DNA from: a virus
Taxonomy: Duplodnaviria; Caudoviricetes
Virus record (IMG/VR): IMGVR_UViG_3300030102_003788
Coordinates: 1 to 56,431 of that record
Direction: 5' to 3' (one strand)
DNA length: 56,431 nt
Part shown: positions 1 to 56,431 of the stretch, one piece after another
Layout: the number at the start of each line of letters is the position of its first letter
Numbering within the stretch: position 1 is the stretch's first letter
Made by a program: the position numbers and the translations under genes
Notes under the pieces: generated by a model
What the model was told of the DNA's origin: nothing
What the model saw: the letters and a program-made list of their open reading frames with translations, nothing else
Databases searched by the model: none

Positions 1-2
1 GT

Positions 3-3000
3 AGAAGCTATGATGAGTTTAGGCTTGACTATGCGATTACAGAACAAGTAGATGCTATAACTAGAGAATACAATGTTAAAAATGAAAGAGACAGAAAGCG
101 ACAAGTTGCTATAGAAAATATTATAGACAAAGGAAATAATGTCGCAGAAGCGCAAGGCGCTAGTGTATTTGATTTTGACGAAACTGTTGGTATTAGTGAC
201 AATGTTGTTATAGCAACTAAAGACGGTGTTACTAAAGAAATATCATCTGCTGAGTGGCCAAACATAGGCGAGCAACTAGTAAACGATGGTTGGACAATGG
301 ACTTTTCTGACTTTAACAAAGTAACAGATGGTAAACCTGGTCCATTATTACCAAAACTTAAAAAACAAGTAGAAAGATATGGCGTTGATAATGTTTATAT
401 ACTAACAGCAAGAGCAAAAGAAAGTGCGCCAGCAATACAAGCTTGGTTAAAATCTGAAGGCATTGATTTACCTATAGAAAACATTGTAGGTTTAGGTAAT
501 AGTACTGGTGAGGCAAAAGCTGATTGGATAGAAGAAAATCTTATATGGACTGGTTTTAATGATATATTTTTTGTTGATGATGCTTTTTCAAACGTAGACG
601 CTGTTGACAAAATGTTTATGAAGTATCCTACAGGTTTAATTGCTGACGGAGGTAAATCTGTTTTAGTTAGACCAGAACATAGAGAAACACATGTTAAGTT
701 TAGTGGTAAGACTAACAACGAAACAATGAATATTTTTATTGAACAAACCTCTGGTGTTGATAGAAATAAAAGATACTCTGGAGCAAGAGCTAAACTAGAA
801 AATATTGGTAAAAGCTCTTTTAGATTTAATAACGTTATACCTTATTCGGCTGAAGATTTTAAAGGTTTATTATATCAATTTTTAGGTAAAGGTGATATTG
901 GTGAATACCAAATGGCTTGGTTTAAAGAAAAACTTATTGATCCATACTCTCGTGGAGAAATAAAAGTAAATGAAAAAAAGGTAGAAATAACTGAAAAATA
1001 TAACAAGCTAAAAAAAGAACTACCTAAAATAGGAAGATCTTTGAGAGAAAAAATACAAAGACCAGACGGAACTGAAACCATGTATACTATTGACCACGCC
1101 GTAAGAGTTTATCTTTGGGATAAAAATGGTATTGAAATACCTGGTATAAGCAAAAGAGATAGAGAGCTGTTAGTAAACCAAGTTGCTTCTAGCCAAGAGT
1201 TAATTACTTTTGCTAACCAACTAGGTGCTTTAACCGGGATGAAAGACGGTTATGTTAATGCTGGTAAATATTGGACTGTTGAAAATATAGCTAGTGATAT
1301 TACACAAGCAATAAACGAAAGCGGTAGATCTGAAGCTATGGCTGAGTTTGTAAAGAATAAAAACGAAATATTTTCTGAAGAAAACTTAAATAAAATAGAA
1401 GCTGTACATGGTTCTAAGTTTAGAGAGGCTTTAGAAAATATGTTAGATCGTATGGAAACTGGTAGATCACAAGGTAAAACTTTTGCTAAAGTTGATAGAG
1501 TTACGGACATGTACAATAAATGGACAAATAACTCTGTTGGTGCTATTATGTTTTTAAATGGTAGATCTGCTATATTGCAAACTATATCTAGTTTTAACTA
1601 TATTAAAATGACTGGTCCAAATAATATTATTAATGCTACCAAAGCTTTTGCTAATCAACCTCAGTTTTGGAAAGACTTTGCAATGTTATGGAACTCTAAA
1701 TACTTAGTTTCAAGAAGAAAAGGTCAGCAACGTGGTATTAATGAAGCTGAGTTAATGGCAGCTGTAGAAAAAGCAGATAACAAAGCAAAAGCAGCTGTAG
1801 CTTGGTTATTAGAAAAAGGGTTTTTACCTACACAAATTGCTGATAGTTTTGCTATTGCATCAGGTGGTGCTAGTTATGTTAGAAACTACGGTGATGCTAT
1901 TTACGAAATGCTTTATGACTACAAAGAATCTATAGATTATGAAACCGCTATGTCTACGCCAGAAGGTTTAGATGTTTTAGTAAGTGAAGCACAGTATAAA
2001 GATTTAGTAACTAGTACAGAGCTTAATCGTATATTAGGTGGTAGAAATCTAGCGGATTTAACTAAAGAAGAAATAAGAAAAATTGCTGATCAAATAGCAA
2101 TGGAAAAATTTGTATTAGAAACAGAAACAGGTCAGCAGTCATCTAGACAAGACATGTTATCACAACAGCAGACTGGTGGTTTAGGTAGGTTAATACTCGC
2201 GTTTAAAAACACGCCAATGCAGTATACTAGAAAAATACTTAGAGCAGCACAAGACCTTAAAAACAACAGGGGTAATCCAGCTGAACATATAGGACAAATT
2301 GCTTATTATGGTGTTGTACAAAACTTAATGTTTACAGGTTTACAACAAGCGCTGTATGCTAAACTTGGCGAAGAAGATGAAGAGTGGGATAAGTCTACAG
2401 ATAGAGTTATAAATAGCATGGTTGATAGTATACTTAATGGTATGGGATTATCTGGTACTGTTGTTGCTACTGTTAAAAACGGAGTACTTGAATTTCAAGA
2501 ACAAGATAAAAGAGGTTGGAACGCTGATCATACTTATACCGTTTTAGAGTTTGCTAACTTCTCACCTACTATTGGTAGTAAACTTAGAAAAATATATAGC
2601 TCAATAAAAGGACAGCAATTAAATGAAGGTGCTATAGCTGAAATGGATTTATGGGATCCACAAAACCCAGCTTGGTCATCTGTTGCTAATTTAGTTTCTG
2701 CTTTAACAAACATACCTTTAGATAGGGCTGTTAATAAAATAAACAACTTATTAGCTATATCTGCTGATGAAAATGAATGGTGGCAAAACTTATCTTTAGC
2801 TTTAGGTTGGAATACTTGGGATGTTGGTGTTGAAACCAAAGCAAAAAAAATTAATGTAGAAGTTAAAGAAAGAAAAAAAGAAGAAAAGAAACAAGAAAAA
2901 ATTGATGTTGCTCAAGATAAAGTTGATGTTGTAGTTGAAGAAGAGATTAAAAAAGAAAAAGAAGGTGAGGGTAAAGATGTTAATACTTGTGCGGCTGTAA

Positions 3001-3197
3001 AATCAAACGGACAAAGATGTACTGTTCCTGTTGATAAAGCTGGTGACAAATGTCAATATCATGCTAGTGATGAAGAAAAAGCTAAAATGAAAAAGTGTAG
3101 CTTTATAAAGAAAAACGGAAAACGATGTGGTAATTTTGCTGTTACTGACGCTGGAACATGTAACGTACCACAACATCAACCTGGATATAAAAAGTAA
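3..3197 (+). CDS. C-terminal part of a giant virion-associated (ejected-type) protein with a HAD-family phosphatase domain and two C-terminal Cys3-His zinc-finger-like repeats; 5' partial
   Basis: The frame of ORF 297..3197 is open from the window start. HAD motifs: VFDFDET (165-185), ILTAR, K, FFVDD. C-terminus has CxxxxxNGxRC...C..H twice. The large helical body resembles podovirus internal virion proteins. Confidence 0.7.
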   Translation, partial: RSYDEFRLDYAITEQVDAITREYNVKNERDRKRQVAIENIIDKGNNVAEAQGASVFDFDETVGISDNVVIATKDGVTKEISSAEWPNIGEQLVNDGWTMDFSDFNKVTDGKPGPLLPKLKKQVERYGVDNVYILTARAKESAPAIQAWLKSEGIDLPIENIVGLGNSTGEAKADWIEENLIWTGFNDIFFVDDAFSNVDAVDKMFMKYPTGLIADGGKSVLVRPEHRETHVKFSGKTNNETMNIFIEQTSGVDRNKRYSGARAKLENIGKSSFRFNNVIPYSAEDFKGLLYQFLGKGDIGEYQMAWFKEKLIDPYSRGEIKVNEKKVEITEKYNKLKKELPKIGRSLREKIQRPDGTETMYTIDHAVRVYLWDKNGIEIPGISKRDRELLVNQVASSQELITFANQLGALTGMKDGYVNAGKYWTVENIASDITQAINESGRSEAMAEFVKNKNEIFSEENLNKIEAVHGSKFREALENMLDRMETGRSQGKTFAKVDRVTDMYNKWTNNSVGAIMFLNGRSAILQTISSFNYIKMTGPNNIINATKAFANQPQFWKDFAMLWNSKYLVSRRKGQQRGINEAELMAAVEKADNKAKAAVAWLLEKGFLPTQIADSFAIASGGASYVRNYGDAIYEMLYDYKESIDYETAMSTPEGLDVLVSEAQYKDLVTSTELNRILGGRNLADLTKEEIRKIADQIAMEKFVLETETGQQSSRQDMLSQQQTGGLGRLILAFKNTPMQYTRKILRAAQDLKNNRGNPAEHIGQIAYYGVVQNLMFTGLQQALYAKLGEEDEEWDKSTDRVINSMVDSILNGMGLSGTVVATVKNGVLEFQEQDKRGWNADHTYTVLEFANFSPTIGSKLRKIYSSIKGQQLNEGAIAEMDLWDPQNPAWSSVANLVSALTNIPLDRAVNKINNLLAISADENEWWQNLSLALGWNTWDVGVETKAKKINVEVKERKKEEKKQEKIDVAQDKVDVVVEEEIKKEKEGEGKDVNTCAAVKSNGQRCTVPVDKAGDKCQYHASDEEKAKMKKCSFIKKNGKRCGNFAVTDAGTCNVPQHQPGYKK

Positions 3198-3222
3198 AGA
3201 TTTAAAAAAATAAGTGACTATA
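3194..3222 (+). promoter_or_regulatory. Class-2 phage promoter-like motif (TAAA-N15-GTRAYWATA)
   Basis: GTAAA-gatttaaaaaaataa-GTGACTATA directly upstream of ORF 3228; same spacing as three other copies. Confidence 0.55.
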
Positions 3223-3227
3223 TAACA

Positions 3228-4307
3228 ATGATGAAAAGACTAATAATATTGCTACTACTTGTATCAAACATAGTAACAGCGCAAACTCTTGATAGTGAAG
3301 AACTTAGAAAGCTTTTAAAGTTTTCTACTTTTTATGCTGCCGTAAATGGTGGAACATCATTGTCTGATGTTGATGTTTTTTCTGTAGATAACGGTTTATC
3401 TACTCAAACAATATCAACTCCTTATGATTATAACTTGACCATAGGTTTACGTAAAATAGCTAGATTTGGATATGAGAATAAAGCTCAGACTTTTTATGAT
3501 GGAACGGAATCTAATTACAGTGATGCGGCCACTGTTGGTAAAGTTAAAGGAGTTGAATATTTATTTGAAGTAGATTACAAAAGGCAAGAGGGTAAAAACT
3601 ACATGGACCAACATCACTTTATTAGGTTTAGTTCTGATGAGGGTTGCCCTGATGAGTTGTGTGTAAACTTTTTTGCTTTAAAACTAGAGTATCTTGAAGA
3701 CGGTTTTGCTGATGTAAAATACTTTGAGATGTCAGAAAGATATAGACATAGAGATGGTAGACATTTGTCTTGGAACGTAGGCTTAGTACATCGTCTTGCA
3801 GAACCATATGGTTACAATGCTTTAGATGAGTGGATGTTAAGTAATGGTAATATACATTATACTTATTTAGCTTTACAAGAAGGTTACAACGTCGATGTGG
3901 CTAATTCAATATATACAGATCCAAGTGGTAATGTAGTAGCTACTAGCGCTGAAGTATGGGAAGCTGTAGTAATACCACAAGTTTTATCTGATTATACACA
4001 AAAGAAAAGAAATGAACTAAAGAAAACAATACAACACTCTTTTGTTGTAGGTTTTGATTATTATAAATACAACAAAAATACTTGGTTACACGCTTGGGGT
4101 AGCTTGATGCCTTACCATTATGATGATGGTAGTGAATTTAGTTATCATAATTATGTTGATGGTCAGTGGTATGATTACTCAGGTGGTTTAATATATGGCG
4201 TAAAAGTAAACAAGCAGTTAGGTTATTTTGTAGAAGGTAAATATAACAAGTACTGGAATCGTGAGTGGTACGATTTTAAACTAGGAATGAATTACACAAT
4301 TTTTTAA
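3228..4307 (+). CDS. Predicted outer-membrane beta-barrel protein
   Basis: Sec signal peptide (MMKRLIILLLLVSNIVTA-Q), aromatic-rich alternating strands, C-terminal KLGMNYTIF resembling a BAM beta-signal. Confidence 0.6.
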   Translation: MMKRLIILLLLVSNIVTAQTLDSEELRKLLKFSTFYAAVNGGTSLSDVDVFSVDNGLSTQTISTPYDYNLTIGLRKIARFGYENKAQTFYDGTESNYSDAATVGKVKGVEYLFEVDYKRQEGKNYMDQHHFIRFSSDEGCPDELCVNFFALKLEYLEDGFADVKYFEMSERYRHRDGRHLSWNVGLVHRLAEPYGYNALDEWMLSNGNIHYTYLALQEGYNVDVANSIYTDPSGNVVATSAEVWEAVVIPQVLSDYTQKKRNELKKTIQHSFVVGFDYYKYNKNTWLHAWGSLMPYHYDDGSEFSYHNYVDGQWYDYSGGLIYGVKVNKQLGYFVEGKYNKYWNREWYDFKLGMNYTIF

Positions 4308-4308
4308 A

Positions 4309-4599
4309 ATGACAAAAGAATTAAATGAAGACACGTCTTTTAAATTAAGTATAAAGACAATAATAGCTTTAGGCTTTGGTATTGCTACTATAGTTGGTAT
4401 GTGGTTTGCTTTACAAGCAGATATAGCAGAAGCAAAAGAACTACCTGTTATACCTCCACCACCGGACCCAGAAGTTACGCGTATGGAGTTTGATATGAAA
4501 GATCAAATGATACGTAATACTATTATGACTACACAGAAAGATGTAGAAGAAATAAAACAAACTTTAGAAAAAATAGAAGATAAGCTTTATGACAGATAA
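4309..4599 (+). CDS. Small membrane-anchored coiled-coil protein
   Basis: One TM segment (TIIALGFGIATIVGMWFAL), Pro-rich linker, C-terminal heptad pattern. Confidence 0.6.
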   Translation: MTKELNEDTSFKLSIKTIIALGFGIATIVGMWFALQADIAEAKELPVIPPPPDPEVTRMEFDMKDQMIRNTIMTTQKDVEEIKQTLEKIEDKLYDR

Positions 4600-4948
4600 C
4601 ATTAACTGGCAAACACGAACCATGTACATGTTAATAGTTATTTTAATGTTGTTATGTAGTGTTTGTTTTAGCCAAATAAAAGTAGTACAGTTTAACGCTG
4701 GTTGGAACAAAGCCAATGATGTGCCATGGGTACAAAGTTTAAAAGACTGTAAAACTATAGGTTATACAGATGTTGGTAAAGATACCAAAGCGCAAGCAAA
4801 ATATAAAATAGCGTCTGTGCCTACGATTATAATATTTAAAGACGGAGAAGAAGTTGCTAGGTTTCAAGCTGATCTTAGCTTTACATTAACAGCAACAAAA
4901 GAAGAAGTACAAGAAAAAATAGACGAAGTAATAATGAGTGATTTTTAA
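4589..4948 (+). CDS. Exported thioredoxin-fold protein lacking the CxxC active site
   Basis: FNAGWNKAN replaces the WCGPC region; the Trx C-terminal signature IASVPTIIIFKDGEEVARF is intact; hydrophobic N-terminal signal. Confidence 0.65.
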   Translation: MTDNINWQTRTMYMLIVILMLLCSVCFSQIKVVQFNAGWNKANDVPWVQSLKDCKTIGYTDVGKDTKAQAKYKIASVPTIIIFKDGEEVARFQADLSFTLTATKEEVQEKIDEVIMSDF

Positions 4949-4950
4949 TT

Positions 4951-5295
4951 ATGCCATTTAAACAACTTAATAATCCTTTTTTAAGGAAAATAGACATAGA
5001 CGCAGAGTCACCTTTAGAAAAACGTAAACGTAAACGTAAAAAATCTAGTGAACCTAGAAAAACAACTAAAGGTAAAGGGCGTAATTTTAGAACTGTAAAG
5101 GAAGGAGCTGGAATGACAGCTAAAGGTGTAAAAGAATATAGACGTAAAAACCCAGGTAGTAAATTAAAAACAGCTGTTACTGGTAAAGTAAAACCAGGTA
5201 GTAAAGCGGCAAAAAGAAGAAAATCGTTCTGCGCTAGATCAAAAGGTTGGACCGGTGAAAGAGGTAAAGCCGCTAGACGTAGATGGAAATGTTAA
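4951..5295 (+). CDS. Small basic phage protein (RRKSFCAR motif) with MPFK..SPL N-terminus
   Basis: Very Lys/Arg-rich; RRKSFCAR...RWKC module recalled from marine phage small proteins. Confidence 0.7.
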   Translation: MPFKQLNNPFLRKIDIDAESPLEKRKRKRKKSSEPRKTTKGKGRNFRTVKEGAGMTAKGVKEYRRKNPGSKLKTAVTGKVKPGSKAAKRRKSFCARSKGWTGERGKAARRRWKC

Positions 5296-5306
5296 AAATA
5301 TAAGAT

Positions 5307-5648
5307 ATGGCATTTAAACTAAAAAACAACAAATTAAAAAAAATAGTAAAAGAACTTAAAAAAGCATCTAAGATGCACGCTTCACAAGCTGATAGAATAC
5401 AAGCTATGGCTATGGAGTCTGGTTCGTGTGGTAAACCACCAGGAGAGTGTGAGTGTGAAACAAATACGCTACCTGGTATATCACCATTTGCTAAAAAGAA
5501 AAAGAAAGGTAAAAAAGACGCTTGTTATCACAAGGTAAAATCAAGAGTTAAAGTTTGGCCTAGTGCTTATGCTTCTGGTCAGTTAGTTCAATGTAGAAAA
5601 AGAGGTGCTGCTAATTGGGGTACTGGTGGTAAAAAGAAAAAGTCATAA
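5307..5648 (+). CDS. Small basic phage protein, MAFKLK family (DACY..WPSAYASG module)
   Basis: Starts MAFKLK; ISPF precedes a Lys-rich module DACYHKVKSRVKVWPSAYASG. Confidence 0.7.
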   Translation: MAFKLKNNKLKKIVKELKKASKMHASQADRIQAMAMESGSCGKPPGECECETNTLPGISPFAKKKKKGKKDACYHKVKSRVKVWPSAYASGQLVQCRKRGAANWGTGGKKKKS

Positions 5649-6028
5649 TGCCTTACGATATTAAATCTAAGTTTGAAGAAAATAGTCCGCTACCTTGTTG
5701 GACAAAAGCTGGTTATGTAAGAAAACCTGGAACTAAAAAAGGAGAGCCTGGTAGTTGTTATAAACCAAAACCAGCTCTTAAAAAACAAAAAGGCGGTGGT
5801 ACTAAAAAAGTTTGTTTACCAGCTGACAAAGTACGTTCAATGTCTAAGTCTGAAAGAAAAGCTTTGGCAAGTGCTAAAAGTAAAGCTGGTAAAAAAGGTA
5901 AATATAGAAGATCATCTAAAACAAATGTAAAAGGCGCTCGTAAAAAAGGCGCTACACTAAGAGACTGGTTTAAAAAAGAAAACTGGGTACAAGTTGGAAA
6001 CCCAAAGAAAAAATGTGGAGAAGATTAA
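5648..6028 (+). CDS. Small basic phage protein (NSPL-CW..GY; LRDWFK..W)
   Basis: Lys-rich; start coupled to the upstream stop (TAATG). Confidence 0.7.
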   Translation: MPYDIKSKFEENSPLPCWTKAGYVRKPGTKKGEPGSCYKPKPALKKQKGGGTKKVCLPADKVRSMSKSERKALASAKSKAGKKGKYRRSSKTNVKGARKKGATLRDWFKKENWVQVGNPKKKCGED

Positions 6029-6029
6029 A

Positions 6030-8339
6030 ATGAAAAAAATACTATTATTAATACTGTTACCAATATTTAGTTTTGCACAAAACTGTGCGCCAATATTAAC
6101 TGCTACTGACACTTGTATGTATGGTTATGCTAGAACATGGGTTGAGTGGAACTCATTAGATAGTGGTTGTGCTGTAGCTAATATACACAGAGGCACACCT
6201 TACAACACGTTTAGTTGGGCTTGGTATGATCAGTTAGATACAAATTATTTGTTTGCTAATAACTATAGTCCAGGTGATCCTTTTGCTAGTTCAGAAGGTT
6301 TTTGGATGGTTTTAGAAATGGCTGATGGTACTTTTACAGATACAATATATGCAAACGAATTTACATGTATTGAAGGTTGTATGGACCCTTCATATGACAA
6401 TTATAATCCACTAGCTAATATACCTGATGTTTGCTTAGCAATACCGCCGCCACAAGATGATTGTGAAGATACTACAAAAACATCTATAACAATTGAGTTT
6501 ATACCTGACACATACGCTGGTGAAACATCTATGAGTATTGTAAACCAAGATGATAGTATTTTGTATAGTGTACCACAAGGTTATTTTTACAATACAGGTA
6601 CTGGTAACATATATACTGAAACATTGTGCGTACCAATAGGTGATACAATTAGATTTATGATATATGATTCGTATGGTGATGGTATATGTGGTAGTTGCTT
6701 TGGCGGAGTTGATGGTTATGCTTTAATCACAGATGAGTGTGGTGATACTATATATAGTTTAACGCCAGGTGATAATTTAAACTTTGGTCATGGTGATACG
6801 TCTGATGTTTTTGTAATGAAAGACTGTAGCTGGATACCTGTTGTTGGTTGTCCTAATCCAGCTTATTTAGAGTTTAATCCAGCTGCTGACATAGATAATC
6901 CAGCGTTATGTGTTACACCTAGGGTAATAGGTTGTATGGATAGTACTATGTTTGATTTTAACCCTATGGCTAACACACCACTTATGGAAGATACTTGTGG
7001 CTATGTACTAGAGCTTACTGATGGAGGAGGTGATGGTTGGTTAGGTGCTTACGTTGTAGTAAATCAATTAGGTAACTCATATGGTCCTTACACTAACATA
7101 AGTTCTTTTGTTGAAACTATAAATCTAGAGTTAAAATCAAACCACCCAGTTACAATTAGAGCTTACTCACAAACAAGTTCTGACGCTACAATAGATCAAA
7201 TAGGTTTTAGATTAATAAACCCAGAAGGTGTTGTTATAGCTTCTGGTGGCACAAATCCTTGGAGTGACAGAATAATGTTATTTCCAGATAAGTATATAAC
7301 TTTACCAAATTGTCCTACTATATGTACACCTTATGTTTATGGCTGTATGGATGTTACAGCTTATAACTATGATAACACAGCAAATACTAGCGATGGTAGT
7401 TGTTATTATGAACCTGGCTGTACAGATCCACAGTTTTTAGAATATTACACTCAAGGTTACATAGCTGACTATAATAACGGTGATTGCCAAACAGAGGCAA
7501 TATGGGGTTGTACTGATAGTACTGCATTTAATTATGATAGTTTAGCTAATTTAGATAATGGTGGTTGTGTGCCTGTAATATTAGGTTGTATGCAGCCTTT
7601 AGCTTTTAATTATAACTCTAGCGCAAATGTTGATGATGGAAGTTGCGTGCCATTTATATATGGTTGTACTGACGCTACAATGTTTAACTTTGATGCAAAC
7701 GCAAACACTGATGATGGTAGTTGCTTACCTTATGTTTTTGGCTGTACTGATTCAACAATGTTTAATTATAACCCTTTAGCAAATAGTGACAATAATTCTT
7801 GTATACCTTACATATATGGCTGCACGGATCCTTCTATGCTTAATTACGACCCACAAGCAAACACGGAGGACTTTAGTTGTATTGCTTTTATTTATGGGTG
7901 TATGGATAGTTTGGCCTTTAATTACGATCCACTTGCTAACACGGATAACGGTTCGTGTATCGAAGTGGTTATGGGTTGCATGGATCCAAACGCGTATAAC
8001 TACGAACCAATTGCTAATGTTAACGATACTTTATCTTGTCTATACGATGCTGGTTGTATTACTGGTGCGGGCTTTCCTTACTGGCTCAATGATGAGTGTT
8101 ACGCTTGGGTTATAGAAGTAGATCCTTATTGCTGTGAAAACGAGTGGGATACTATATGTCAAGCAACATATGACTATTGTACAGGTACTTGGTCTGGCCC
8201 TGTACAAAATAGATACGAACAAAAGAAACTAGTAGCTGTTACAGATTTACTAGGCAGACCAACAAAAATAATAAAAAATAAAGTACTACTATATATTTAT
8301 AGTGATGGTACTGTAAAAAGAAAATTAATAACACAATAA
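6030..8339 (+). CDS. Secreted Cys/Asp-rich GC(M/T)D-repeat surface protein with T9SS-like C-terminal sorting domain
   Basis: Probable start is ATG 6030 (MKKILLLILLPIFSFA-Q signal peptide). About 12 GC(M/T)DxxAxN(Y/F)xxxAN repeats, DSYGDG/DGGGDGW modules, and C-terminal KLVAVTDLLGR...YIYSDGTVKRKLI. Confidence 0.75.
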   Translation: MKKILLLILLPIFSFAQNCAPILTATDTCMYGYARTWVEWNSLDSGCAVANIHRGTPYNTFSWAWYDQLDTNYLFANNYSPGDPFASSEGFWMVLEMADGTFTDTIYANEFTCIEGCMDPSYDNYNPLANIPDVCLAIPPPQDDCEDTTKTSITIEFIPDTYAGETSMSIVNQDDSILYSVPQGYFYNTGTGNIYTETLCVPIGDTIRFMIYDSYGDGICGSCFGGVDGYALITDECGDTIYSLTPGDNLNFGHGDTSDVFVMKDCSWIPVVGCPNPAYLEFNPAADIDNPALCVTPRVIGCMDSTMFDFNPMANTPLMEDTCGYVLELTDGGGDGWLGAYVVVNQLGNSYGPYTNISSFVETINLELKSNHPVTIRAYSQTSSDATIDQIGFRLINPEGVVIASGGTNPWSDRIMLFPDKYITLPNCPTICTPYVYGCMDVTAYNYDNTANTSDGSCYYEPGCTDPQFLEYYTQGYIADYNNGDCQTEAIWGCTDSTAFNYDSLANLDNGGCVPVILGCMQPLAFNYNSSANVDDGSCVPFIYGCTDATMFNFDANANTDDGSCLPYVFGCTDSTMFNYNPLANSDNNSCIPYIYGCTDPSMLNYDPQANTEDFSCIAFIYGCMDSLAFNYDPLANTDNGSCIEVVMGCMDPNAYNYEPIANVNDTLSCLYDAGCITGAGFPYWLNDECYAWVIEVDPYCCENEWDTICQATYDYCTGTWSGPVQNRYEQKKLVAVTDLLGRPTKIIKNKVLLYIYSDGTVKRKLITQ
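7341..8040 (+). repeat. Tandem coding repeats of about 26 aa (GCxDxxAxNYxxxANxDDGSC)
   Basis: Nine consecutive degenerate units are visible in the translation. Confidence 0.85.
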
Positions 8340-8351
8340 AACAAAAAAATT

Positions 8352-8795
8352 ATGGCAACAATTACATCAACGTTGACAATAACATCTAACTCATCAACAG
8401 CTACTGCAAGTCCTGGTCCGTTGAGTATGGCTTTGTCTTTGTCTCAATCATTTTCACCAACAATAGTTACTGTTAAATCAGCAAACCAAACAATATCGGA
8501 TTCAGCAGCAAGTCTTTTTACAGACGCTTTGCAAGCTGAAGGTGATACAGCTGGTACGCACGGCGCTTTAATATATATGAAAAACACTAGTTCAGCTGAC
8601 TATGATATTTATATAGGTTTTGAAGCTTCTGGATCATCAGCAGCTGAAATGCAAGGAGCTGGTGCAGCAACAAGACTTGGTACTTTAAAACAAGGAGAGT
8701 TTATGTTTTTTCCTTATGATTTTGCTGGTGATATTACTATTGACGCTGAAAATGCAAGTGCTACTTTAGAGTACTTCTTCTTTTCTAGAACATAG
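8352..8795 (+). CDS. Hypothetical protein, probable virion structural protein
   Basis: Ser/Thr/Ala/Gly-rich beta-type composition; A-rich leader. Confidence 0.55.
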   Translation: MATITSTLTITSNSSTATASPGPLSMALSLSQSFSPTIVTVKSANQTISDSAASLFTDALQAEGDTAGTHGALIYMKNTSSADYDIYIGFEASGSSAAEMQGAGAATRLGTLKQGEFMFFPYDFAGDITIDAENASATLEYFFFSRT

Positions 8796-8798
8796 TAA

Positions 8799-9143
8799 AT
8801 GTCGGCTTTTAAGTATTTTAATATAGATACAACTAATGTTGAGACGTTAGCCGCTATAGAAACTCCAGATGGTAATAATGCTGCTCAAATAATTAGTAGT
8901 TCACCAAAATGTATTACTATTTGTAATTTTGATGCTAATGGCGATAGTTGTACTATAGATTTATTTCTTGTGCCGTCTAGTGGTACAGACGTTTATTTGC
9001 TACATGATGTTGTAATACCTGGTGGTGTTACTTTAGTTTTAAACGAAGATGAACTACAGTATGATACCACTATATACGCGCTTAAATTTAAATTAAGCAG
9101 CGTTAGCGCAAGTCAAAAAGTAGATATTAAAATAACTTACTAA
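8799..9143 (+). CDS. Hypothetical protein, probable virion structural protein
   Basis: Beta-rich small protein (ITICN...TIDLFL...IPGGVTLVL) in a tightly packed operon. Confidence 0.55.
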   Translation: MSAFKYFNIDTTNVETLAAIETPDGNNAAQIISSSPKCITICNFDANGDSCTIDLFLVPSSGTDVYLLHDVVIPGGVTLVLNEDELQYDTTIYALKFKLSSVSASQKVDIKITY

Positions 9144-9805
9144 TGAAATTTATAGGCCAACATATATTTAACCTAATATCTAGGTTTCGTAGTGATGTAT
9201 ACTTAGAAAATTTATCTGAAACTACACAAAGTCATATTGTTAGTGTAGACGCTAATGGTAAATTATTTAAACAAGACTCTGCTAATATTATACAAAATTA
9301 TTCTTTAGTAAGCGCATCTGGAACTACAACTACTAGTGCTACTGATGGTGAGGCTCACGCTGTTGTAATACCTTATGACACTGAGCAGTTAACTTCTTCT
9401 AGTAATAGTATAGTTTTAACTGGCGCAAGTGGTATAACAGGTGTTTCAAATAGTACTTACTCTTGGTACTCAGCAACTCAAGGTGATTATGAGTATCAGT
9501 GGAACGTTTTAAGTAATACAAACGTGGCTAACAATAGGATATTAAGTGGTGTAAAACTTCAAAGAGGTACACACAACGGTAGCACGATGACTTGGTCTGA
9601 TTACAACCCTTCTGTTTCTTTTATATATGATAGGGGTAATGGTAACATAAGAAAAGGATCAACAACTAATCAAACTTTAGTAGAGCAAGGAGCAACGCAG
9701 TACTATTGGAGACTTGTAGTTTGGAAAGAAGAAAGTTCTGACGCTAGCACAACAGCTATAACAGTTGTTACAGGCGTTAGTTTAATAGTAAAACAAATAT
9801 CATGA
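9143..9805 (+). CDS. Putative tail fibre/spike-associated structural protein
   Basis: Ser/Thr-rich with a beta-sandwich-like C-terminal half; coupled start. Confidence 0.45.
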   Translation: MKFIGQHIFNLISRFRSDVYLENLSETTQSHIVSVDANGKLFKQDSANIIQNYSLVSASGTTTTSATDGEAHAVVIPYDTEQLTSSSNSIVLTGASGITGVSNSTYSWYSATQGDYEYQWNVLSNTNVANNRILSGVKLQRGTHNGSTMTWSDYNPSVSFIYDRGNGNIRKGSTTNQTLVEQGATQYYWRLVVWKEESSDASTTAITVVTGVSLIVKQIS

Positions 9806-10257
9806 TAAGTAAGCACATAAGTTATAAAGAAGCTGTACATAGTAATACAGCATTAAGAAGAGGAATAGATAACACTCCTGGAGATGATCAACTTCATTTT
9901 ATGGAAATAATAGCAGAAAAAGTGTTTGAACCTCTTAGAAAATGGGTTGGTGGACCAATAAAAATAAATAGTTTTTATAGATCACCAGAGTTAAACACAG
10001 CAATAGGAGGCTCTAGAACGTCACAACATTGTAAAGGCCAAGCTATGGATATAGACGACACGTTTGGTCACGCTAGCAATGCAGAAATGTATCACTGGAT
10101 TAAAGATAATTTAGATTTTGATCAAATGATATGGGAGTTTGGTGATGATGATAATCCTAACTGGGTGCATGTTAGTTATGTGTCACCTGAGAAAAATAGA
10201 AATAGATGCTTAAAAGCATATAAAGAAGACGGTAAAACTAAATATAAAATAATATGA
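9802..10257 (+). CDS. Peptidase M15A-family endolysin
   Basis: SFYRSPELN, SQHCKGQAMD and WVHVSY zinc-binding motifs. Confidence 0.88.
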   Translation: MISKHISYKEAVHSNTALRRGIDNTPGDDQLHFMEIIAEKVFEPLRKWVGGPIKINSFYRSPELNTAIGGSRTSQHCKGQAMDIDDTFGHASNAEMYHWIKDNLDFDQMIWEFGDDDNPNWVHVSYVSPEKNRNRCLKAYKEDGKTKYKII

Positions 10258-10451
10258 CAAATTTTAGTAAAAAATTCTGTGCTAAATCACCTTTTAAGAA
10301 AAAAGGTATTGTACCTACTTGGTTACAAAGCTTAATAAGAATATCTCCAAAAAGCTCAACAAAAAACGTTACTAGGGGAGGTAAAGGTGGTAAGAAAAAC
10401 GATCAACCTTATAATAGCGATGGTACTCCAAATCCTGACTACGTTTCTTAA
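10254..10451 (+). CDS. Small basic protein (FSKKF..KSPF N-terminus)
   Basis: ATGA overlap with the endolysin; shares the SPF motif with the MAFK family. Confidence 0.55.
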   Translation: MTNFSKKFCAKSPFKKKGIVPTWLQSLIRISPKSSTKNVTRGGKGGKKNDQPYNSDGTPNPDYVS

Positions 10452-10523
10452 TTATATGTGTTTTATATGTTTATTTAAGCTTTTAGCTTCAGCAATAGTT
10501 CCATTACTTGTTTATATTGGTAT

Positions 10524-10555
10524 AAAAAAAAAGGGGAGTAATTAACTCCCCTTTA
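10524..10555. terminator. Intrinsic terminator at the convergence of the + and - gene blocks (probably bidirectional)
   Basis: AAAGGGGAGT-aatta-ACTCCCCTTT hairpin; A9 run on the left (U-tract on the - strand) and TTT on the right. Confidence 0.85.
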
Positions 10556-10560
10556 TTAAT

Positions 10561-10755
10561 TTAGAACTGTCTGTTCTTTTGATCTTGAACTTCAATCCTA
10601 ACTTCTTGAGCTAGAGCTTTTATAGCTTGCATAGCTTTTCTAACTCGCGTTCCTGCAGAGTTATTTCCATCGATAAATTTTGTAACATCAGTTTGACAAT
10701 CGTTAACCGTGTCTTGTAATTCATCAAAGAGTGAATTTAATTTATTAAAACTCAT
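10561..10755 (-). CDS. Histone H1-like (Hc1-family) small DNA-binding protein
   Basis: GNNSAGTRVRKAMQ matches the GNKAAGTRARK signature of Bacteroidota Hc1-like proteins. Confidence 0.75.
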   Translation of the reverse strand: MSFNKLNSLFDELQDTVNDCQTDVTKFIDGNNSAGTRVRKAMQAIKALAQEVRIEVQDQKNRQF

Positions 10756-10766
10756 ATTTAATTTAT

Positions 10767-11165
10767 TTAAAATTTATAAGATATTCCTAGTTTAAACTTA
10801 CCTTCTGAATCTTCTTTTGTAGACATCATATAGTTTGGGTCAATACATAGGTTTTTGTAAACCATAAAAGAATAACCAACACCAAACATCATATTATCCA
10901 TTGATTCTTCAGTTGGAGCTTGTATAGCTGCGTAGCAGTTGCTAAAGTAGTATCTACCCCACATATCGTACTCTTCTCCGTTTTTAACAAGGCCTAGTAT
11001 TATGTTATCTTTTAACATATAACCAATACCTATGTTATCAGTAAGGTTTGACATTTCCCATTCTGCATCATCTTCTGGCATGTTAATAGTTGTTACAGCT
11101 ACAAACTGCGCAGAACATAAGTTTACGGCAAAAATAAGACTTGCCATTAAAAATAGTTTTTTCAT
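10767..11165 (-). CDS. Small outer-membrane beta-barrel protein
   Basis: Signal peptide (MKKLFLMASLIFAVNLCSA-Q), GIGY/GVGY strands, C-terminal KLGISYKF. Confidence 0.65.
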   Translation of the reverse strand: MKKLFLMASLIFAVNLCSAQFVAVTTINMPEDDAEWEMSNLTDNIGIGYMLKDNIILGLVKNGEEYDMWGRYYFSNCYAAIQAPTEESMDNMMFGVGYSFMVYKNLCIDPNYMMSTKEDSEGKFKLGISYKF

Positions 11166-11179
11166 AATAATTGTTTTAG

Positions 11180-13003
11180 TTATAAGCTTGTTATTTCACA
11201 AGATCCACCGGCACAAGCTAATTCACCTGATAGATCTGTTTCGTCAGTCATTTCTACAACATTAGACAAGTTAATGTAGTTTAAACTCTTGACTCTTTTA
11301 TCAAACTCTTTTTTAGTTATATCTTCAAAAGGAGCTTGAGTGTACGTACCACCATCATATGGTAGTACTGAAAGACCATTATAACAGTCTCTATTTTCCC
11401 ACATCCATTCACCTGCTTTTTTCCAGTCTTCTTGTTTTAAACTTATAGTTGCAGATACATTATGTGTGTTACTACCAGTTCTATGACCTGGTTTAACCCA
11501 CTCTGTTGCAACTTTTTTTACACGTTTTAACAAATCAAAAGCAGACTCAGTTCTTAGTATTGAGCCTTTTGGTGCTGATTGTGGTATTTCTATAACCGCT
11601 GTATCGTGTGGCCTAAAATACTCATCAGCCACTAAATCAGGATTATGTATTTTTAAATATTTATATATAGATTCGTTTTTACCTACACGTAATCTACGTA
11701 TATAATAATCATTATGCCACGCGTGTATACCAGATGATGTTCCAAGTACAAGAGATGTTGTTCCTGCTGGTTTTATACAAGTTGTTCTAGCTGCTTGATT
11801 TATTCCTATTAACTTTGCTACTCTTGTATTTTCTCTTTTTACTATACTTGCAGCGGCCTTCATATCCAGCTGGAGCACAGCGGCACTCCCGATTCCTGTC
11901 ATTGACACACCTATAAGTGCGTCTTTCTCTGTTGTTTCTTGCCATATTTCTCTTAGATAGTGGAATTCCGTATAACCTGCTTGAAGCGTGCCAATAAATG
12001 CTGCGGCTTCGCACAAGTTACAGAACTGATATGGCCTTAACGCAATCTCACAACAAGGATTAGTACCCCAATCTTTATCATGGTTAAAATATATACCAGG
12101 CTCACCAGCTCCGGATAATTCAATACGTTTCCACAAATCTAAGAAAAATTCCTTTGTTATTTTATGTCTTATTAAGACAGCAGAGTTGTTTGCTCTACCA
12201 CGCTGTGGGTTTGTTTCCCACCAATTACCTGATTTACATGAAATCATTTCATCATCATACGCGCTAAATAACGATATAAGCGCTGCTCTTCTGATTCCTC
12301 CAGCAAGAACAGCATCTGCAATATGGCAGACAATATCGTGGACCTCAAGCGTCGTAAGTTTTGTACCATCTTCTTTTGCATCTAATATTCCTTTAATTTT
12401 TACTAAACATTCTTTTAATGGTTGTGGTCCCGGCGCTTTACCACCAGAGGTCACGAGCCTAGCTCCCTTTGGTCTAATATCAGAATAATCAAATTTTATC
12501 TTAGATGATCTCTTAGAGCCTAAATAAGACTTGATTAAAACTTTAATTGAGTCAGACCAACCTTCAATACTATCTCCAATAACAAACCTACGTGTTCTAC
12601 CTTTAAATGGTTTTGTTATGCAAGGGAGTAGGTTGATATGGTGTTTTTGAACTGAATAACCCACTCCACAACCAGAGAGAAGAAGAAACATGCACTCACT
12701 AAAGCTATCGACATGATCAATAGGTAAGTAACTACAATTATATAATCTATTTGGGCTAATTTCGATCGGCTTACCGCTGAACTGAAGCGAGCGCATAGAT
12801 GGTAAAACTTTTTTTTCATATACATATTTATAAGCTAGTTGTATTTGATCTGTTAACTGTGGGTATCTTTTTTGATGCATTTCTTTATTACGAGTAACAA
12901 GCTCTTCCCATGTTTCACGCCTGTTTAACTCTGGTATATATTTTGCATACTTCATGTGCACAGTTAGGTCAGATAATATTTTTTTATTTAAATCTTCTTT
13001 CAT
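11180..13003 (-). CDS. nrdJ: Class II (B12-dependent) ribonucleotide reductase, monomeric RTPR type
   Basis: LPSMRSLQF, LYNC, GCGVG, GTNPCCEI, FCNL, TCIKPAGT and C-terminal ACAGGSC motifs. Confidence 0.9.
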   Translation of the reverse strand: MKEDLNKKILSDLTVHMKYAKYIPELNRRETWEELVTRNKEMHQKRYPQLTDQIQLAYKYVYEKKVLPSMRSLQFSGKPIEISPNRLYNCSYLPIDHVDSFSECMFLLLSGCGVGYSVQKHHINLLPCITKPFKGRTRRFVIGDSIEGWSDSIKVLIKSYLGSKRSSKIKFDYSDIRPKGARLVTSGGKAPGPQPLKECLVKIKGILDAKEDGTKLTTLEVHDIVCHIADAVLAGGIRRAALISLFSAYDDEMISCKSGNWWETNPQRGRANNSAVLIRHKITKEFFLDLWKRIELSGAGEPGIYFNHDKDWGTNPCCEIALRPYQFCNLCEAAAFIGTLQAGYTEFHYLREIWQETTEKDALIGVSMTGIGSAAVLQLDMKAAASIVKRENTRVAKLIGINQAARTTCIKPAGTTSLVLGTSSGIHAWHNDYYIRRLRVGKNESIYKYLKIHNPDLVADEYFRPHDTAVIEIPQSAPKGSILRTESAFDLLKRVKKVATEWVKPGHRTGSNTHNVSATISLKQEDWKKAGEWMWENRDCYNGLSVLPYDGGTYTQAPFEDITKKEFDKRVKSLNYINLSNVVEMTDETDLSGELACAGGSCEITSL

Positions 13004-13442
13004 TATTTTTCTTAATTAATTCTATTACTTTATCGCATTCTTTTTGGTTCTGAGGTTTATATAAAGTTACATATGGCATCTCATTTTTAACAAACTTTTT
13101 AAACATTTTCCATCGTATTGGAAAACTTTCATTTGCTCTACCTTTGCATTCGATTATAAATGAAGGACTTATAAAATCTGGAGTATATTTAATACTTTGT
13201 ATTTTTTTTTGACCTCTATTTACCATTTCACCTTTACCGTTTGCTTGGCGCTCATATGAGTTAACGTCAAACTCAAAAGCTTCTTGTAGTTCAAAAGTCA
13301 TACCTTCGTACTCTGCATATATTTTTTCTTTCTTCAAGACTTGATACATGTAACGTTCTAAACCTGATGCAAATGTAATCCCGTCAAAAGTAACCTTTTT
13401 ACTTCTGACAGGACCACGCTTACGTTTAAATTTCTTCTTCAT
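12984..13442 (-). CDS. T7 endonuclease I-like / PD-(D/E)XK Holliday-junction resolvase
   Basis: FASGLE, YTPDF and IIECKG motifs; probable start MKKKFKRK at 13442. Confidence 0.75.
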   Translation of the reverse strand: MKKKFKRKRGPVRSKKVTFDGITFASGLERYMYQVLKKEKIYAEYEGMTFELQEAFEFDVNSYERQANGKGEMVNRGQKKIQSIKYTPDFISPSFIIECKGRANESFPIRWKMFKKFVKNEMPYVTLYKPQNQKECDKVIELIKKNNERRFK

Positions 13443-13737
13443 CGTACTTGATTTTATCAATCAAAGCTTCTTCAGACAAATCACGAAGCTCTTCACGGGC
13501 TGTTTGTATGTACAGTATTGCATCCATAAGCTCTTCTTGTATATCGTTTAGATAACCTTGTAAATTTTTCATTTTAAATCTACGTTCATCGTCTAATGTA
13601 TTGTTGTACTTTTCATAACCTACGTCTGACCGTTTAACAAATTTGTCAACTACGTTTTTAACTACAGGATCACGAAAGCCATAAGACTGTCTACACATGA
13701 TACCGTTTTTGCCGTCCATTATTTCTCTATCACTCAT
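13426..13737 (-). CDS. Hypothetical protein, all-alpha NTP-pyrophosphohydrolase-like
   Basis: RSDVGYEKY...IQEELMDAILY, an EE..D acidic motif typical of MazG-like folds. Confidence 0.45.
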   Translation of the reverse strand: MSDREIMDGKNGIMCRQSYGFRDPVVKNVVDKFVKRSDVGYEKYNNTLDDERRFKMKNLQGYLNDIQEELMDAILYIQTAREELRDLSEEALIDKIKYDEEEI

Positions 13738-13738
13738 A

Positions 13739-14536
13739 TTAATCTTTTTTAAATGTTCCGTTACTCATTTTACCTGTTCTGTTTTTAATTTCTTCATAAG
13801 CTCTGTCAATACACTTTTCTATTGAATAACCAGTTAGCTCAGCTAGATTTGTTAGTACAACTACACAATCACCAATACCGTCAATCGTTTCTGGTAAATT
13901 TTCTTTTAATATAGCTCTACAAGTTTCACCAACTTCTTCAACTAATTTTAGTGCCTGGGTTTTAGGATCACCTTTATCATATAAACCTCTTTCATTAGCC
14001 CATAATCTAATTTTATCAAACCTACACATTGTTTCACAGGTTTTTCTACTGTCACTCATAATACCTCCAACTCTAGTTTTATGAGCATTGTTATTATCAA
14101 ACCATCTAGCAAAAGCTCTGTTGTATACATAACATCTTTCATTGCTATATTTAGATGATGATATGTTATTCATTATCCACTCTATAGATTTTTCTGTTAT
14201 TATACAAGGACCAAAAGCGGTCTCCCATGACATGCCTACGTTATCTAGTAGTCTGCCTTTTAATTTATTGACTGGACAAGGGAATGTCGTAGTCATTTCT
14301 GTTACGTTTATTTTCATTTGATTACATTTTAATTTACTATAAAGTTCTTCGTCAACGTTATAACCATATTGTCTTTGTAGTTCGAGTTCTTTTTTGGATA
14401 TATAGTTTATATCTTCTGACATTTCAATTATTTCATACTCGTCTTCATAATAACCTTGTTGTTGTTCAACACGGTACTTAACGTTGTTTGTTACACCTAT
14501 TTTTACACCAGGTATATGGTATATACAATATGTCAT
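13739..14536 (-). CDS. Fusion of an N-terminal GIY-YIG-like domain and a C-terminal MazG-like nucleotide pyrophosphohydrolase
   Basis: N-terminus CIYHIPGVKIGVT...R...E; C-terminus KLVEEVGE...DGIGD...AYEEIKNR. Confidence 0.7.
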   Translation of the reverse strand: MTYCIYHIPGVKIGVTNNVKYRVEQQQGYYEDEYEIIEMSEDINYISKKELELQRQYGYNVDEELYSKLKCNQMKINVTEMTTTFPCPVNKLKGRLLDNVGMSWETAFGPCIITEKSIEWIMNNISSSKYSNERCYVYNRAFARWFDNNNAHKTRVGGIMSDSRKTCETMCRFDKIRLWANERGLYDKGDPKTQALKLVEEVGETCRAILKENLPETIDGIGDCVVVLTNLAELTGYSIEKCIDRAYEEIKNRTGKMSNGTFKKD

Positions 14537-15201
14537 ATCTTATCATTATATAGATGCATATTATGTGCGAAATGATAATATACACCAGGTTCAACATTTA
14601 ATTCATGCGCAACTAAGCCTTGTAACATAGAGAAACAATATTGATCATTACAAAAACCATACCAAAGATCGTTGCTACGCATTGTAACACACATGTCAAG
14701 TCTACCATGTAATATTGTAAACTGAATAGCATAAGTACAAGGTGTATCTGTTTTGTATTTAGGATGCTCTTTGCAATCATATATAGATATTGCTGCTTGT
14801 CTAGTATCTTTATTGTTTTTAAGTTTATCAAGAACATAATCTAGTTGACTGATATTATTCCAACAAGTTCTTTGCCATTGGTAACCGTAATTAGAATTAA
14901 CATAACCGTGTTCATCAGCCATGCGTTTCCATATTTCAGGTACTTTACCGTATAATCTACCAAGTTCTTCTATATTGTTATTGCCAGATAAGTACCACTG
15001 CCACTCGGCTATTGCGTAATCCTCTTTCCAGTTACGTTCTCTATTTATTATTTTATTGTCTAATGGGTTTGTTATATAAAAACCTACGTTAAACAATGCT
15101 TTAGTACCTGCAAAGTCTACGCCATTTTGTATTATTTGATCGTGCATATATTCATATGCCTCGTTTGCATTTCGAAATTTTTTGTTATTTATTGTATTCA
15201 T
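14533..15201 (-). CDS. Thymidylate-synthase-superfamily enzyme, dCMP hydroxymethylase (T4 gp42)-like
   Basis: NSNYG, catalytic PC, MRSNDLWYGFCND (Asp at the position that is Asn in dUMP-specific ThyA), and NMHLY. Confidence 0.75.
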   Translation of the reverse strand: MNTINNKKFRNANEAYEYMHDQIIQNGVDFAGTKALFNVGFYITNPLDNKIINRERNWKEDYAIAEWQWYLSGNNNIEELGRLYGKVPEIWKRMADEHGYVNSNYGYQWQRTCWNNISQLDYVLDKLKNNKDTRQAAISIYDCKEHPKYKTDTPCTYAIQFTILHGRLDMCVTMRSNDLWYGFCNDQYCFSMLQGLVAHELNVEPGVYYHFAHNMHLYNDKI

Positions 15202-15206
15202 ATTAT

Positions 15207-15238
15207 TATTATCCGTTATCGTTCGTATTTGGTTTGTA
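15207..15238 (-). promoter_or_regulatory. Class-1 motif copy (TACAAnnnAAATACGA-N8-GGATAATA)
   Basis: + strand TATTATCC-gttatcgt-TCGTATTT-ggtttgta, just upstream of the TS-like gene. Confidence 0.7.
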
Positions 15239-15490
15239 ATAGTATTTGTAATATTCTAATACTTTATCATTTATTTGATCGTCACTATACTTATTAGGAT
15301 CTGTATGTATTTTATTGTTTATACTTATATCTATTAACCAATTACTTACATTGTTTTTCCAGTCTGGTATTACGCTAACTTTTATATTTCTAGCCATACA
15401 CCAACCAATAATTTTTAACTCTTCTCGTGACCAAGATTTTTGCGGAGGTTTTCTACCTGTTGATTTTTTAAACTTCCACATTATTCCCAA
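15209..15490 (-). CDS. Hypothetical protein
   Basis: 93-aa ORF in the operon; its stop codon lies inside the class-1 motif. Confidence 0.6.
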   Translation of the reverse strand: MGIMWKFKKSTGRKPPQKSWSREELKIIGWCMARNIKVSVIPDWKNNVSNWLIDISINNKIHTDPNKYSDDQINDKVLEYYKYYYKPNTNDNG

Positions 15491-17193
15491 GGCATTACCT
15501 CAGTTTCAACTTCATCAGTTATATGAGGTACAAAACTACCAGATCTTGGTTCCCAAGTAAAATGACTTTCAGCACCATTTTCACCTAAGTTTTGAAACTT
15601 AACTTTTAATACTTTTACTTTAGTTGTTTTAGCGTCATAATCTCTATGTACTAACAAGCCATGATAACTAGCATCGTACCATTCACCACCACCTTTAATA
15701 TTATACATTGTAGGTTCTTCCATTTTACCATCAGAACCTTTGTACATTTTAGTTGGGTGAGCTACAATAAAAGTTAGTACATCATACTTTTTACAAAAAG
15801 CTTCAATTTTAGCTAAGTAATCCATTGTATAACGGTTTACATCATCTGATACAGCATCTACATCTCTAATTTTATTAAATGGATCTAATACTAAGCATTT
15901 AATACCTTTGCGCTTAACTAGCTCAGCGCCTTTACGTAATACAGCTTCTAAACTATATTTATCCATATCAATAAAAAAGTAGTTATCATTAACATGATCA
16001 GTTACTTGTTGCCATTTGTCATTACCAATATCATCTACGCGTGGCATATCTTGCCAATGTTTACGCATTAGCTTGTGAGCATGAAGATATACCGGTTGAT
16101 TTTCTGGCGAAGCGTATGCAGTTTTCCAGCCATAGTTATTATTATAACCGACAACCATTTGATCAACAAAGTCAGACTTACCGCTACTAGGCACACCAGT
16201 AACAGTAATGAACTGACCAGTGTAAGTAGAAAAAATTTGATCAAAGTTTTTAAGTCCAATTTGATAGCCGGGTTTAAAACCGTTTTTAACAAAGTCTCTA
16301 AGTTCATCTTCTACATCTTTTAAGGTTGATACATTTTCAAGTGGCACAGGCCGCGAGTTATGTATAGCATTACGCAAGGCTTCAGCACCGTGTTCTAACA
16401 AAAAGTCGTTAGCATCTTTGTTACCGTTAAAATCTATTAAGTAACATACCTCTGCTCCAAGACGTCTAACAAGCTCTCGCTGTAACATTTGACCAGGTTC
16501 ATCAGCATCAACAGCCAATATAATTCTAGTCTTATCATCAAAATAATCAATACAATTATCTAAATAATCTAAGTTATTATTGTTTAACGTAGCTCCATTA
16601 GGAACTGAAATAGCATTTTTAATACCAGCCTCGTGTAGCGCTAATACATCCATCTCGCCTTCAACAATAACACAAGTATCATAACCTACAATACTGTTGA
16701 TATTATAAAATACTTTTTCAGCGCCTTTATAAAGCTTAAAGTTTTTTCTACCGTCACGATACTTAACATTAATAAGCTGATCACCCATAAAGTAATTAAA
16801 CTGTATTGTGTTTTCTTGCTTACCAGTTTGAGGCATAAACTCAGGACCTTCAGTAACCTGAAGATCTCTAAGTGTTTGCTTTGATATACCTCTTGTTCCA
16901 AACCACGTTTCAACGTTTGTGCTTACTTCATCAAACTGTTTTGGTGTATCAGGTCTAACATAAACTCTTTCGCTAGATCCTTTACGTTGATAAGTATGTA
17001 ATTGAAATGTAGTGTTACAGTTGTGACATGTACCGAGACCACGTTCCCAATCATAACTAGCACATTGTGCTTTTTGATTTTTAGGTTTCCTAGTATGCGA
17101 ACACAAGGGACAAGTCCCCTGTGTTGCATTTTCTTTTAGGCCATGCTGATTGAATTTATCAATCACAAATCCATTGATCTCTTCTGTACTCAT
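15481..17193 (-). CDS. Bifunctional DNA primase-helicase (T7 gp4/Twinkle-like)
   Basis: N-terminal Zn finger (CPLC...CHNC), TOPRIM (IVEGEMD, DADEPG, KDAND), Walker A GVPSSGKS, VLDP and VAHP motifs. Confidence 0.92.
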   Translation of the reverse strand: MSTEEINGFVIDKFNQHGLKENATQGTCPLCSHTRKPKNQKAQCASYDWERGLGTCHNCNTTFQLHTYQRKGSSERVYVRPDTPKQFDEVSTNVETWFGTRGISKQTLRDLQVTEGPEFMPQTGKQENTIQFNYFMGDQLINVKYRDGRKNFKLYKGAEKVFYNINSIVGYDTCVIVEGEMDVLALHEAGIKNAISVPNGATLNNNNLDYLDNCIDYFDDKTRIILAVDADEPGQMLQRELVRRLGAEVCYLIDFNGNKDANDFLLEHGAEALRNAIHNSRPVPLENVSTLKDVEDELRDFVKNGFKPGYQIGLKNFDQIFSTYTGQFITVTGVPSSGKSDFVDQMVVGYNNNYGWKTAYASPENQPVYLHAHKLMRKHWQDMPRVDDIGNDKWQQVTDHVNDNYFFIDMDKYSLEAVLRKGAELVKRKGIKCLVLDPFNKIRDVDAVSDDVNRYTMDYLAKIEAFCKKYDVLTFIVAHPTKMYKGSDGKMEEPTMYNIKGGGEWYDASYHGLLVHRDYDAKTTKVKVLKVKFQNLGENGAESHFTWEPRSGSFVPHITDEVETEVMPWE

Positions 17194-17501
17194 TAAAACG
17201 GCAGATCTTCTTCAGCCGCAGCAGGAGCAGATGCTGGAGCTGAGTTCATATCTCTTGGAGCTGTGTCAACATTTTGACCATTAGTCCAAACCACTTTTAC
17301 ATTACCAAGGTAAGTCTTAGGTGCTTTAGCATCTCTTTCTTCCTTAGTTTGTTCTACAACTACAGGACCTTGATTACCGAACTGATCTAGCTCATCATTC
17401 AAAGTAATTGTAATTGGTAAGTACTTGCCTTTTTTACCTGCATATATTTTATCTTTAGGTATATTGTTAAGGTTAATACTCGTTTTAATAATACTTGCCA
17501 T
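17193..17501 (-). CDS. Probable single-stranded DNA-binding protein
   Basis: Small beta-rich protein with an acidic SSB-type C-terminal tail EEDLPF; next to the primase-helicase. Confidence 0.65.
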   Translation of the reverse strand: MASIIKTSINLNNIPKDKIYAGKKGKYLPITITLNDELDQFGNQGPVVVEQTKEERDAKAPKTYLGNVKVVWTNGQNVDTAPRDMNSAPASAPAAAEEDLPF

Positions 17502-17503
17502 AA

Positions 17504-17671
17504 TTAATAATTATTTATTTGGTTAAACATTCTCATAATTTGTTCTTTAGTAGCGCCGCTATTTCTTCTTAAATTATCTACAGCTTTTACATGATTTTGG
17601 TTTTTGTAAAAATTGTTTTCAGAAGTTTTAATACCGCTTACGCTACATACTCTTGATTTAGTTCTTGGCAT
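17504..17671 (-). CDS. Hypothetical 55-aa protein (not in ORF track)
   Basis: MPRTKSRVCSVSG...NQINNY*; fills the gap between neighbouring genes. Confidence 0.55.
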   Translation of the reverse strand: MPRTKSRVCSVSGIKTSENNFYKNQNHVKAVDNLRRNSGATKEQIMRMFNQINNY

Positions 17672-17682
17672 AATAAAATGGT

Positions 17683-18480
17683 TTATAAGGTTTTGCTTAT
17701 GAAAAACTGTTTAGGATCAAAATCCTTGGTCTTATAAAACAAGTCATAAGCTTCACTTGCTTTACTCACCTTATATTCACCACGCTTGTAAAACTCAGGT
17801 GAACAATCAAATATGCCTATTGTATGCGTGGTTTTATCAATAACTATGAATAGCATCTCATATCCAAATAACTTACTATAGATATAAGCCTGAGAATCAT
17901 AATTAAATTTAGACGCTGACCATTGAAACTTATCAATGTCTGCAGTTGTTTTTAAGTCAATAACTAGTTTTTCGTCATGATTAACGATATCAGCTTTACC
18001 TTTCCACATGTTGCCAAATAACTCACCAACCATAGGTACTTCATAATCTACATTACCTAGTGTGATTAGATCTTTACATATATCGTTAGACATAAGTTTA
18101 TCTCTCATTAACTCAATTTCGTCTACTTCTTTTTGCAGTAGACATAGCTCACCACCACTAACATCTTTATACTCTTTTGTGTTTCTAGTACTAGACTTAA
18201 CAACTTTGTATTTGTTAATTTTGTCTGGTTCTAATATACACGTGTGAAAATAACCACCAATTAAAAATACTGGTGATGGCTTGCTAGGTGTAAACACATT
18301 TAAAGGATCTTTTAATAACTTATTTATATGAGAGTTAGATAAAAATTGATTACCAAACTCACCATAATAATCTTCGTCATTTTCAAGTCTTTTTAGTATT
18401 TGTTCTTTGTCCATTTGTTTTTTGTTTTCAACACATCCTACAAATAAAACTGTAGAAAATATTATTAATAATTTTTTCAT
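17683..18480 (-). CDS. PD-(D/E)XK exonuclease (RecE/ExoVIII, DUF3799-like); possible second start at 18414
   Basis: LSNSHI, GGYFH, KGKADIV, IDLKTT and YDSQAYIY motifs; the first 22 aa look like a lipoprotein signal. Confidence 0.8.
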   Translation of the reverse strand: MKKLLIIFSTVLFVGCVENKKQMDKEQILKRLENDEDYYGEFGNQFLSNSHINKLLKDPLNVFTPSKPSPVFLIGGYFHTCILEPDKINKYKVVKSSTRNTKEYKDVSGGELCLLQKEVDEIELMRDKLMSNDICKDLITLGNVDYEVPMVGELFGNMWKGKADIVNHDEKLVIDLKTTADIDKFQWSASKFNYDSQAYIYSKLFGYEMLFIVIDKTTHTIGIFDCSPEFYKRGEYKVSKASEAYDLFYKTKDFDPKQFFISKTL

Positions 18481-19040
18481 TTAGCAGTTGACATTAATTC
18501 TTTTTTGTTTTCCGCTGTTAATTTATATTTAGCTTCAATAGCATCAATACTACCTCCAGCTACTAAATAATCTTTAGCTTGAGCTAATTGTTGTTTTGTA
18601 ATAGATGGTTTTGCAGCTTGTTTTATTTTGCTTACAGCATTAGACTTACCGTGGTCATTAGTAGCATCGCTGTCCGCTGTGTCGTCAATTAAGAATAAAT
18701 TACCTAACGCATACTTCTTACCATAAGATGATGCAGCACCAAATTGTTGTGCTGTTTGCATACCTTTTTGATTTAAGTCTACACCGACTACGGCAGTAGC
18801 ATTTATACTGTCTTTACCATCTGATATTGTTGCTGTTGATTTGATTGTTGGAACAGGGTCAGTCATTATTAGTTCTTCATTAATTGTAACTGTAACGCCA
18901 TGTTTCAATAAGAAAGGCTTTGTTGCCTCTAAAATGTCTTCGGCTTTTCTAAAATGATATTTACCGAATGAGTTGTAACTCGATTTTTTAGCTTTTAATT
19001 CAGTCTGAATTGTAGCTAGCTTTTGGTTTAATTCTTTCAT
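18477..19040 (-). CDS. ERF-family single-strand annealing protein
   Basis: YNSFGKY...EDIL and QQFGAASSYGKKYALGNLFLIDD..D.D ERF signature; paired with the exonuclease. Confidence 0.82.
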   Translation of the reverse strand: MKELNQKLATIQTELKAKKSSYNSFGKYHFRKAEDILEATKPFLLKHGVTVTINEELIMTDPVPTIKSTATISDGKDSINATAVVGVDLNQKGMQTAQQFGAASSYGKKYALGNLFLIDDTADSDATNDHGKSNAVSKIKQAAKPSITKQQLAQAKDYLVAGGSIDAIEAKYKLTAENKKELMSTAK

Positions 19041-19063
19041 ATTTTGGTGTTTTGGTGTATATA

Positions 19064-19092
19064 TATTATTACACGTTTTTTATTTAATTTAC
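19064..19092 (-). promoter_or_regulatory. Class-2 promoter-like motif
   Basis: - strand GTAAA-ttaaataaaaaacgt-GTAATAATA upstream of the ERF gene. Confidence 0.5.
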
Positions 19093-19101
19093 ATTAGTAA
19101 C

Positions 19102-19860
19102 TTACAGAAAGTCAAGCACTTGCGAGTGATCTACGTTTTCTATTAATTTGTCTACAGCTTGCTTTTTTAGCTGTGAAACACGTACATAAGCACTGCTGCC
19201 TTCTATACCTAAATGCTTAGCTATTTTAGCAGCTGATTGTTTATCACAATCAAGACCATAACTCATTCTTAATACTTCATATTCTTTCATCGTTAAATGT
19301 TGTTTTAGCAAAGATGTTAAATATGCATTCATCATCTCTATGTTGTATGGTTCTGTTTCGTCAGGTATTTCATAAACAGAGTTATCATCTTGATTTAAAT
19401 CAGAATCAATACTTAAAAATATACTGTTAAAAAACATAGCAACAGTCTTTTTATCTTTGCCAAAGCTTTTTCTTATTTCGTTAAGTTTATGTTCTGGTAT
19501 TCTTATGCTACCTCTATTTATATCTATACCTCTGCGTATAGCACCTTTAATACGTTTTGAAAAGAAAGACTTTAATGTTTTTTCTTGATCATCAGACTCT
19601 AATAATCTTTCCATATCTAATCTTTGCACAGCTTTTACTAAGCCAAAGCTACCTTCTTGTATTAAGTCTAATATACTCATAACGCCACTAGCCTGTTGTG
19701 ATGTTGCAAACTTTCTAGCTATGTTTTCTACTAAAGGTAAAAATTTTATTTCTAATTCTTTTTTTGTATATTCATGCCATTGTTTTTTAGGCAGTCGTTT
19801 AACTGATTTTTCTACATCATTTTTGTATCTAATATAGTTTTGTATATTATAATATTTCAT
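19102..19860 (-). CDS. Phage-encoded sigma-70-family RNA polymerase sigma factor
   Basis: Region 2 (LPLVENIARKF, DLIQEG..GLVKAV), IRIPEH, and region 4 HTH (EVLRMSYGL...IAKHLGI...VSQLKKQAVDKL). Confidence 0.88.
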   Translation of the reverse strand: MKYYNIQNYIRYKNDVEKSVKRLPKKQWHEYTKKELEIKFLPLVENIARKFATSQQASGVMSILDLIQEGSFGLVKAVQRLDMERLLESDDQEKTLKSFFSKRIKGAIRRGIDINRGSIRIPEHKLNEIRKSFGKDKKTVAMFFNSIFLSIDSDLNQDDNSVYEIPDETEPYNIEMMNAYLTSLLKQHLTMKEYEVLRMSYGLDCDKQSAAKIAKHLGIEGSSAYVRVSQLKKQAVDKLIENVDHSQVLDFL

Positions 19861-20477
19861 AGTTGTTTATTTAATAATTCTTTTTCTCTTTTTAGTTGTT
19901 CACACATATTTCTATGTATAGTTCTGCTTGCACATTTTAATAGTTTAGCTAATTTTGCTATAGTAATTTTTTCATTGTTGTTATTTATTTCTAGCATACA
20001 ACTATAAATGTCATCTTCAGTAATACGTTTACTTCTACCTATTAGTTCACCTACAATACGTAATTTTTCTTCTTTACTAATTAATGTGTTAGGTTTAAAT
20101 ATAACTTTACGTAATTTATTTTTAGGTGGTTCATCTAAATCTAACATGCTAACTTCATATACTATTTTACGTAATAACTCATCATGTATAGCAAAGCTAA
20201 TAAAATTATTTGACTTATTACATATAATTTCAGCTAATTTTATAAACATGTCTTGATCAAGTTTAGGATTTAAATACCACAAAACTAATAAATGCCATTT
20301 TAATGATTTATATGTAGTTATTTTTGCTTTACTTCTAAATAATTCATAACACTCATGTGTACCATTTAAATAAAACATATACACTTCATTATCTATATCT
20401 GGTATATCATTTATTGGGTGTCTACGGTAAACGATGCGATTATCATTTAAGTATTTTAAGTTTCTGTTTTGTGACAT
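19857..20477 (-). CDS. Hypothetical protein with C-terminal helix-turn-helix
   Basis: ITIAKLAKLLKCASRTIHRNM HTH pattern. Confidence 0.6.
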   Translation of the reverse strand: MSQNRNLKYLNDNRIVYRRHPINDIPDIDNEVYMFYLNGTHECYELFRSKAKITTYKSLKWHLLVLWYLNPKLDQDMFIKLAEIICNKSNNFISFAIHDELLRKIVYEVSMLDLDEPPKNKLRKVIFKPNTLISKEEKLRIVGELIGRSKRITEDDIYSCMLEINNNNEKITIAKLAKLLKCASRTIHRNMCEQLKREKELLNKQL

Positions 20478-20515
20478 TAGCCTATTACTCTTTATATTTA
20501 GGGGCTGTTGTCACA
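20470..20515. promoter_or_regulatory. Palindromic element TGTGACA-N32-TGTCACA (copy 1)
   Basis: Overlaps the start codon of the HTH gene; shares TGTGACAT(T/A)AGCCTATTA with the copy at 26001. Confidence 0.55.
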
Positions 20516-20628
20516 GTCCCCTCTGGTTTTAATGTTTTTAAAATAATTATTGTTCTATCAGTATAATCAATGTTACCATATTTTTTATCATTCCATTGTT
20601 TTATTCTATTTATTAGGTCTTTGCTCAT
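20485..20628 (-). CDS. Hypothetical 47-aa protein (not in ORF track)
   Basis: MSKDLINRIKQWNDKKYG...KYKE*; fills the gap. Confidence 0.4.
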   Translation of the reverse strand: MSKDLINRIKQWNDKKYGNIDYTDRTIIILKTLKPEGTVTTAPKYKE

Positions 20629-21091
20629 ATATTTTTTCGGTTTTAGGGTTTGCTACTATGTGTTTTTCGCCTATATAATAATTCCAATAAGCTTGTATAC
20701 TACATTCATCTTTATATTTATCTGGCATAGCTTGTGGTGGTTGACACCAATCATCACCTTGAATATGTCTAGGTGGTATAGCTAAAAAGTCTTTACATTT
20801 AGTTATGCTTAAATGTGTTTTACCATATCGTTTTGTATACTCATTACCTAAAGCCATCATATGATTGTATAACCACATGTATGTAGACTTTGAACGTCTA
20901 GTCCATACTGTTGACGGATGGTTTAAATGAGCTTGTTTGTACGGTACATTTTCTACTTGATATTTATCACCATAACAATGATGAGCTGTACATAACATCT
21001 GAGCTGACTCCAGTATCATTTTAACTACATGTTTATTGTATTGTACTTGTGCTGCTTTTACAGGGCATTTATCTAAATAAAATATATTCAT
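20606..21091 (-). CDS. Pyrimidine-dimer DNA glycosylase (DenV/Pyr_excise)-related protein
   Basis: MNIFYLD...KHVVKMILESAQML...H.NHP...EY..RYGK.H...PQAMP pattern. Confidence 0.7.
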   Translation of the reverse strand: MNIFYLDKCPVKAAQVQYNKHVVKMILESAQMLCTAHHCYGDKYQVENVPYKQAHLNHPSTVWTRRSKSTYMWLYNHMMALGNEYTKRYGKTHLSITKCKDFLAIPPRHIQGDDWCQPPQAMPDKYKDECSIQAYWNYYIGEKHIVANPKTEKIYEQRPNK

Positions 21092-21192
21092 AATTGTTGT
21101 TTAGCCATTTTTTCTAATATCTTTACTAGTTTAGTTAAAGCTTTAGTTAAGTCGCTAATGTCCTTATACATTTGTTGTTGATTTCTATTCAT
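21088..21192 (-). CDS. Hypothetical 34-aa protein (not in ORF track)
   Basis: MNRNQQQMYKDISDLTKALTKLVKILEKMAKQQL*; ATGA-coupled to the downstream gene. Confidence 0.45.
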   Translation of the reverse strand: MNRNQQQMYKDISDLTKALTKLVKILEKMAKQQL

Positions 21193-22021
21193 AATCTCTA
21201 ATACATTTAAATAATGGGTGTCTGTAGCTATTTGCTTTTGTACGTTCGAAGTATGTAAACGTAGCTATTTTACCTACATAACCTTGCATTTTTTTGAAGT
21301 TGTCTTGTAAATACTTGAACTTATTCATAACAGGCATGCCGAATAAATTACCATCTTCATCTTGTGCCATAAACTTACCGATAGTACCTTTACGCTTACC
21401 AACGCCTTCAACCCAGCCAACAATAAGAGCTTCGGCATCACTGAAGTCTTTGAACTTACGTAAGTTATGCGAACGTTTACAAGCGTATGTATCATTAGTA
21501 CGTAATATAGAGCCTTCGTAGCCGTTATCTAAGTTTCTTCTGTGATATACTTTAGCATCATCATCTCTAAATATTAGATTAGTTGGCACGTGTTTAATAC
21601 AGTGATTACGTGGTACAGCCTGCTCAATAAAAGCATTACGTTCTTCAAACGTTTTAGTTTCATCAATTATATCATAACAATGAAATTGTACCATATCGGC
21701 TGATTCTAGCATGTCTATATCATCTGGTTTTTGTTTTCTGACTAAAGATATTATCTTTTCAAAATTGTCTTTTAAATCGTGATTATACAGTTCGCCGTCA
21801 AGTATAACATCAGGATTAAGAGCAAACCAAGGTTTAAGATTAAATAGTATATGGTCAATATTTTTCCACTCTTTACCTGTGCGTGAGTATGCGGTTACCT
21901 TGCTATTGTCATATTGTATAAGGCATCTAACACCATCAAGTTTTGGCTGCATAAATACTTTATCATCATAATTAATTGGTTTGTCGCTTACTGGATAAGC
22001 TAGCATTGGTTTTTTTCTCAT
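21185..22021 (-). CDS. ATP-dependent DNA ligase
   Basis: QPKLDGVRC (KxDG), LDGELY, YDII, EGSILR and KFK motifs. Confidence 0.92.
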   Translation of the reverse strand: MRKKPMLAYPVSDKPINYDDKVFMQPKLDGVRCLIQYDNSKVTAYSRTGKEWKNIDHILFNLKPWFALNPDVILDGELYNHDLKDNFEKIISLVRKQKPDDIDMLESADMVQFHCYDIIDETKTFEERNAFIEQAVPRNHCIKHVPTNLIFRDDDAKVYHRRNLDNGYEGSILRTNDTYACKRSHNLRKFKDFSDAEALIVGWVEGVGKRKGTIGKFMAQDEDGNLFGMPVMNKFKYLQDNFKKMQGYVGKIATFTYFERTKANSYRHPLFKCIRDYE

Positions 22022-22362
22022 TTGTTATGTTTTTTTAGTATTTTATTTATTATGTCCATTCGTTGTTTTATAATAGCACATTTTTCATATGACTCATCTT
22101 CTTTAAATAAGTTCATAAGTGTCATAAGCTTTGCAGCTTCACCTAAAGCTTCTTCTTCTTCGGTTAGCTCAAGATCTTCATAAGCCGTGGACCAAGCTAT
22201 GTCAGACTTGGCCACGTGGTGAAACCAGTCTTCCATAGACTTAAGTTTTACCATACGACTTACGATCTTGATTGCCAATGTGTTAAGACCTTCTTCACCA
22301 ACTTTAAGGTCATTTATTTTGTCTAATATTTGTTTGTTTGTTACACGTTTATTATCCGTCAT
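22018..22362 (-). CDS. Hypothetical protein
   Basis: 114-aa ORF; C-terminal E.YEKCA helix-hairpin (UVR-like). Confidence 0.6.
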   Translation of the reverse strand: MTDNKRVTNKQILDKINDLKVGEEGLNTLAIKIVSRMVKLKSMEDWFHHVAKSDIAWSTAYEDLELTEEEEALGEAAKLMTLMNLFKEDESYEKCAIIKQRMDIINKILKKHNK

Positions 22363-22381
22363 TGTTCGTATTTTGTTTGTA
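22350..22381 (-). promoter_or_regulatory. Class-1 motif copy
   Basis: TATTATCC-gtcattgt-TCGTATTT-tgtttgta. Confidence 0.65.
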
Positions 22382-22723
22382 TTTTTTAATAAGTTGTTGT
22401 GGTGTACCTACAAAGATACATTTATCTGATTTAGTTAAGTCTTCATTATATGTTTCATGAAATATACTAATCCACGTATCTTTCATTGGGTGTTGCCAAA
22501 CGTAGTATACGTACTCTAAATCGCTGTGTTTAGCTGTTAATGTTTCTATTTCCCAACCGTTTATTTTTTTGTATTTAGTAAGTGAATTAGCTATATCTAT
22601 ACCTAGTCCTTCTGGATAACCATCCCAGTGGCAATAAAACTGTGCGTTTATTACTCTTGGGTGGTCATTAAATGATACACCAGCTTCTCTTGTTGCAAAT
22701 CTAATCTGTGCTCTTGTAGCCAT
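22352..22723 (-). CDS. Conserved phage hypothetical protein (Y.H.DGYP..LG motif)
   Basis: MATRA...YCHWDGYPEGLG...EYVY pattern common in phage early genes. Confidence 0.7.
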   Translation of the reverse strand: MATRAQIRFATREAGVSFNDHPRVINAQFYCHWDGYPEGLGIDIANSLTKYKKINGWEIETLTAKHSDLEYVYYVWQHPMKDTWISIFHETYNEDLTKSDKCIFVGTPQQLIKKYKQNTNNDG

Positions 22724-22991
22724 AATATTTTGATTTTAATTGTTCAATAATTGCTCTACCTGTTCTTGTATGAAAACCATAGCTATGTGTAAACATACCT
22801 TTAATTGGGTCGTTAAAGAATAACAACCTCATATAGTCTAATGGTTCAGCTGCTTTTGCAAAGTCAGTATCAGCATACTCACTTGCCATGTCATTACACG
22901 CAGCAGCGATAGCCTTAGGACAATGTATAAAGTCGTCTGACGTTCTATAAGACATATAGTCTCGTACTTTTTTACTCGTTAGTTTTTTCAT
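22701..22991 (-). CDS. Hypothetical early protein
   Basis: 96-aa ORF in a packed operon. Confidence 0.55.
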   Translation of the reverse strand: MKKLTSKKVRDYMSYRTSDDFIHCPKAIAAACNDMASEYADTDFAKAAEPLDYMRLLFFNDPIKGMFTHSYGFHTRTGRAIIEQLKSKYYGYKSTD

Positions 22992-23316
22992 CTTGTATTA
23001 TTTTAAATTGTTTTGCAATATTCATTGTTATAGCTTCTGATATATCATAAGAATCAGTAAAAGTTAACTCGCTGAGTTCTAACTTGTTATCGTAGTCAAT
23101 ATTAAATTCATAATCAAACATACCACAGTCAAACTGATAATCTTCTAACGCTGAGTTTACCGCTTGGTCAATTACTTCTAATGTAGTGTTAGATATAACT
23201 GGTTTGTTAACATCTTCTAGCTCTCGTTGTTTGTCTTTTAGTTCCATATTAAGACTACTTATTTTATCTTGCAAGCCTTTTACTGTAGCTTCTAACAGTT
23301 CTTTTGTTTCTGACAT
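22972..23316 (-). CDS. Hypothetical acidic protein with N-terminal coiled coil
   Basis: 114-aa ORF downstream of a class-1 motif. Confidence 0.65.
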   Translation of the reverse strand: MSETKELLEATVKGLQDKISSLNMELKDKQRELEDVNKPVISNTTLEVIDQAVNSALEDYQFDCGMFDYEFNIDYDNKLELSELTFTDSYDISEAITMNIAKQFKIIQDEKTNE

Positions 23317-23338
23317 TTTATTTTATTTTTGTTATTAT

Positions 23339-23370
23339 TATTATCCGACTTTATTCGTATTTGTTTTGTA
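23339..23370 (-). promoter_or_regulatory. Class-1 motif copy
   Basis: TATTATCC-gactttat-TCGTATTT-gttttgta. Confidence 0.72.
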
Positions 23371-23443
23371 ATTTGTTTTTGTTCGTATAACTCTATGTTT
23401 CTTAATAGTTTTTCGTCTTGTCCTAATCTTCTTTTAAATAATC

Positions 23444-23794
23444 TCATTGTAATTCATTTGCTTGTTTAATATAATAGTTTTTAAGACAATAGCGTATTAA
23501 ATATTCTAATCTGTCTTGTTCTCTTGGTATTAGTATACGCTCTTTAGTATCAAACTCATGTACTTTACCATTTCCATATTGATAATAGCGTTTACTCATT
23601 TTAGTTTTGTTTAGTTGATAATTACTGTAGCCACAATTATTATTTCTAACATAACCTGACTTGAATGAAGCAACTTCGATAAACTTACCCCACCTTTTGA
23701 TTGGTAATTTCCAAGTGACTGTACCATTTTTCTTTTGTCTTGGCGTTGTAACATCTTGAATACCAAGTAGTTGTATTGTTTCTTTTATATTCAT
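23444..23794 (-). CDS. Hypothetical basic early protein
   Basis: 116-aa ORF. Confidence 0.6.
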   Translation of the reverse strand: MNIKETIQLLGIQDVTTPRQKKNGTVTWKLPIKRWGKFIEVASFKSGYVRNNNCGYSNYQLNKTKMSKRYYQYGNGKVHEFDTKERILIPREQDRLEYLIRYCLKNYYIKQANELQ

Positions 23795-23795
23795 A

Positions 23796-23960
23796 TTATT
23801 CTGTTATTATTTCATTATTATCATGTATCATCCACTCGCAGTTTGATAGTCTGTGACCTTCTTCTGTTAAATACTTTTCGTAGTCAGTATCTGAAAAGTC
23901 CCACACTTTATATTGGTAAACTCTACCTGTTTCAAAATTTAGCACTGTTATATATTTCAT
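23796..23960 (-). CDS. Hypothetical 54-aa protein (not in ORF track)
   Basis: MKYITVLNFETGRVYQY...NCEWM...ITE*; directly downstream of a class-1 motif. Confidence 0.6.
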   Translation of the reverse strand: MKYITVLNFETGRVYQYKVWDFSDTDYEKYLTEEGHRLSNCEWMIHDNNEIITE

Positions 23961-23965
23961 ATTGT

Positions 23966-23997
23966 TATTATCTATTAGTGTTCGTATTTATTTTGTT
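23966..23997 (-). promoter_or_regulatory. Class-1 motif copy (degenerate)
   Basis: TATTATCT-attagtgt-TCGTATTT-attttgtt. Confidence 0.62.
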
Positions 23998-23998
23998 A

Positions 23999-24056
23999 TG
24001 GTGTATAAGTGCCGTTCGAAGCGGGCGCCTTACAGCTCTTACTAGTACACTTATAC
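23999..24056 (-). ncRNA. Candidate miniature tRNA-like RNA
   Basis: - strand: GTATAAGTG...CCG-CTTCGAA-CGG-CACTTATAC-A-CCA, i.e. a 9-bp terminal stem, a T-loop-like hairpin and a 3' ACCA. Confidence 0.35.
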
Positions 24057-24268
24057 TAACCTAACATTGTACCATAACCTCTACGCTGAGTCAATTTAGC
24101 GATACGCGCAGCGTCACTGCTTGACATAATCTGTATGGAATTACCGGTTTTGTGGTTGATTAGTGGTGCGCAACCGTATGCTTCGGTCGTGGAGCAGTTT
24201 ACGCACACTTTGTAACCTAAATCGACTCTGCCTTGAGGTATTATATTATTGCATTTTACACACTTCAT
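24056..24268 (-). CDS. DksA/TraR-like C4 zinc-finger protein
   Basis: CVKCNNIIPQGR...CVNC. Confidence 0.6.
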   Translation of the reverse strand: MKCVKCNNIIPQGRVDLGYKVCVNCSTTEAYGCAPLINHKTGNSIQIMSSSDAARIAKLTQRRGYGTMLG

Positions 24269-24269
24269 A

Positions 24270-24446
24270 TTATTCAGCTATATAAGTTAGACCTTTATAG
24301 TTAAACCAGCTAGTAACTTCATCTGTGCCAAATTTAGTATCAGCAAGAGAGCAAATGGTATATGGTTTGTAGGTAATACCATTTAGTTGGATTTTTTGTA
24401 AGCCAGTAGTTATGTTTGGTTTTAAGAATTTAATTGTGTTTTGCAT
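24270..24446 (-). CDS. Hypothetical 58-aa protein (not in ORF track)
   Basis: MQNTIKFLKP...WFNYKGLTYIAE*; downstream of a class-1 motif. Confidence 0.6.
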   Translation of the reverse strand: MQNTIKFLKPNITTGLQKIQLNGITYKPYTICSLADTKFGTDEVTSWFNYKGLTYIAE

Positions 24447-24475
24447 AGTATATAATTTTATTTGTTTAACATTTA

Positions 24476-24507
24476 TATTATCCGACTCGCGTCGTATTTA
24501 GTTTGTA
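24476..24507 (-). promoter_or_regulatory. Class-1 motif copy
   Basis: TATTATCC-gactcgcg-TCGTATTT-agtttgta. Confidence 0.72.
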
Positions 24508-24508
24508 A

Positions 24509-24775
24509 TTAGTCTATCTCGTCACAGTTCTCGCACCAAGAATCTATTGGTTGAGGTAACATACTTAACAATAAATTTACATAGTAATTACCTTTATTGT
24601 GAGTTATGTAGCCATAGTACATATCATATTGTATGTCTTCTATTAAGTTTAGTATTTGAAACTTTAACTCAGCTCTTTCTCTTTTGTCTACTGATACTTT
24701 TGTAGTATCACCTGTGTTTGCATAAGTTGTACACGCTAGTAGCATAGTAGCTACACATAATTTAATTTTCTTCAT
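24509..24775 (-). CDS. Hypothetical exported protein
   Basis: Signal-peptide-like N-terminus MKKIKLCVATMLLACTTYA; C-terminal CENC. Confidence 0.6.
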   Translation of the reverse strand: MKKIKLCVATMLLACTTYANTGDTTKVSVDKRERAELKFQILNLIEDIQYDMYYGYITHNKGNYYVNLLLSMLPQPIDSWCENCDEID

Positions 24776-24792
24776 ATTATTTTATTTAATTA

Positions 24793-25041
24793 TTAATCTA
24801 AACTTGGTTCTATACCATTTTCTTTGTCTATTTCTATACAGTTAGCAATAGCGTCAGCTAGTAAATCTTGTGATTTTTGACTATTAAACCAGTCTTCTTT
24901 TTCCCACACATAGTAAATCCAGTCATTTGCTTTGTCTGCTGTTTCAAAGTAATTATCATACTCATTGCCATAACTATCAGTTACTTTTGCGTGGTATAAC
25001 TCACCTTGTCTTCTTGTTATGCTAAAATTTCTTTTTGTCAT
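24793..25041 (-). CDS. Hypothetical early protein
   Basis: 82-aa ORF downstream of a class-1 motif. Confidence 0.65.
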   Translation of the reverse strand: MTKRNFSITRRQGELYHAKVTDSYGNEYDNYFETADKANDWIYYVWEKEDWFNSQKSQDLLADAIANCIEIDKENGIEPSLD

Positions 25042-25062
25042 ATTATATATTATTTACATTAT

Positions 25063-25094
25063 TATTATCCGACTATTGTCGTATTTACATTGTA
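25063..25094 (-). promoter_or_regulatory. Class-1 motif copy
   Basis: TATTATCC-gactattg-TCGTATTT-acattgta. Confidence 0.72.
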
Positions 25095-25096
25095 TT

Positions 25097-25240
25097 TGTG
25101 GTAGTGTGGGACTTGAACCCACTCGATTATTCGGCCGCCTTTCTACCGTACTTGTTCGCATTTTTTATAAGTCGCTAAACAACGTGGAACTACGACTCTG
25201 CCCACTACACGCTAATCTGTACTTCACGTGTAGTTACTAC
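25097..25240 (-). ncRNA. Candidate structured RNA ending in a tRNA-like T-arm
   Basis: - strand hairpins ACTACACG/CGTGTAGT and AGTCG/CGACT, then GGTAG...GTGGG-TTCAAGT-CCCAC-A-CTACC-A. GC-richer than the flanks, with no credible ORF. Confidence 0.4.
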
Positions 25241-25252
25241 TGACATGTTTTA

Positions 25253-25498
25253 CTACTCAGTAATTGTTTGTAAATTTCTACAGAAACTTGGTACACAATT
25301 TGAGTTAGTGTATGACTTGTACTTCTGAAAACAGTTCATACTTTCAAATCTTTCTTTGTGAGTATTATATACTTCATCATGATTATATGATACATTTTCT
25401 TGTTTTTTGTTTACAAAAGTTATTATTGTATTTTTACCGATTAATGATTTTCTGATTACAAATCTTTTAGTTGTTAGTGTGTTAGTTAAGTTTGACAT
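25253..25498 (-). CDS. Hypothetical early protein
   Basis: 81-aa ORF downstream of a class-1 motif. Confidence 0.65.
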   Translation of the reverse strand: MSNLTNTLTTKRFVIRKSLIGKNTIITFVNKKQENVSYNHDEVYNTHKERFESMNCFQKYKSYTNSNCVPSFCRNLQTITE

Positions 25499-25533
25499 AG
25501 TTTATTTATTTATTTAATTATTATTTACATTTA

Positions 25534-25565
25534 TATTATCCAGTTGACTTCGTATTTACATTGTA
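25534..25565 (-). promoter_or_regulatory. Class-1 motif copy
   Basis: TATTATCC-agttgact-TCGTATTT-acattgta. Confidence 0.72.
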
Positions 25566-25621
25566 AAAGTATATTGTTTGTTTATTATATAATTTACTAT
25601 TGTATGTACTGCGCTGCGTTT

Positions 25622-25750
25622 CTATATGTGCGAATTATAAAATTCATTATTTTCTTTTTTAGTTTTGAATTTAAATACTTTTACTATATTACTTTTAGTA
25701 GTTATTATAGTAGTATAGTCAGTTTGCTTAATTGATTTTATTATTGACAT
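25622..25750 (-). CDS. Hypothetical 42-aa protein (not in ORF track)
   Basis: MSIIKSIKQ...YNSHI*; leader nearly identical to that of the 25498 gene. Confidence 0.45.
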   Translation of the reverse strand: MSIIKSIKQTDYTTIITTKSNIVKVFKFKTKKENNEFYNSHI

Positions 25751-25777
25751 AGTTATTTATTTTATTTATTACATATA

Positions 25778-25809
25778 TATTATCCAAATGCGTTCGTATT
25801 TACTATGTA
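25778..25809 (-). promoter_or_regulatory. Class-1 motif copy
   Basis: TATTATCC-aaatgcgt-TCGTATTT-actatgta. Confidence 0.7.
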
Positions 25810-25859
25810 GAAAAAAGCTAAAATGTTTTGAGTAAGTGCAATTTGTAATTACAACGAAA

Positions 25860-25891
25860 TACAAAGTAAAAACGAATAAAAATGGATAATA
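25860..25891 (+). promoter_or_regulatory. Class-1 motif copy in the opposite (rightward) orientation
   Basis: TACAAAGT-AAAAACGA-ataaaaat-GGATAATA; one mismatch in the AAATACGA box. Confidence 0.55.
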
Positions 25892-25939
25892 ATTATGAAA
25901 AACGATGGCGAGCTGGCGTTTACAAGTGCGTTTTAAGCT

Positions 25940-25967
25940 TAGGGGGGCCGGCCTAGGGGTAGGGGGC
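25940..25967. other. G-rich island with GGCCGGCC palindrome at the strand-switch region
   Basis: TAGGGGGGCCGGCCTAGGGGTAGGGGGC in otherwise very AT-rich DNA. Confidence 0.6.
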
Positions 25968-26000
25968 AACACCACGCTCCAATATTTATAATGTTTTTTT

Positions 26001-26048
26001 TGTGACATAAGCCTATTAATAAACCCTTAGTAACAGGCAAGTGTCACA
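26001..26048. promoter_or_regulatory. Palindromic element TGTGACA-N34-TGTCACA (copy 2)
   Basis: TGTGACATAAGCCTATTA...AGGCAAG-TGTCACA; matches the copy at 20470. Confidence 0.55.
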
Positions 26049-26054
26049 CTTTAC

Positions 26055-26083
26055 TTAAATAAGTATTTATACGTGTGATAATA
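26055..26083 (+). promoter_or_regulatory. Class-2 promoter-like motif heading the late block
   Basis: TTAAA-taagtatttatacgt-GTGATAATA, 30 nt upstream of ORF 26114. Confidence 0.55.
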
Positions 26084-26113
26084 CTGATAAGTAAGTAATT
26101 AAAAAAAACAATT

Positions 26114-26380
26114 ATGGCGTTCAAAATGAAGGGCTGGAGCCCATTTGATAAAAAACACGAAGATAAAGATACTATTGTAGAGCGAACAAAGGATAGAAAG
26201 TTTATGGATAAAGTTTACAAAGCGTTAGACGAAAGCGGTAAACTTCAAGACACTGGAGGTTATTCAGCAAGAGAATTGGCTGCAATGACTGAAAAAGAAA
26301 GAGCAGGTAATATAAATGATTATGAACCGGATTCTTTCAATAAGATGGTACAAGAAATGAAAGAAAAACTTAGTAAATAA
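26114..26380 (+). CDS. Small protein, MAFKMK family
   Basis: Starts MAFKMKGWSPF. Confidence 0.75.
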   Translation: MAFKMKGWSPFDKKHEDKDTIVERTKDRKFMDKVYKALDESGKLQDTGGYSARELAAMTEKERAGNINDYEPDSFNKMVQEMKEKLSK

Positions 26381-26383
26381 ATT

Positions 26384-26677
26384 ATGGCATTTAAACTAAA
26401 AGGTCCGACACTTTATAAAAATAAATATACTGAAGATGGTCTTGTTGACAAAGACATTCCAGAACTTAATCTTTCAGAAAGAGAGGATCCATATGTAACA
26501 TCAAGGATAGAAGCTCAAAAAAAGTTAGACTCAATTAATAAAATGAAGAGCAGCCCACTTGACAAATATGCATCGGCAGCTCAACGTAGAGCAGTTTGGG
26601 CTAATAAAGCTGATGGTGGTGCTGGTCACCCTGATAAGAAAAAGAAGAAGAGGAAAAAGAAAAGTAAAAAGAAATAA
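26384..26677 (+). CDS. Small protein, MAFKLK family
   Basis: Starts MAFKLKGP; internal KMKSSPL followed by YASAAQRRAVWA and poly-Lys. Confidence 0.75.
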   Translation: MAFKLKGPTLYKNKYTEDGLVDKDIPELNLSEREDPYVTSRIEAQKKLDSINKMKSSPLDKYASAAQRRAVWANKADGGAGHPDKKKKKRKKKSKKK

Positions 26678-26679
26678 AT

Positions 26680-26862
26680 ATGGCGTTTAAAATGAAAACA
26701 CCTTTCTTGCAACAATATTTAACTGAGTTCGAAGAGCAGAAGGCTAAAGATGACGCAGAACGTAAAAAGAAAATAGCAGAAAGAAACAAAATGTTAAACG
26801 AGCTAGGAATAGTACTACCAGAACCAAAATGTGGTGTAAACTTTTTTGGTATGAACAGATAA
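26680..26862 (+). CDS. Small protein, MAFKMK family
   Basis: Starts MAFKMKTPF. Confidence 0.7.
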   Translation: MAFKMKTPFLQQYLTEFEEQKAKDDAERKKKIAERNKMLNELGIVLPEPKCGVNFFGMNR

Positions 26863-26886
26863 TTAATAAACATAAAAAATATAAAA

Positions 26887-27399
26887 ATGGCATTTAAAAT
26901 GAAAGGACCTATGTTTTTTGGGTCAGCAATAAAAAAATACGGTAAAAAATCAGAACCAGTTGCAAAAATGAAAGGTGATTTAAACAAAGATGGTAAAATG
27001 TCTGATTACGAAAAAAATAGACAAGACGCTATAGACGAAAACATGGAGAAAGAAGGATCTGGTATGAATTACGGATCTCCTGTAAAAAATAGAGTAACAG
27101 AAGGTGGAAAATTAGTAAATCATACACATAAAGATGGATCAACGCACACTTATGCTGCACCAAAAACAAGACCTGATGGAACAGTAGCGCCTGGTGGTAC
27201 TGATGAAAAAGGAACAATAACACCAGCAACTAAAATGGCTCACGGTAGTAAAGATAAAAAAGGTGGCCCAAAGATGAAATATGGTAAAAAAGATCCTGCG
27301 CCTAAAATGGTTCACAGTGGTAAAAAGAAAAAAGGTGGTCCAAAGATGAAAGATAAGAATCCAGCGCCTAAAATGAATTACGAAAAAAAGAAAAAATAG
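26887..27399 (+). CDS. Basic repetitive protein, MAFKMK family
   Basis: Starts MAFKMKGP; repeated (P/A/T)KM units, MNYGSPV, and an EF-hand-like DLNKDGKMSDYE. Confidence 0.75.
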   Translation: MAFKMKGPMFFGSAIKKYGKKSEPVAKMKGDLNKDGKMSDYEKNRQDAIDENMEKEGSGMNYGSPVKNRVTEGGKLVNHTHKDGSTHTYAAPKTRPDGTVAPGGTDEKGTITPATKMAHGSKDKKGGPKMKYGKKDPAPKMVHSGKKKKGGPKMKDKNPAPKMNYEKKKK

Positions 27400-27445
27400 G
27401 GAAAGTCCCTAAACCAAGTCAATATTAACCAAAAATAAAACCAAA

Positions 27446-27736
27446 ATGACTTATTTATACTACAAGACTAGTACGTATACTAGCAATACTAAACCGAACG
27501 AAAAAACTATTAACCAGTGGAAGCATTTAGCTGACAAAAGTAATTGGAGAATAACACAATTACCTAACGGTTTTTATCAAACTGAGGTAAATGACCCAGA
27601 AAATGATAAAAATTGGCACGATGTTACACGTAGAGAGACCATAGAAGGTGCTGAAGCAGCAATTGATGGCAGCATCGACCATTTCTCTAAAAAATTAGAG
27701 GCTACAAAAGGCCCAAAAGTAGTAAAAACGTTCTAA
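27446..27736 (+). CDS. Conserved hypothetical phage protein
   Basis: NWRITQLPNGFYQTE...W.DVTRRETIEGAE; upstream of groEL. Confidence 0.7.
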   Translation: MTYLYYKTSTYTSNTKPNEKTINQWKHLADKSNWRITQLPNGFYQTEVNDPENDKNWHDVTRRETIEGAEAAIDGSIDHFSKKLEATKGPKVVKTF

Positions 27737-27768
27737 TAGAACAATAATTTAATTAAATTTAATCAAAT

Positions 27769-29334
27769 ATGGAATACAATCAACCTAGTGAGATTGTCAA
27801 AGACGTGAATTTTGGCGATTTTGCAAAAAACAAGGTAATTACGGGCGTTGAAAAGCTCGCAAAAGCAGTAAAATCAACCTTAGGTGCTTCTGGTAAGTGT
27901 GTTATTTACGAAGACGCACGCGGAAACCCGGTCATAACAAAAGATGGTGTAACCGTAGCTGAATCGGTAGTCTTATTTGACCCGGTTGAAAATATGGGTG
28001 CTACCCTTATTAAAGAAGCTGCTAGAAATACAGTGAAAGAAGCAGGTGACGGTACTACTACAGCTACTGTACTTGCTGAATCACTATTAAAAGAAGTAAA
28101 TAATAGTGAAGAAACTATTAGAGATATAAAAAACGGAATAAACTCCGGTTTAAAAAAGGTAAACGATTACCTAAATAAGATTTCTGTAAAGATCGAGGGC
28201 GATATGCTGGAATCTGTTAGTTCAATTAGTTGTAATAATGATGCAGAACTAGGAGAGATTATAGCGGAAGCTTATACTAAAGTAGGTAAAGATGGTGTGG
28301 TGTTAATGGAAGAGTCTCCAACAGAAGAAACGTATGTTGAAGTCGTAGATGGTGTACAAATAGACTCAGGACTCACATCTCCACATTTTATTACTGATAA
28401 AGACAAGCAAGTATGTGAGCTTGATAATCCTTTAGTATTAATCGTAACTTCAGAAATACCAAACATAAGAAAAATACAAAAAATACTAGAGTACGTTATA
28501 AAGAATAAAAGATCACTTTTGATAGTTGCTCCAGTAGAACAGCAGGTTAAAGCTGCACTTCTTATGAATAAAGTAAAAGGTAATATAAAAGTTAATATAG
28601 TTGACTTACCAGGCTTTGGTCCTACTAAAAACGATACATGTGAAGATTTAGCATTTTTAGTTGGAGCCAAGGTTATAAACGAACAATTAGGTGATGATCT
28701 TGATTTAATAGATATTGATTGCTTAGGTGAGGCGTATACAGCTATAACAGATGATAAAAACACTGTATTAACTATTGATACTCCACGCGAGCAAATGAAA
28801 GAACGGATAAAGAGTATTAAGAAAACTATAGATAAGTGGCATAAAAACCCATATATACAGAAAAAACATAGACAAAGACTAGCTATGTTAAACGGTAGTG
28901 TTGGTATTGTAAAAGTTGGTGCTAATTCTAAAGTTGAGATGAAAGAGAAAAAAGATAGAGTAGAAGACGCAATATATGCTACAAAAGCTGCTCTGAAAGA
29001 AGGTATTGTACCAGGTGGTGGTACTGCTCTTTTAAATGCTTCACAAAGCCTAACGAGTGATAACGAAGGTGAAAAAATACTTTTTAAAGCAATACAAGCT
29101 CCATTTCACACTATACTTGATAACGCTGGTTTAACACAAACAGCACCCCGCCCTGACAAAGGTCTAGGCGTTAATGTTGTAACAGGTGAAGCTGTTGATA
29201 TGATATCATCTGGTATTATTGATCCAGTGCTTGTTACAAAGTCAGCGCTTAAAAATGCGGTAAGTGTTGTTTCTACTATTATATCTGCAGATTGTGTAAT
29301 TTCAAATATGAGAACAAATGAAAGCGATAAATAG
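27769..29334 (+). CDS. groEL: Phage-encoded chaperonin GroEL
   Basis: ITKDGVTVA, GDGTTTATVLA, KDRVEDA, GIVPGGG and GIIDP motifs; lacks the GGM tail. Confidence 0.95.
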   Translation: MEYNQPSEIVKDVNFGDFAKNKVITGVEKLAKAVKSTLGASGKCVIYEDARGNPVITKDGVTVAESVVLFDPVENMGATLIKEAARNTVKEAGDGTTTATVLAESLLKEVNNSEETIRDIKNGINSGLKKVNDYLNKISVKIEGDMLESVSSISCNNDAELGEIIAEAYTKVGKDGVVLMEESPTEETYVEVVDGVQIDSGLTSPHFITDKDKQVCELDNPLVLIVTSEIPNIRKIQKILEYVIKNKRSLLIVAPVEQQVKAALLMNKVKGNIKVNIVDLPGFGPTKNDTCEDLAFLVGAKVINEQLGDDLDLIDIDCLGEAYTAITDDKNTVLTIDTPREQMKERIKSIKKTIDKWHKNPYIQKKHRQRLAMLNGSVGIVKVGANSKVEMKEKKDRVEDAIYATKAALKEGIVPGGGTALLNASQSLTSDNEGEKILFKAIQAPFHTILDNAGLTQTAPRPDKGLGVNVVTGEAVDMISSGIIDPVLVTKSALKNAVSVVSTIISADCVISNMRTNESDK

Positions 29335-29575
29335 ATATATAGTAATAAAAAATATAAAAACAGAGCCTAAAAAGGTTGCTGGCCTAATAATGACAGATGA
29401 TACTGACGTTGACAATAGGTATTTAAAAGCAAAAATAATATCGTGTGGTAATTTAGTTGAAGGATTACAAAATGGTGACACGATATATTACGATAAACAT
29501 GCTGGACACGACATATCATGGAAAGATACTCTTTATAGAGTTATTCGTGATAGTGATGTTGTTTTAGTAGATTAA
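29318..29575 (+). CDS. groES: Co-chaperonin GroES
   Basis: MKAINRYIVI...AGLIM...G...GDTIYY...VIRDSDVVLV GroES pattern; adjacent to groEL. Confidence 0.85.
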   Translation: MKAINRYIVIKNIKTEPKKVAGLIMTDDTDVDNRYLKAKIISCGNLVEGLQNGDTIYYDKHAGHDISWKDTLYRVIRDSDVVLVD

Positions 29576-29646
29576 GCCTAAACCACAAACCTAAACCCTA
29601 GAACCTAAAAACAAAAACAAATTATTAATTAAAAAAAAACAAAATT

Positions 29647-30015
29647 ATGAAATTATTTAAAATTCCAGGTGTTGCTTCTGACGCACTAGATGGACAAAAC
29701 ATGTTTGTTGACATAACTACATTACAAGATGTAGATATAACTGACGATGACTGTATTATTGCTGGTAATGGTTGGACTGTTACTTTTACTTTTGACGGTA
29801 CTGATGCTGCTGAAAAATTATTAAATGCTCAAAAAATGGCAGACTATTTAGTAGACAAAATGCTTCCTTATTTAGGTAATGATATGAACAGAAAAGAGTT
29901 CAATACTGTTTTCAAACTTTGGGACGGTCTAACTATAGCTGAGATTCACACAGAAACTGGTATAGTAAGAACTAGTGCTCCTAACACAGCATTAATATCT
30001 GTTGCACTATCTTAA
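29647..30015 (+). CDS. Hypothetical acidic protein, possibly structural
   Basis: 122-aa ORF with an A-rich leader. Confidence 0.6.
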   Translation: MKLFKIPGVASDALDGQNMFVDITTLQDVDITDDDCIIAGNGWTVTFTFDGTDAAEKLLNAQKMADYLVDKMLPYLGNDMNRKEFNTVFKLWDGLTIAEIHTETGIVRTSAPNTALISVALS

Positions 30016-30021
30016 TATTAA

Positions 30022-30462
30022 TTGAGATTAACTGCGCAGGATCTGCGTGAAATGAATATCCTTAAGTATTACAGGCTCACTAGAAAGTGGGTCTGTAAAA
30101 CTTACGGGTTAAAAGATGCAGATTTAGAATTATTAATTTATTTAGATTGTAAAGAAAGATTTACACGACAAGAGTTTATAGATGGTACTTATACGTACTC
30201 ATGGGACAAAGCAAGGTGGGACAGATTAAGAAGTGAAGGTTGGATAGATGTTTGGAGACATAGAAATAGAACAACTATAAAATATTCTATATTTAAAACT
30301 TCATGGAAATGCTCACAGATGATAAGTAGAATTTATAGAATACTTTTAGGTGATGAAGACTTACCTATATCAGAAAGAAGTATTTTTTATAAAAATAAAT
30401 CATATACAGATAAAGTTTACAATAAAGCTATAGATGATATGATAAAAGATAAAAATAGATAA
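30022..30462 (+). CDS. Hypothetical protein, possibly winged-helix (MarR-like); TTG start
   Basis: YGLKDADLELLIYL...RL..EGWI pattern. Confidence 0.5.
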   Translation: MRLTAQDLREMNILKYYRLTRKWVCKTYGLKDADLELLIYLDCKERFTRQEFIDGTYTYSWDKARWDRLRSEGWIDVWRHRNRTTIKYSIFKTSWKCSQMISRIYRILLGDEDLPISERSIFYKNKSYTDKVYNKAIDDMIKDKNR

Positions 30463-30463
30463 T

Positions 30464-30886
30464 ATGCCAAGAAAGTGTAAGGGTAGTTTTAAGATGAAAT
30501 ACAATAATGCAAGTTTTCCATTTAAAGGAGAAAACCATGACTTTTTACACGAAGGCTATAAAATAGTACGTAAGGATTTAGATGACGGTATACAAGGTGA
30601 GGCTGAAAATGGTAAAATTATCAATATAGATGTAAGTATACCTAAAGGTAGTAAAAAAGAAAAAGAAGTTATTGTACACGAGGTGCATCATCAAAAAGAG
30701 ATGGATAGTGGTAAATTATCTTACGATGATGACAGTGTAGAAGATAAAATAGCAAATAAAACATATACAAGAGAAGACGGTAATTTAATAGATGATAAAA
30801 CCGGAGAAGTTTTTGAAGAAGGAGATAAACGATTACCGCATGAAAAAAGAGCATACGCAAAAAGTGATAAAATAAAAAACGCATAA
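30464..30886 (+). CDS. Zincin-type (HExxH) metallopeptidase-like protein
   Basis: VIVHEVHH plus downstream PHEKRAY (third-ligand Glu); N-terminal SFKMK...FPF. Confidence 0.7.
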   Translation: MPRKCKGSFKMKYNNASFPFKGENHDFLHEGYKIVRKDLDDGIQGEAENGKIINIDVSIPKGSKKEKEVIVHEVHHQKEMDSGKLSYDDDSVEDKIANKTYTREDGNLIDDKTGEVFEEGDKRLPHEKRAYAKSDKIKNA

Positions 30887-30887
30887 T

Positions 30888-31475
30888 ATGGCATTTAAAA
30901 TGAATAGACCTTTAAAATTAAAAGGTCCAAAAAAATCAGTACTAAATTTAGGAAGAGCAAGAAATAAACCAAGTATATACTACAATAGCAAAATGGGTCC
31001 TATGTTATACACTTCGCCATCAGCGCTTAAACAAGCTGAAGAAGGTATGGGCGATATGGGTGGTATGGAAGCTATGATGGGCATGATGGGTGGAGGAGAA
31101 GCTCCTGTTGCCCCACAACCAACAGAATCAAAAGAAGAAAAAACAGGAGGTAAAGTAGAAAGCGCTTGGCAGTTTGATGCAATGGACTTAGAAAGTGGTG
31201 CTATGGGTAAGGTGCAAAAAGACGAAGCTACAGGTATGCTTTATGTTATTGTAGAAAATGACGATGAACTAATAGAAGGCATAGGTAAAGATGCAAAAGT
31301 ATTTTTACCACCAAATATAGTAAAAGATGCAGGTGCTAAAATTGGAGAGTTGCTTCCTGACAACGATTATCAAGTTCAGTTAAATACTGAAACTAATGAG
31401 TACGAAGTACAAGTTGTTAACCCATCTGGTGCAGGTCAAGAAGATTTTGAACCAGAATTTGAAGGAGGAGACTAA
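30888..31475 (+). CDS. Protein with MAFKM N-terminus, Gly/Met-rich linker and acidic C-terminal domain
   Basis: MAFKMNRP...YTSPSALKQ...GMGDMGGMEAMMGMMGGG. Confidence 0.7.
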   Translation: MAFKMNRPLKLKGPKKSVLNLGRARNKPSIYYNSKMGPMLYTSPSALKQAEEGMGDMGGMEAMMGMMGGGEAPVAPQPTESKEEKTGGKVESAWQFDAMDLESGAMGKVQKDEATGMLYVIVENDDELIEGIGKDAKVFLPPNIVKDAGAKIGELLPDNDYQVQLNTETNEYEVQVVNPSGAGQEDFEPEFEGGD

Positions 31476-31477
31476 TA

Positions 31478-31678
31478 ATGGAAATACAAGGAGGTGTTGG
31501 AACACCATTTAATCAAACAGAAAAACCAGTTTTTGACGAAAGCAAAGGTTGGAAAAAAGGAGAAGCTTACACTACTAAAAGTGGTAAAAAAGGCCATTAT
31601 GTTTTCGATCCTAATGGTAAAAAATATTTTATGACTAGTGATGGCAAGCTGCACACAGGACAAATAGACGATTTATAA
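31478..31678 (+). CDS. Small hypothetical protein
   Basis: 66-aa ORF with GTPF near the N-terminus. Confidence 0.6.
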   Translation: MEIQGGVGTPFNQTEKPVFDESKGWKKGEAYTTKSGKKGHYVFDPNGKKYFMTSDGKLHTGQIDDL

Positions 31679-31679
31679 T

Positions 31680-31961
31680 ATGGGATTATTTAAAACTATA
31701 GGAGGTGTTACTTCACCAGTATTACAAGTTACTGTGCCAAATTATTGGTACAAAGTAAACGGTAAAAAAGTAACCTACGAAGAATATAAAAAGGCTCACA
31801 AATACGGTGTTGACGGTAGAAGACCTAATTTACAAACTAATGACCCTGATCCTTTTGGTATAAAAGCTAAACACAAAGCAGATAGAGAAAAACTTAGAAA
31901 ACCTACTGTTTTAACTGAAGAGCAGACAAAAGTAAAGGAAGAACAAGAAAAGAAAAAATAA
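31680..31961 (+). CDS. Small hypothetical protein
   Basis: Starts MGLFK...TSPV. Confidence 0.6.
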   Translation: MGLFKTIGGVTSPVLQVTVPNYWYKVNGKKVTYEEYKKAHKYGVDGRRPNLQTNDPDPFGIKAKHKADREKLRKPTVLTEEQTKVKEEQEKKK

Positions 31962-31963
31962 AT

Positions 31964-32350
31964 ATGTTAGATAAATTATTTAGTGGCGGTGCCGCTGATT
32001 TAGTAAAAAACGTAGGTGGAGTTATAGATAACTTGCATACGTCAAAAGAAGAAAAGTTAGAAGCTGAAAAGCAAATAAAAGATATGATAATGGGTTATGA
32101 AGCTGAAATGCAAAAGCAAGTTACAGCAAGATGGCAGTTAGATATGAACTCAGATTCATGGCTTAGTAAAAACATAAGACCTTTGGTTTTAGTGTTTTTA
32201 GTAGTTAGCACGGTGTTATTAATATTTATTGACGCTGGTGTTATAGATTTTAAAGTAGAAGACAAATGGACTGACTTACTACAGTTAGTATTAATAACAG
32301 TGATTGGTGCCTACTTTGGTGGTAGATCACTAGAAAAAGTAAAAAAATAA
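31964..32350 (+). CDS. Holin (GTA 3TM holin-like family)
   Basis: RW..DM.SDSWLSKNIRP, two TM segments, and AYFGGRS.EK. Confidence 0.75.
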   Translation: MLDKLFSGGAADLVKNVGGVIDNLHTSKEEKLEAEKQIKDMIMGYEAEMQKQVTARWQLDMNSDSWLSKNIRPLVLVFLVVSTVLLIFIDAGVIDFKVEDKWTDLLQLVLITVIGAYFGGRSLEKVKK

Positions 32351-32354
32351 AAAT

Positions 32355-33134
32355 ATGGCAATAAGTAATTTTACAGTAAGAATAGAACCAGATATAATCG
32401 ATGGAGATGTATCAAAAGTAATAGGTGCTCAAACACCATCAGCAACAGACGCACCATTTCAATCTGGAGATATTCTTTTTGACTGGCAACCAATACAGGT
32501 TCCAAAAGGAACTAACAAATTAGTTAGTATATCAGGTTATATTATGGGGCAAGACGGTGGCGTTCAGGTAAATTCTGATATAGAGTTTGTGTTTGCTAAA
32601 ACAGTTAGTGGCGTAGCACCAACAACCCTTGGTGAAGAAAATGAACCTCAAACATTATGTTTTGAACTACCTAAACATCTTATTGGTTTTGCAAAAGTAG
32701 AAGGAACATCTTCAGCTACCGTAGGTGGAGAGTTTGGAGATTATTTTACTTCTAATTATGGAGGCGCAAACGGCGGTACACTTCCGCTTATACTGCAGGG
32801 TGAAACCACTGGTGTTAGTGTTGGTTTTGATACTATATACGTAGCAGCGTTTTGTGGTGGTGCAGTTGATTTTTCAACTGGAGTTAAACCAACCGCACAG
32901 GCGACTACATCCACAGATACAATAGCTGTTGATGGTGTTGATCCTAGAAAATGTTTTCAAATAGGCGACACAATTTACACAAACACAGATGATACTCCTT
33001 TAGGTACTGTTAAATCAATGAGTGCAAGTGAAATAGTGTTAAATGCAAATTTAGGTGCTCAAGTAGAAGATAATGAAGAAATAGTAAACGCAAACCCAAT
33101 AAGAGTAATTTTTGGTTTTGAAAAAAGTAGATAA
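32355..33134 (+). CDS. Probable virion structural protein
   Basis: Gly/Thr/Asp-rich beta composition, 259 aa. Confidence 0.55.
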   Translation: MAISNFTVRIEPDIIDGDVSKVIGAQTPSATDAPFQSGDILFDWQPIQVPKGTNKLVSISGYIMGQDGGVQVNSDIEFVFAKTVSGVAPTTLGEENEPQTLCFELPKHLIGFAKVEGTSSATVGGEFGDYFTSNYGGANGGTLPLILQGETTGVSVGFDTIYVAAFCGGAVDFSTGVKPTAQATTSTDTIAVDGVDPRKCFQIGDTIYTNTDDTPLGTVKSMSASEIVLNANLGAQVEDNEEIVNANPIRVIFGFEKSR

Positions 33135-33165
33135 AATTAAATTAAATTAACTTAAATTAAATAAA

Positions 33166-33438
33166 ATGGCAAAAAAAGAAAAAGTCGTAGACTTAAAACC
33201 TACGCAAGTAAGTGAAAAACACTTAAAAGAAATACAAACAACTGTTAGCGAAATAAACAAAACTTATATGGAGCTTGGTAGATTACTAACAACTCAACAT
33301 AGTTTTTTACACAATTTAGCTAATAAACAAGAAATATTAACTTCTCTTCAAAAAGATCTTAAAAAAGAATATGGTACTGATAATATCAATATTGAAGATG
33401 GTACTATAAACTATTCAGAAGATGACAAAGTTAATTAG
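33166..33438 (+). CDS. Hypothetical coiled-coil protein
   Basis: Heptad pattern ending L.KEYG..NINI.DG.I. Confidence 0.65.
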   Translation: MAKKEKVVDLKPTQVSEKHLKEIQTTVSEINKTYMELGRLLTTQHSFLHNLANKQEILTSLQKDLKKEYGTDNINIEDGTINYSEDDKVN

Positions 33439-33643
33439 AAAAATAAGCGTTGGTAAAGATTATAAGAACGATGCAATGCATTATTCTGTCGGTCAAGAGG
33501 TTTATGGTGGTCATACTATTTGTGATATATTAGAAGAAAAAGATAAGTATTCTATTTATATTAAAAAAAATAAAAACGTACTACCTTGGAAGGACTTTAA
33601 CAAAAATATGGCCGTATCTGTAGAATATAATCTAGAATACTAA
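33422..33643 (+). CDS. Conserved hypothetical phage protein
   Basis: LIRKIS.G.DYK..AMHY.VGQ.VYGGH...WK.FN.NMA.S.EY. Confidence 0.7.
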   Translation: MTKLIRKISVGKDYKNDAMHYSVGQEVYGGHTICDILEEKDKYSIYIKKNKNVLPWKDFNKNMAVSVEYNLEY

Positions 33644-34026
33644 TGCATGGCTTTGTTGAGATGTTAAAAGATCTCAATATTACCAAACAACAATTAAATA
33701 CTATAACACGCTCTGGAATAACAATAGAGTTTGAAAGTGATTTTTATTATAAAGATAAATCAAATATACACGGTGTTGGTGTTTTTGCTTTGAAAAACAT
33801 AAACAAAGGAGAAGTTGTAGGTATTGGTAGTATTGATAATAAATATAAAACAACACTAGGAAGATTTACAAACCATAGTGATAATAATAACTGTATGTTT
33901 TATTACTTAAAAAACAATGATGTTGTTATGGTTGCTACTAAAAATATAAGTAAAAACAAAGAAATACTTATAAACTATAGAGACCACGTATTAAATAAAA
34001 TTTACTTAAATGAAAAGTGTTTATAA
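33643..34026 (+). CDS. SET-domain protein-lysine methyltransferase-like protein
   Basis: SNIHGVGVFA, RFTNHS and EILINY SET signature motifs. Confidence 0.82.
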   Translation: MHGFVEMLKDLNITKQQLNTITRSGITIEFESDFYYKDKSNIHGVGVFALKNINKGEVVGIGSIDNKYKTTLGRFTNHSDNNNCMFYYLKNNDVVMVATKNISKNKEILINYRDHVLNKIYLNEKCL

Positions 34027-34600
34027 TTTTGTTGTTAAGCCTAAGGGCCAAAGATATAATAATAAAAAAAAGATTGGTGATTCAGAACTAATACTTAATA
34101 CTGAAATATTTAATCATCAATATGTTAATAGAGAGGCTATAGTTGTATCAACACCAATAATAAGTAATACAAATATAATACCAGGTGATACAGTTATAGT
34201 ACATCATAATGTTTTTAGACGTTGGCACAATGTAAAAGGTATTGAAAAAAATAGTAAAGCTTATTTTGATGAAAATAATTATTTAATAAATAGCGATCAA
34301 ATATTTTTATACAAAAGAAAAAACAAGTGGATAGCACCAAAAGGTTATTGTTTTGTAAAACCTTTAAAAGCTGTTGATAAGTTTAACATTAAATCTGAAA
34401 GACCACTGCAAGGTATTGTTAAATACTCTGATGGTACTGTAAATATTGGAGATTTAATAGGTTTTAGACCTAATAGTGAATATGAATTTATAGTTGATGG
34501 TGAAAGACTATATAGAGTTTTATCTAATTTTATTACAATTAAATATGAATATCAAGGAAACGAAGAAACTTATAATCCAAGCTGGGCACAGAGCAGTTGA
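34010..34600 (+). CDS. Putative tandem GroES-like (two-domain) co-chaperonin
   Basis: Two GroES-like units: FVVKP...AIVVSTP...GDTVIV and CFVKP...GIVKY...GDLIGF...EFIVDGERLYRV. Confidence 0.5.
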   Translation: MKSVYNFVVKPKGQRYNNKKKIGDSELILNTEIFNHQYVNREAIVVSTPIISNTNIIPGDTVIVHHNVFRRWHNVKGIEKNSKAYFDENNYLINSDQIFLYKRKNKWIAPKGYCFVKPLKAVDKFNIKSERPLQGIVKYSDGTVNIGDLIGFRPNSEYEFIVDGERLYRVLSNFITIKYEYQGNEETYNPSWAQSS

Positions 34601-34823
34601 AGAATTAATAAACGTTGCAAGAGAAAAAATAATAACTAACACTGAAGATGATGTTAGTGCTGATAGACTAAAAAACGCAGCAGCTACTAAAAAGCTAGCT
34701 ATATTTGACGCGTTTGAAATACTTAACAGAATTCAAGAAGAAGAAAACCTACTAGAAGGTAAAGCACCTGAAGAAAAAAAGGAAAAAGTTTTTAAAGGAT
34801 TCGCAGAGGGCAGATCTAAGTGA
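34545..34823 (+). CDS. Putative terminase small subunit
   Basis: Helical 92-aa protein (start MNIKETKK at 34545) overlapping the start of the large terminase gene. Confidence 0.5.
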   Translation: MNIKETKKLIIQAGHRAVEELINVAREKIITNTEDDVSADRLKNAAATKKLAIFDAFEILNRIQEEENLLEGKAPEEKKEKVFKGFAEGRSK

Positions 34824-37036
34824 TGTACGAGCAAAGTTTAGTTAAAATAATAGAACCTATTAAACGCACGACTATCAGTCGGCTTAACAAATTAAAAAAA
34901 TGGAAATATGGATACAATAAAGAACATGATGTCGTGGTTATCTCTAAAACTGGTAAAATTGGGGAAATACTTGAGATCCAAAACTTGCGCATTGCTTTGC
35001 CGATGCTGCCAGTGCACGTGCATGCCAACAAAGTAAATAAATGGCAAAAATTAGAATACCCAAAACAGTTAAGTAAATTAAAAAATATATTTGACTGGAG
35101 AGCATACCCAGAAGAACAAAAAGACCAGTGGTACGAATATATAGATGAAGAGTTTAAACGTAGAGATGAAGGTTTTTGGTTTATAAATAATAACAAACCA
35201 ATATACATAACAGGCACACATTATATGTATTTACAATGGAGCAAAATAGATGTAGGAGCTCCAGATTTTAGAGAAGCCAATAGATTATTTTACATATTTT
35301 GGGAGGCTTGTAAAGCTGACAAAAGATGTTACGGTATGTGCTACCTTAAAAATCGTCGTTCTGGCTTTTCTTTCATGTCGTCAGCCGAAACAGTTAATTT
35401 AGCTACAATATCAAGTGATAGTAGATATGGTATACTATCAAAAACAGGAGCAGATGCAAAAAAAATGTTTACAGACAAAGTTGTACCTATTAGTATTAAT
35501 TATCCTTTTTTCTTTAAGCCCATTCAAGATGGTATGGATCGTCCTAAATCTGAACTTGCTTACAGAGTTCCCGCAAGTAAGTTTACAAGAAAAAAAATAA
35601 CAGCTAACGAACAGTTAGAAGATATACAAGGATTAGATACTACTATTGATTGGAAAAATACAGGTGATAATAGTTATGATGGTGAAAAGTTAAACTTGCT
35701 AGTACACGATGAAAGCGGTAAGTGGGAAAGGCCTGATAATATTTTAAACAACTGGAGAGTTACAAAAACATGTTTACGATTGGGTAGTAGAATAGTTGGT
35801 AAATGTATGATGGGTTCAACATCAAACGCTTTAGACAAAGGTGGAGACAATTTTAAAAAATTATATTATGCATCAGATGTCACTAAAAGAAATAGAAATG
35901 GCCAGACAAAATCTGGTTTATATTCTTTGTTTATCCCAATGGAATGGAACTACGAAGGATTTATTGATGAGTATGGAGTTCCAGTATTCACTACTCCTAA
36001 CGCAGACGTGTTTGCCCCAGATGGTGAACTAATAGATGTAGGTGTAATAGATAGTTGGCAAAACGAGGTTGATGGATTAAAAGATGATCAAGACGCGTTA
36101 AATGAGTTTTACCGTCAGTTTCCAAGAACTGAAGAACATGCGTTTAGGGATGAAACAAAAAATAGTATATTTAACTTAGTAAAAATATACGAACAAATAG
36201 ATTACAACGAAGGTATAGGTAATGACGCTGTTATATCAAAAGGTAATTTTCAATGGGTTAACGGCGTGAAAGACACACAGGTTATATTTTATCCAGATCC
36301 AAAAGGTAGGTTTAATATAAGCTGGGTACCACCAGTTCACCTGCAAAACAAAATAGTATCAAAAAACGGTATTAAATATCCTGGTAATGAGCATGTAGGC
36401 GCTTTTGGTTGTGATAGTTACGATATATCAGGAACAGTAGATGGTAGAGGTTCTAACGGTGCTTTACATGGTTTAACTAAGTTTTCAATGGAGGAAGCAC
36501 CTTCTAGTTCTTTTTTCTTAGAGTATATAGCTAGACCACAAACAGCTGAGATATTTTTTGAAGATGTGTTAATGGCACTAGTTTTTTATGGTATGCCTTT
36601 GCTTGCTGAAAATAATAAACCTAGATTATTATATTACTTAAGACGTAGAGGTTACAGAGGTTATAGCATGAATAGACCAGATAAAGTTTGGAATAAACTT
36701 TCTGCAACAGAAAAAGAAATAGGTGGTATACCAAACTCTAGTGAGGATATAAAACAAGCTCATGCAGCAGCTATTGAAATGTATATACAAGACAAAGTAG
36801 GTTTACAAACAAATGGTAACTACGGCAAAATGTATTTTAATAGAACTTTAAACGATTGGGCTAGGTTTGATATAAATAAAAGAACAAAGTTTGATGCTGC
36901 AATTAGCTCAGGTTTAGCTATAATGGCTTGCAATAGACATTTATACGCGCCAAATGCTAAAATTGAAAAACAAAAAGTAAACATAAACATATTCAAGTAT
37001 GAAAATAAAGGGAATATGTCTAAAATAATTAAATAA
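34820..37036 (+). CDS. terL: Terminase large subunit
   Basis: Walker A-like KNRRSGFS, Walker B LLVHDESGK, GST coupling motif, nuclease motifs GCDSYD and FDA.I. Confidence 0.9.
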   Translation: MMYEQSLVKIIEPIKRTTISRLNKLKKWKYGYNKEHDVVVISKTGKIGEILEIQNLRIALPMLPVHVHANKVNKWQKLEYPKQLSKLKNIFDWRAYPEEQKDQWYEYIDEEFKRRDEGFWFINNNKPIYITGTHYMYLQWSKIDVGAPDFREANRLFYIFWEACKADKRCYGMCYLKNRRSGFSFMSSAETVNLATISSDSRYGILSKTGADAKKMFTDKVVPISINYPFFFKPIQDGMDRPKSELAYRVPASKFTRKKITANEQLEDIQGLDTTIDWKNTGDNSYDGEKLNLLVHDESGKWERPDNILNNWRVTKTCLRLGSRIVGKCMMGSTSNALDKGGDNFKKLYYASDVTKRNRNGQTKSGLYSLFIPMEWNYEGFIDEYGVPVFTTPNADVFAPDGELIDVGVIDSWQNEVDGLKDDQDALNEFYRQFPRTEEHAFRDETKNSIFNLVKIYEQIDYNEGIGNDAVISKGNFQWVNGVKDTQVIFYPDPKGRFNISWVPPVHLQNKIVSKNGIKYPGNEHVGAFGCDSYDISGTVDGRGSNGALHGLTKFSMEEAPSSSFFLEYIARPQTAEIFFEDVLMALVFYGMPLLAENNKPRLLYYLRRRGYRGYSMNRPDKVWNKLSATEKEIGGIPNSSEDIKQAHAAAIEMYIQDKVGLQTNGNYGKMYFNRTLNDWARFDINKRTKFDAAISSGLAIMACNRHLYAPNAKIEKQKVNINIFKYENKGNMSKIIK

Positions 37037-37041
37037 CAAAT

Positions 37042-39462
37042 ATGTTAAAAAAAGGTTATCAAGGTAGTTTTCCAAGTCAAGTTGTAAGTGACATAGAAAA
37101 AATGTCTGCGGAGTATGGGTTGCAGGTTGGTAAAGCTATAGCTAGTGAGTGGTTTGCTAATGGTACATATAACAATAGGTATTTAGATACTTCTAATAAT
37201 TTCCATAACCTTAGACTTTACGCTAGAGGAGAACAATCAATACAAAAATATAAAGATGAATTATCTATAAACGGTGACTTAAGCTACTTAAACCTAGACT
37301 GGAAACCAGTGCCTATTATACCTAAGTTTGTAGATATAGTTGTAAATGGTATAGCTGAAAGAATGTATGATGTAAAAGCTTACTCGCAAGACCCACACGG
37401 CGTAAGTAAAAGAACAGAATACATGGAGTCTTTACTAGGAGATTTTCAAACAAAAGATTTAAACGCTTTAGTTGAAGAAACTTTAGGTATAACTCTTAAT
37501 AAAAACGATAAGTCAATAATACCTGCTTCAGAGCAAGAATTAAATCTTCATATGCAGCTTACATACAAACAAGCTGTAGAGTTAGCAGAAGAACAAGCTA
37601 TAAACACATTGTTAGACGGTAATAGGTATGAATTAATAAAGAAACAGTTTTATTATGATTTAACAGTGTTGGGTATTGGTGCTGTTAAAACTTGTTTTAA
37701 TACTTCTGAAGGCGTTACAATAGATTATGTTGACCCAGCACACCTTGTTTATTCTTATACTGAATCTCCTTATTTTGAAGATATATATTATGTTGGTGAA
37801 CTAAAGGAAATACCAATAAACGAGCTAGTAAAGCAATTTCCAGAATTAACACATGAAAATCTAGAAGAAATATTAAATGACGCTGGTAACAAAGATATGT
37901 ACAGGTACGGTGGTGAATACGGGGATAAAGATGTTAACAAAGTTCCAGTATTATATTTTAATTATAAAACTCATATGAATGAGGTTTATAAAGTAAAACA
38001 AACTAGAACAGGTGCGGATAAAGCTATAGAGAAAGATGATCAATTTAATCCACCTGAAAGTAAAGATGGAGACTACAGCGCTTTAAAAAGGTGTATAGAA
38101 GTTTTATTTGAAGGCGCTATGATATTAGGAAGTAGTAAACTTCTTAAATGGGAAATGGCTCAAAACATGATGAGACCTAAAAGTGATTTTACTAAGGTAA
38201 AAATGAATTATGCTATTACAGCTCCAAGAATGTATAATGGTAAAATAGAAAGTTTAGTTAGTAGAGTTACTGGTTTTGCTGATATGATACAGCTTACACA
38301 TTTAAAGTTACAACAGGTAATGTCGCGTATGGTTCCTGATGGTGTTTATTTAGATGCAGATGGTTTGGCTGAAATAGACTTAGGCAACGGTACCAACTAT
38401 AACCCACAAGAAGCATTAAATATGTTTTTCCAAACAGGTTCTGTTATAGGTAGATCAATGACCGCAGATGGAGACATGAACCCTGCTAAAATGCCAATAC
38501 AAGAAATAAACACTAACAACGGTGGCGGAAAAATGCAAAGTTTAATACAGACTTATAATTATTATTTACAAATGATTAGGGATGTGACTGGTTTAAATGA
38601 AGCTAGAGATGCTGCAACTCCAGAAAAATACTCTTTAGTAGGCGTGCAAAAACTAGCAGCTGCAAATAGTAACACTGCAACTAGACATATATTACAGTCA
38701 GGATTGTTTTTAACACAAGAAGTTTGTGAAGCTTTATCACTTAGAATATCTGATATACTAGAATATTCACCTACTAAAAATGCTTTTATTCAGCAAATAG
38801 GCGCGCATAACGTAGCTACATTAAAAGAAATGTCTGAGTTACATTTGTATGACTTTGGTATATTTATAGAATTAATGCCAGATGAAGAAGAAAAACAGTT
38901 ATTAGAAAACAATATACAAGTTGCTTTGTCTCAACAAACAATAGATATAGAAGATGCTATTGATCTTAGAGAAATAAAAAATGTAAAGCTAGCAAATCAA
39001 CTATTAAAAGTACGTAGAAAGAAAAAGCTAGAAAGAGATCAAAAAATACAACAAGAAAATATAATGGCTCAATCACAGGCTAATATACAAACTCAACAAG
39101 CTTCTGCTCAAATGGAAATGCAAAAGAAACAGTCTGAGTCTAAGTCTATGCAAGAGTTAGAAAGTATAAAGGCTAAATTTGAAGCAGAAAGAATGATGCA
39201 AGAAACAGAGCTTAAAAAACAGTTAATGGACCATGAGTTCCAGATACAAATTAGATTAGCTAAATTACAAGCTGATGCTATGAAAGCAAAAGAAGACGGT
39301 AAAGAAGATAGAAAAGATGAAAGAACAAAAATACAAGCTACACAACAGTCAGAATTAATTGATCAAAGAAAAAATGACAAACCACCTAAAAACTTTCAAT
39401 CTGAAGCAGGTGGAGGTAGTGCAGCAATGCCACCGTTACCTGGTGGTATGATGGGTATGTAA
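37042..39462 (+). CDS. Portal protein
   Basis: 806 aa directly after terL; PIIPKFVDIVVNG, VTGLNEARD, and a long Gln-rich C-terminal coiled coil (P22/crAss-type barrel). Confidence 0.8.
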   Translation: MLKKGYQGSFPSQVVSDIEKMSAEYGLQVGKAIASEWFANGTYNNRYLDTSNNFHNLRLYARGEQSIQKYKDELSINGDLSYLNLDWKPVPIIPKFVDIVVNGIAERMYDVKAYSQDPHGVSKRTEYMESLLGDFQTKDLNALVEETLGITLNKNDKSIIPASEQELNLHMQLTYKQAVELAEEQAINTLLDGNRYELIKKQFYYDLTVLGIGAVKTCFNTSEGVTIDYVDPAHLVYSYTESPYFEDIYYVGELKEIPINELVKQFPELTHENLEEILNDAGNKDMYRYGGEYGDKDVNKVPVLYFNYKTHMNEVYKVKQTRTGADKAIEKDDQFNPPESKDGDYSALKRCIEVLFEGAMILGSSKLLKWEMAQNMMRPKSDFTKVKMNYAITAPRMYNGKIESLVSRVTGFADMIQLTHLKLQQVMSRMVPDGVYLDADGLAEIDLGNGTNYNPQEALNMFFQTGSVIGRSMTADGDMNPAKMPIQEINTNNGGGKMQSLIQTYNYYLQMIRDVTGLNEARDAATPEKYSLVGVQKLAAANSNTATRHILQSGLFLTQEVCEALSLRISDILEYSPTKNAFIQQIGAHNVATLKEMSELHLYDFGIFIELMPDEEEKQLLENNIQVALSQQTIDIEDAIDLREIKNVKLANQLLKVRRKKKLERDQKIQQENIMAQSQANIQTQQASAQMEMQKKQSESKSMQELESIKAKFEAERMMQETELKKQLMDHEFQIQIRLAKLQADAMKAKEDGKEDRKDERTKIQATQQSELIDQRKNDKPPKNFQSEAGGGSAAMPPLPGGMMGM

Positions 39463-39489
39463 AATTATTAATTATTATTATATTATATT

Positions 39490-40626
39490 ATGGAAGAAAA
39501 CAAAGAAAACGTGGCCGAAAAGCCTAAAGTAGACGACAAAGTTGAAAAAATAAAAATAAAGAAAAAACCTAAAAAATTTGAAAAAACACCAAATGTCATT
39601 AAGGTTGACATGAGTAAACCAAAAGAAAATGAAACTAAAGAAGATAACACTAACAACGACGGAGTGGTTACAGAGCTTAAAAATGCCGAGCCCGTACAAA
39701 AACAAGAAGAAGTACAACCGGAAACAAAAACACAAGAAGCTCCAGTATTAGAAGAAATAACAAACGAGCCACTATCACCGCCAAAACCAGAATTACCTAA
39801 ACAACCAGATTTACCAGAAAATATACAAAAGGTTGTTGACTTTATGAAAGACACAGGTGGTGATCTAAATGACTATATGAATTTAAATAGAAATTTTGAT
39901 GATTATGGTGATGATGATTTACTTAGGTCTTATTACAAAGATACAAAACCACATCTTGATGATGATGAAATAAACTTTTTAGTACAAGAAAGTTTTGATT
40001 GGGACGAAAAAATAGATGACGAAAAAGATGTGAAAAGAAAAAAACTAGCGTTAAAAGAGCAAGTTGCCAGCGCTAAAGCCTACTTGGACGGGCTAAAGTC
40101 TAAATACTATGAAGATATTAAAATGGGGTCTAAGCTTACTAACGAACAGCAAGACGCTATTAAATACTTCAATGAGTCGCAAGAAAGATTAAAGATTCAA
40201 GAACAAGCTCAGTCTACATTTTTACAAAAAACTGATCAAGTCTTTAATAATGAATTCAAAGGATTTGAATACAATATTGGAGACAAAAGGTTTAGGTATA
40301 ATGTAAGTGATACTGAAAAAGTAAAAACAAACCAGAGTGACATTAATAATTTCATAAGAAAGTTTCTTAATGAAAGTGGTCAAATGGAAAATGCTAGTGG
40401 TTATCACAAAGGACTGTTTACAGCTATGAATCCTGACGCTATTGCAAATCATTTTTATGAGCAAGGTAAAGCAGATGCTTTGAGAGAAAGTATATCTAAA
40501 TCCAAAAATGTTAATATGGATCCTAGACAATCTTTTACAGCACCTAAAACAGGGTTTAAAGCAAGAATTGTTGGAGATAATAATAATCATAAAACAGCGA
40601 CATTTAAAATTAAAAAACGAAAATAA
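39490..40626 (+). CDS. Probable capsid scaffolding/assembly protein
   Basis: Disordered E/K/P-rich N-terminus and helical C-terminus; lies between portal and capsid genes. Confidence 0.55.
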   Translation: MEENKENVAEKPKVDDKVEKIKIKKKPKKFEKTPNVIKVDMSKPKENETKEDNTNNDGVVTELKNAEPVQKQEEVQPETKTQEAPVLEEITNEPLSPPKPELPKQPDLPENIQKVVDFMKDTGGDLNDYMNLNRNFDDYGDDDLLRSYYKDTKPHLDDDEINFLVQESFDWDEKIDDEKDVKRKKLALKEQVASAKAYLDGLKSKYYEDIKMGSKLTNEQQDAIKYFNESQERLKIQEQAQSTFLQKTDQVFNNEFKGFEYNIGDKRFRYNVSDTEKVKTNQSDINNFIRKFLNESGQMENASGYHKGLFTAMNPDAIANHFYEQGKADALRESISKSKNVNMDPRQSFTAPKTGFKARIVGDNNNHKTATFKIKKRK

Positions 40627-40650
40627 CTAAAAATTTAAAATTACAAAATT

Positions 40651-42150
40651 ATGGCAATTACAGGTGCAACGAATACAGTGCCAGCTCCAATACAGCAAAC
40701 ACTGTCTTCGAATTATATTGATTTTGCTACGCTTGGATCTTCGGACGGATGGGCGCAGCAATACCTGCCTGACTTAATGGAAGCAGAAGCTGAGGTGTTT
40801 GGTAACAGAACTATCTCTGGTTTTCTTTCACAAGTTGGTGCAGAAGAGGCTATGACTGCTGATCAAGTAGTATGGTCTGAACAAGGAAGATTACATTTAT
40901 CTTATACTGGTCACGTTGAAAACACTACACAGTGTGATGATGGTGCTACTGCTGGTGGTCAGATTACTCTTGATAAAACTATTGATGGAGTACAATTAAC
41001 TGCTACAGCTAGAGATAATGGTGTTAGAGTAAATGACATTTTATTAGTAGCTACAGCTACTGCTACTCACAGATTATTAGTTCAAAACGTAGCGCTTAAC
41101 GTAGTTAGTGTTGTTCCTTACGACGCTGGAAACACAAATGGTCAAATAGGTAACTTAACTGGATTAACTGCTACAGGTGCTGATGATGATGGATCTTTAA
41201 CGGTACTAGTTATTGGTTCTGAGTATTCAAAAGGTACTAACGGAAGAGTAGGTACTAATACTCCAGGTTTCAAATCATTTACTAACAAGCCAATTATATT
41301 AAAAGACAAGTATGATATCTCTGGATCTGATGCTTCTCAAATTGGTTGGGTTGAAATATCAGGTGAAGACGGACAAAATGGCTACTACTGGTATTTAAAA
41401 GCTGAAGGAGACACTAGAGCTCGTTTTGCTGATTACTTAGAAATGGCAATGATTGAATCTGTTGTTGGTGACAACGCAAACACTGCAGCTGATGGTTCTG
41501 TTTTAGGAGCAAGTCATACTACTTTTGGTACTGAAGGTTTATTCTCAGCTATTGAAACTAGAGGTAATATAGCTACAGGTATTGAAGGTGTTGATGCTGG
41601 TACTGATTTAGCTGAGTTTGACGCTATTTTAGCTGAGCTTGATTCTCAAGGTGCTATTGAAGAAAACATGCTGTTCTTGAACAGATCTACTAGTTTAGCT
41701 ATAGATGATATGTTAGCTTCAATGAACTCTCATGGTACAGGTGGTACTTCTTACGGTGTATTTGACAACGAAGAAGACATGGCACTTAATTTAGGTTTCT
41801 CTGGTTTCAGAAGAGGTTCTTATGACTTCTATAAGTCTGACTGGAAATACTTAAATGACGCTTCTACAAGAGGTGCTATTAATGCTAAAGATACTGTCAA
41901 TGCTATAAGAGGTTGTATGATACCTGCAGGAGTTTCTTCTGTGTATGATCAAACTTTAGGTAAGAATTTAAAACGTCCATTCTTACACGTTAGATATAGA
42001 GCTTCACAAACTGATGACCGAAGAATGAAAACTTGGGTTACTGGTTCTGTTGGTGCTACTACATCTGAACTAGATGCAATGGAGGTACATTACTTATCTG
42101 AAAGATGTTTAATTGTACAAGGTGCTAACAACTTCTTCTTATTGAAGTAA
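40651..42150 (+). CDS. Major capsid protein
   Basis: Position after portal/scaffold, strongly biased codon use, and a strong terminator directly after it. Confidence 0.8.
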   Translation: MAITGATNTVPAPIQQTLSSNYIDFATLGSSDGWAQQYLPDLMEAEAEVFGNRTISGFLSQVGAEEAMTADQVVWSEQGRLHLSYTGHVENTTQCDDGATAGGQITLDKTIDGVQLTATARDNGVRVNDILLVATATATHRLLVQNVALNVVSVVPYDAGNTNGQIGNLTGLTATGADDDGSLTVLVIGSEYSKGTNGRVGTNTPGFKSFTNKPIILKDKYDISGSDASQIGWVEISGEDGQNGYYWYLKAEGDTRARFADYLEMAMIESVVGDNANTAADGSVLGASHTTFGTEGLFSAIETRGNIATGIEGVDAGTDLAEFDAILAELDSQGAIEENMLFLNRSTSLAIDDMLASMNSHGTGGTSYGVFDNEEDMALNLGFSGFRRGSYDFYKSDWKYLNDASTRGAINAKDTVNAIRGCMIPAGVSSVYDQTLGKNLKRPFLHVRYRASQTDDRRMKTWVTGSVGATTSELDAMEVHYLSERCLIVQGANNFFLLK

Positions 42151-42161
42151 GCATTTATATA

Positions 42162-42195
42162 AAAGTCGAGGCTTCGGCCTCGGCTTTATTTTATT
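42162..42195 (+). terminator. Intrinsic terminator after the capsid gene
   Basis: AAAGTCGAGGC-TTCG-GCCTCGGCTTT followed by ATTTTATT; C(UUCG)G tetraloop. Confidence 0.88.
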
Positions 42196-42216
42196 AATTT
42201 TATTATATATTATATT

Positions 42217-43035
42217 ATGGCAAAAAAAGAAAAAACAGAAAAGGTAGAGGTACCTGTTGTTGAAACACCAGTTGTTGAAACACCAAAACCTAAAAAAGTT
42301 GAACCTAAAAAACCTGAATGGGAAATAAAAGACAGAGTTTATTATTTAATAGGTAATAAAAAACCATTATCTTACATGATAAGATCTACTAATATCTATT
42401 ATTTTGACGAAGAAAAAGGTTTTGAAAGAGAATTAAAATATTGTGAAAATCAAAGAACTCCTTTTGTTGACGAAATGAAAGGTGATCAAAGATTATCTCA
42501 CATTGTGTTTAGAAACGGGGTACTACACGTTCCTAGAGAAAAAACAACTTTACAAAAATTTTTAAGTTTATATCACCCACACAAGGATAAACTTTATTAT
42601 GAGTGGAAACCAGTTCAGCAAGCAGAAAAACAATTAGACTGGTTAGAATTTGAAGTTGCTGCTTTACAAGCGGCTAATGATTTAGAAGTTGATATGATGG
42701 AGGCTGTTATGAGAGTAGAAAACGGTTCTAGGGTATCTAGCATGTCATATAAGGAATTAAAGCGTGATTTACTTATATTTGCTAAGAGAAATCCTCAACT
42801 GTTCTTAGAATTAGTTACAGACGATAATATACAACTTAGAAACTTTGGTATAAAAGCTACAGAAGCTGGTATATTATCTTTAACTTCAGATCAAAGAACT
42901 TTTAATTGGGGTTCAACTGGTAGAAAAATAATGACTGTACCTTTTGATGAGCACCCGTATTCAGCTTTAGCCGCTTGGTTTAAAACTGATGAAGGTATGG
43001 AGGTGTACAAGAATATAGAAAAACGAATGAAGTAA
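42217..43035 (+). CDS. Conserved virion-module protein of unknown function
   Basis: 272 aa after the capsid gene; N-terminal PVVET repeats. Confidence 0.65.
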   Translation: MAKKEKTEKVEVPVVETPVVETPKPKKVEPKKPEWEIKDRVYYLIGNKKPLSYMIRSTNIYYFDEEKGFERELKYCENQRTPFVDEMKGDQRLSHIVFRNGVLHVPREKTTLQKFLSLYHPHKDKLYYEWKPVQQAEKQLDWLEFEVAALQAANDLEVDMMEAVMRVENGSRVSSMSYKELKRDLLIFAKRNPQLFLELVTDDNIQLRNFGIKATEAGILSLTSDQRTFNWGSTGRKIMTVPFDEHPYSALAAWFKTDEGMEVYKNIEKRMK

Positions 43036-43046
43036 AACAAAGTAAA

Positions 43047-43070
43047 GCAACCATCTTAACGGGTGGTTGC
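43047..43070 (+). other. Intergenic stem-loop without U-tract
   Basis: GCAACCATCT-taac-GGGTGGTTGC with G-U pairs. Confidence 0.5.
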
Positions 43071-43090
43071 AATACTAAAAAAAACAATAA

Positions 43091-43828
43091 ATGGCAGTAA
43101 GTGTAGATACAGTATATCAAAGAGTACAAGCTATAGCTAACAAAGAACAAAGAGGTTATATAACACCTCAAGAGTTTAATTTATTAGCTAACCAAGCTCA
43201 ATTATTAATATTTGAACAGTATTGCTATGAACTAGGTAAAATGTATGATGAACACGGTAACGTTGGTGAATACAGTGATAAGCTTGATATTTTACATGAA
43301 AAAATAGCACCTTTTGAAAACTGGAAAGTTGCTTTTTCAAATTTAGTTGGTAACGAAGCTACTTTACCAGTAACGCCAATTGTGCATAAATTAGGTACTG
43401 TTTTTTATAATGCTGGCACATATGATTGTGAAGTTGAGAGAGTTGATAAAAACGATTTACACAATATGTTAAAAACAGCTTTAGCAACACCTACTGACAA
43501 CAACCCTGTATATGTTAGAAAAACAGACACAAAAATACTTTTATATCCAGTTTCACCCACAGTAGCGTATTCAATAGTTGGTGATAATCCAAATATATTT
43601 TGTAACTATATATCTAAACCAACTCAAGTTGTTTGGGGCTACAATGTCGTAAATTCATACGCGTTATTTGATGCTACACAAGCAACAGACTTTCAGTTAC
43701 ACGCTTCAGAAGAAACAGAGTTAGTATATAAAATATTAGAACTAGCAGGAGTAACGTTAAACAAACCAGGTTTAACTCAAATAGCAGCAAACGAAGATAA
43801 CGAATTAATGGCTAAAAAACAATACTAA
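43091..43828 (+). CDS. Probable tail ring/head-tail adaptor protein
   Basis: ANKEQRGYITPQEFNLLA.QAQ N-terminus typical of crAss-like ring proteins; gene position. Confidence 0.6.
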   Translation: MAVSVDTVYQRVQAIANKEQRGYITPQEFNLLANQAQLLIFEQYCYELGKMYDEHGNVGEYSDKLDILHEKIAPFENWKVAFSNLVGNEATLPVTPIVHKLGTVFYNAGTYDCEVERVDKNDLHNMLKTALATPTDNNPVYVRKTDTKILLYPVSPTVAYSIVGDNPNIFCNYISKPTQVVWGYNVVNSYALFDATQATDFQLHASEETELVYKILELAGVTLNKPGLTQIAANEDNELMAKKQY

Positions 43829-44710
43829 ATGGGATTAATAACACAAACAGGACAACAATATTATAGTACGGCCTCACCAACTCCTTTTGGTGATTATCAA
43901 TTTACATCTTTAGAAACTATTATAAATCAATTTATTATCGCCTATGTAGGTGAAGATAAAATAATATCAAAGATAAGAAGAACAGACGTGTCTTTTCACG
44001 CTAAAAGAGCTTTACAAGAATTATCATTTGATACTTTTAAATCTGTAAAATCTCAAGAAATAGTCTTACCAAGTTCTTTAACAATGATATTACCACAAGA
44101 TTATGTTAATTACGTTAAATTTACTTGGAGCGATGGTTCTGGTATAGAACATGTTATATACCCAGCTTTAAAAACATCAAATCCAACAGATGTAACTCAA
44201 GACGCTAATGGAGATTACGCTTTTGATGGTAGTCAAAACTTAATAACAGATAACTCTTCTTCTACTTGGGAAAATTTTGAAGCTATAGAAGCTACACCAG
44301 ATAGTGACGATGATTATGATGATGAAATATATGAAGCGCTAGAAGGCAAGCGGTATGGTTTAGACCCTCAACACGCTAATATAAATGGTTCATTTTATAT
44401 AGACCCAAACACAGGTTTAATACACTTTAGTTCTAATTTAGCTGGAAAAACAATAATAATAAAATACATAAGCGATAGCTTAGGTACAGACGCAGAAATG
44501 AAAGTACATAAGTTTGCTGAAGAAGCTATGTATAAATATATAGCGTATGCTATATTATCCACTAGAGCTAACACGCAGGAATATTTAGTTCAAAGATTTA
44601 AAAAAGAAAGATTTGCTGAAATAAGAAAAGCAAAACTAAGACTGTCTAATATTAAATTAGAAGAAATTACTCAAATTTTAAGAGGTAAGTCTAAACATAT
44701 AAAACACTAA
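43829..44710 (+). CDS. Probable tail ring/tubular protein
   Basis: LPQDYVNYVK and Y.SD.L...VHKFAEEA motifs; lies between the adaptor and tail-hub genes. Confidence 0.6.
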   Translation: MGLITQTGQQYYSTASPTPFGDYQFTSLETIINQFIIAYVGEDKIISKIRRTDVSFHAKRALQELSFDTFKSVKSQEIVLPSSLTMILPQDYVNYVKFTWSDGSGIEHVIYPALKTSNPTDVTQDANGDYAFDGSQNLITDNSSSTWENFEAIEATPDSDDDYDDEIYEALEGKRYGLDPQHANINGSFYIDPNTGLIHFSSNLAGKTIIIKYISDSLGTDAEMKVHKFAEEAMYKYIAYAILSTRANTQEYLVQRFKKERFAEIRKAKLRLSNIKLEEITQILRGKSKHIKH

Positions 44711-44714
44711 TTAA

Positions 44715-47700
44715 ATGCCAGAGTTAAAACGTAACTTTACTCAAGGTCGAATGAATAAAGATCTTGACGAAAGACTAGTACCTAATGGTGAATATAGAGA
44801 TGCTTTAAACATAGAGGTTAACACTTCTGAGGGTTCTAATGCTGGAACTGTACAATCACTAAAAGGTAATACTTTATTAAACACAGATCAAATTGGTAGT
44901 ACAGATTTAGATTTTTTAACAGCTGACAGCCACTTGTTTTCAAAAGATGCGGTTTGTGTTGGTTCTATAGCTGATAAAGCTAAAAACAAAATATATTATT
45001 TTGTTACAGATCCACATAGAAACTATGATGCTAGCTGGGAAACTGGTGATTATGCTTTAAACAATACTTATGTTCACGCCAAACAAGATAGCTCTGGTAA
45101 CGTAGACGTAAAGCATAAAATATATTCTGATTACATAATAGAATATAACGAAAGTAGTGATAATGCTAAATACGTTTTTGTAGAACACGTAAAAGTTAAC
45201 ACTAAGCTTTCTAATGATCAGCATGCAAAAGGTGATCATTTACATGTAAGTAATTTAGGTTTGCCTGGTGATATAAGGCCTGTGGGTATACAAGTTGGTA
45301 TGGAAGTTTACATGCAAGGTATAAAAACTTCTGTAATAAAAATAGAAGAAGATACCGACTCTGGTTATAACGGTTGGAGAATATATACCGAGCACGATGC
45401 AAGTGACTTGGGATATAGCATTTTAGGAACAGCAAATGCTGGCACAAGCGTACAGTTTAAATTACCTCATGAAAAAAGAGCGTTAGCATTTAATCATTTT
45501 GCTTCTAAAAATCCGGGTGAAGTTATTACTGGAATAAATATAATAGATGATCTTTTATTTTGGACTGACAATTTAACAGAACCTAAAAAAATAAATATAA
45601 ACCGATGTAAGTACGGATCAACATATGGTCCTCATACTGATAATGATGATGATCTTGCAAATGCCGCGGCTCATTACCATAAAAACGGAACTAGAAAATA
45701 TCCTACGCTTTTAATAGTTAACGGTCAAATACCTGACAACGCAACAAACGCTAGATTAGCGTCCTTAGACGATTACGCGTCTGCAATAAACTATCCTTTC
45801 TTTTCTTACAAACATGCTACCGTAATAAAGAACACGCCTACGTCTTCTTTAGATATGATAATGTCTAACACTACAAAAGCTGATATACAGCCAAAAGACG
45901 GTAATATTGTAGTAGAACAAGATGTTCAACTTCCTTTTGACGATCCAAATGTTGCTTCTAGTAGTTTCTTTTTTGATGAAGCTGGTGGAAGATTAACAAA
46001 TGGAGAAACAACACCGTCTTTAACTTTTGCACAGTCTTTAGACTGGGAAGAAGGAGATGTAGTTGAATTTTATCCAGAAGATGATGAGGCTGGTTTTGAT
46101 GGAAGTTCTTTAGTTACTGCCCTTGTAGATTCTAAAACAGCAGGAAACACATTTACTTTTGAAATACAAGCGATGTCTACTAAAATAATAAAACCTCTTG
46201 TTAATTTTAGAGCTAGACTACAACAAAAAGATCCTTTGTTTGAATTTAAATTTCCAAGGTTTGCTTATAGATGGAAATATGAAGACGGTGAGTACTCTGC
46301 TTTTTCACCTTTTTCAGAGGTTGCGTTTATTCCAGATAGATTTGATTACCACCCAAGAAAAGGTCATAATTTAGGAATGACAAATAATTTAAGATATTTA
46401 TTACTTTATGGTTTTAAACCTATAACAACACCTTTAGATGTTGTTGAAATAGATATTTTATATAAAGAATCAAACTCTCCAAATATTTACACTGTAGAAA
46501 CAATTAAATCACCTAGTTCTAAAACAGTAGGTAATAGATTAAGAACTGTTGATTATAAAGGTGATGAAGGTTGGTTTGGTAAAGTAGTTAAAAGAGAGAC
46601 GCCTAATACTTTAGTTACTGACTTAACTATGGTTGGAACAACATCTTTTGCTGGAAATGTAATTATTGAAAATGGTGTTTATTATTATAATATAACAAAT
46701 ACTTTTGATAACGTTAATATTAGAGTTGGAGATCAAATTAACTTTACAGCTGGGCAAACAGGTATTTCTGGAACTATTTTAATTGATTCTTTTTTAATTA
46801 ATGAAACAGACAAAAGCTATTTATCTCTTACTGCTGACGGTACTGCTGTTACAAGTACGGCATCAACTTGGTTATACGATGGTAGTCCTTTTGAAATAAA
46901 AAGAACTATAGCTAGAAAGCCGGCGTTTAATGTAGATGATCCTGTAGGTTCTTTAGAAATAAAATCAGATCTAATACACGCCGCCGTACCTTCTAATCAA
47001 TTATTAAGACCTTATGATAATGTTCCTAGAAAAGCACTAGGCCAAGAAGTAACTGCTAATAGAATTGTTTATGCTAATTATATACATCAGTTTAATATAG
47101 TTGGTAAAAACGATAAAAACACTATAAAACAAAAATTTAAAACAGCTATACGTAAAAGAAAAAATATTAGAGATAATATACAATATGATGAAAACACAGC
47201 TTTAGTACATCCAACTACAGGTCAAATAATAAAATGGTACAACCCATTAAACGCTTTAAATACAGAAGCTAGGGAGCCAGAAAAATCTTTAAAATCGTTA
47301 AGAACTTATCAGGTAGGTATGGCTTACGTAGATGAGTTTGGTAGAACAACACCTGTTCAAACTCATGAATCAGGTGTTATTAAGGTTAAAAAAAGTAAAG
47401 CTGATGATTACAATGGTTTAACAGTAAGACTTGAAGAAACAGATGATTGGCCTGTTTGGGCTACTCATTTTAAAATTTATGTAAAAGAAACTTCTAATGA
47501 ATATTATAATTTAGCACTTGATAGGTTTTACGATGCTAAAGATGGTAATATTTGGCTTAGTTTTCCTTCTTCTGAGAGAAATAAAGTTGATGAAGACACG
47601 TATTTAATACTTAAAAAACAACATGATAACGATGAGTTTGTAGTTGAAAAAGCTAGATATAAAATTATAGCAATAGAAAATGAAGCACCTTTATTTGTAA

Positions 47701-50700
47701 AAACAAAATTTGATACTCTTGGTACAGTAACACCACCTTCTTTCCCAACAGATGGTGAGCCAAAAATAGATCAGTCACACTTTGATTTACCATCTAGTTT
47801 ATTTAAAGAAGGCTCTTCTTTTGAAGATGTAAATAATGCTACAGATAGATCTGTTAGGATTTCTAACGCTACCAATACTTCGGATTGGTATGATATATCC
47901 GCCATATCTGAGTATGGTGGTAATAGACGTGTTGTAGTTAAAAAACCTTTTGGATTAGATATGTCATGGACAACTGATGATGGTACTAATGATGGTACTT
48001 TAAAAAGTGGCTTGTCAATAGAAATAGCTAGTAAAAAAGTAAAAAACTTACCAGAGTTTAACGGTAGATTTTTTGTTAAAATACATAAAGACGCTGTTTT
48101 TTCAAAAAATATTTTATCTAAAGCAGACCAAAAAGTGTACATAGTAACAAATAGTACAAGTTTAGGTTATCAAAGAAATGTTCCAGATAATGACAATTAC
48201 TATAAAAACGCTTGGCTGATTGGTAACGACCCAGAGCCAAATGATGTACCAAGTCAAACGTATTTTGTAAGTAAAATAGATCATAGATCCGAGTGGTACC
48301 CACCTACAGGAGGTACTAGAGGTCTTAAAAGTTTTACAGATCAAAACTATAGCACTCTAGATATACAAATGCACTGGAGCAAAGCTGGTACAGGTTGGAT
48401 AAGAGCTAAAAAAGAGAGTAAAAGAGCAGAGTTTGGTATTACTAAATACGGTAATAATTTTACTGGTGGTGATTCTAAAAAACTAGCTATAGCAGAAAAA
48501 TTTAGAGGACCTGGAACTTTGTTTAGGTTTAAAGGTGACACCACTATATACAGGGTTAAAACATCAGGTTATGAGTGGATGGTTGAAAATTACGCTCGTT
48601 CTTCTGCTGATTGGTGGGGTAGCGAAGAAGGGTCTAGAGATAGATCAAATCATAGTGTAATGATAAGAATGGAATTTGAACCTAAATTAGGTACCACTGG
48701 TGTCGATGCTGTTGGTAGAGCAGGCACAGGTTACAATCCTTTTACTGACAACTGGGAGGGTGTTAACGGAGTAGAAGAAGGTGCATCATCAGGCGTTGCT
48801 TGGAGTGATCAGTTTAGACACCACTACGGAAATCCAGGTGATAATGCGGAAGCCTTAAGACATATTGAGTTTTTAGAAGAACTTCCTGTTGACAGTTCTT
48901 ATACAAGTGATAATCCAGCTATATTTGAAACAGAACCAAAAGAAGATATTGGTTTAGATATTTATCACGAAGCTAGTGATTGTTTAGCAATAGACCAAGA
49001 GTTTTCAACTTATAAAAATCGTTTTGAAAGCTCGCATTACTACACTAGTTATAATCCTTTACAATATTACAACTGTTTTTCTTTTGCTAACGGTGTTGAG
49101 TCAAATAGAATTAGAGATGACTTTAACGCTGTAACAATAGATAAAGGACCTAAGGTTTCCACTGTATTAGCAGAGCAATATAAAGAAGAGCGTAGAAAGT
49201 CAGGATTAATATATTCAGGTATATATAACAGTATTAGCGGTGTTAATAACTTAAATCAATTTATACAGGCAGAAAAAATAACTAAAGATTTAAACCCTAC
49301 TTACGGTAGTATACAAAAGCTTTGGTCAAAAGACACAAACTTAACAGCTTTATGTGAAGATAGAGTTATAAACATACTTGCTAATAAAGACGCTTTGTTT
49401 AATGCTGATGGTAATGCTAACGTAACATCAACAAATAGAGTTTTAGGTAATGCAAAACCTTATGGTGGTGACTATGGAATATCTACAGATCCTAGTTCTT
49501 TTGCTTATGATGAATATAGAGCTTACTTTACAGACAAAGCAAGAGGTGCTGTTTTAAGATTATCAGCGCAAGGTCTAGTGCCTATATCTGACATGGGTAT
49601 GAGAGATTATTTTAAAGATGCTTTTAGAGCAAAAGACATAACTCTTGTAGGTAGTTATGATGATAATAAAGGATTGTACAATTTAACTATAAGATCAAAA
49701 CACCTAGAAACTTTGTCAACAACTGATGACGAAGACGACACAGGACTTATTGTTATAAACACAGGTCCTATACCTACAGACGGCAATCCTCTTGGAAATT
49801 GGTTTAGATATGGTGGTGTAGTAGATCACTGGGCTGAGTGGATTGAAACCAATGGTGCTAGTAGTTCTCAACAACCCGCTAATATTATAGGTAATACTGG
49901 CACGACAACAAGAGGTTGGACTGGTATAAGAGCGGGAAGCGAGTCTCTTCCGACTAGTAATCCACACGGTGCATCAGGTGTTTATGGCGCTAATCCAACT
50001 TTAGAAAATCCAATAACACTTTGGTTTGACAAAATAACAACTGGGTATAGCTGGTTACCAGCTACAGATAGCACACCTAATTGGAACGCTTTAATAAATG
50101 CTCTTAACACGCATGGGCCTAATAATGTTTATTTATATCAAACTTTTTTGTATGCAAATACACCTATTTATAATCCAGCTCTTGGCGCTTCTGGGATTAA
50201 TGTTATACAAGCTTTTATAAATTGGCCTAACAACTGGGGCCATCAAAACCAACCAGAAACAGTTTACTCTATTGAAAGCATATTTTATGACACGGTAAAA
50301 GAAGCTTACGAAGTAAAAGTAAATTGGCTTGTTGGTTACAGTGGTTATCAAGATACACAGATGTTTAAATGGTCTTTGCAAGGGCCTTTTGAAGTCCAAG
50401 ACGATGATAATATTAATGATTTTGCATCAGATGGTTTAAACGATACTAATACTGGCTTAGTGAATATCACGGCTAGCTATAGTGAAAAAAGCAAAGGTTG
50501 GGTAACGTTTCAGTCTTGGTTAAAAGAATCTGGTTTAAGTCTTAATGATAAATATTATACTTTTAGAGGTGGTAATATATATGAACACCATAGCAGCGAA
50601 ACTAGAAATAATTTCTACGGAATACAACACGTGTCTAAGGTTTGTGTTCTTTTTAACGATATACCAAGTAGTGTAAAGCATTTTAGCTCGTTAAATTACG

Positions 50701-51032
50701 AAGGAACTCAGTCTAGAGTTTTAGCAAATATAACTGACGATGAATTTTACAATAATGCGCCTGTTGATGGTTGGTATTCTAGCTATATAGAAACAGATTT
50801 AGAAACAGGATATATACCTGAGTTCAAAAGAAAAGAAGGTAAATGGTTTAATTTTATAAGAAGTAATAAATCTAACAACATTACTAATTTTGATCCAAAA
50901 ACATTTTCAACACAAGGTATAGGTAAATTATCTGCTATTAGTAGCGTTGTTTCTTCTACAGATAATACAGCTACAGATACAGCTGTTGTAAGAAATAAAG
51001 TAACAATTAAAGATACTGGAGATACAGATTAA
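44715..51032 (+). CDS. Large tail stabilisation/nozzle protein (P22 gp10-like)
   Basis: N-terminus F..GRMNKDLDERLVPNGEYRDALNI; LFWTDNLTEPKKINI, GVESNRIRDDFN, YGIS.DP.SF...YFTD and KEGKWF. Confidence 0.72.
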   Translation: MPELKRNFTQGRMNKDLDERLVPNGEYRDALNIEVNTSEGSNAGTVQSLKGNTLLNTDQIGSTDLDFLTADSHLFSKDAVCVGSIADKAKNKIYYFVTDPHRNYDASWETGDYALNNTYVHAKQDSSGNVDVKHKIYSDYIIEYNESSDNAKYVFVEHVKVNTKLSNDQHAKGDHLHVSNLGLPGDIRPVGIQVGMEVYMQGIKTSVIKIEEDTDSGYNGWRIYTEHDASDLGYSILGTANAGTSVQFKLPHEKRALAFNHFASKNPGEVITGINIIDDLLFWTDNLTEPKKININRCKYGSTYGPHTDNDDDLANAAAHYHKNGTRKYPTLLIVNGQIPDNATNARLASLDDYASAINYPFFSYKHATVIKNTPTSSLDMIMSNTTKADIQPKDGNIVVEQDVQLPFDDPNVASSSFFFDEAGGRLTNGETTPSLTFAQSLDWEEGDVVEFYPEDDEAGFDGSSLVTALVDSKTAGNTFTFEIQAMSTKIIKPLVNFRARLQQKDPLFEFKFPRFAYRWKYEDGEYSAFSPFSEVAFIPDRFDYHPRKGHNLGMTNNLRYLLLYGFKPITTPLDVVEIDILYKESNSPNIYTVETIKSPSSKTVGNRLRTVDYKGDEGWFGKVVKRETPNTLVTDLTMVGTTSFAGNVIIENGVYYYNITNTFDNVNIRVGDQINFTAGQTGISGTILIDSFLINETDKSYLSLTADGTAVTSTASTWLYDGSPFEIKRTIARKPAFNVDDPVGSLEIKSDLIHAAVPSNQLLRPYDNVPRKALGQEVTANRIVYANYIHQFNIVGKNDKNTIKQKFKTAIRKRKNIRDNIQYDENTALVHPTTGQIIKWYNPLNALNTEAREPEKSLKSLRTYQVGMAYVDEFGRTTPVQTHESGVIKVKKSKADDYNGLTVRLEETDDWPVWATHFKIYVKETSNEYYNLALDRFYDAKDGNIWLSFPSSERNKVDEDTYLILKKQHDNDEFVVEKARYKIIAIENEAPLFVKTKFDTLGTVTPPSFPTDGEPKIDQSHFDLPSSLFKEGSSFEDVNNATDRSVRISNATNTSDWYDISAISEYGGNRRVVVKKPFGLDMSWTTDDGTNDGTLKSGLSIEIASKKVKNLPEFNGRFFVKIHKDAVFSKNILSKADQKVYIVTNSTSLGYQRNVPDNDNYYKNAWLIGNDPEPNDVPSQTYFVSKIDHRSEWYPPTGGTRGLKSFTDQNYSTLDIQMHWSKAGTGWIRAKKESKRAEFGITKYGNNFTGGDSKKLAIAEKFRGPGTLFRFKGDTTIYRVKTSGYEWMVENYARSSADWWGSEEGSRDRSNHSVMIRMEFEPKLGTTGVDAVGRAGTGYNPFTDNWEGVNGVEEGASSGVAWSDQFRHHYGNPGDNAEALRHIEFLEELPVDSSYTSDNPAIFETEPKEDIGLDIYHEASDCLAIDQEFSTYKNRFESSHYYTSYNPLQYYNCFSFANGVESNRIRDDFNAVTIDKGPKVSTVLAEQYKEERRKSGLIYSGIYNSISGVNNLNQFIQAEKITKDLNPTYGSIQKLWSKDTNLTALCEDRVINILANKDALFNADGNANVTSTNRVLGNAKPYGGDYGISTDPSSFAYDEYRAYFTDKARGAVLRLSAQGLVPISDMGMRDYFKDAFRAKDITLVGSYDDNKGLYNLTIRSKHLETLSTTDDEDDTGLIVINTGPIPTDGNPLGNWFRYGGVVDHWAEWIETNGASSSQQPANIIGNTGTTTRGWTGIRAGSESLPTSNPHGASGVYGANPTLENPITLWFDKITTGYSWLPATDSTPNWNALINALNTHGPNNVYLYQTFLYANTPIYNPALGASGINVIQAFINWPNNWGHQNQPETVYSIESIFYDTVKEAYEVKVNWLVGYSGYQDTQMFKWSLQGPFEVQDDDNINDFASDGLNDTNTGLVNITASYSEKSKGWVTFQSWLKESGLSLNDKYYTFRGGNIYEHHSSETRNNFYGIQHVSKVCVLFNDIPSSVKHFSSLNYEGTQSRVLANITDDEFYNNAPVDGWYSSYIETDLETGYIPEFKRKEGKWFNFIRSNKSNNITNFDPKTFSTQGIGKLSAISSVVSSTDNTATDTAVVRNKVTIKDTGDTD

Positions 51033-51034
51033 TT

Positions 51035-53320
51035 ATGGCAAACAATTATACAACATCACAACCAACAACAGTAGAGTTTTCAGGAGATAGTGTAGCAGCC
51101 GGCACAATGCCTGGTACTTACGATATTATAATAACTGCTAACCCAGGTTATACAGTTCAAGCTTCTGACTTTACTATAGGTTCTACTTTACCAGTTGAAG
51201 TTGCTAGTGTTAACTTTTCTGACACCACAACAGCTTTAGATCCTTCTAATCAGGTTATAGCTAGAGTTAATTTAGTACAAACTTTTACAATGCCATCAAC
51301 AGCTGTTACTATAGAAGTTGATATAGACGGCACGGCACACTTACCAAAAAGAGCAGCTAATTGGAACATTGTTAACAACATTGTTTCTAACGCTGTAACT
51401 GGCTTTACTTTTAATTCTGATCTTGGCACTAGTAGTGTTAGTAATATTACCTCTGGATCTACTCGTACTAGAGCTTGCTCGTATACAAATGGTTTACCTA
51501 TAAACTCTGTTGTTAAACTAGGCTCCTTTGATTTTGCGGCTAGTGTTAATTACTATATGCCTTCAGAACCTTCTTTTAGAATATCTGGTGATAATGCTGA
51601 TAGATTTATAATATCTGAAAGACTAGATTTAAGAACAGAAGATACTAGTTCGGTTAGCAACTTAACATTGTTAACTAAAGTCTCTTATGATATATTTTAT
51701 GACACTGGAAAAGTTTTATTATCTGGTGAGAGGCTTAAACGAAACACTATATATGCTACGATGCCAAACGTGTTAGCGTATCCAACTATGAAAACATGTA
51801 TCTATAATGTTGTTGTTGAAGGACATAAAAATAATGATATTATACCCGCTGAAAGCAAAGACTACTACGTGTGTGTTTATGGCGTTCCTGGCGCTACCTA
51901 TGATTTGAAAGTTGAAGACAACAATAATCTTTCTTATGATTTTGAAAATGAAATTTTTACAAGAGAAGCAACAAAACTACAAGGCACTATAGTAGACCCT
52001 GGTTTATTAGCTAGATACGATAACAAAAACAAACACAAAGTTTTTATACAAGCCTTTTTTAAAGAAGCTAACTATGATAAAAGTTACAAGGTAACTTTAA
52101 CACCTACTGGAACAACAACATCTTCTACAAGTAGCTCTAGCCAAAACCCTTATATAATAAACTTGTTTCAACTTGGAGAGGTTGACTATATGTTAAACGT
52201 TGCGGCACACACTACTAATGGAGCTGTACCAGCATCAACAACTATATTAAATCCTTTAAATAAAATACCGCTTTCTAAACTCCAAAACGTTGTAACAAAT
52301 TCTTTTCCAACTAATGATTATTATGGAATAACACCTAGAACTGTTAACAATGGGTATTTTACTTATTCTCAAAGATTAGCTTATACGGTTAATGGAACTG
52401 TTTCATCACATACACACGCTAGTACTTCCGTTGTTTTAACAGCAACTTCAGCAGCTTTAAAATTACAAACCGGTGATGCTGTTACTGGAACAGGCGTTGA
52501 TACTGATACAACAATAACTGTTGATGGTAGTGCTACTATTGTTTTAAGCAAAACTTCTACAGAAACTATTTCTGGTACATTAGTATTTACTAGAACAGTT
52601 GGAATATCTAGACAACCATCGTTTCAAGACTTTAAACAAAATAGTGTTAATGCTAGATTAAATGACGGTTGTTATACTTATTATTATACAACTTCTCTCG
52701 CTAGTAATAGTAATATTGTGCAGCTAAGATCTTCACCGGTAAACTCGTATAAAATAAAAGTTGGTGATTTAATACAAGGTGATAACATAACTGGGTATCC
52801 AACTGTTTCTTCTATAAGTAACGCTGGTTTATTGGTGATGTCATCAAACCAAACTTTACCAGCTAATTCTTATTTAAGTTTTTCAGAAGCTGGTAGTTCT
52901 ATTTATATAACAAAAGTAGAGGTTACTGGAGCTGGAACAGCAACTGTAAATCTTAATGTAGACGGTTATGTAGATCAAGTTGGTAACACTGATGTTACAA
53001 CAACACTTTCTTTAGATGATTTTGTAACAGCTTATTCTGCACCAACAGCGGCGGCGTTTACTGGTGATGACGCTTTTACTTGTCCACTGGGCGGTAGTAT
53101 AATTATAGAACCTTTAGATTCTTGTACAACTCACACTGGTACCTTGACTGTAGCAACAATACCTAGTGGTGGTAGAAGTGGTACGGCTATAATAAGTGGT
53201 GATGGTAAATCTATAATATATAACGCTCCTTCTACTGGTAGCTCAGATACAGTTTCTTATACTGTTAGCGACGGTATAAACGCTAGTTCGTCTGCTAATA
53301 TAACAATAACATTAACATAA
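51035..53320 (+). CDS. Probable tail fibre/appendage protein with C-terminal Ig/cadherin-like domain
   Basis: Thr/Ser-rich; ends IIYNAP...DTVSYTVSDG...ANITITLT. Confidence 0.6.
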   Translation: MANNYTTSQPTTVEFSGDSVAAGTMPGTYDIIITANPGYTVQASDFTIGSTLPVEVASVNFSDTTTALDPSNQVIARVNLVQTFTMPSTAVTIEVDIDGTAHLPKRAANWNIVNNIVSNAVTGFTFNSDLGTSSVSNITSGSTRTRACSYTNGLPINSVVKLGSFDFAASVNYYMPSEPSFRISGDNADRFIISERLDLRTEDTSSVSNLTLLTKVSYDIFYDTGKVLLSGERLKRNTIYATMPNVLAYPTMKTCIYNVVVEGHKNNDIIPAESKDYYVCVYGVPGATYDLKVEDNNNLSYDFENEIFTREATKLQGTIVDPGLLARYDNKNKHKVFIQAFFKEANYDKSYKVTLTPTGTTTSSTSSSSQNPYIINLFQLGEVDYMLNVAAHTTNGAVPASTTILNPLNKIPLSKLQNVVTNSFPTNDYYGITPRTVNNGYFTYSQRLAYTVNGTVSSHTHASTSVVLTATSAALKLQTGDAVTGTGVDTDTTITVDGSATIVLSKTSTETISGTLVFTRTVGISRQPSFQDFKQNSVNARLNDGCYTYYYTTSLASNSNIVQLRSSPVNSYKIKVGDLIQGDNITGYPTVSSISNAGLLVMSSNQTLPANSYLSFSEAGSSIYITKVEVTGAGTATVNLNVDGYVDQVGNTDVTTTLSLDDFVTAYSAPTAAAFTGDDAFTCPLGGSIIIEPLDSCTTHTGTLTVATIPSGGRSGTAIISGDGKSIIYNAPSTGSSDTVSYTVSDGINASSSANITITLT

Positions 53321-53326
53321 TAAAAT

Positions 53327-53683
53327 ATGCCATTAGCTTCATTAACATTTACAATACCTATACAAGTTTCTGTTCAAGCTGGAGACTTAATATTATATTG
53401 CCCTACAACTTTGACAGCTGGTTTTAACACAGCATCTACATCAGACGTTGTTGTTTTAGGCACGTGTGACTCTATAGCTACTGATAGATTAAGTATGGTT
53501 GTAGAGCACGATGCTAACACTGTTCTGCCATCAGCAACAGATTTTATATTATTTAGTAAAAATAAAAAAGCAAACAACAGCGGTTTAAAAGGTTATTATG
53601 CAGAAGTATGTTTTAGAAATAATTCTACTGAAGAAGCAGAGCTTTTTGGTATAAGTGCTGACATGTGGGAAAGTAGTAAATAA
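53327..53683 (+). CDS. Small tail-associated structural protein
   Basis: SVQ.GD..Y...FILFSK...N.SGLKGYYAEV.F.N.S...ELF. Confidence 0.6.
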   Translation: MPLASLTFTIPIQVSVQAGDLILYCPTTLTAGFNTASTSDVVVLGTCDSIATDRLSMVVEHDANTVLPSATDFILFSKNKKANNSGLKGYYAEVCFRNNSTEEAELFGISADMWESSK

Positions 53684-53704
53684 TTAGCAAAAAGTGTGAC
53701 TATA
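53676..53704 (+). promoter_or_regulatory. Class-2 promoter-like motif
   Basis: GTAAA-taattagcaaaaagt-GTGACTATA upstream of ORF 53725. Confidence 0.55.
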
Positions 53705-53724
53705 GTACATATAAGTTAAATTTA

Positions 53725-54195
53725 ATGAAAGATATAGTAAAAAAAGAACAAAAATTACAAGTAAGAAGTAAAATATTAGAAGCAGAAAAAGCACTAATAC
53801 CTCTTGTAGATGGAAAAAATATCGTAAAAGGTGACACAAAAGTATTTCCACTAGAACATATGTTTGTTGATGGTGTTTATGTTAGGCAAATGTCAATGAA
53901 AAAAGACTCAGCGGTAATAGGAAAAATACATAAAAACGAACATGTCTGGTTTTTATTGTCTGGGCATTTATCTGTTGCTTCAGAAACAAACGTTAATGAT
54001 TACATGGCACCTTGCTATGTAAAAGCTGCAGCGGGTTCAAAAAGAGTTATATATGCTTATGAAGACTCTGTTTGGGTTAATGTTTATCCTAATCCTACTA
54101 ACACAGAAGATTTAAAGCAGTTAGAAAAAGAAATAATAGTAAAAGATTACGAAGAATTTGAAGAATATATTAATAATAAAAACAATATAATATGA
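53725..54195 (+). CDS. Cupin-like protein preceding the ejection-protein genes
   Basis: HMFVDGVYVRQM...GKIHK.EH...LLSG...G.KR pattern. Confidence 0.6.
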   Translation: MKDIVKKEQKLQVRSKILEAEKALIPLVDGKNIVKGDTKVFPLEHMFVDGVYVRQMSMKKDSAVIGKIHKNEHVWFLLSGHLSVASETNVNDYMAPCYVKAAAGSKRVIYAYEDSVWVNVYPNPTNTEDLKQLEKEIIVKDYEEFEEYINNKNNII

Positions 54196-54815
54196 GTTGG
54201 GTAATGGTTGGTGTTGCCGTTGTAGGTGGTGCCAGTAAAATGATAGCAGCAAATCAAGAGCGTAAAGCTAGACAAAGAGAGCAAGAGCGTGCAAACCGTG
54301 AAATGGCACAGCAAAAAAGAGCCTTACAAGGCTTAGAGCTCTCTAATCCTTATGCCGACATGGAAAACACTATGGAGGATTTAACAATCAACCAACAGCA
54401 GGTTGCTTACGAAACACAGCAAACAGCTGTTAATCAAGCTAACACTATGCAAGCTCTACAAGGGGCGGCTGGTGGATCTGGTATAGCTGGTCTAGCTCAA
54501 CAAATAATGAATCAAGGTCAACAAGCTGCACAAAAGACAGCCGCTGGTATTGCTCAACAAGAAAGAGCAAATCAAATGGCTCAAGCACAACAAGCGGCTC
54601 AATTGCAAAATCAAAGAGCACAAGGTGAGCAATACGTTTATAACAAACAACAAGAAAATATTACTGGTCAACTAAGAATGGCTGCTGCTGAAAAAGCTGC
54701 TGCAACAGAGGGTTTAATAAAAGCTAATACCGCAATGTGGTCTGGTGCTAATGAATTAGCTGGTGGAGTTGGTGGAGCAATAACTCAAATACAAGCAAAC
54801 AAAGCAGGTGCTTAA
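54192..54815 (+). CDS. Probable internal virion (DNA ejection/pilot) protein
   Basis: Hydrophobic Gly/Ala N-terminus and Gln/Ala-rich helical body. Confidence 0.6.
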   Translation: MSWVMVGVAVVGGASKMIAANQERKARQREQERANREMAQQKRALQGLELSNPYADMENTMEDLTINQQQVAYETQQTAVNQANTMQALQGAAGGSGIAGLAQQIMNQGQQAAQKTAAGIAQQERANQMAQAQQAAQLQNQRAQGEQYVYNKQQENITGQLRMAAAEKAAATEGLIKANTAMWSGANELAGGVGGAITQIQANKAGA

Positions 54816-54827
54816 TAAATTATAGAT

Positions 54828-56431
54828 ATGGCAAAAGAATTTGAAAAACATATGATGTATGACCCTGAAACAGGTAAGGGTTATGAGGCTAACACGCATG
54901 AAGATCATGTACGCATGGGTAAAATGGGTTATGTTCACGAAAAACCAAAAGGCCCTTTTAAAGTTAAACAACCTTACAACATAGCTACGGGTGGAACAAG
55001 TAAGTCAAACCCTTGGCTTACTTCATTAGAAGCTAAAGCTGGTGAAGGAGAATATTTAGGTGGTTTTCCTGAGTGGTCAAAAGTAAGTGATGCTAAAGAC
55101 ACTTTATCTAAAATAATGGAGCATCAAGAAAAATTTAGGAAAATTAAACAAAAAGGAAAAGAAAACAAAGAAAAAGAAAATCTTGATGATGATAACACTT
55201 TAGGTGGAGATACTATAAAAGATGATGGTGATCCTGATGACAACACTTTAGGTGGAGATGTTAGAAAAGATGACGGTGGTAATGTAGTTAATCCTAATGA
55301 TAAAACTCTAGGTGATATTAGAAAAGATGACGGTGATCCTGATGATAACACTCTAGGTGGTGATATTAGAAAAGATGACAGTGGTGGCGATACACTTACG
55401 CCTACTAGTAAAGAAAATACAGGAGATAATCTAGGAAGTCAACAATCTGTAACTGCAAACGATGCAAATCAAAACATAGGAGCAGGACAAAGTTATAACA
55501 GAAAACAAAGAAACCAAATAAATAATAGTTATCCTAAAAACAATGTTAATCCAAACGTAGCTGGTATTACATCTGGCAAAAACTCTGGAATATCAAACGC
55601 TTTAGGTGGTGGTGAGTTTAGAAAATTTACAAATAAAAGCGTGTTTAATAACGATGGTCAGGTATCTGGTTATGTCAGTAAAGGTAAAGATGCTATAGGA
55701 AAATCATGGAATTATAGCTTTGATATAAAAGAAGATGCTAACGGTTTACGCACAATATCTTTTAATAAAAACGTTTTTAAAGGTTCTAATGGAGCAATGA
55801 AACAAATTTTTAGAAACGCTGGTGTACCTGTAACAGGTGAGCTTTCTGCTGCTCAATGGAAAAAACTTAGAGGTTATTATACAACAAAACTACAAGAAGT
55901 TGAAAGTTCTTTAGCTGAGATACAACAAAAATACAGTGACTATAATGATGTTGATAAAAGTCAAAAAATTTACAGCGATTTTTTAGATAAATATCCTGTT
56001 GAAGGTGTGCAACTGTTAAAAATGAAGTCTAGAGGATTTTTTAACGGTGATCTTCAGTCTGATGCCCCTACACAATACAAAACACCTATACAGTTTAAAT
56101 CTCCATTTCCAAGGCGTGATTTAAGTATAAAAAGATATAGAGAAAACTGGATGCCTAGCGCGCCTATGAATTACGGAAGTCCACTGCGTCAGCAAGAGCA
56201 ACTAAACATAAATTCAGAATTTGGTACTATATGGGAAAAAATGAAAGCATATGGCCCAACAATGGATAAAAAAATTGATACTTTTATAAAACATACTAAA
56301 TACGACCCGACTACAGATAAACCTATAAACTCTTTTCAAAATAAAGAGTGGGTTAATATAATAACTAAGTGGTTGCAAGGTAAAAAAGCTGAAATGGTAA
56401 AAGCTACAAATGAAAAGAATAATGACGCTAT
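54828..56431 (+). CDS. Large probable internal virion protein, 3' partial (not in ORF track)
   Basis: ATG 54828 (MAKEFEKHMMYDPETG...) reads without a stop to the window end; contains acidic repeats, FKSPF and APMNYGSPL. Confidence 0.75.
   Translation, partial: MAKEFEKHMMYDPETGKGYEANTHEDHVRMGKMGYVHEKPKGPFKVKQPYNIATGGTSKSNPWLTSLEAKAGEGEYLGGFPEWSKVSDAKDTLSKIMEHQEKFRKIKQKGKENKEKENLDDDNTLGGDTIKDDGDPDDNTLGGDVRKDDGGNVVNPNDKTLGDIRKDDGDPDDNTLGGDIRKDDSGGDTLTPTSKENTGDNLGSQQSVTANDANQNIGAGQSYNRKQRNQINNSYPKNNVNPNVAGITSGKNSGISNALGGGEFRKFTNKSVFNNDGQVSGYVSKGKDAIGKSWNYSFDIKEDANGLRTISFNKNVFKGSNGAMKQIFRNAGVPVTGELSAAQWKKLRGYYTTKLQEVESSLAEIQQKYSDYNDVDKSQKIYSDFLDKYPVEGVQLLKMKSRGFFNGDLQSDAPTQYKTPIQFKSPFPRRDLSIKRYRENWMPSAPMNYGSPLRQQEQLNINSEFGTIWEKMKAYGPTMDKKIDTFIKHTKYDPTTDKPINSFQNKEWVNIITKWLQGKKAEMVKATNEKNNDA
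55188..55379 (+). repeat. Four degenerate coding repeats DDNTLGGD(I/V/T)(R/I)KDDG
   Basis: Visible as gatgataacact(t/c)taggtgg.gat...aaagatga repeats. Confidence 0.8.

What the first reader, a model, noticed from the sequence alone, without database searches (positions are those of the whole stretch)
26114..31961. Shared MAFK(M/L)K ... SP(L/F/V) peptide tag on about 12 unrelated late proteins: candidate capsid-targeting and processing system
Seen: six ORFs begin MAFK(M/L)(K/N) (5307, 26114, 26384, 26680, 26887, 30888). Variants occur at 4951 (MPFK), 31680 (MGLFK), 30464 (SFKMK) and 10254 (FSKKF). Downstream they carry (S/T)P(F/L/V): WSPF, SSPL, KTPF, GSPV, ESPL, ISPF, NSPL (5648), KSPF, GTPF (31478), TSPV. 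The rest of each protein is unrelated (basic modules, acidic domains, a protease). Codons differ synonymously (GCA/GCG, TTT/TTC, AAA/AAG), which points to selection on the peptide rather than the DNA. Established: T4 internal proteins use a short N-terminal capsid-targeting sequence that the head protease removes. Inference: this is a general virion-loading tag with a cleavage site at or after SP(L/F), delivering a cocktail of small effectors. This is my best candidate for an undescribed system.
Basis: partly seen in the sequence, partly recalled or inferred. Interest (0 to 1): 0.85.

Follow-up and report, generated by a model that had tools for sequence, protein, structure and literature searches.

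The report
Shared terminal peptide tag on phage proteins
A large group of uncultured marine phages puts the same seven-residue peptide (MAFKMKG) on the end of over a hundred unrelated small basic proteins and on a small zinc protease, most likely as an address label for loading them into the virus particle, though that has not been shown.

Summary
Six ORFs start MAFK(M/L)(K/N); about 0.0002 are expected from composition. In viral contigs the exact MAFKMKG coding pattern hit more than 120 loci. I found 262 distinct tagged proteins in 105 unrelated sequence clusters. They are small, lysine-rich, hydrophilic and almost all of unknown function.

Every tag whose strand could be judged (249 of 249) lies on the morphogenesis strand. 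The tags are confined to one clade. Sister clades and five related isolate records have none.

The "protease" is a near-core mini zincin that usually carries the tag itself. Its profile finds 694 relatives. Some are the C-terminal domain of giants of 1,400-2,725 aa whose body matches the window's own end-spanning giant ORF. Others are N-terminal domains of 450-650 aa proteins that end in ...AFKMKG(W/F/Y) at the extreme C-terminus.

The tag therefore works at either terminus and is not a translation-start signal. My best reading (about 0.4) is that a polyvalent protein has been broken into separate ORFs, each keeping a terminal address or recognition tag for head loading and/or processing by the zincin. 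Neither virion presence nor cleavage is shown. SP-hydrophobic is enriched near the N-termini but is not universal.

The parts
26114..26380 (+). Tagged small protein (88 aa), MAFKMKGWSPF...
   Evidence: It has a homologue in 1 of 120 tag-selected loci. No Pfam or PHROG family.
26384..26677 (+). Tagged small protein (97 aa), MAFKLKGPTLY..., with a poly-Lys C-terminus
   Evidence: Homologue in 1 of 120 loci. No family.
26680..26862 (+). Tagged small protein (60 aa), MAFKMKTPF...
   Evidence: Homologue in 0 of 120 loci.
26887..27399 (+). Tagged basic protein (170 aa), MAFKMKGPMFF...
   Evidence: Homologue in 0 of 120 loci. No tblastn match in phage isolates.
27446..27736 (+). Conserved 96-aa protein specific to the tag-bearing clade. 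Linked to the system by association only.
   Evidence: Found in 35 of 120 tag-selected loci and in 0 of 80 and 0 of 48 sister-clade loci. Homologues are 65-93% identical. The AF2 model has pLDDT 76.7 with no significant fold match.
30464..30886 (+). Mini zincin metallopeptidase (140 aa, HEVHH). The tag is degenerate and internal here (GSFKMK at residues 7-12); orthologues start MAFKMK or MAFKLG.
   Evidence: Alignment A1: H72, E73, H76, Y87 and E127 are invariant, as is the tag's Phe. The gene lies between the 30022 and 31964 homologues in 46 of 50 spanning loci, and 79 of 94 members start with the tag. The profile finds 694 relatives. Fold neighbours are zincins at Z 4.4-6.5.
30888..31475 (+). 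Tagged protein (195 aa), MAFKMNRPLKLKGP..., with a Met/Gly-rich then acidic body
   Evidence: Homologues in 3 of 120 loci. Belongs to a 6-member cargo cluster.
5307..5648 (+). Tagged protein (113 aa), MAFKLKNNKL.... Its C-terminal module is shared with T4-like cyanophage proteins.
   Evidence: Matches phrog_727 and phrog_3477. tblastn matches 365 phage records. Residues 67-112 match residues 323-368 of Synechococcus phage S-P4 gp060, E 3e-21.
4951..5295 (+). Variant tag (MPFKQLNNPF...ESPL) fused to a DUF6321 module
   Evidence: Pfam DUF6321, E 3e-11. The same module in pelagiphages starts MAIRKTTKGK, without the tag. Matches residues 463-502 of S-P4 gp060, E 9e-8.
3..3197 (+). C-terminal part (1064 aa, cut by the contig end) of a giant ORF. 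It is homologous to the body of giants that carry the zincin as their C-terminal domain.
   Evidence: 36-38% identity over about 700 aa to P0055, P0059, P0063 and P0068, E 1e-110 to 1e-146. Pfam zf-primase at residues 988-1026.
54828..56429 (+). ORF cut by the other contig end (534 aa). Possibly the N-terminal part of the same giant protein; not shown.
   Evidence: Open at the 3' end. The two ends do not join in frame and there is no terminal overlap. No family.
31478..31961 (+). Two small ORFs (31478-31678 and 31680-31961) with GTPF or TSPV at residues 9-14 but no canonical tag. Weak candidates only.
   Evidence: Homologues in 3 and 4 of 120 loci.
5648..6028 (+). Basic protein (126 aa) with NSPL at residues 12-15 and no tag. 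By eye its modules resemble other parts of S-P4 gp060.
   Evidence: BLAST to P0001 did not reach E 1e-3, so the resemblance is by eye only.

Best explanation
The motif is a short terminal peptide signal. Its consensus is (M)-A-F-K-M-K-G, then an aromatic residue or Ser, then Pro or Ser, then a hydrophobic residue. It is often followed within about 20 residues by [ST]-P-hydrophobic-[K/N].

It is specific to one large clade of uncultured marine podovirus-like phages. The cultured relatives of this clade infect Flavobacterium, Cellulophaga, Maribacter and Tenacibaculum. The tag marks two things: more than 100 unrelated families of small, very basic, hydrophilic proteins, and a near-core mini zincin metallopeptidase of the kind found in phage 'polyvalent proteins'.

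I read the system as a polyvalent protein broken into pieces. Other phages string effector modules and a zincin together in one giant protein that is packaged in the head and delivered with the DNA. This clade encodes them as separate, rapidly exchanged ORFs. Each ORF keeps a terminal address tag, which takes it and the zincin to the same place. That place is most likely the procapsid, so that the proteins are co-injected. The tag may also be what the zincin recognises and trims.

Shown here:
- the constraint acts at the peptide level;
- the tag works at either terminus;
- the tags are restricted to the morphogenesis strand;
- the tags are restricted to one clade and occur together with the zincin;
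- homologous zincins are fused to giant proteins whose body matches the window's own giant ORF.

Inferred, not shown:
- packaging into the virion;
- delivery into the host;
- cleavage.
For: 1. Peptide-level selection. By my count from the listing, all but about 12 have no in-frame start upstream. Synonymous codons vary at every position. In 202 non-redundant proteins the positional consensus is M100 A92 F93 K100 M87 K91 G78.

2. Control in cellular genomes. In 596 billion bases of prokaryote genomes there are only 74 hits. By my count 22 are internal to a Bacteroidota asparaginase-like enzyme and the rest look like chance; none is a small tagged ORF.

3. Cargo. The 262 distinct tagged proteins fall into 105 clusters, 82 of them singletons. 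For 175 cargo proteins the median pI is 9.8 and GRAVY is -1.15, and none has a membrane-like segment. Of 150 scanned, almost none has a family.

4. Strand. 249 of 249 tags share the strand of the GroEL, terminase, portal and capsid markers, and 61 of 62 are opposite to the replication markers.

5. Clade restriction and co-occurrence:
- window-like terminase set: 19 of 79 loci have tags, 20 have the zincin, 18 have both;
- two sister sets: 0 of 80 and 0 of 48 for both features;
- five related isolate records: 0 of 5;
- the zincin lies in 46 of 50 loci spanning its slot, and 79 of 94 members are tagged.

6. Either terminus. 11 of 38 proteins with an N-terminal zincin end in ...NKNK[SA][AP]FKMKG[WFY] four to ten residues before the stop. 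They occupy the same slot in sister loci L422-L426.

7. Fusion evidence. Among the best 150 of 694 zincin relatives, 38-39 carry the zincin as a C-terminal domain, about 27 of them in giants of 1,400-2,725 aa. The 700 aa before it are 36-38% identical to window ORF 3-3197.

8. Established context. From passages I read in Iyer et al. 2017 (PMC5512222): the zincin-like peptidase is the commonest domain of polyvalent proteins. P1 DdrB and the N4 virion RNA polymerase are head-packaged. The peptidase is predicted to process the protein itself. The described core (HExxH plus a Glu in the next helix) fits alignment A1 and the model.

9. Annotation-level hints:
- the modules of window ORFs 5307 and 4951 lie in one 529-aa cyanomyovirus protein annotated 'T4-like structural protein, T4 GC0119';
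- a small, very basic protein (gp080) of Cellulophaga phage phi38:1 is annotated 'structural protein';
- 2 of 150 cargo proteins hit a PHROG named 'virion structural protein'.
Against: - There are no proteomic data for any tagged protein, and no cultured member of the clade was found (searches gave no match).
- The main tagged cluster (26114-27399) is the first set of genes after the divergent junction with the replication genes. That position is also typical of early host-takeover genes, and expression timing is unknown.
- No prohead protease of a known family was found among the roughly 40 window ORFs I scanned.
- Tags and zincin co-occur within one clade, so this may be a single evolutionary event rather than independent evidence.
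- The 'structural protein' labels are depositors' annotations. The text of Sullivan et al. 2010 calls T4-GC119 a hypothetical protein in a mobile cassette, and the proteomics table is a supplement I could not open.
- That the giant ORF is in the virion is itself inferred. It has no PHROG family and no BLAST match in phi38:1, elemo, Panino or MW202828.
- The TP-hydrophobic stretch before the zincin core may be part of the fold rather than a processing site.
Confidence: 0.4

Rival explanations
1. The tag is the recognition or processing signal of the co-encoded zincin, acting in the infected cell and not in the virion. The peptidase would trim, activate or destroy tagged proteins. A C-terminal copy on zincin fusions would act as a tail that blocks the enzyme's own active site, or as a self-cleavage site.
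For: The zincin is the only enzyme found solely in the tagged clade, and it is near-core. The tag is at the far end of proteins that start with the zincin. Outside the zincin domain of 35 such fusions, xFKxK occurs 11 times against 1.3 expected, and SP-hydrophobic-[KNQR] 27 times against 4.8. From memory, not from any call: solved minimal zincins (abylysin, jannalysin) are zymogens blocked by their own C-terminal tail. These are weak neighbours here.
Against: No cleavage is shown. The zincin carries the tag itself, which fits co-sorting better than enzyme and substrate. In the giants the FK-type motif is not enriched outside the junction: 0 seen against 4.7 expected. This rival is compatible with the best explanation, not exclusive of it.
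Confidence: 0.25
2. The tag is a short motif that engages a host factor. It could be a degron for a host AAA+ protease or a docking site on a host machine, giving the small proteins a timed lifetime or a common target.
For: The tag is exposed and disordered: pLDDT is below 50 for residues 1-24 of the zincin model. Position 2 is almost always small (A 92%, G 4%, then T and P), which by general knowledge would allow removal of the initiator Met. From memory only: the hydrophobic-hydrophobic-basic-hydrophobic pattern resembles a class of N-terminal ClpX recognition signals.
Against: The motif also works at C-termini preceded by Ser or Ala and inside ORF 30464, so it does not need a free N-terminus. 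A host-factor motif would be expected in sister clades that infect related hosts, and they have none. Nothing here tests host binding.
Confidence: 0.1
3. The shared N-terminus is a legacy of how new genes arise here. Repeated duplication or recombination at gene starts would copy a 5' cassette, with little or no function for the peptide itself.
For: Tagged ORFs sit in hypervariable islands between conserved genes. Window tagged ORFs have homologues in 0-7 of 120 loci, against 35-66 for their neighbours. In other samples' contigs, similarity to the window breaks right at the start of the ORF after 30462 (loose ends).
Against: Upstream DNA is not conserved. Synonymous sites vary while the residues stay fixed across 105 unrelated clusters. 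The tag's Phe is as invariant as the catalytic residues in the zincin family. The motif is also conserved at C-termini in representatives that are less than 50% identical to each other.
Confidence: 0.05
4. The motif is a nucleotide-level translation-initiation context for an organism that lacks Shine-Dalgarno sequences.
For: There is a GCA bias at codon 2: 72% against 28% background. The sequence around the start is A-rich.
Against: The motif also occurs at C-termini and internally. It is absent from all replication-strand genes (61 of 62 tags lie on the opposite strand) and from the capsid, portal and terminase genes. The residues are fixed while codons vary. Related phages of related hosts lack it.
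Confidence: 0.03

Closest known systems
T4 capsid-targeting sequence on internal proteins (IPI-III, Alt), removed by the prohead protease gp21
   Same: A short N-terminal peptide is shared by otherwise unrelated, small, mostly basic proteins encoded in hypervariable loci, and a protease belongs to the system. What T4 does is established knowledge; I saw review titles and abstracts only.
   Different: The sequence is unrelated. The motif here also works at C-termini. No gp21-like protease was found; the associated enzyme is a zincin that carries the tag itself. Neither packaging nor cleavage is shown here.
Phage polyvalent proteins with zincin-like metallopeptidase domains (Iyer, Burroughs, Anand, de Souza, Aravind 2017, PMC5512222)
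   Same: The zincin has HExxH plus a downstream Glu in the next helix. Homologues are domains of multi-domain giants that also carry a Zeta-toxin/AAA_33 P-loop domain. The genes lie on the virion-gene strand.
   Different: In the window's clade the protein is taken apart. The zincin and more than 100 cargo families are separate ORFs joined only by a shared terminal peptide. The passages I read do not describe such a tag.
Encapsulin cargo-loading peptides
   Same: A short terminal peptide, at either the N- or the C-terminus, directs unrelated cargo into an HK97-fold shell. This is recalled and comes from no call.
   Different: There is no sequence similarity, and no binding to the capsid protein has been tested here. 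This is an analogy of mechanism only.
Minimal zincins (selecase MJ1213, abylysin, jannalysin) and the IrrE/PprI, SprT/Wss1 and CapP peptidases
   Same: Similar size (about 110 aa) and an HExxH core. The profile matches selecase at E 0.0037. Fold neighbours: PprI Z 6.5, 6d2s Z 6.0, SprT 4.9, CapP 4.5, selecase 4.4, abylysin 4.4.
   Different: All scores are below the tool's caution line (Z 8), and Foldseek found nothing at E <= 0.001. Membership of any of these families is not established.

Membership tests
T4-type capsid-targeting-sequence system | A short N-terminal peptide shared by otherwise unrelated proteins | tested here: met
   Six window ORFs. 262 proteins in 105 clusters.
T4-type capsid-targeting-sequence system | The tagged proteins are present inside the capsid | not testable with these tools
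   There are no proteomics for this clade, only annotation-level hints from distant phages.
T4-type capsid-targeting-sequence system | The tag is removed by a gp21-type prohead protease at a defined site | tested here: inconclusive
   No prohead protease family appeared among about 40 window ORFs scanned with PHROGs or Pfam. Not all ORFs were scanned, and cleavage itself cannot be tested here.
Polyvalent-protein zincin-like metallopeptidase (Iyer et al. 2017) | An HExxH helix followed by a helix with a conserved Glu, on a small beta-sheet core | tested here: met
   H72, E73, H76 and E127 are invariant in 25 sequences. The model has helices at 64-82 and 125-138 and preceding strands.
Polyvalent-protein zincin-like metallopeptidase (Iyer et al. 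2017) | Occurs as one domain of large multi-domain phage proteins | tested here: met
   This holds for homologues: 38-39 of the best 150 carry it C-terminally, about 27 of them in proteins of 1,400-2,725 aa, and 8 carry it internally. The window's own copy is stand-alone.
Polyvalent-protein zincin-like metallopeptidase (Iyer et al. 2017) | Assignment to one of the 12 clades defined in the paper | not tested
   The paper's alignments are external files, and I read passages only.
Pfam eCIS_core (PF13699) | Score above the Pfam gathering threshold | tested here: not met
   6 of 25 members gave weak hits, best E 0.0069. The window protein gave none.
Minigluzincins (selecase, abylysin) | Significant sequence or fold similarity over the whole domain | tested here: inconclusive
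   The profile hit at E 0.0037 covers profile positions 17-67 only. VIA-align gives Z 4.4.

The most novel reading that the evidence does not exclude
This clade has replaced the giant polyvalent polyprotein with a sorting system. A portable peptide of 7-11 residues, working at either terminus, loads any protein into the virion. A dedicated zincin that carries the same tag travels with the cargo and processes it. The system supports a rapidly exchanged arsenal of more than 100 families of small injected effectors. In effect it would be a phage 'signal peptide plus signal peptidase' for head loading.
Probability: 0.3. Interest if true: 0.85.

Novelty: new variant of a known kind. Interest (0 to 1): 0.72.

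Why it matters
If the tag is a loading or recognition signal, it picks out the probable set of injected or co-sorted effectors of an abundant marine phage clade from sequence alone. The clade is large: at least 600 viral contigs have a close terminase relative, and 20 marine runs from 9 studies hold at least part of the stretch, one of them half or more of its sampled words. The cargo runs to more than 100 families of unknown small basic proteins, which are good candidates for host takeover or anti-defence functions.

It would also show how polyvalent proteins evolve by splitting and fusing around a linker or tag. And it would offer a very short, portable peptide for putting foreign proteins into capsids.

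The question can be tested directly with virion proteomics, a cleavage assay and a reporter fusion.

Tried and rejected
- Complex prediction of zincin residues 25-140 with the first 40 residues of tagged proteins, both as alignments, gave a score of 0.02 against a mark of 0.32. The tool gave no verdict, so this is evidence neither for nor against binding.
- Searches of phage isolates with window proteins 26887 and 30464 and with a 419-aa tagged protein from L117 gave no match. A tagged zincin from L032 gave only 8 distant zincin hits.
- Literature search for the strings MAFKMK, MPFKMK, FKMKG, MAFKLK and MPFKLK found one unrelated paper on calmodulin and KRas. Searches for DUF6321 and for 'Syn9' with 'gp114' found none. 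My statement that the tag is not in print rests on these searches of the held library only.
- Promoter and terminator scans, and a Bacteroidota-type -33/-7 pattern, were at chance level, so I could not define transcription units or timing.
- Foldseek against the PDB gave nothing at E <= 0.001 for the zincin model or for the 27446 model.
- Scaffold idea. Scaffold-like homologues of sister clades start with M, 0-2 residues, then hydrophobic-K-hydrophobic-K/R (17 of 32 and 37 of 47), and none of 45 in the window's clade do. However, the window's clade keeps an equivalent VIKVDL segment behind an acidic extension. I therefore treat the likeness to the tag as possibly coincidental and do not use it as evidence.
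- Laid contigs. Summed contig depth is 10-1000 times higher over backbone genes than over tagged-ORF bodies in four marine runs. The tool warns that contig depth cannot rank genes, so I do not use this as evidence. One RNA-library run holds contigs over part of 30560-31883, but that does not show transcription.
- GroEL as the tag's partner is rejected, because tagless sister clades also encode GroEL and GroES.

Full report
**What the window is.** The window is the whole record held: 56,431 bases in one contig, about 33% G+C. Genes run on the + strand at 1-10451 and 26114-56431, and on the - strand at 10561-26008.

The + strand holds GroEL (27769), GroES (29318), a holin-like protein (31964), a GroES-like protein (34010), the large terminase (34820), the portal (37042), a capsid-type 'virion structural protein' (40651), a 2,105-aa virion protein (44715) and tail-fibre-like genes. 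The - strand holds replication-type genes. Both contig ends cut ORFs, and the ends do not join in frame.

By capsid, portal and terminase similarity, the nearest named relatives are Flavobacterium elemo phages, Cellulophaga phi38:1 and Calle, Maribacter Panino, Tenacibaculum Gundel and an uncultured podovirus, MW202828. Protein identities are 28-68%. A Bacteroidota host is therefore an inference.

**The observation.** Six ORFs start MAFK(M/L)(K/N) at exactly the stated coordinates. Composition predicts 0.0002 such N-termini among 73 proteins. Upstream DNA is not conserved.

ORF 30464 carries the motif eight residues in, and its orthologues carry it at the start. ORF 4951 is a plausible variant. 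ORFs 31680 and 10254 do not fit.

**The motif outside the window.** By my count from the listing, all but about 12 have no possible upstream start. The same pattern in 596 billion bases of prokaryote genomes gave 74 hits. By my count 22 lie inside a Bacteroidota asparaginase-like enzyme and the rest look like chance.

In 202 non-redundant tagged proteins the consensus is M100 A92 F93 K100 M87 K91 G78. Position 8 is F, S, P, M or W, position 9 is P or S, and a hydrophobic residue follows at 10-11. Synonymous codons vary at each position, with a GCA preference at codon 2.

[ST]P-hydrophobic is about 30 times enriched over shuffled sequence at residues 7-15. It is present within 30 residues in only 83 of 202 proteins and absent in 86.

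**The cargo.** After the first 12 residues are removed, 262 distinct tagged proteins fall into 105 clusters, 82 of them singletons. The largest cluster is the zincin, with 75 members.

The cargo is small (median 124 aa) and lysine-rich (15.7% against 8.0%). For 175 cargo proteins the median pI is 9.8 and GRAVY is -1.15, and none has a membrane-like segment. Of 150 scanned, 4 have DUF6321, 2 hit a PHROG named 'virion structural protein', and almost nothing else matches.

The window's tagged ORFs have homologues in 0-7 of 120 related loci, while neighbouring backbone genes have them in 35-66.

**Where the tags are.**
- 115 of 120 tag-selected loci share genes with the window, so this is one clade.
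- 249 of 249 tags share the strand of the morphogenesis markers, and 61 of 62 lie opposite to the replication markers.
- In terminase-selected sets, the window-like set has tags in 19 of 79 loci and the zincin in 20, with both in 18. Many loci in this set are too short to reach the region.
- The MW202828-like set (80 loci, 953 kb) and the elemo-like set (48 loci, 700 kb) have neither. Nor do five related isolate records.
- A conserved 96-aa protein (27446) is also specific to the clade.

**The protease.** ORF 30464 belongs to a family in which H72, E73, H76, Y87, E127 and the tag's Phe are invariant.

The AF2 model has pLDDT 78.6, a disordered N-terminal 24 residues, a small sheet, the HExxH helix and a C-terminal helix bearing the Glu. 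Pfam gives only sub-threshold peptidase hits (M90, M91, eCIS_core). The PDB profile search finds selecase at E 0.0037. Foldseek finds nothing significant. VIA-align ranks zincins first (PprI 6.5, 6d2s 6.0, lugdulysin 5.1, SprT 4.9), all below the tool's caution line. Its 30 nearest Atlas clusters are all viral and have no Pfam family.

The gene sits between the 30022 and 31964 homologues in 46 of 50 spanning loci, and 79 of 94 members start with the tag.

**The decisive comparison.** The family profile finds 694 representatives at E <= 1e-3 and 384 at E <= 1e-10. The best 150 divide as follows:
- 61-66 are stand-alone, and 37 of 66 of these are tagged;
- 38 have the zincin at the N-terminus of proteins of 200-660 aa;
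- 38-39 have it as the C-terminal domain, about 27 of them in giants of 1,400-2,725 aa;
- 8 have it internally.

The roughly 700 residues that precede the zincin in the giants are 36-38% identical to window ORF 3-3197, E 1e-110 to 1e-146. So the window has the body of the giant, and its zincin has become a separate tagged ORF.

In the giants the junction holds FK-rich repeats (for example KFKKPKFKK) and [ST]P-hydrophobic-[KN][KR]L just before the zincin core. The [ST]P-hydrophobic stretch is present in 23 of 38 of the C-terminal class.

In 11 of 38 N-terminal-zincin proteins, the extreme C-terminus reads ...NKNK[SA][AP]FKMKG[WFY], followed by a further three to nine residues. These proteins occupy the zincin's slot in sister loci with the same backbone.

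The motif therefore works at either terminus. That excludes a translation-start explanation and argues for a binding or recognition peptide.

**Link to known biology.** From passages I read in Iyer et al. 2017 (PMC5512222), zincin-like peptidases are the commonest domain of phage polyvalent proteins. These proteins are predicted to be head-packaged and injected, and for P1 DdrB and the N4 virion RNA polymerase packaging has been shown. The peptidase is predicted to process the protein itself. One giant homologue also has a Zeta-toxin/AAA_33 P-loop domain.

Window ORFs 4951 and 5307 match separate modules of one 529-aa cyanomyovirus protein annotated as structural. In pelagiphages the DUF6321 module lacks the tag.

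**Verdict.** Virion presence, timing and cleavage all remain untested.

My odds are:
- about 0.4 for a virion-loading tag;
- about 0.25 for a zincin-recognition signal without packaging;
- about 0.1 for a host-factor motif;
- about 0.08 together for non-functional legacy or a nucleotide-level signal;
- the remaining 0.17 or so is unassigned.

The first two are not mutually exclusive.

Noticed in passing
window 27769-29575 and 34010-34600: The phage encodes a GroEL (521 aa), a GroES (85 aa) and a second, longer GroES-like protein (196 aa, phrog_13932). Tagless sister clades have them too.
   Followed up: partly
window 1-3197 and 54828-56431: Both contig ends cut long ORFs. There is no terminal overlap and the ends do not join in frame, so the record is probably incomplete by a stretch inside a giant gene. 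No tRNA genes were found.
   Followed up: partly
window 5994-8339: A 781-aa protein with a signal-peptide-like start and about ten repeats of a Cys-containing unit (GC[TM]D..AFNY[DN]..AN.DDGSC), read by eye. It has homologues in only 3 of 120 related loci.
   Followed up: no
window 3228-4948: Three ORFs (359, 96 and 119 aa) have hydrophobic, signal- or anchor-like N-terminal regions, just upstream of the 4951/5307/5648 basic-module genes. They are conserved in 13-15 of 120 loci.
   Followed up: no
window 4951-6028; L421:2023-3612: Three adjacent small window ORFs correspond to modules that are fused in one 529-aa protein of Synechococcus phage S-P4 (gp060). That protein also has an internal GMKMKGG. 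BLAST supports two of the three.
   Followed up: partly
L423:8114-8851, L425:8137-8931, L426:11247-12257: In the sister sub-clade, the protein after the zincin fusion ends in ...SPAKKYKK...GSAAKLYKKK or ...SSPAKKSCGYKK. The SP-hydrophobic-K element also seems to occur at C-termini.
   Followed up: no
L130:18809-19828, L127, L420:17621-18823: Scaffold-like proteins of sister clades have conserved N-termini (MFKMKLEG, MEIKVRSL, MAFFKKQG) that resemble the tag. The window's clade has an acidic N-terminal extension instead.
   Followed up: partly
L140, L158, L160 and about 19 more genome loci: A Bacteroidota asparaginase-like enzyme contains an internal MAFKMKGRVGDSPIIGAG. This is the same heptapeptide followed by SP-hydrophobic, and is probably a coincidence.
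   Followed up: no
window 26000-35000: Twenty public marine, estuary or plankton runs from 9 studies (2014-2025) hold from 5% to 85% of the sampled words of this stretch (19 of them 22% or more). In other samples the ORF after position 30462 starts MGFKLG or MAFKMKG and then diverges from the window.
   Followed up: partly
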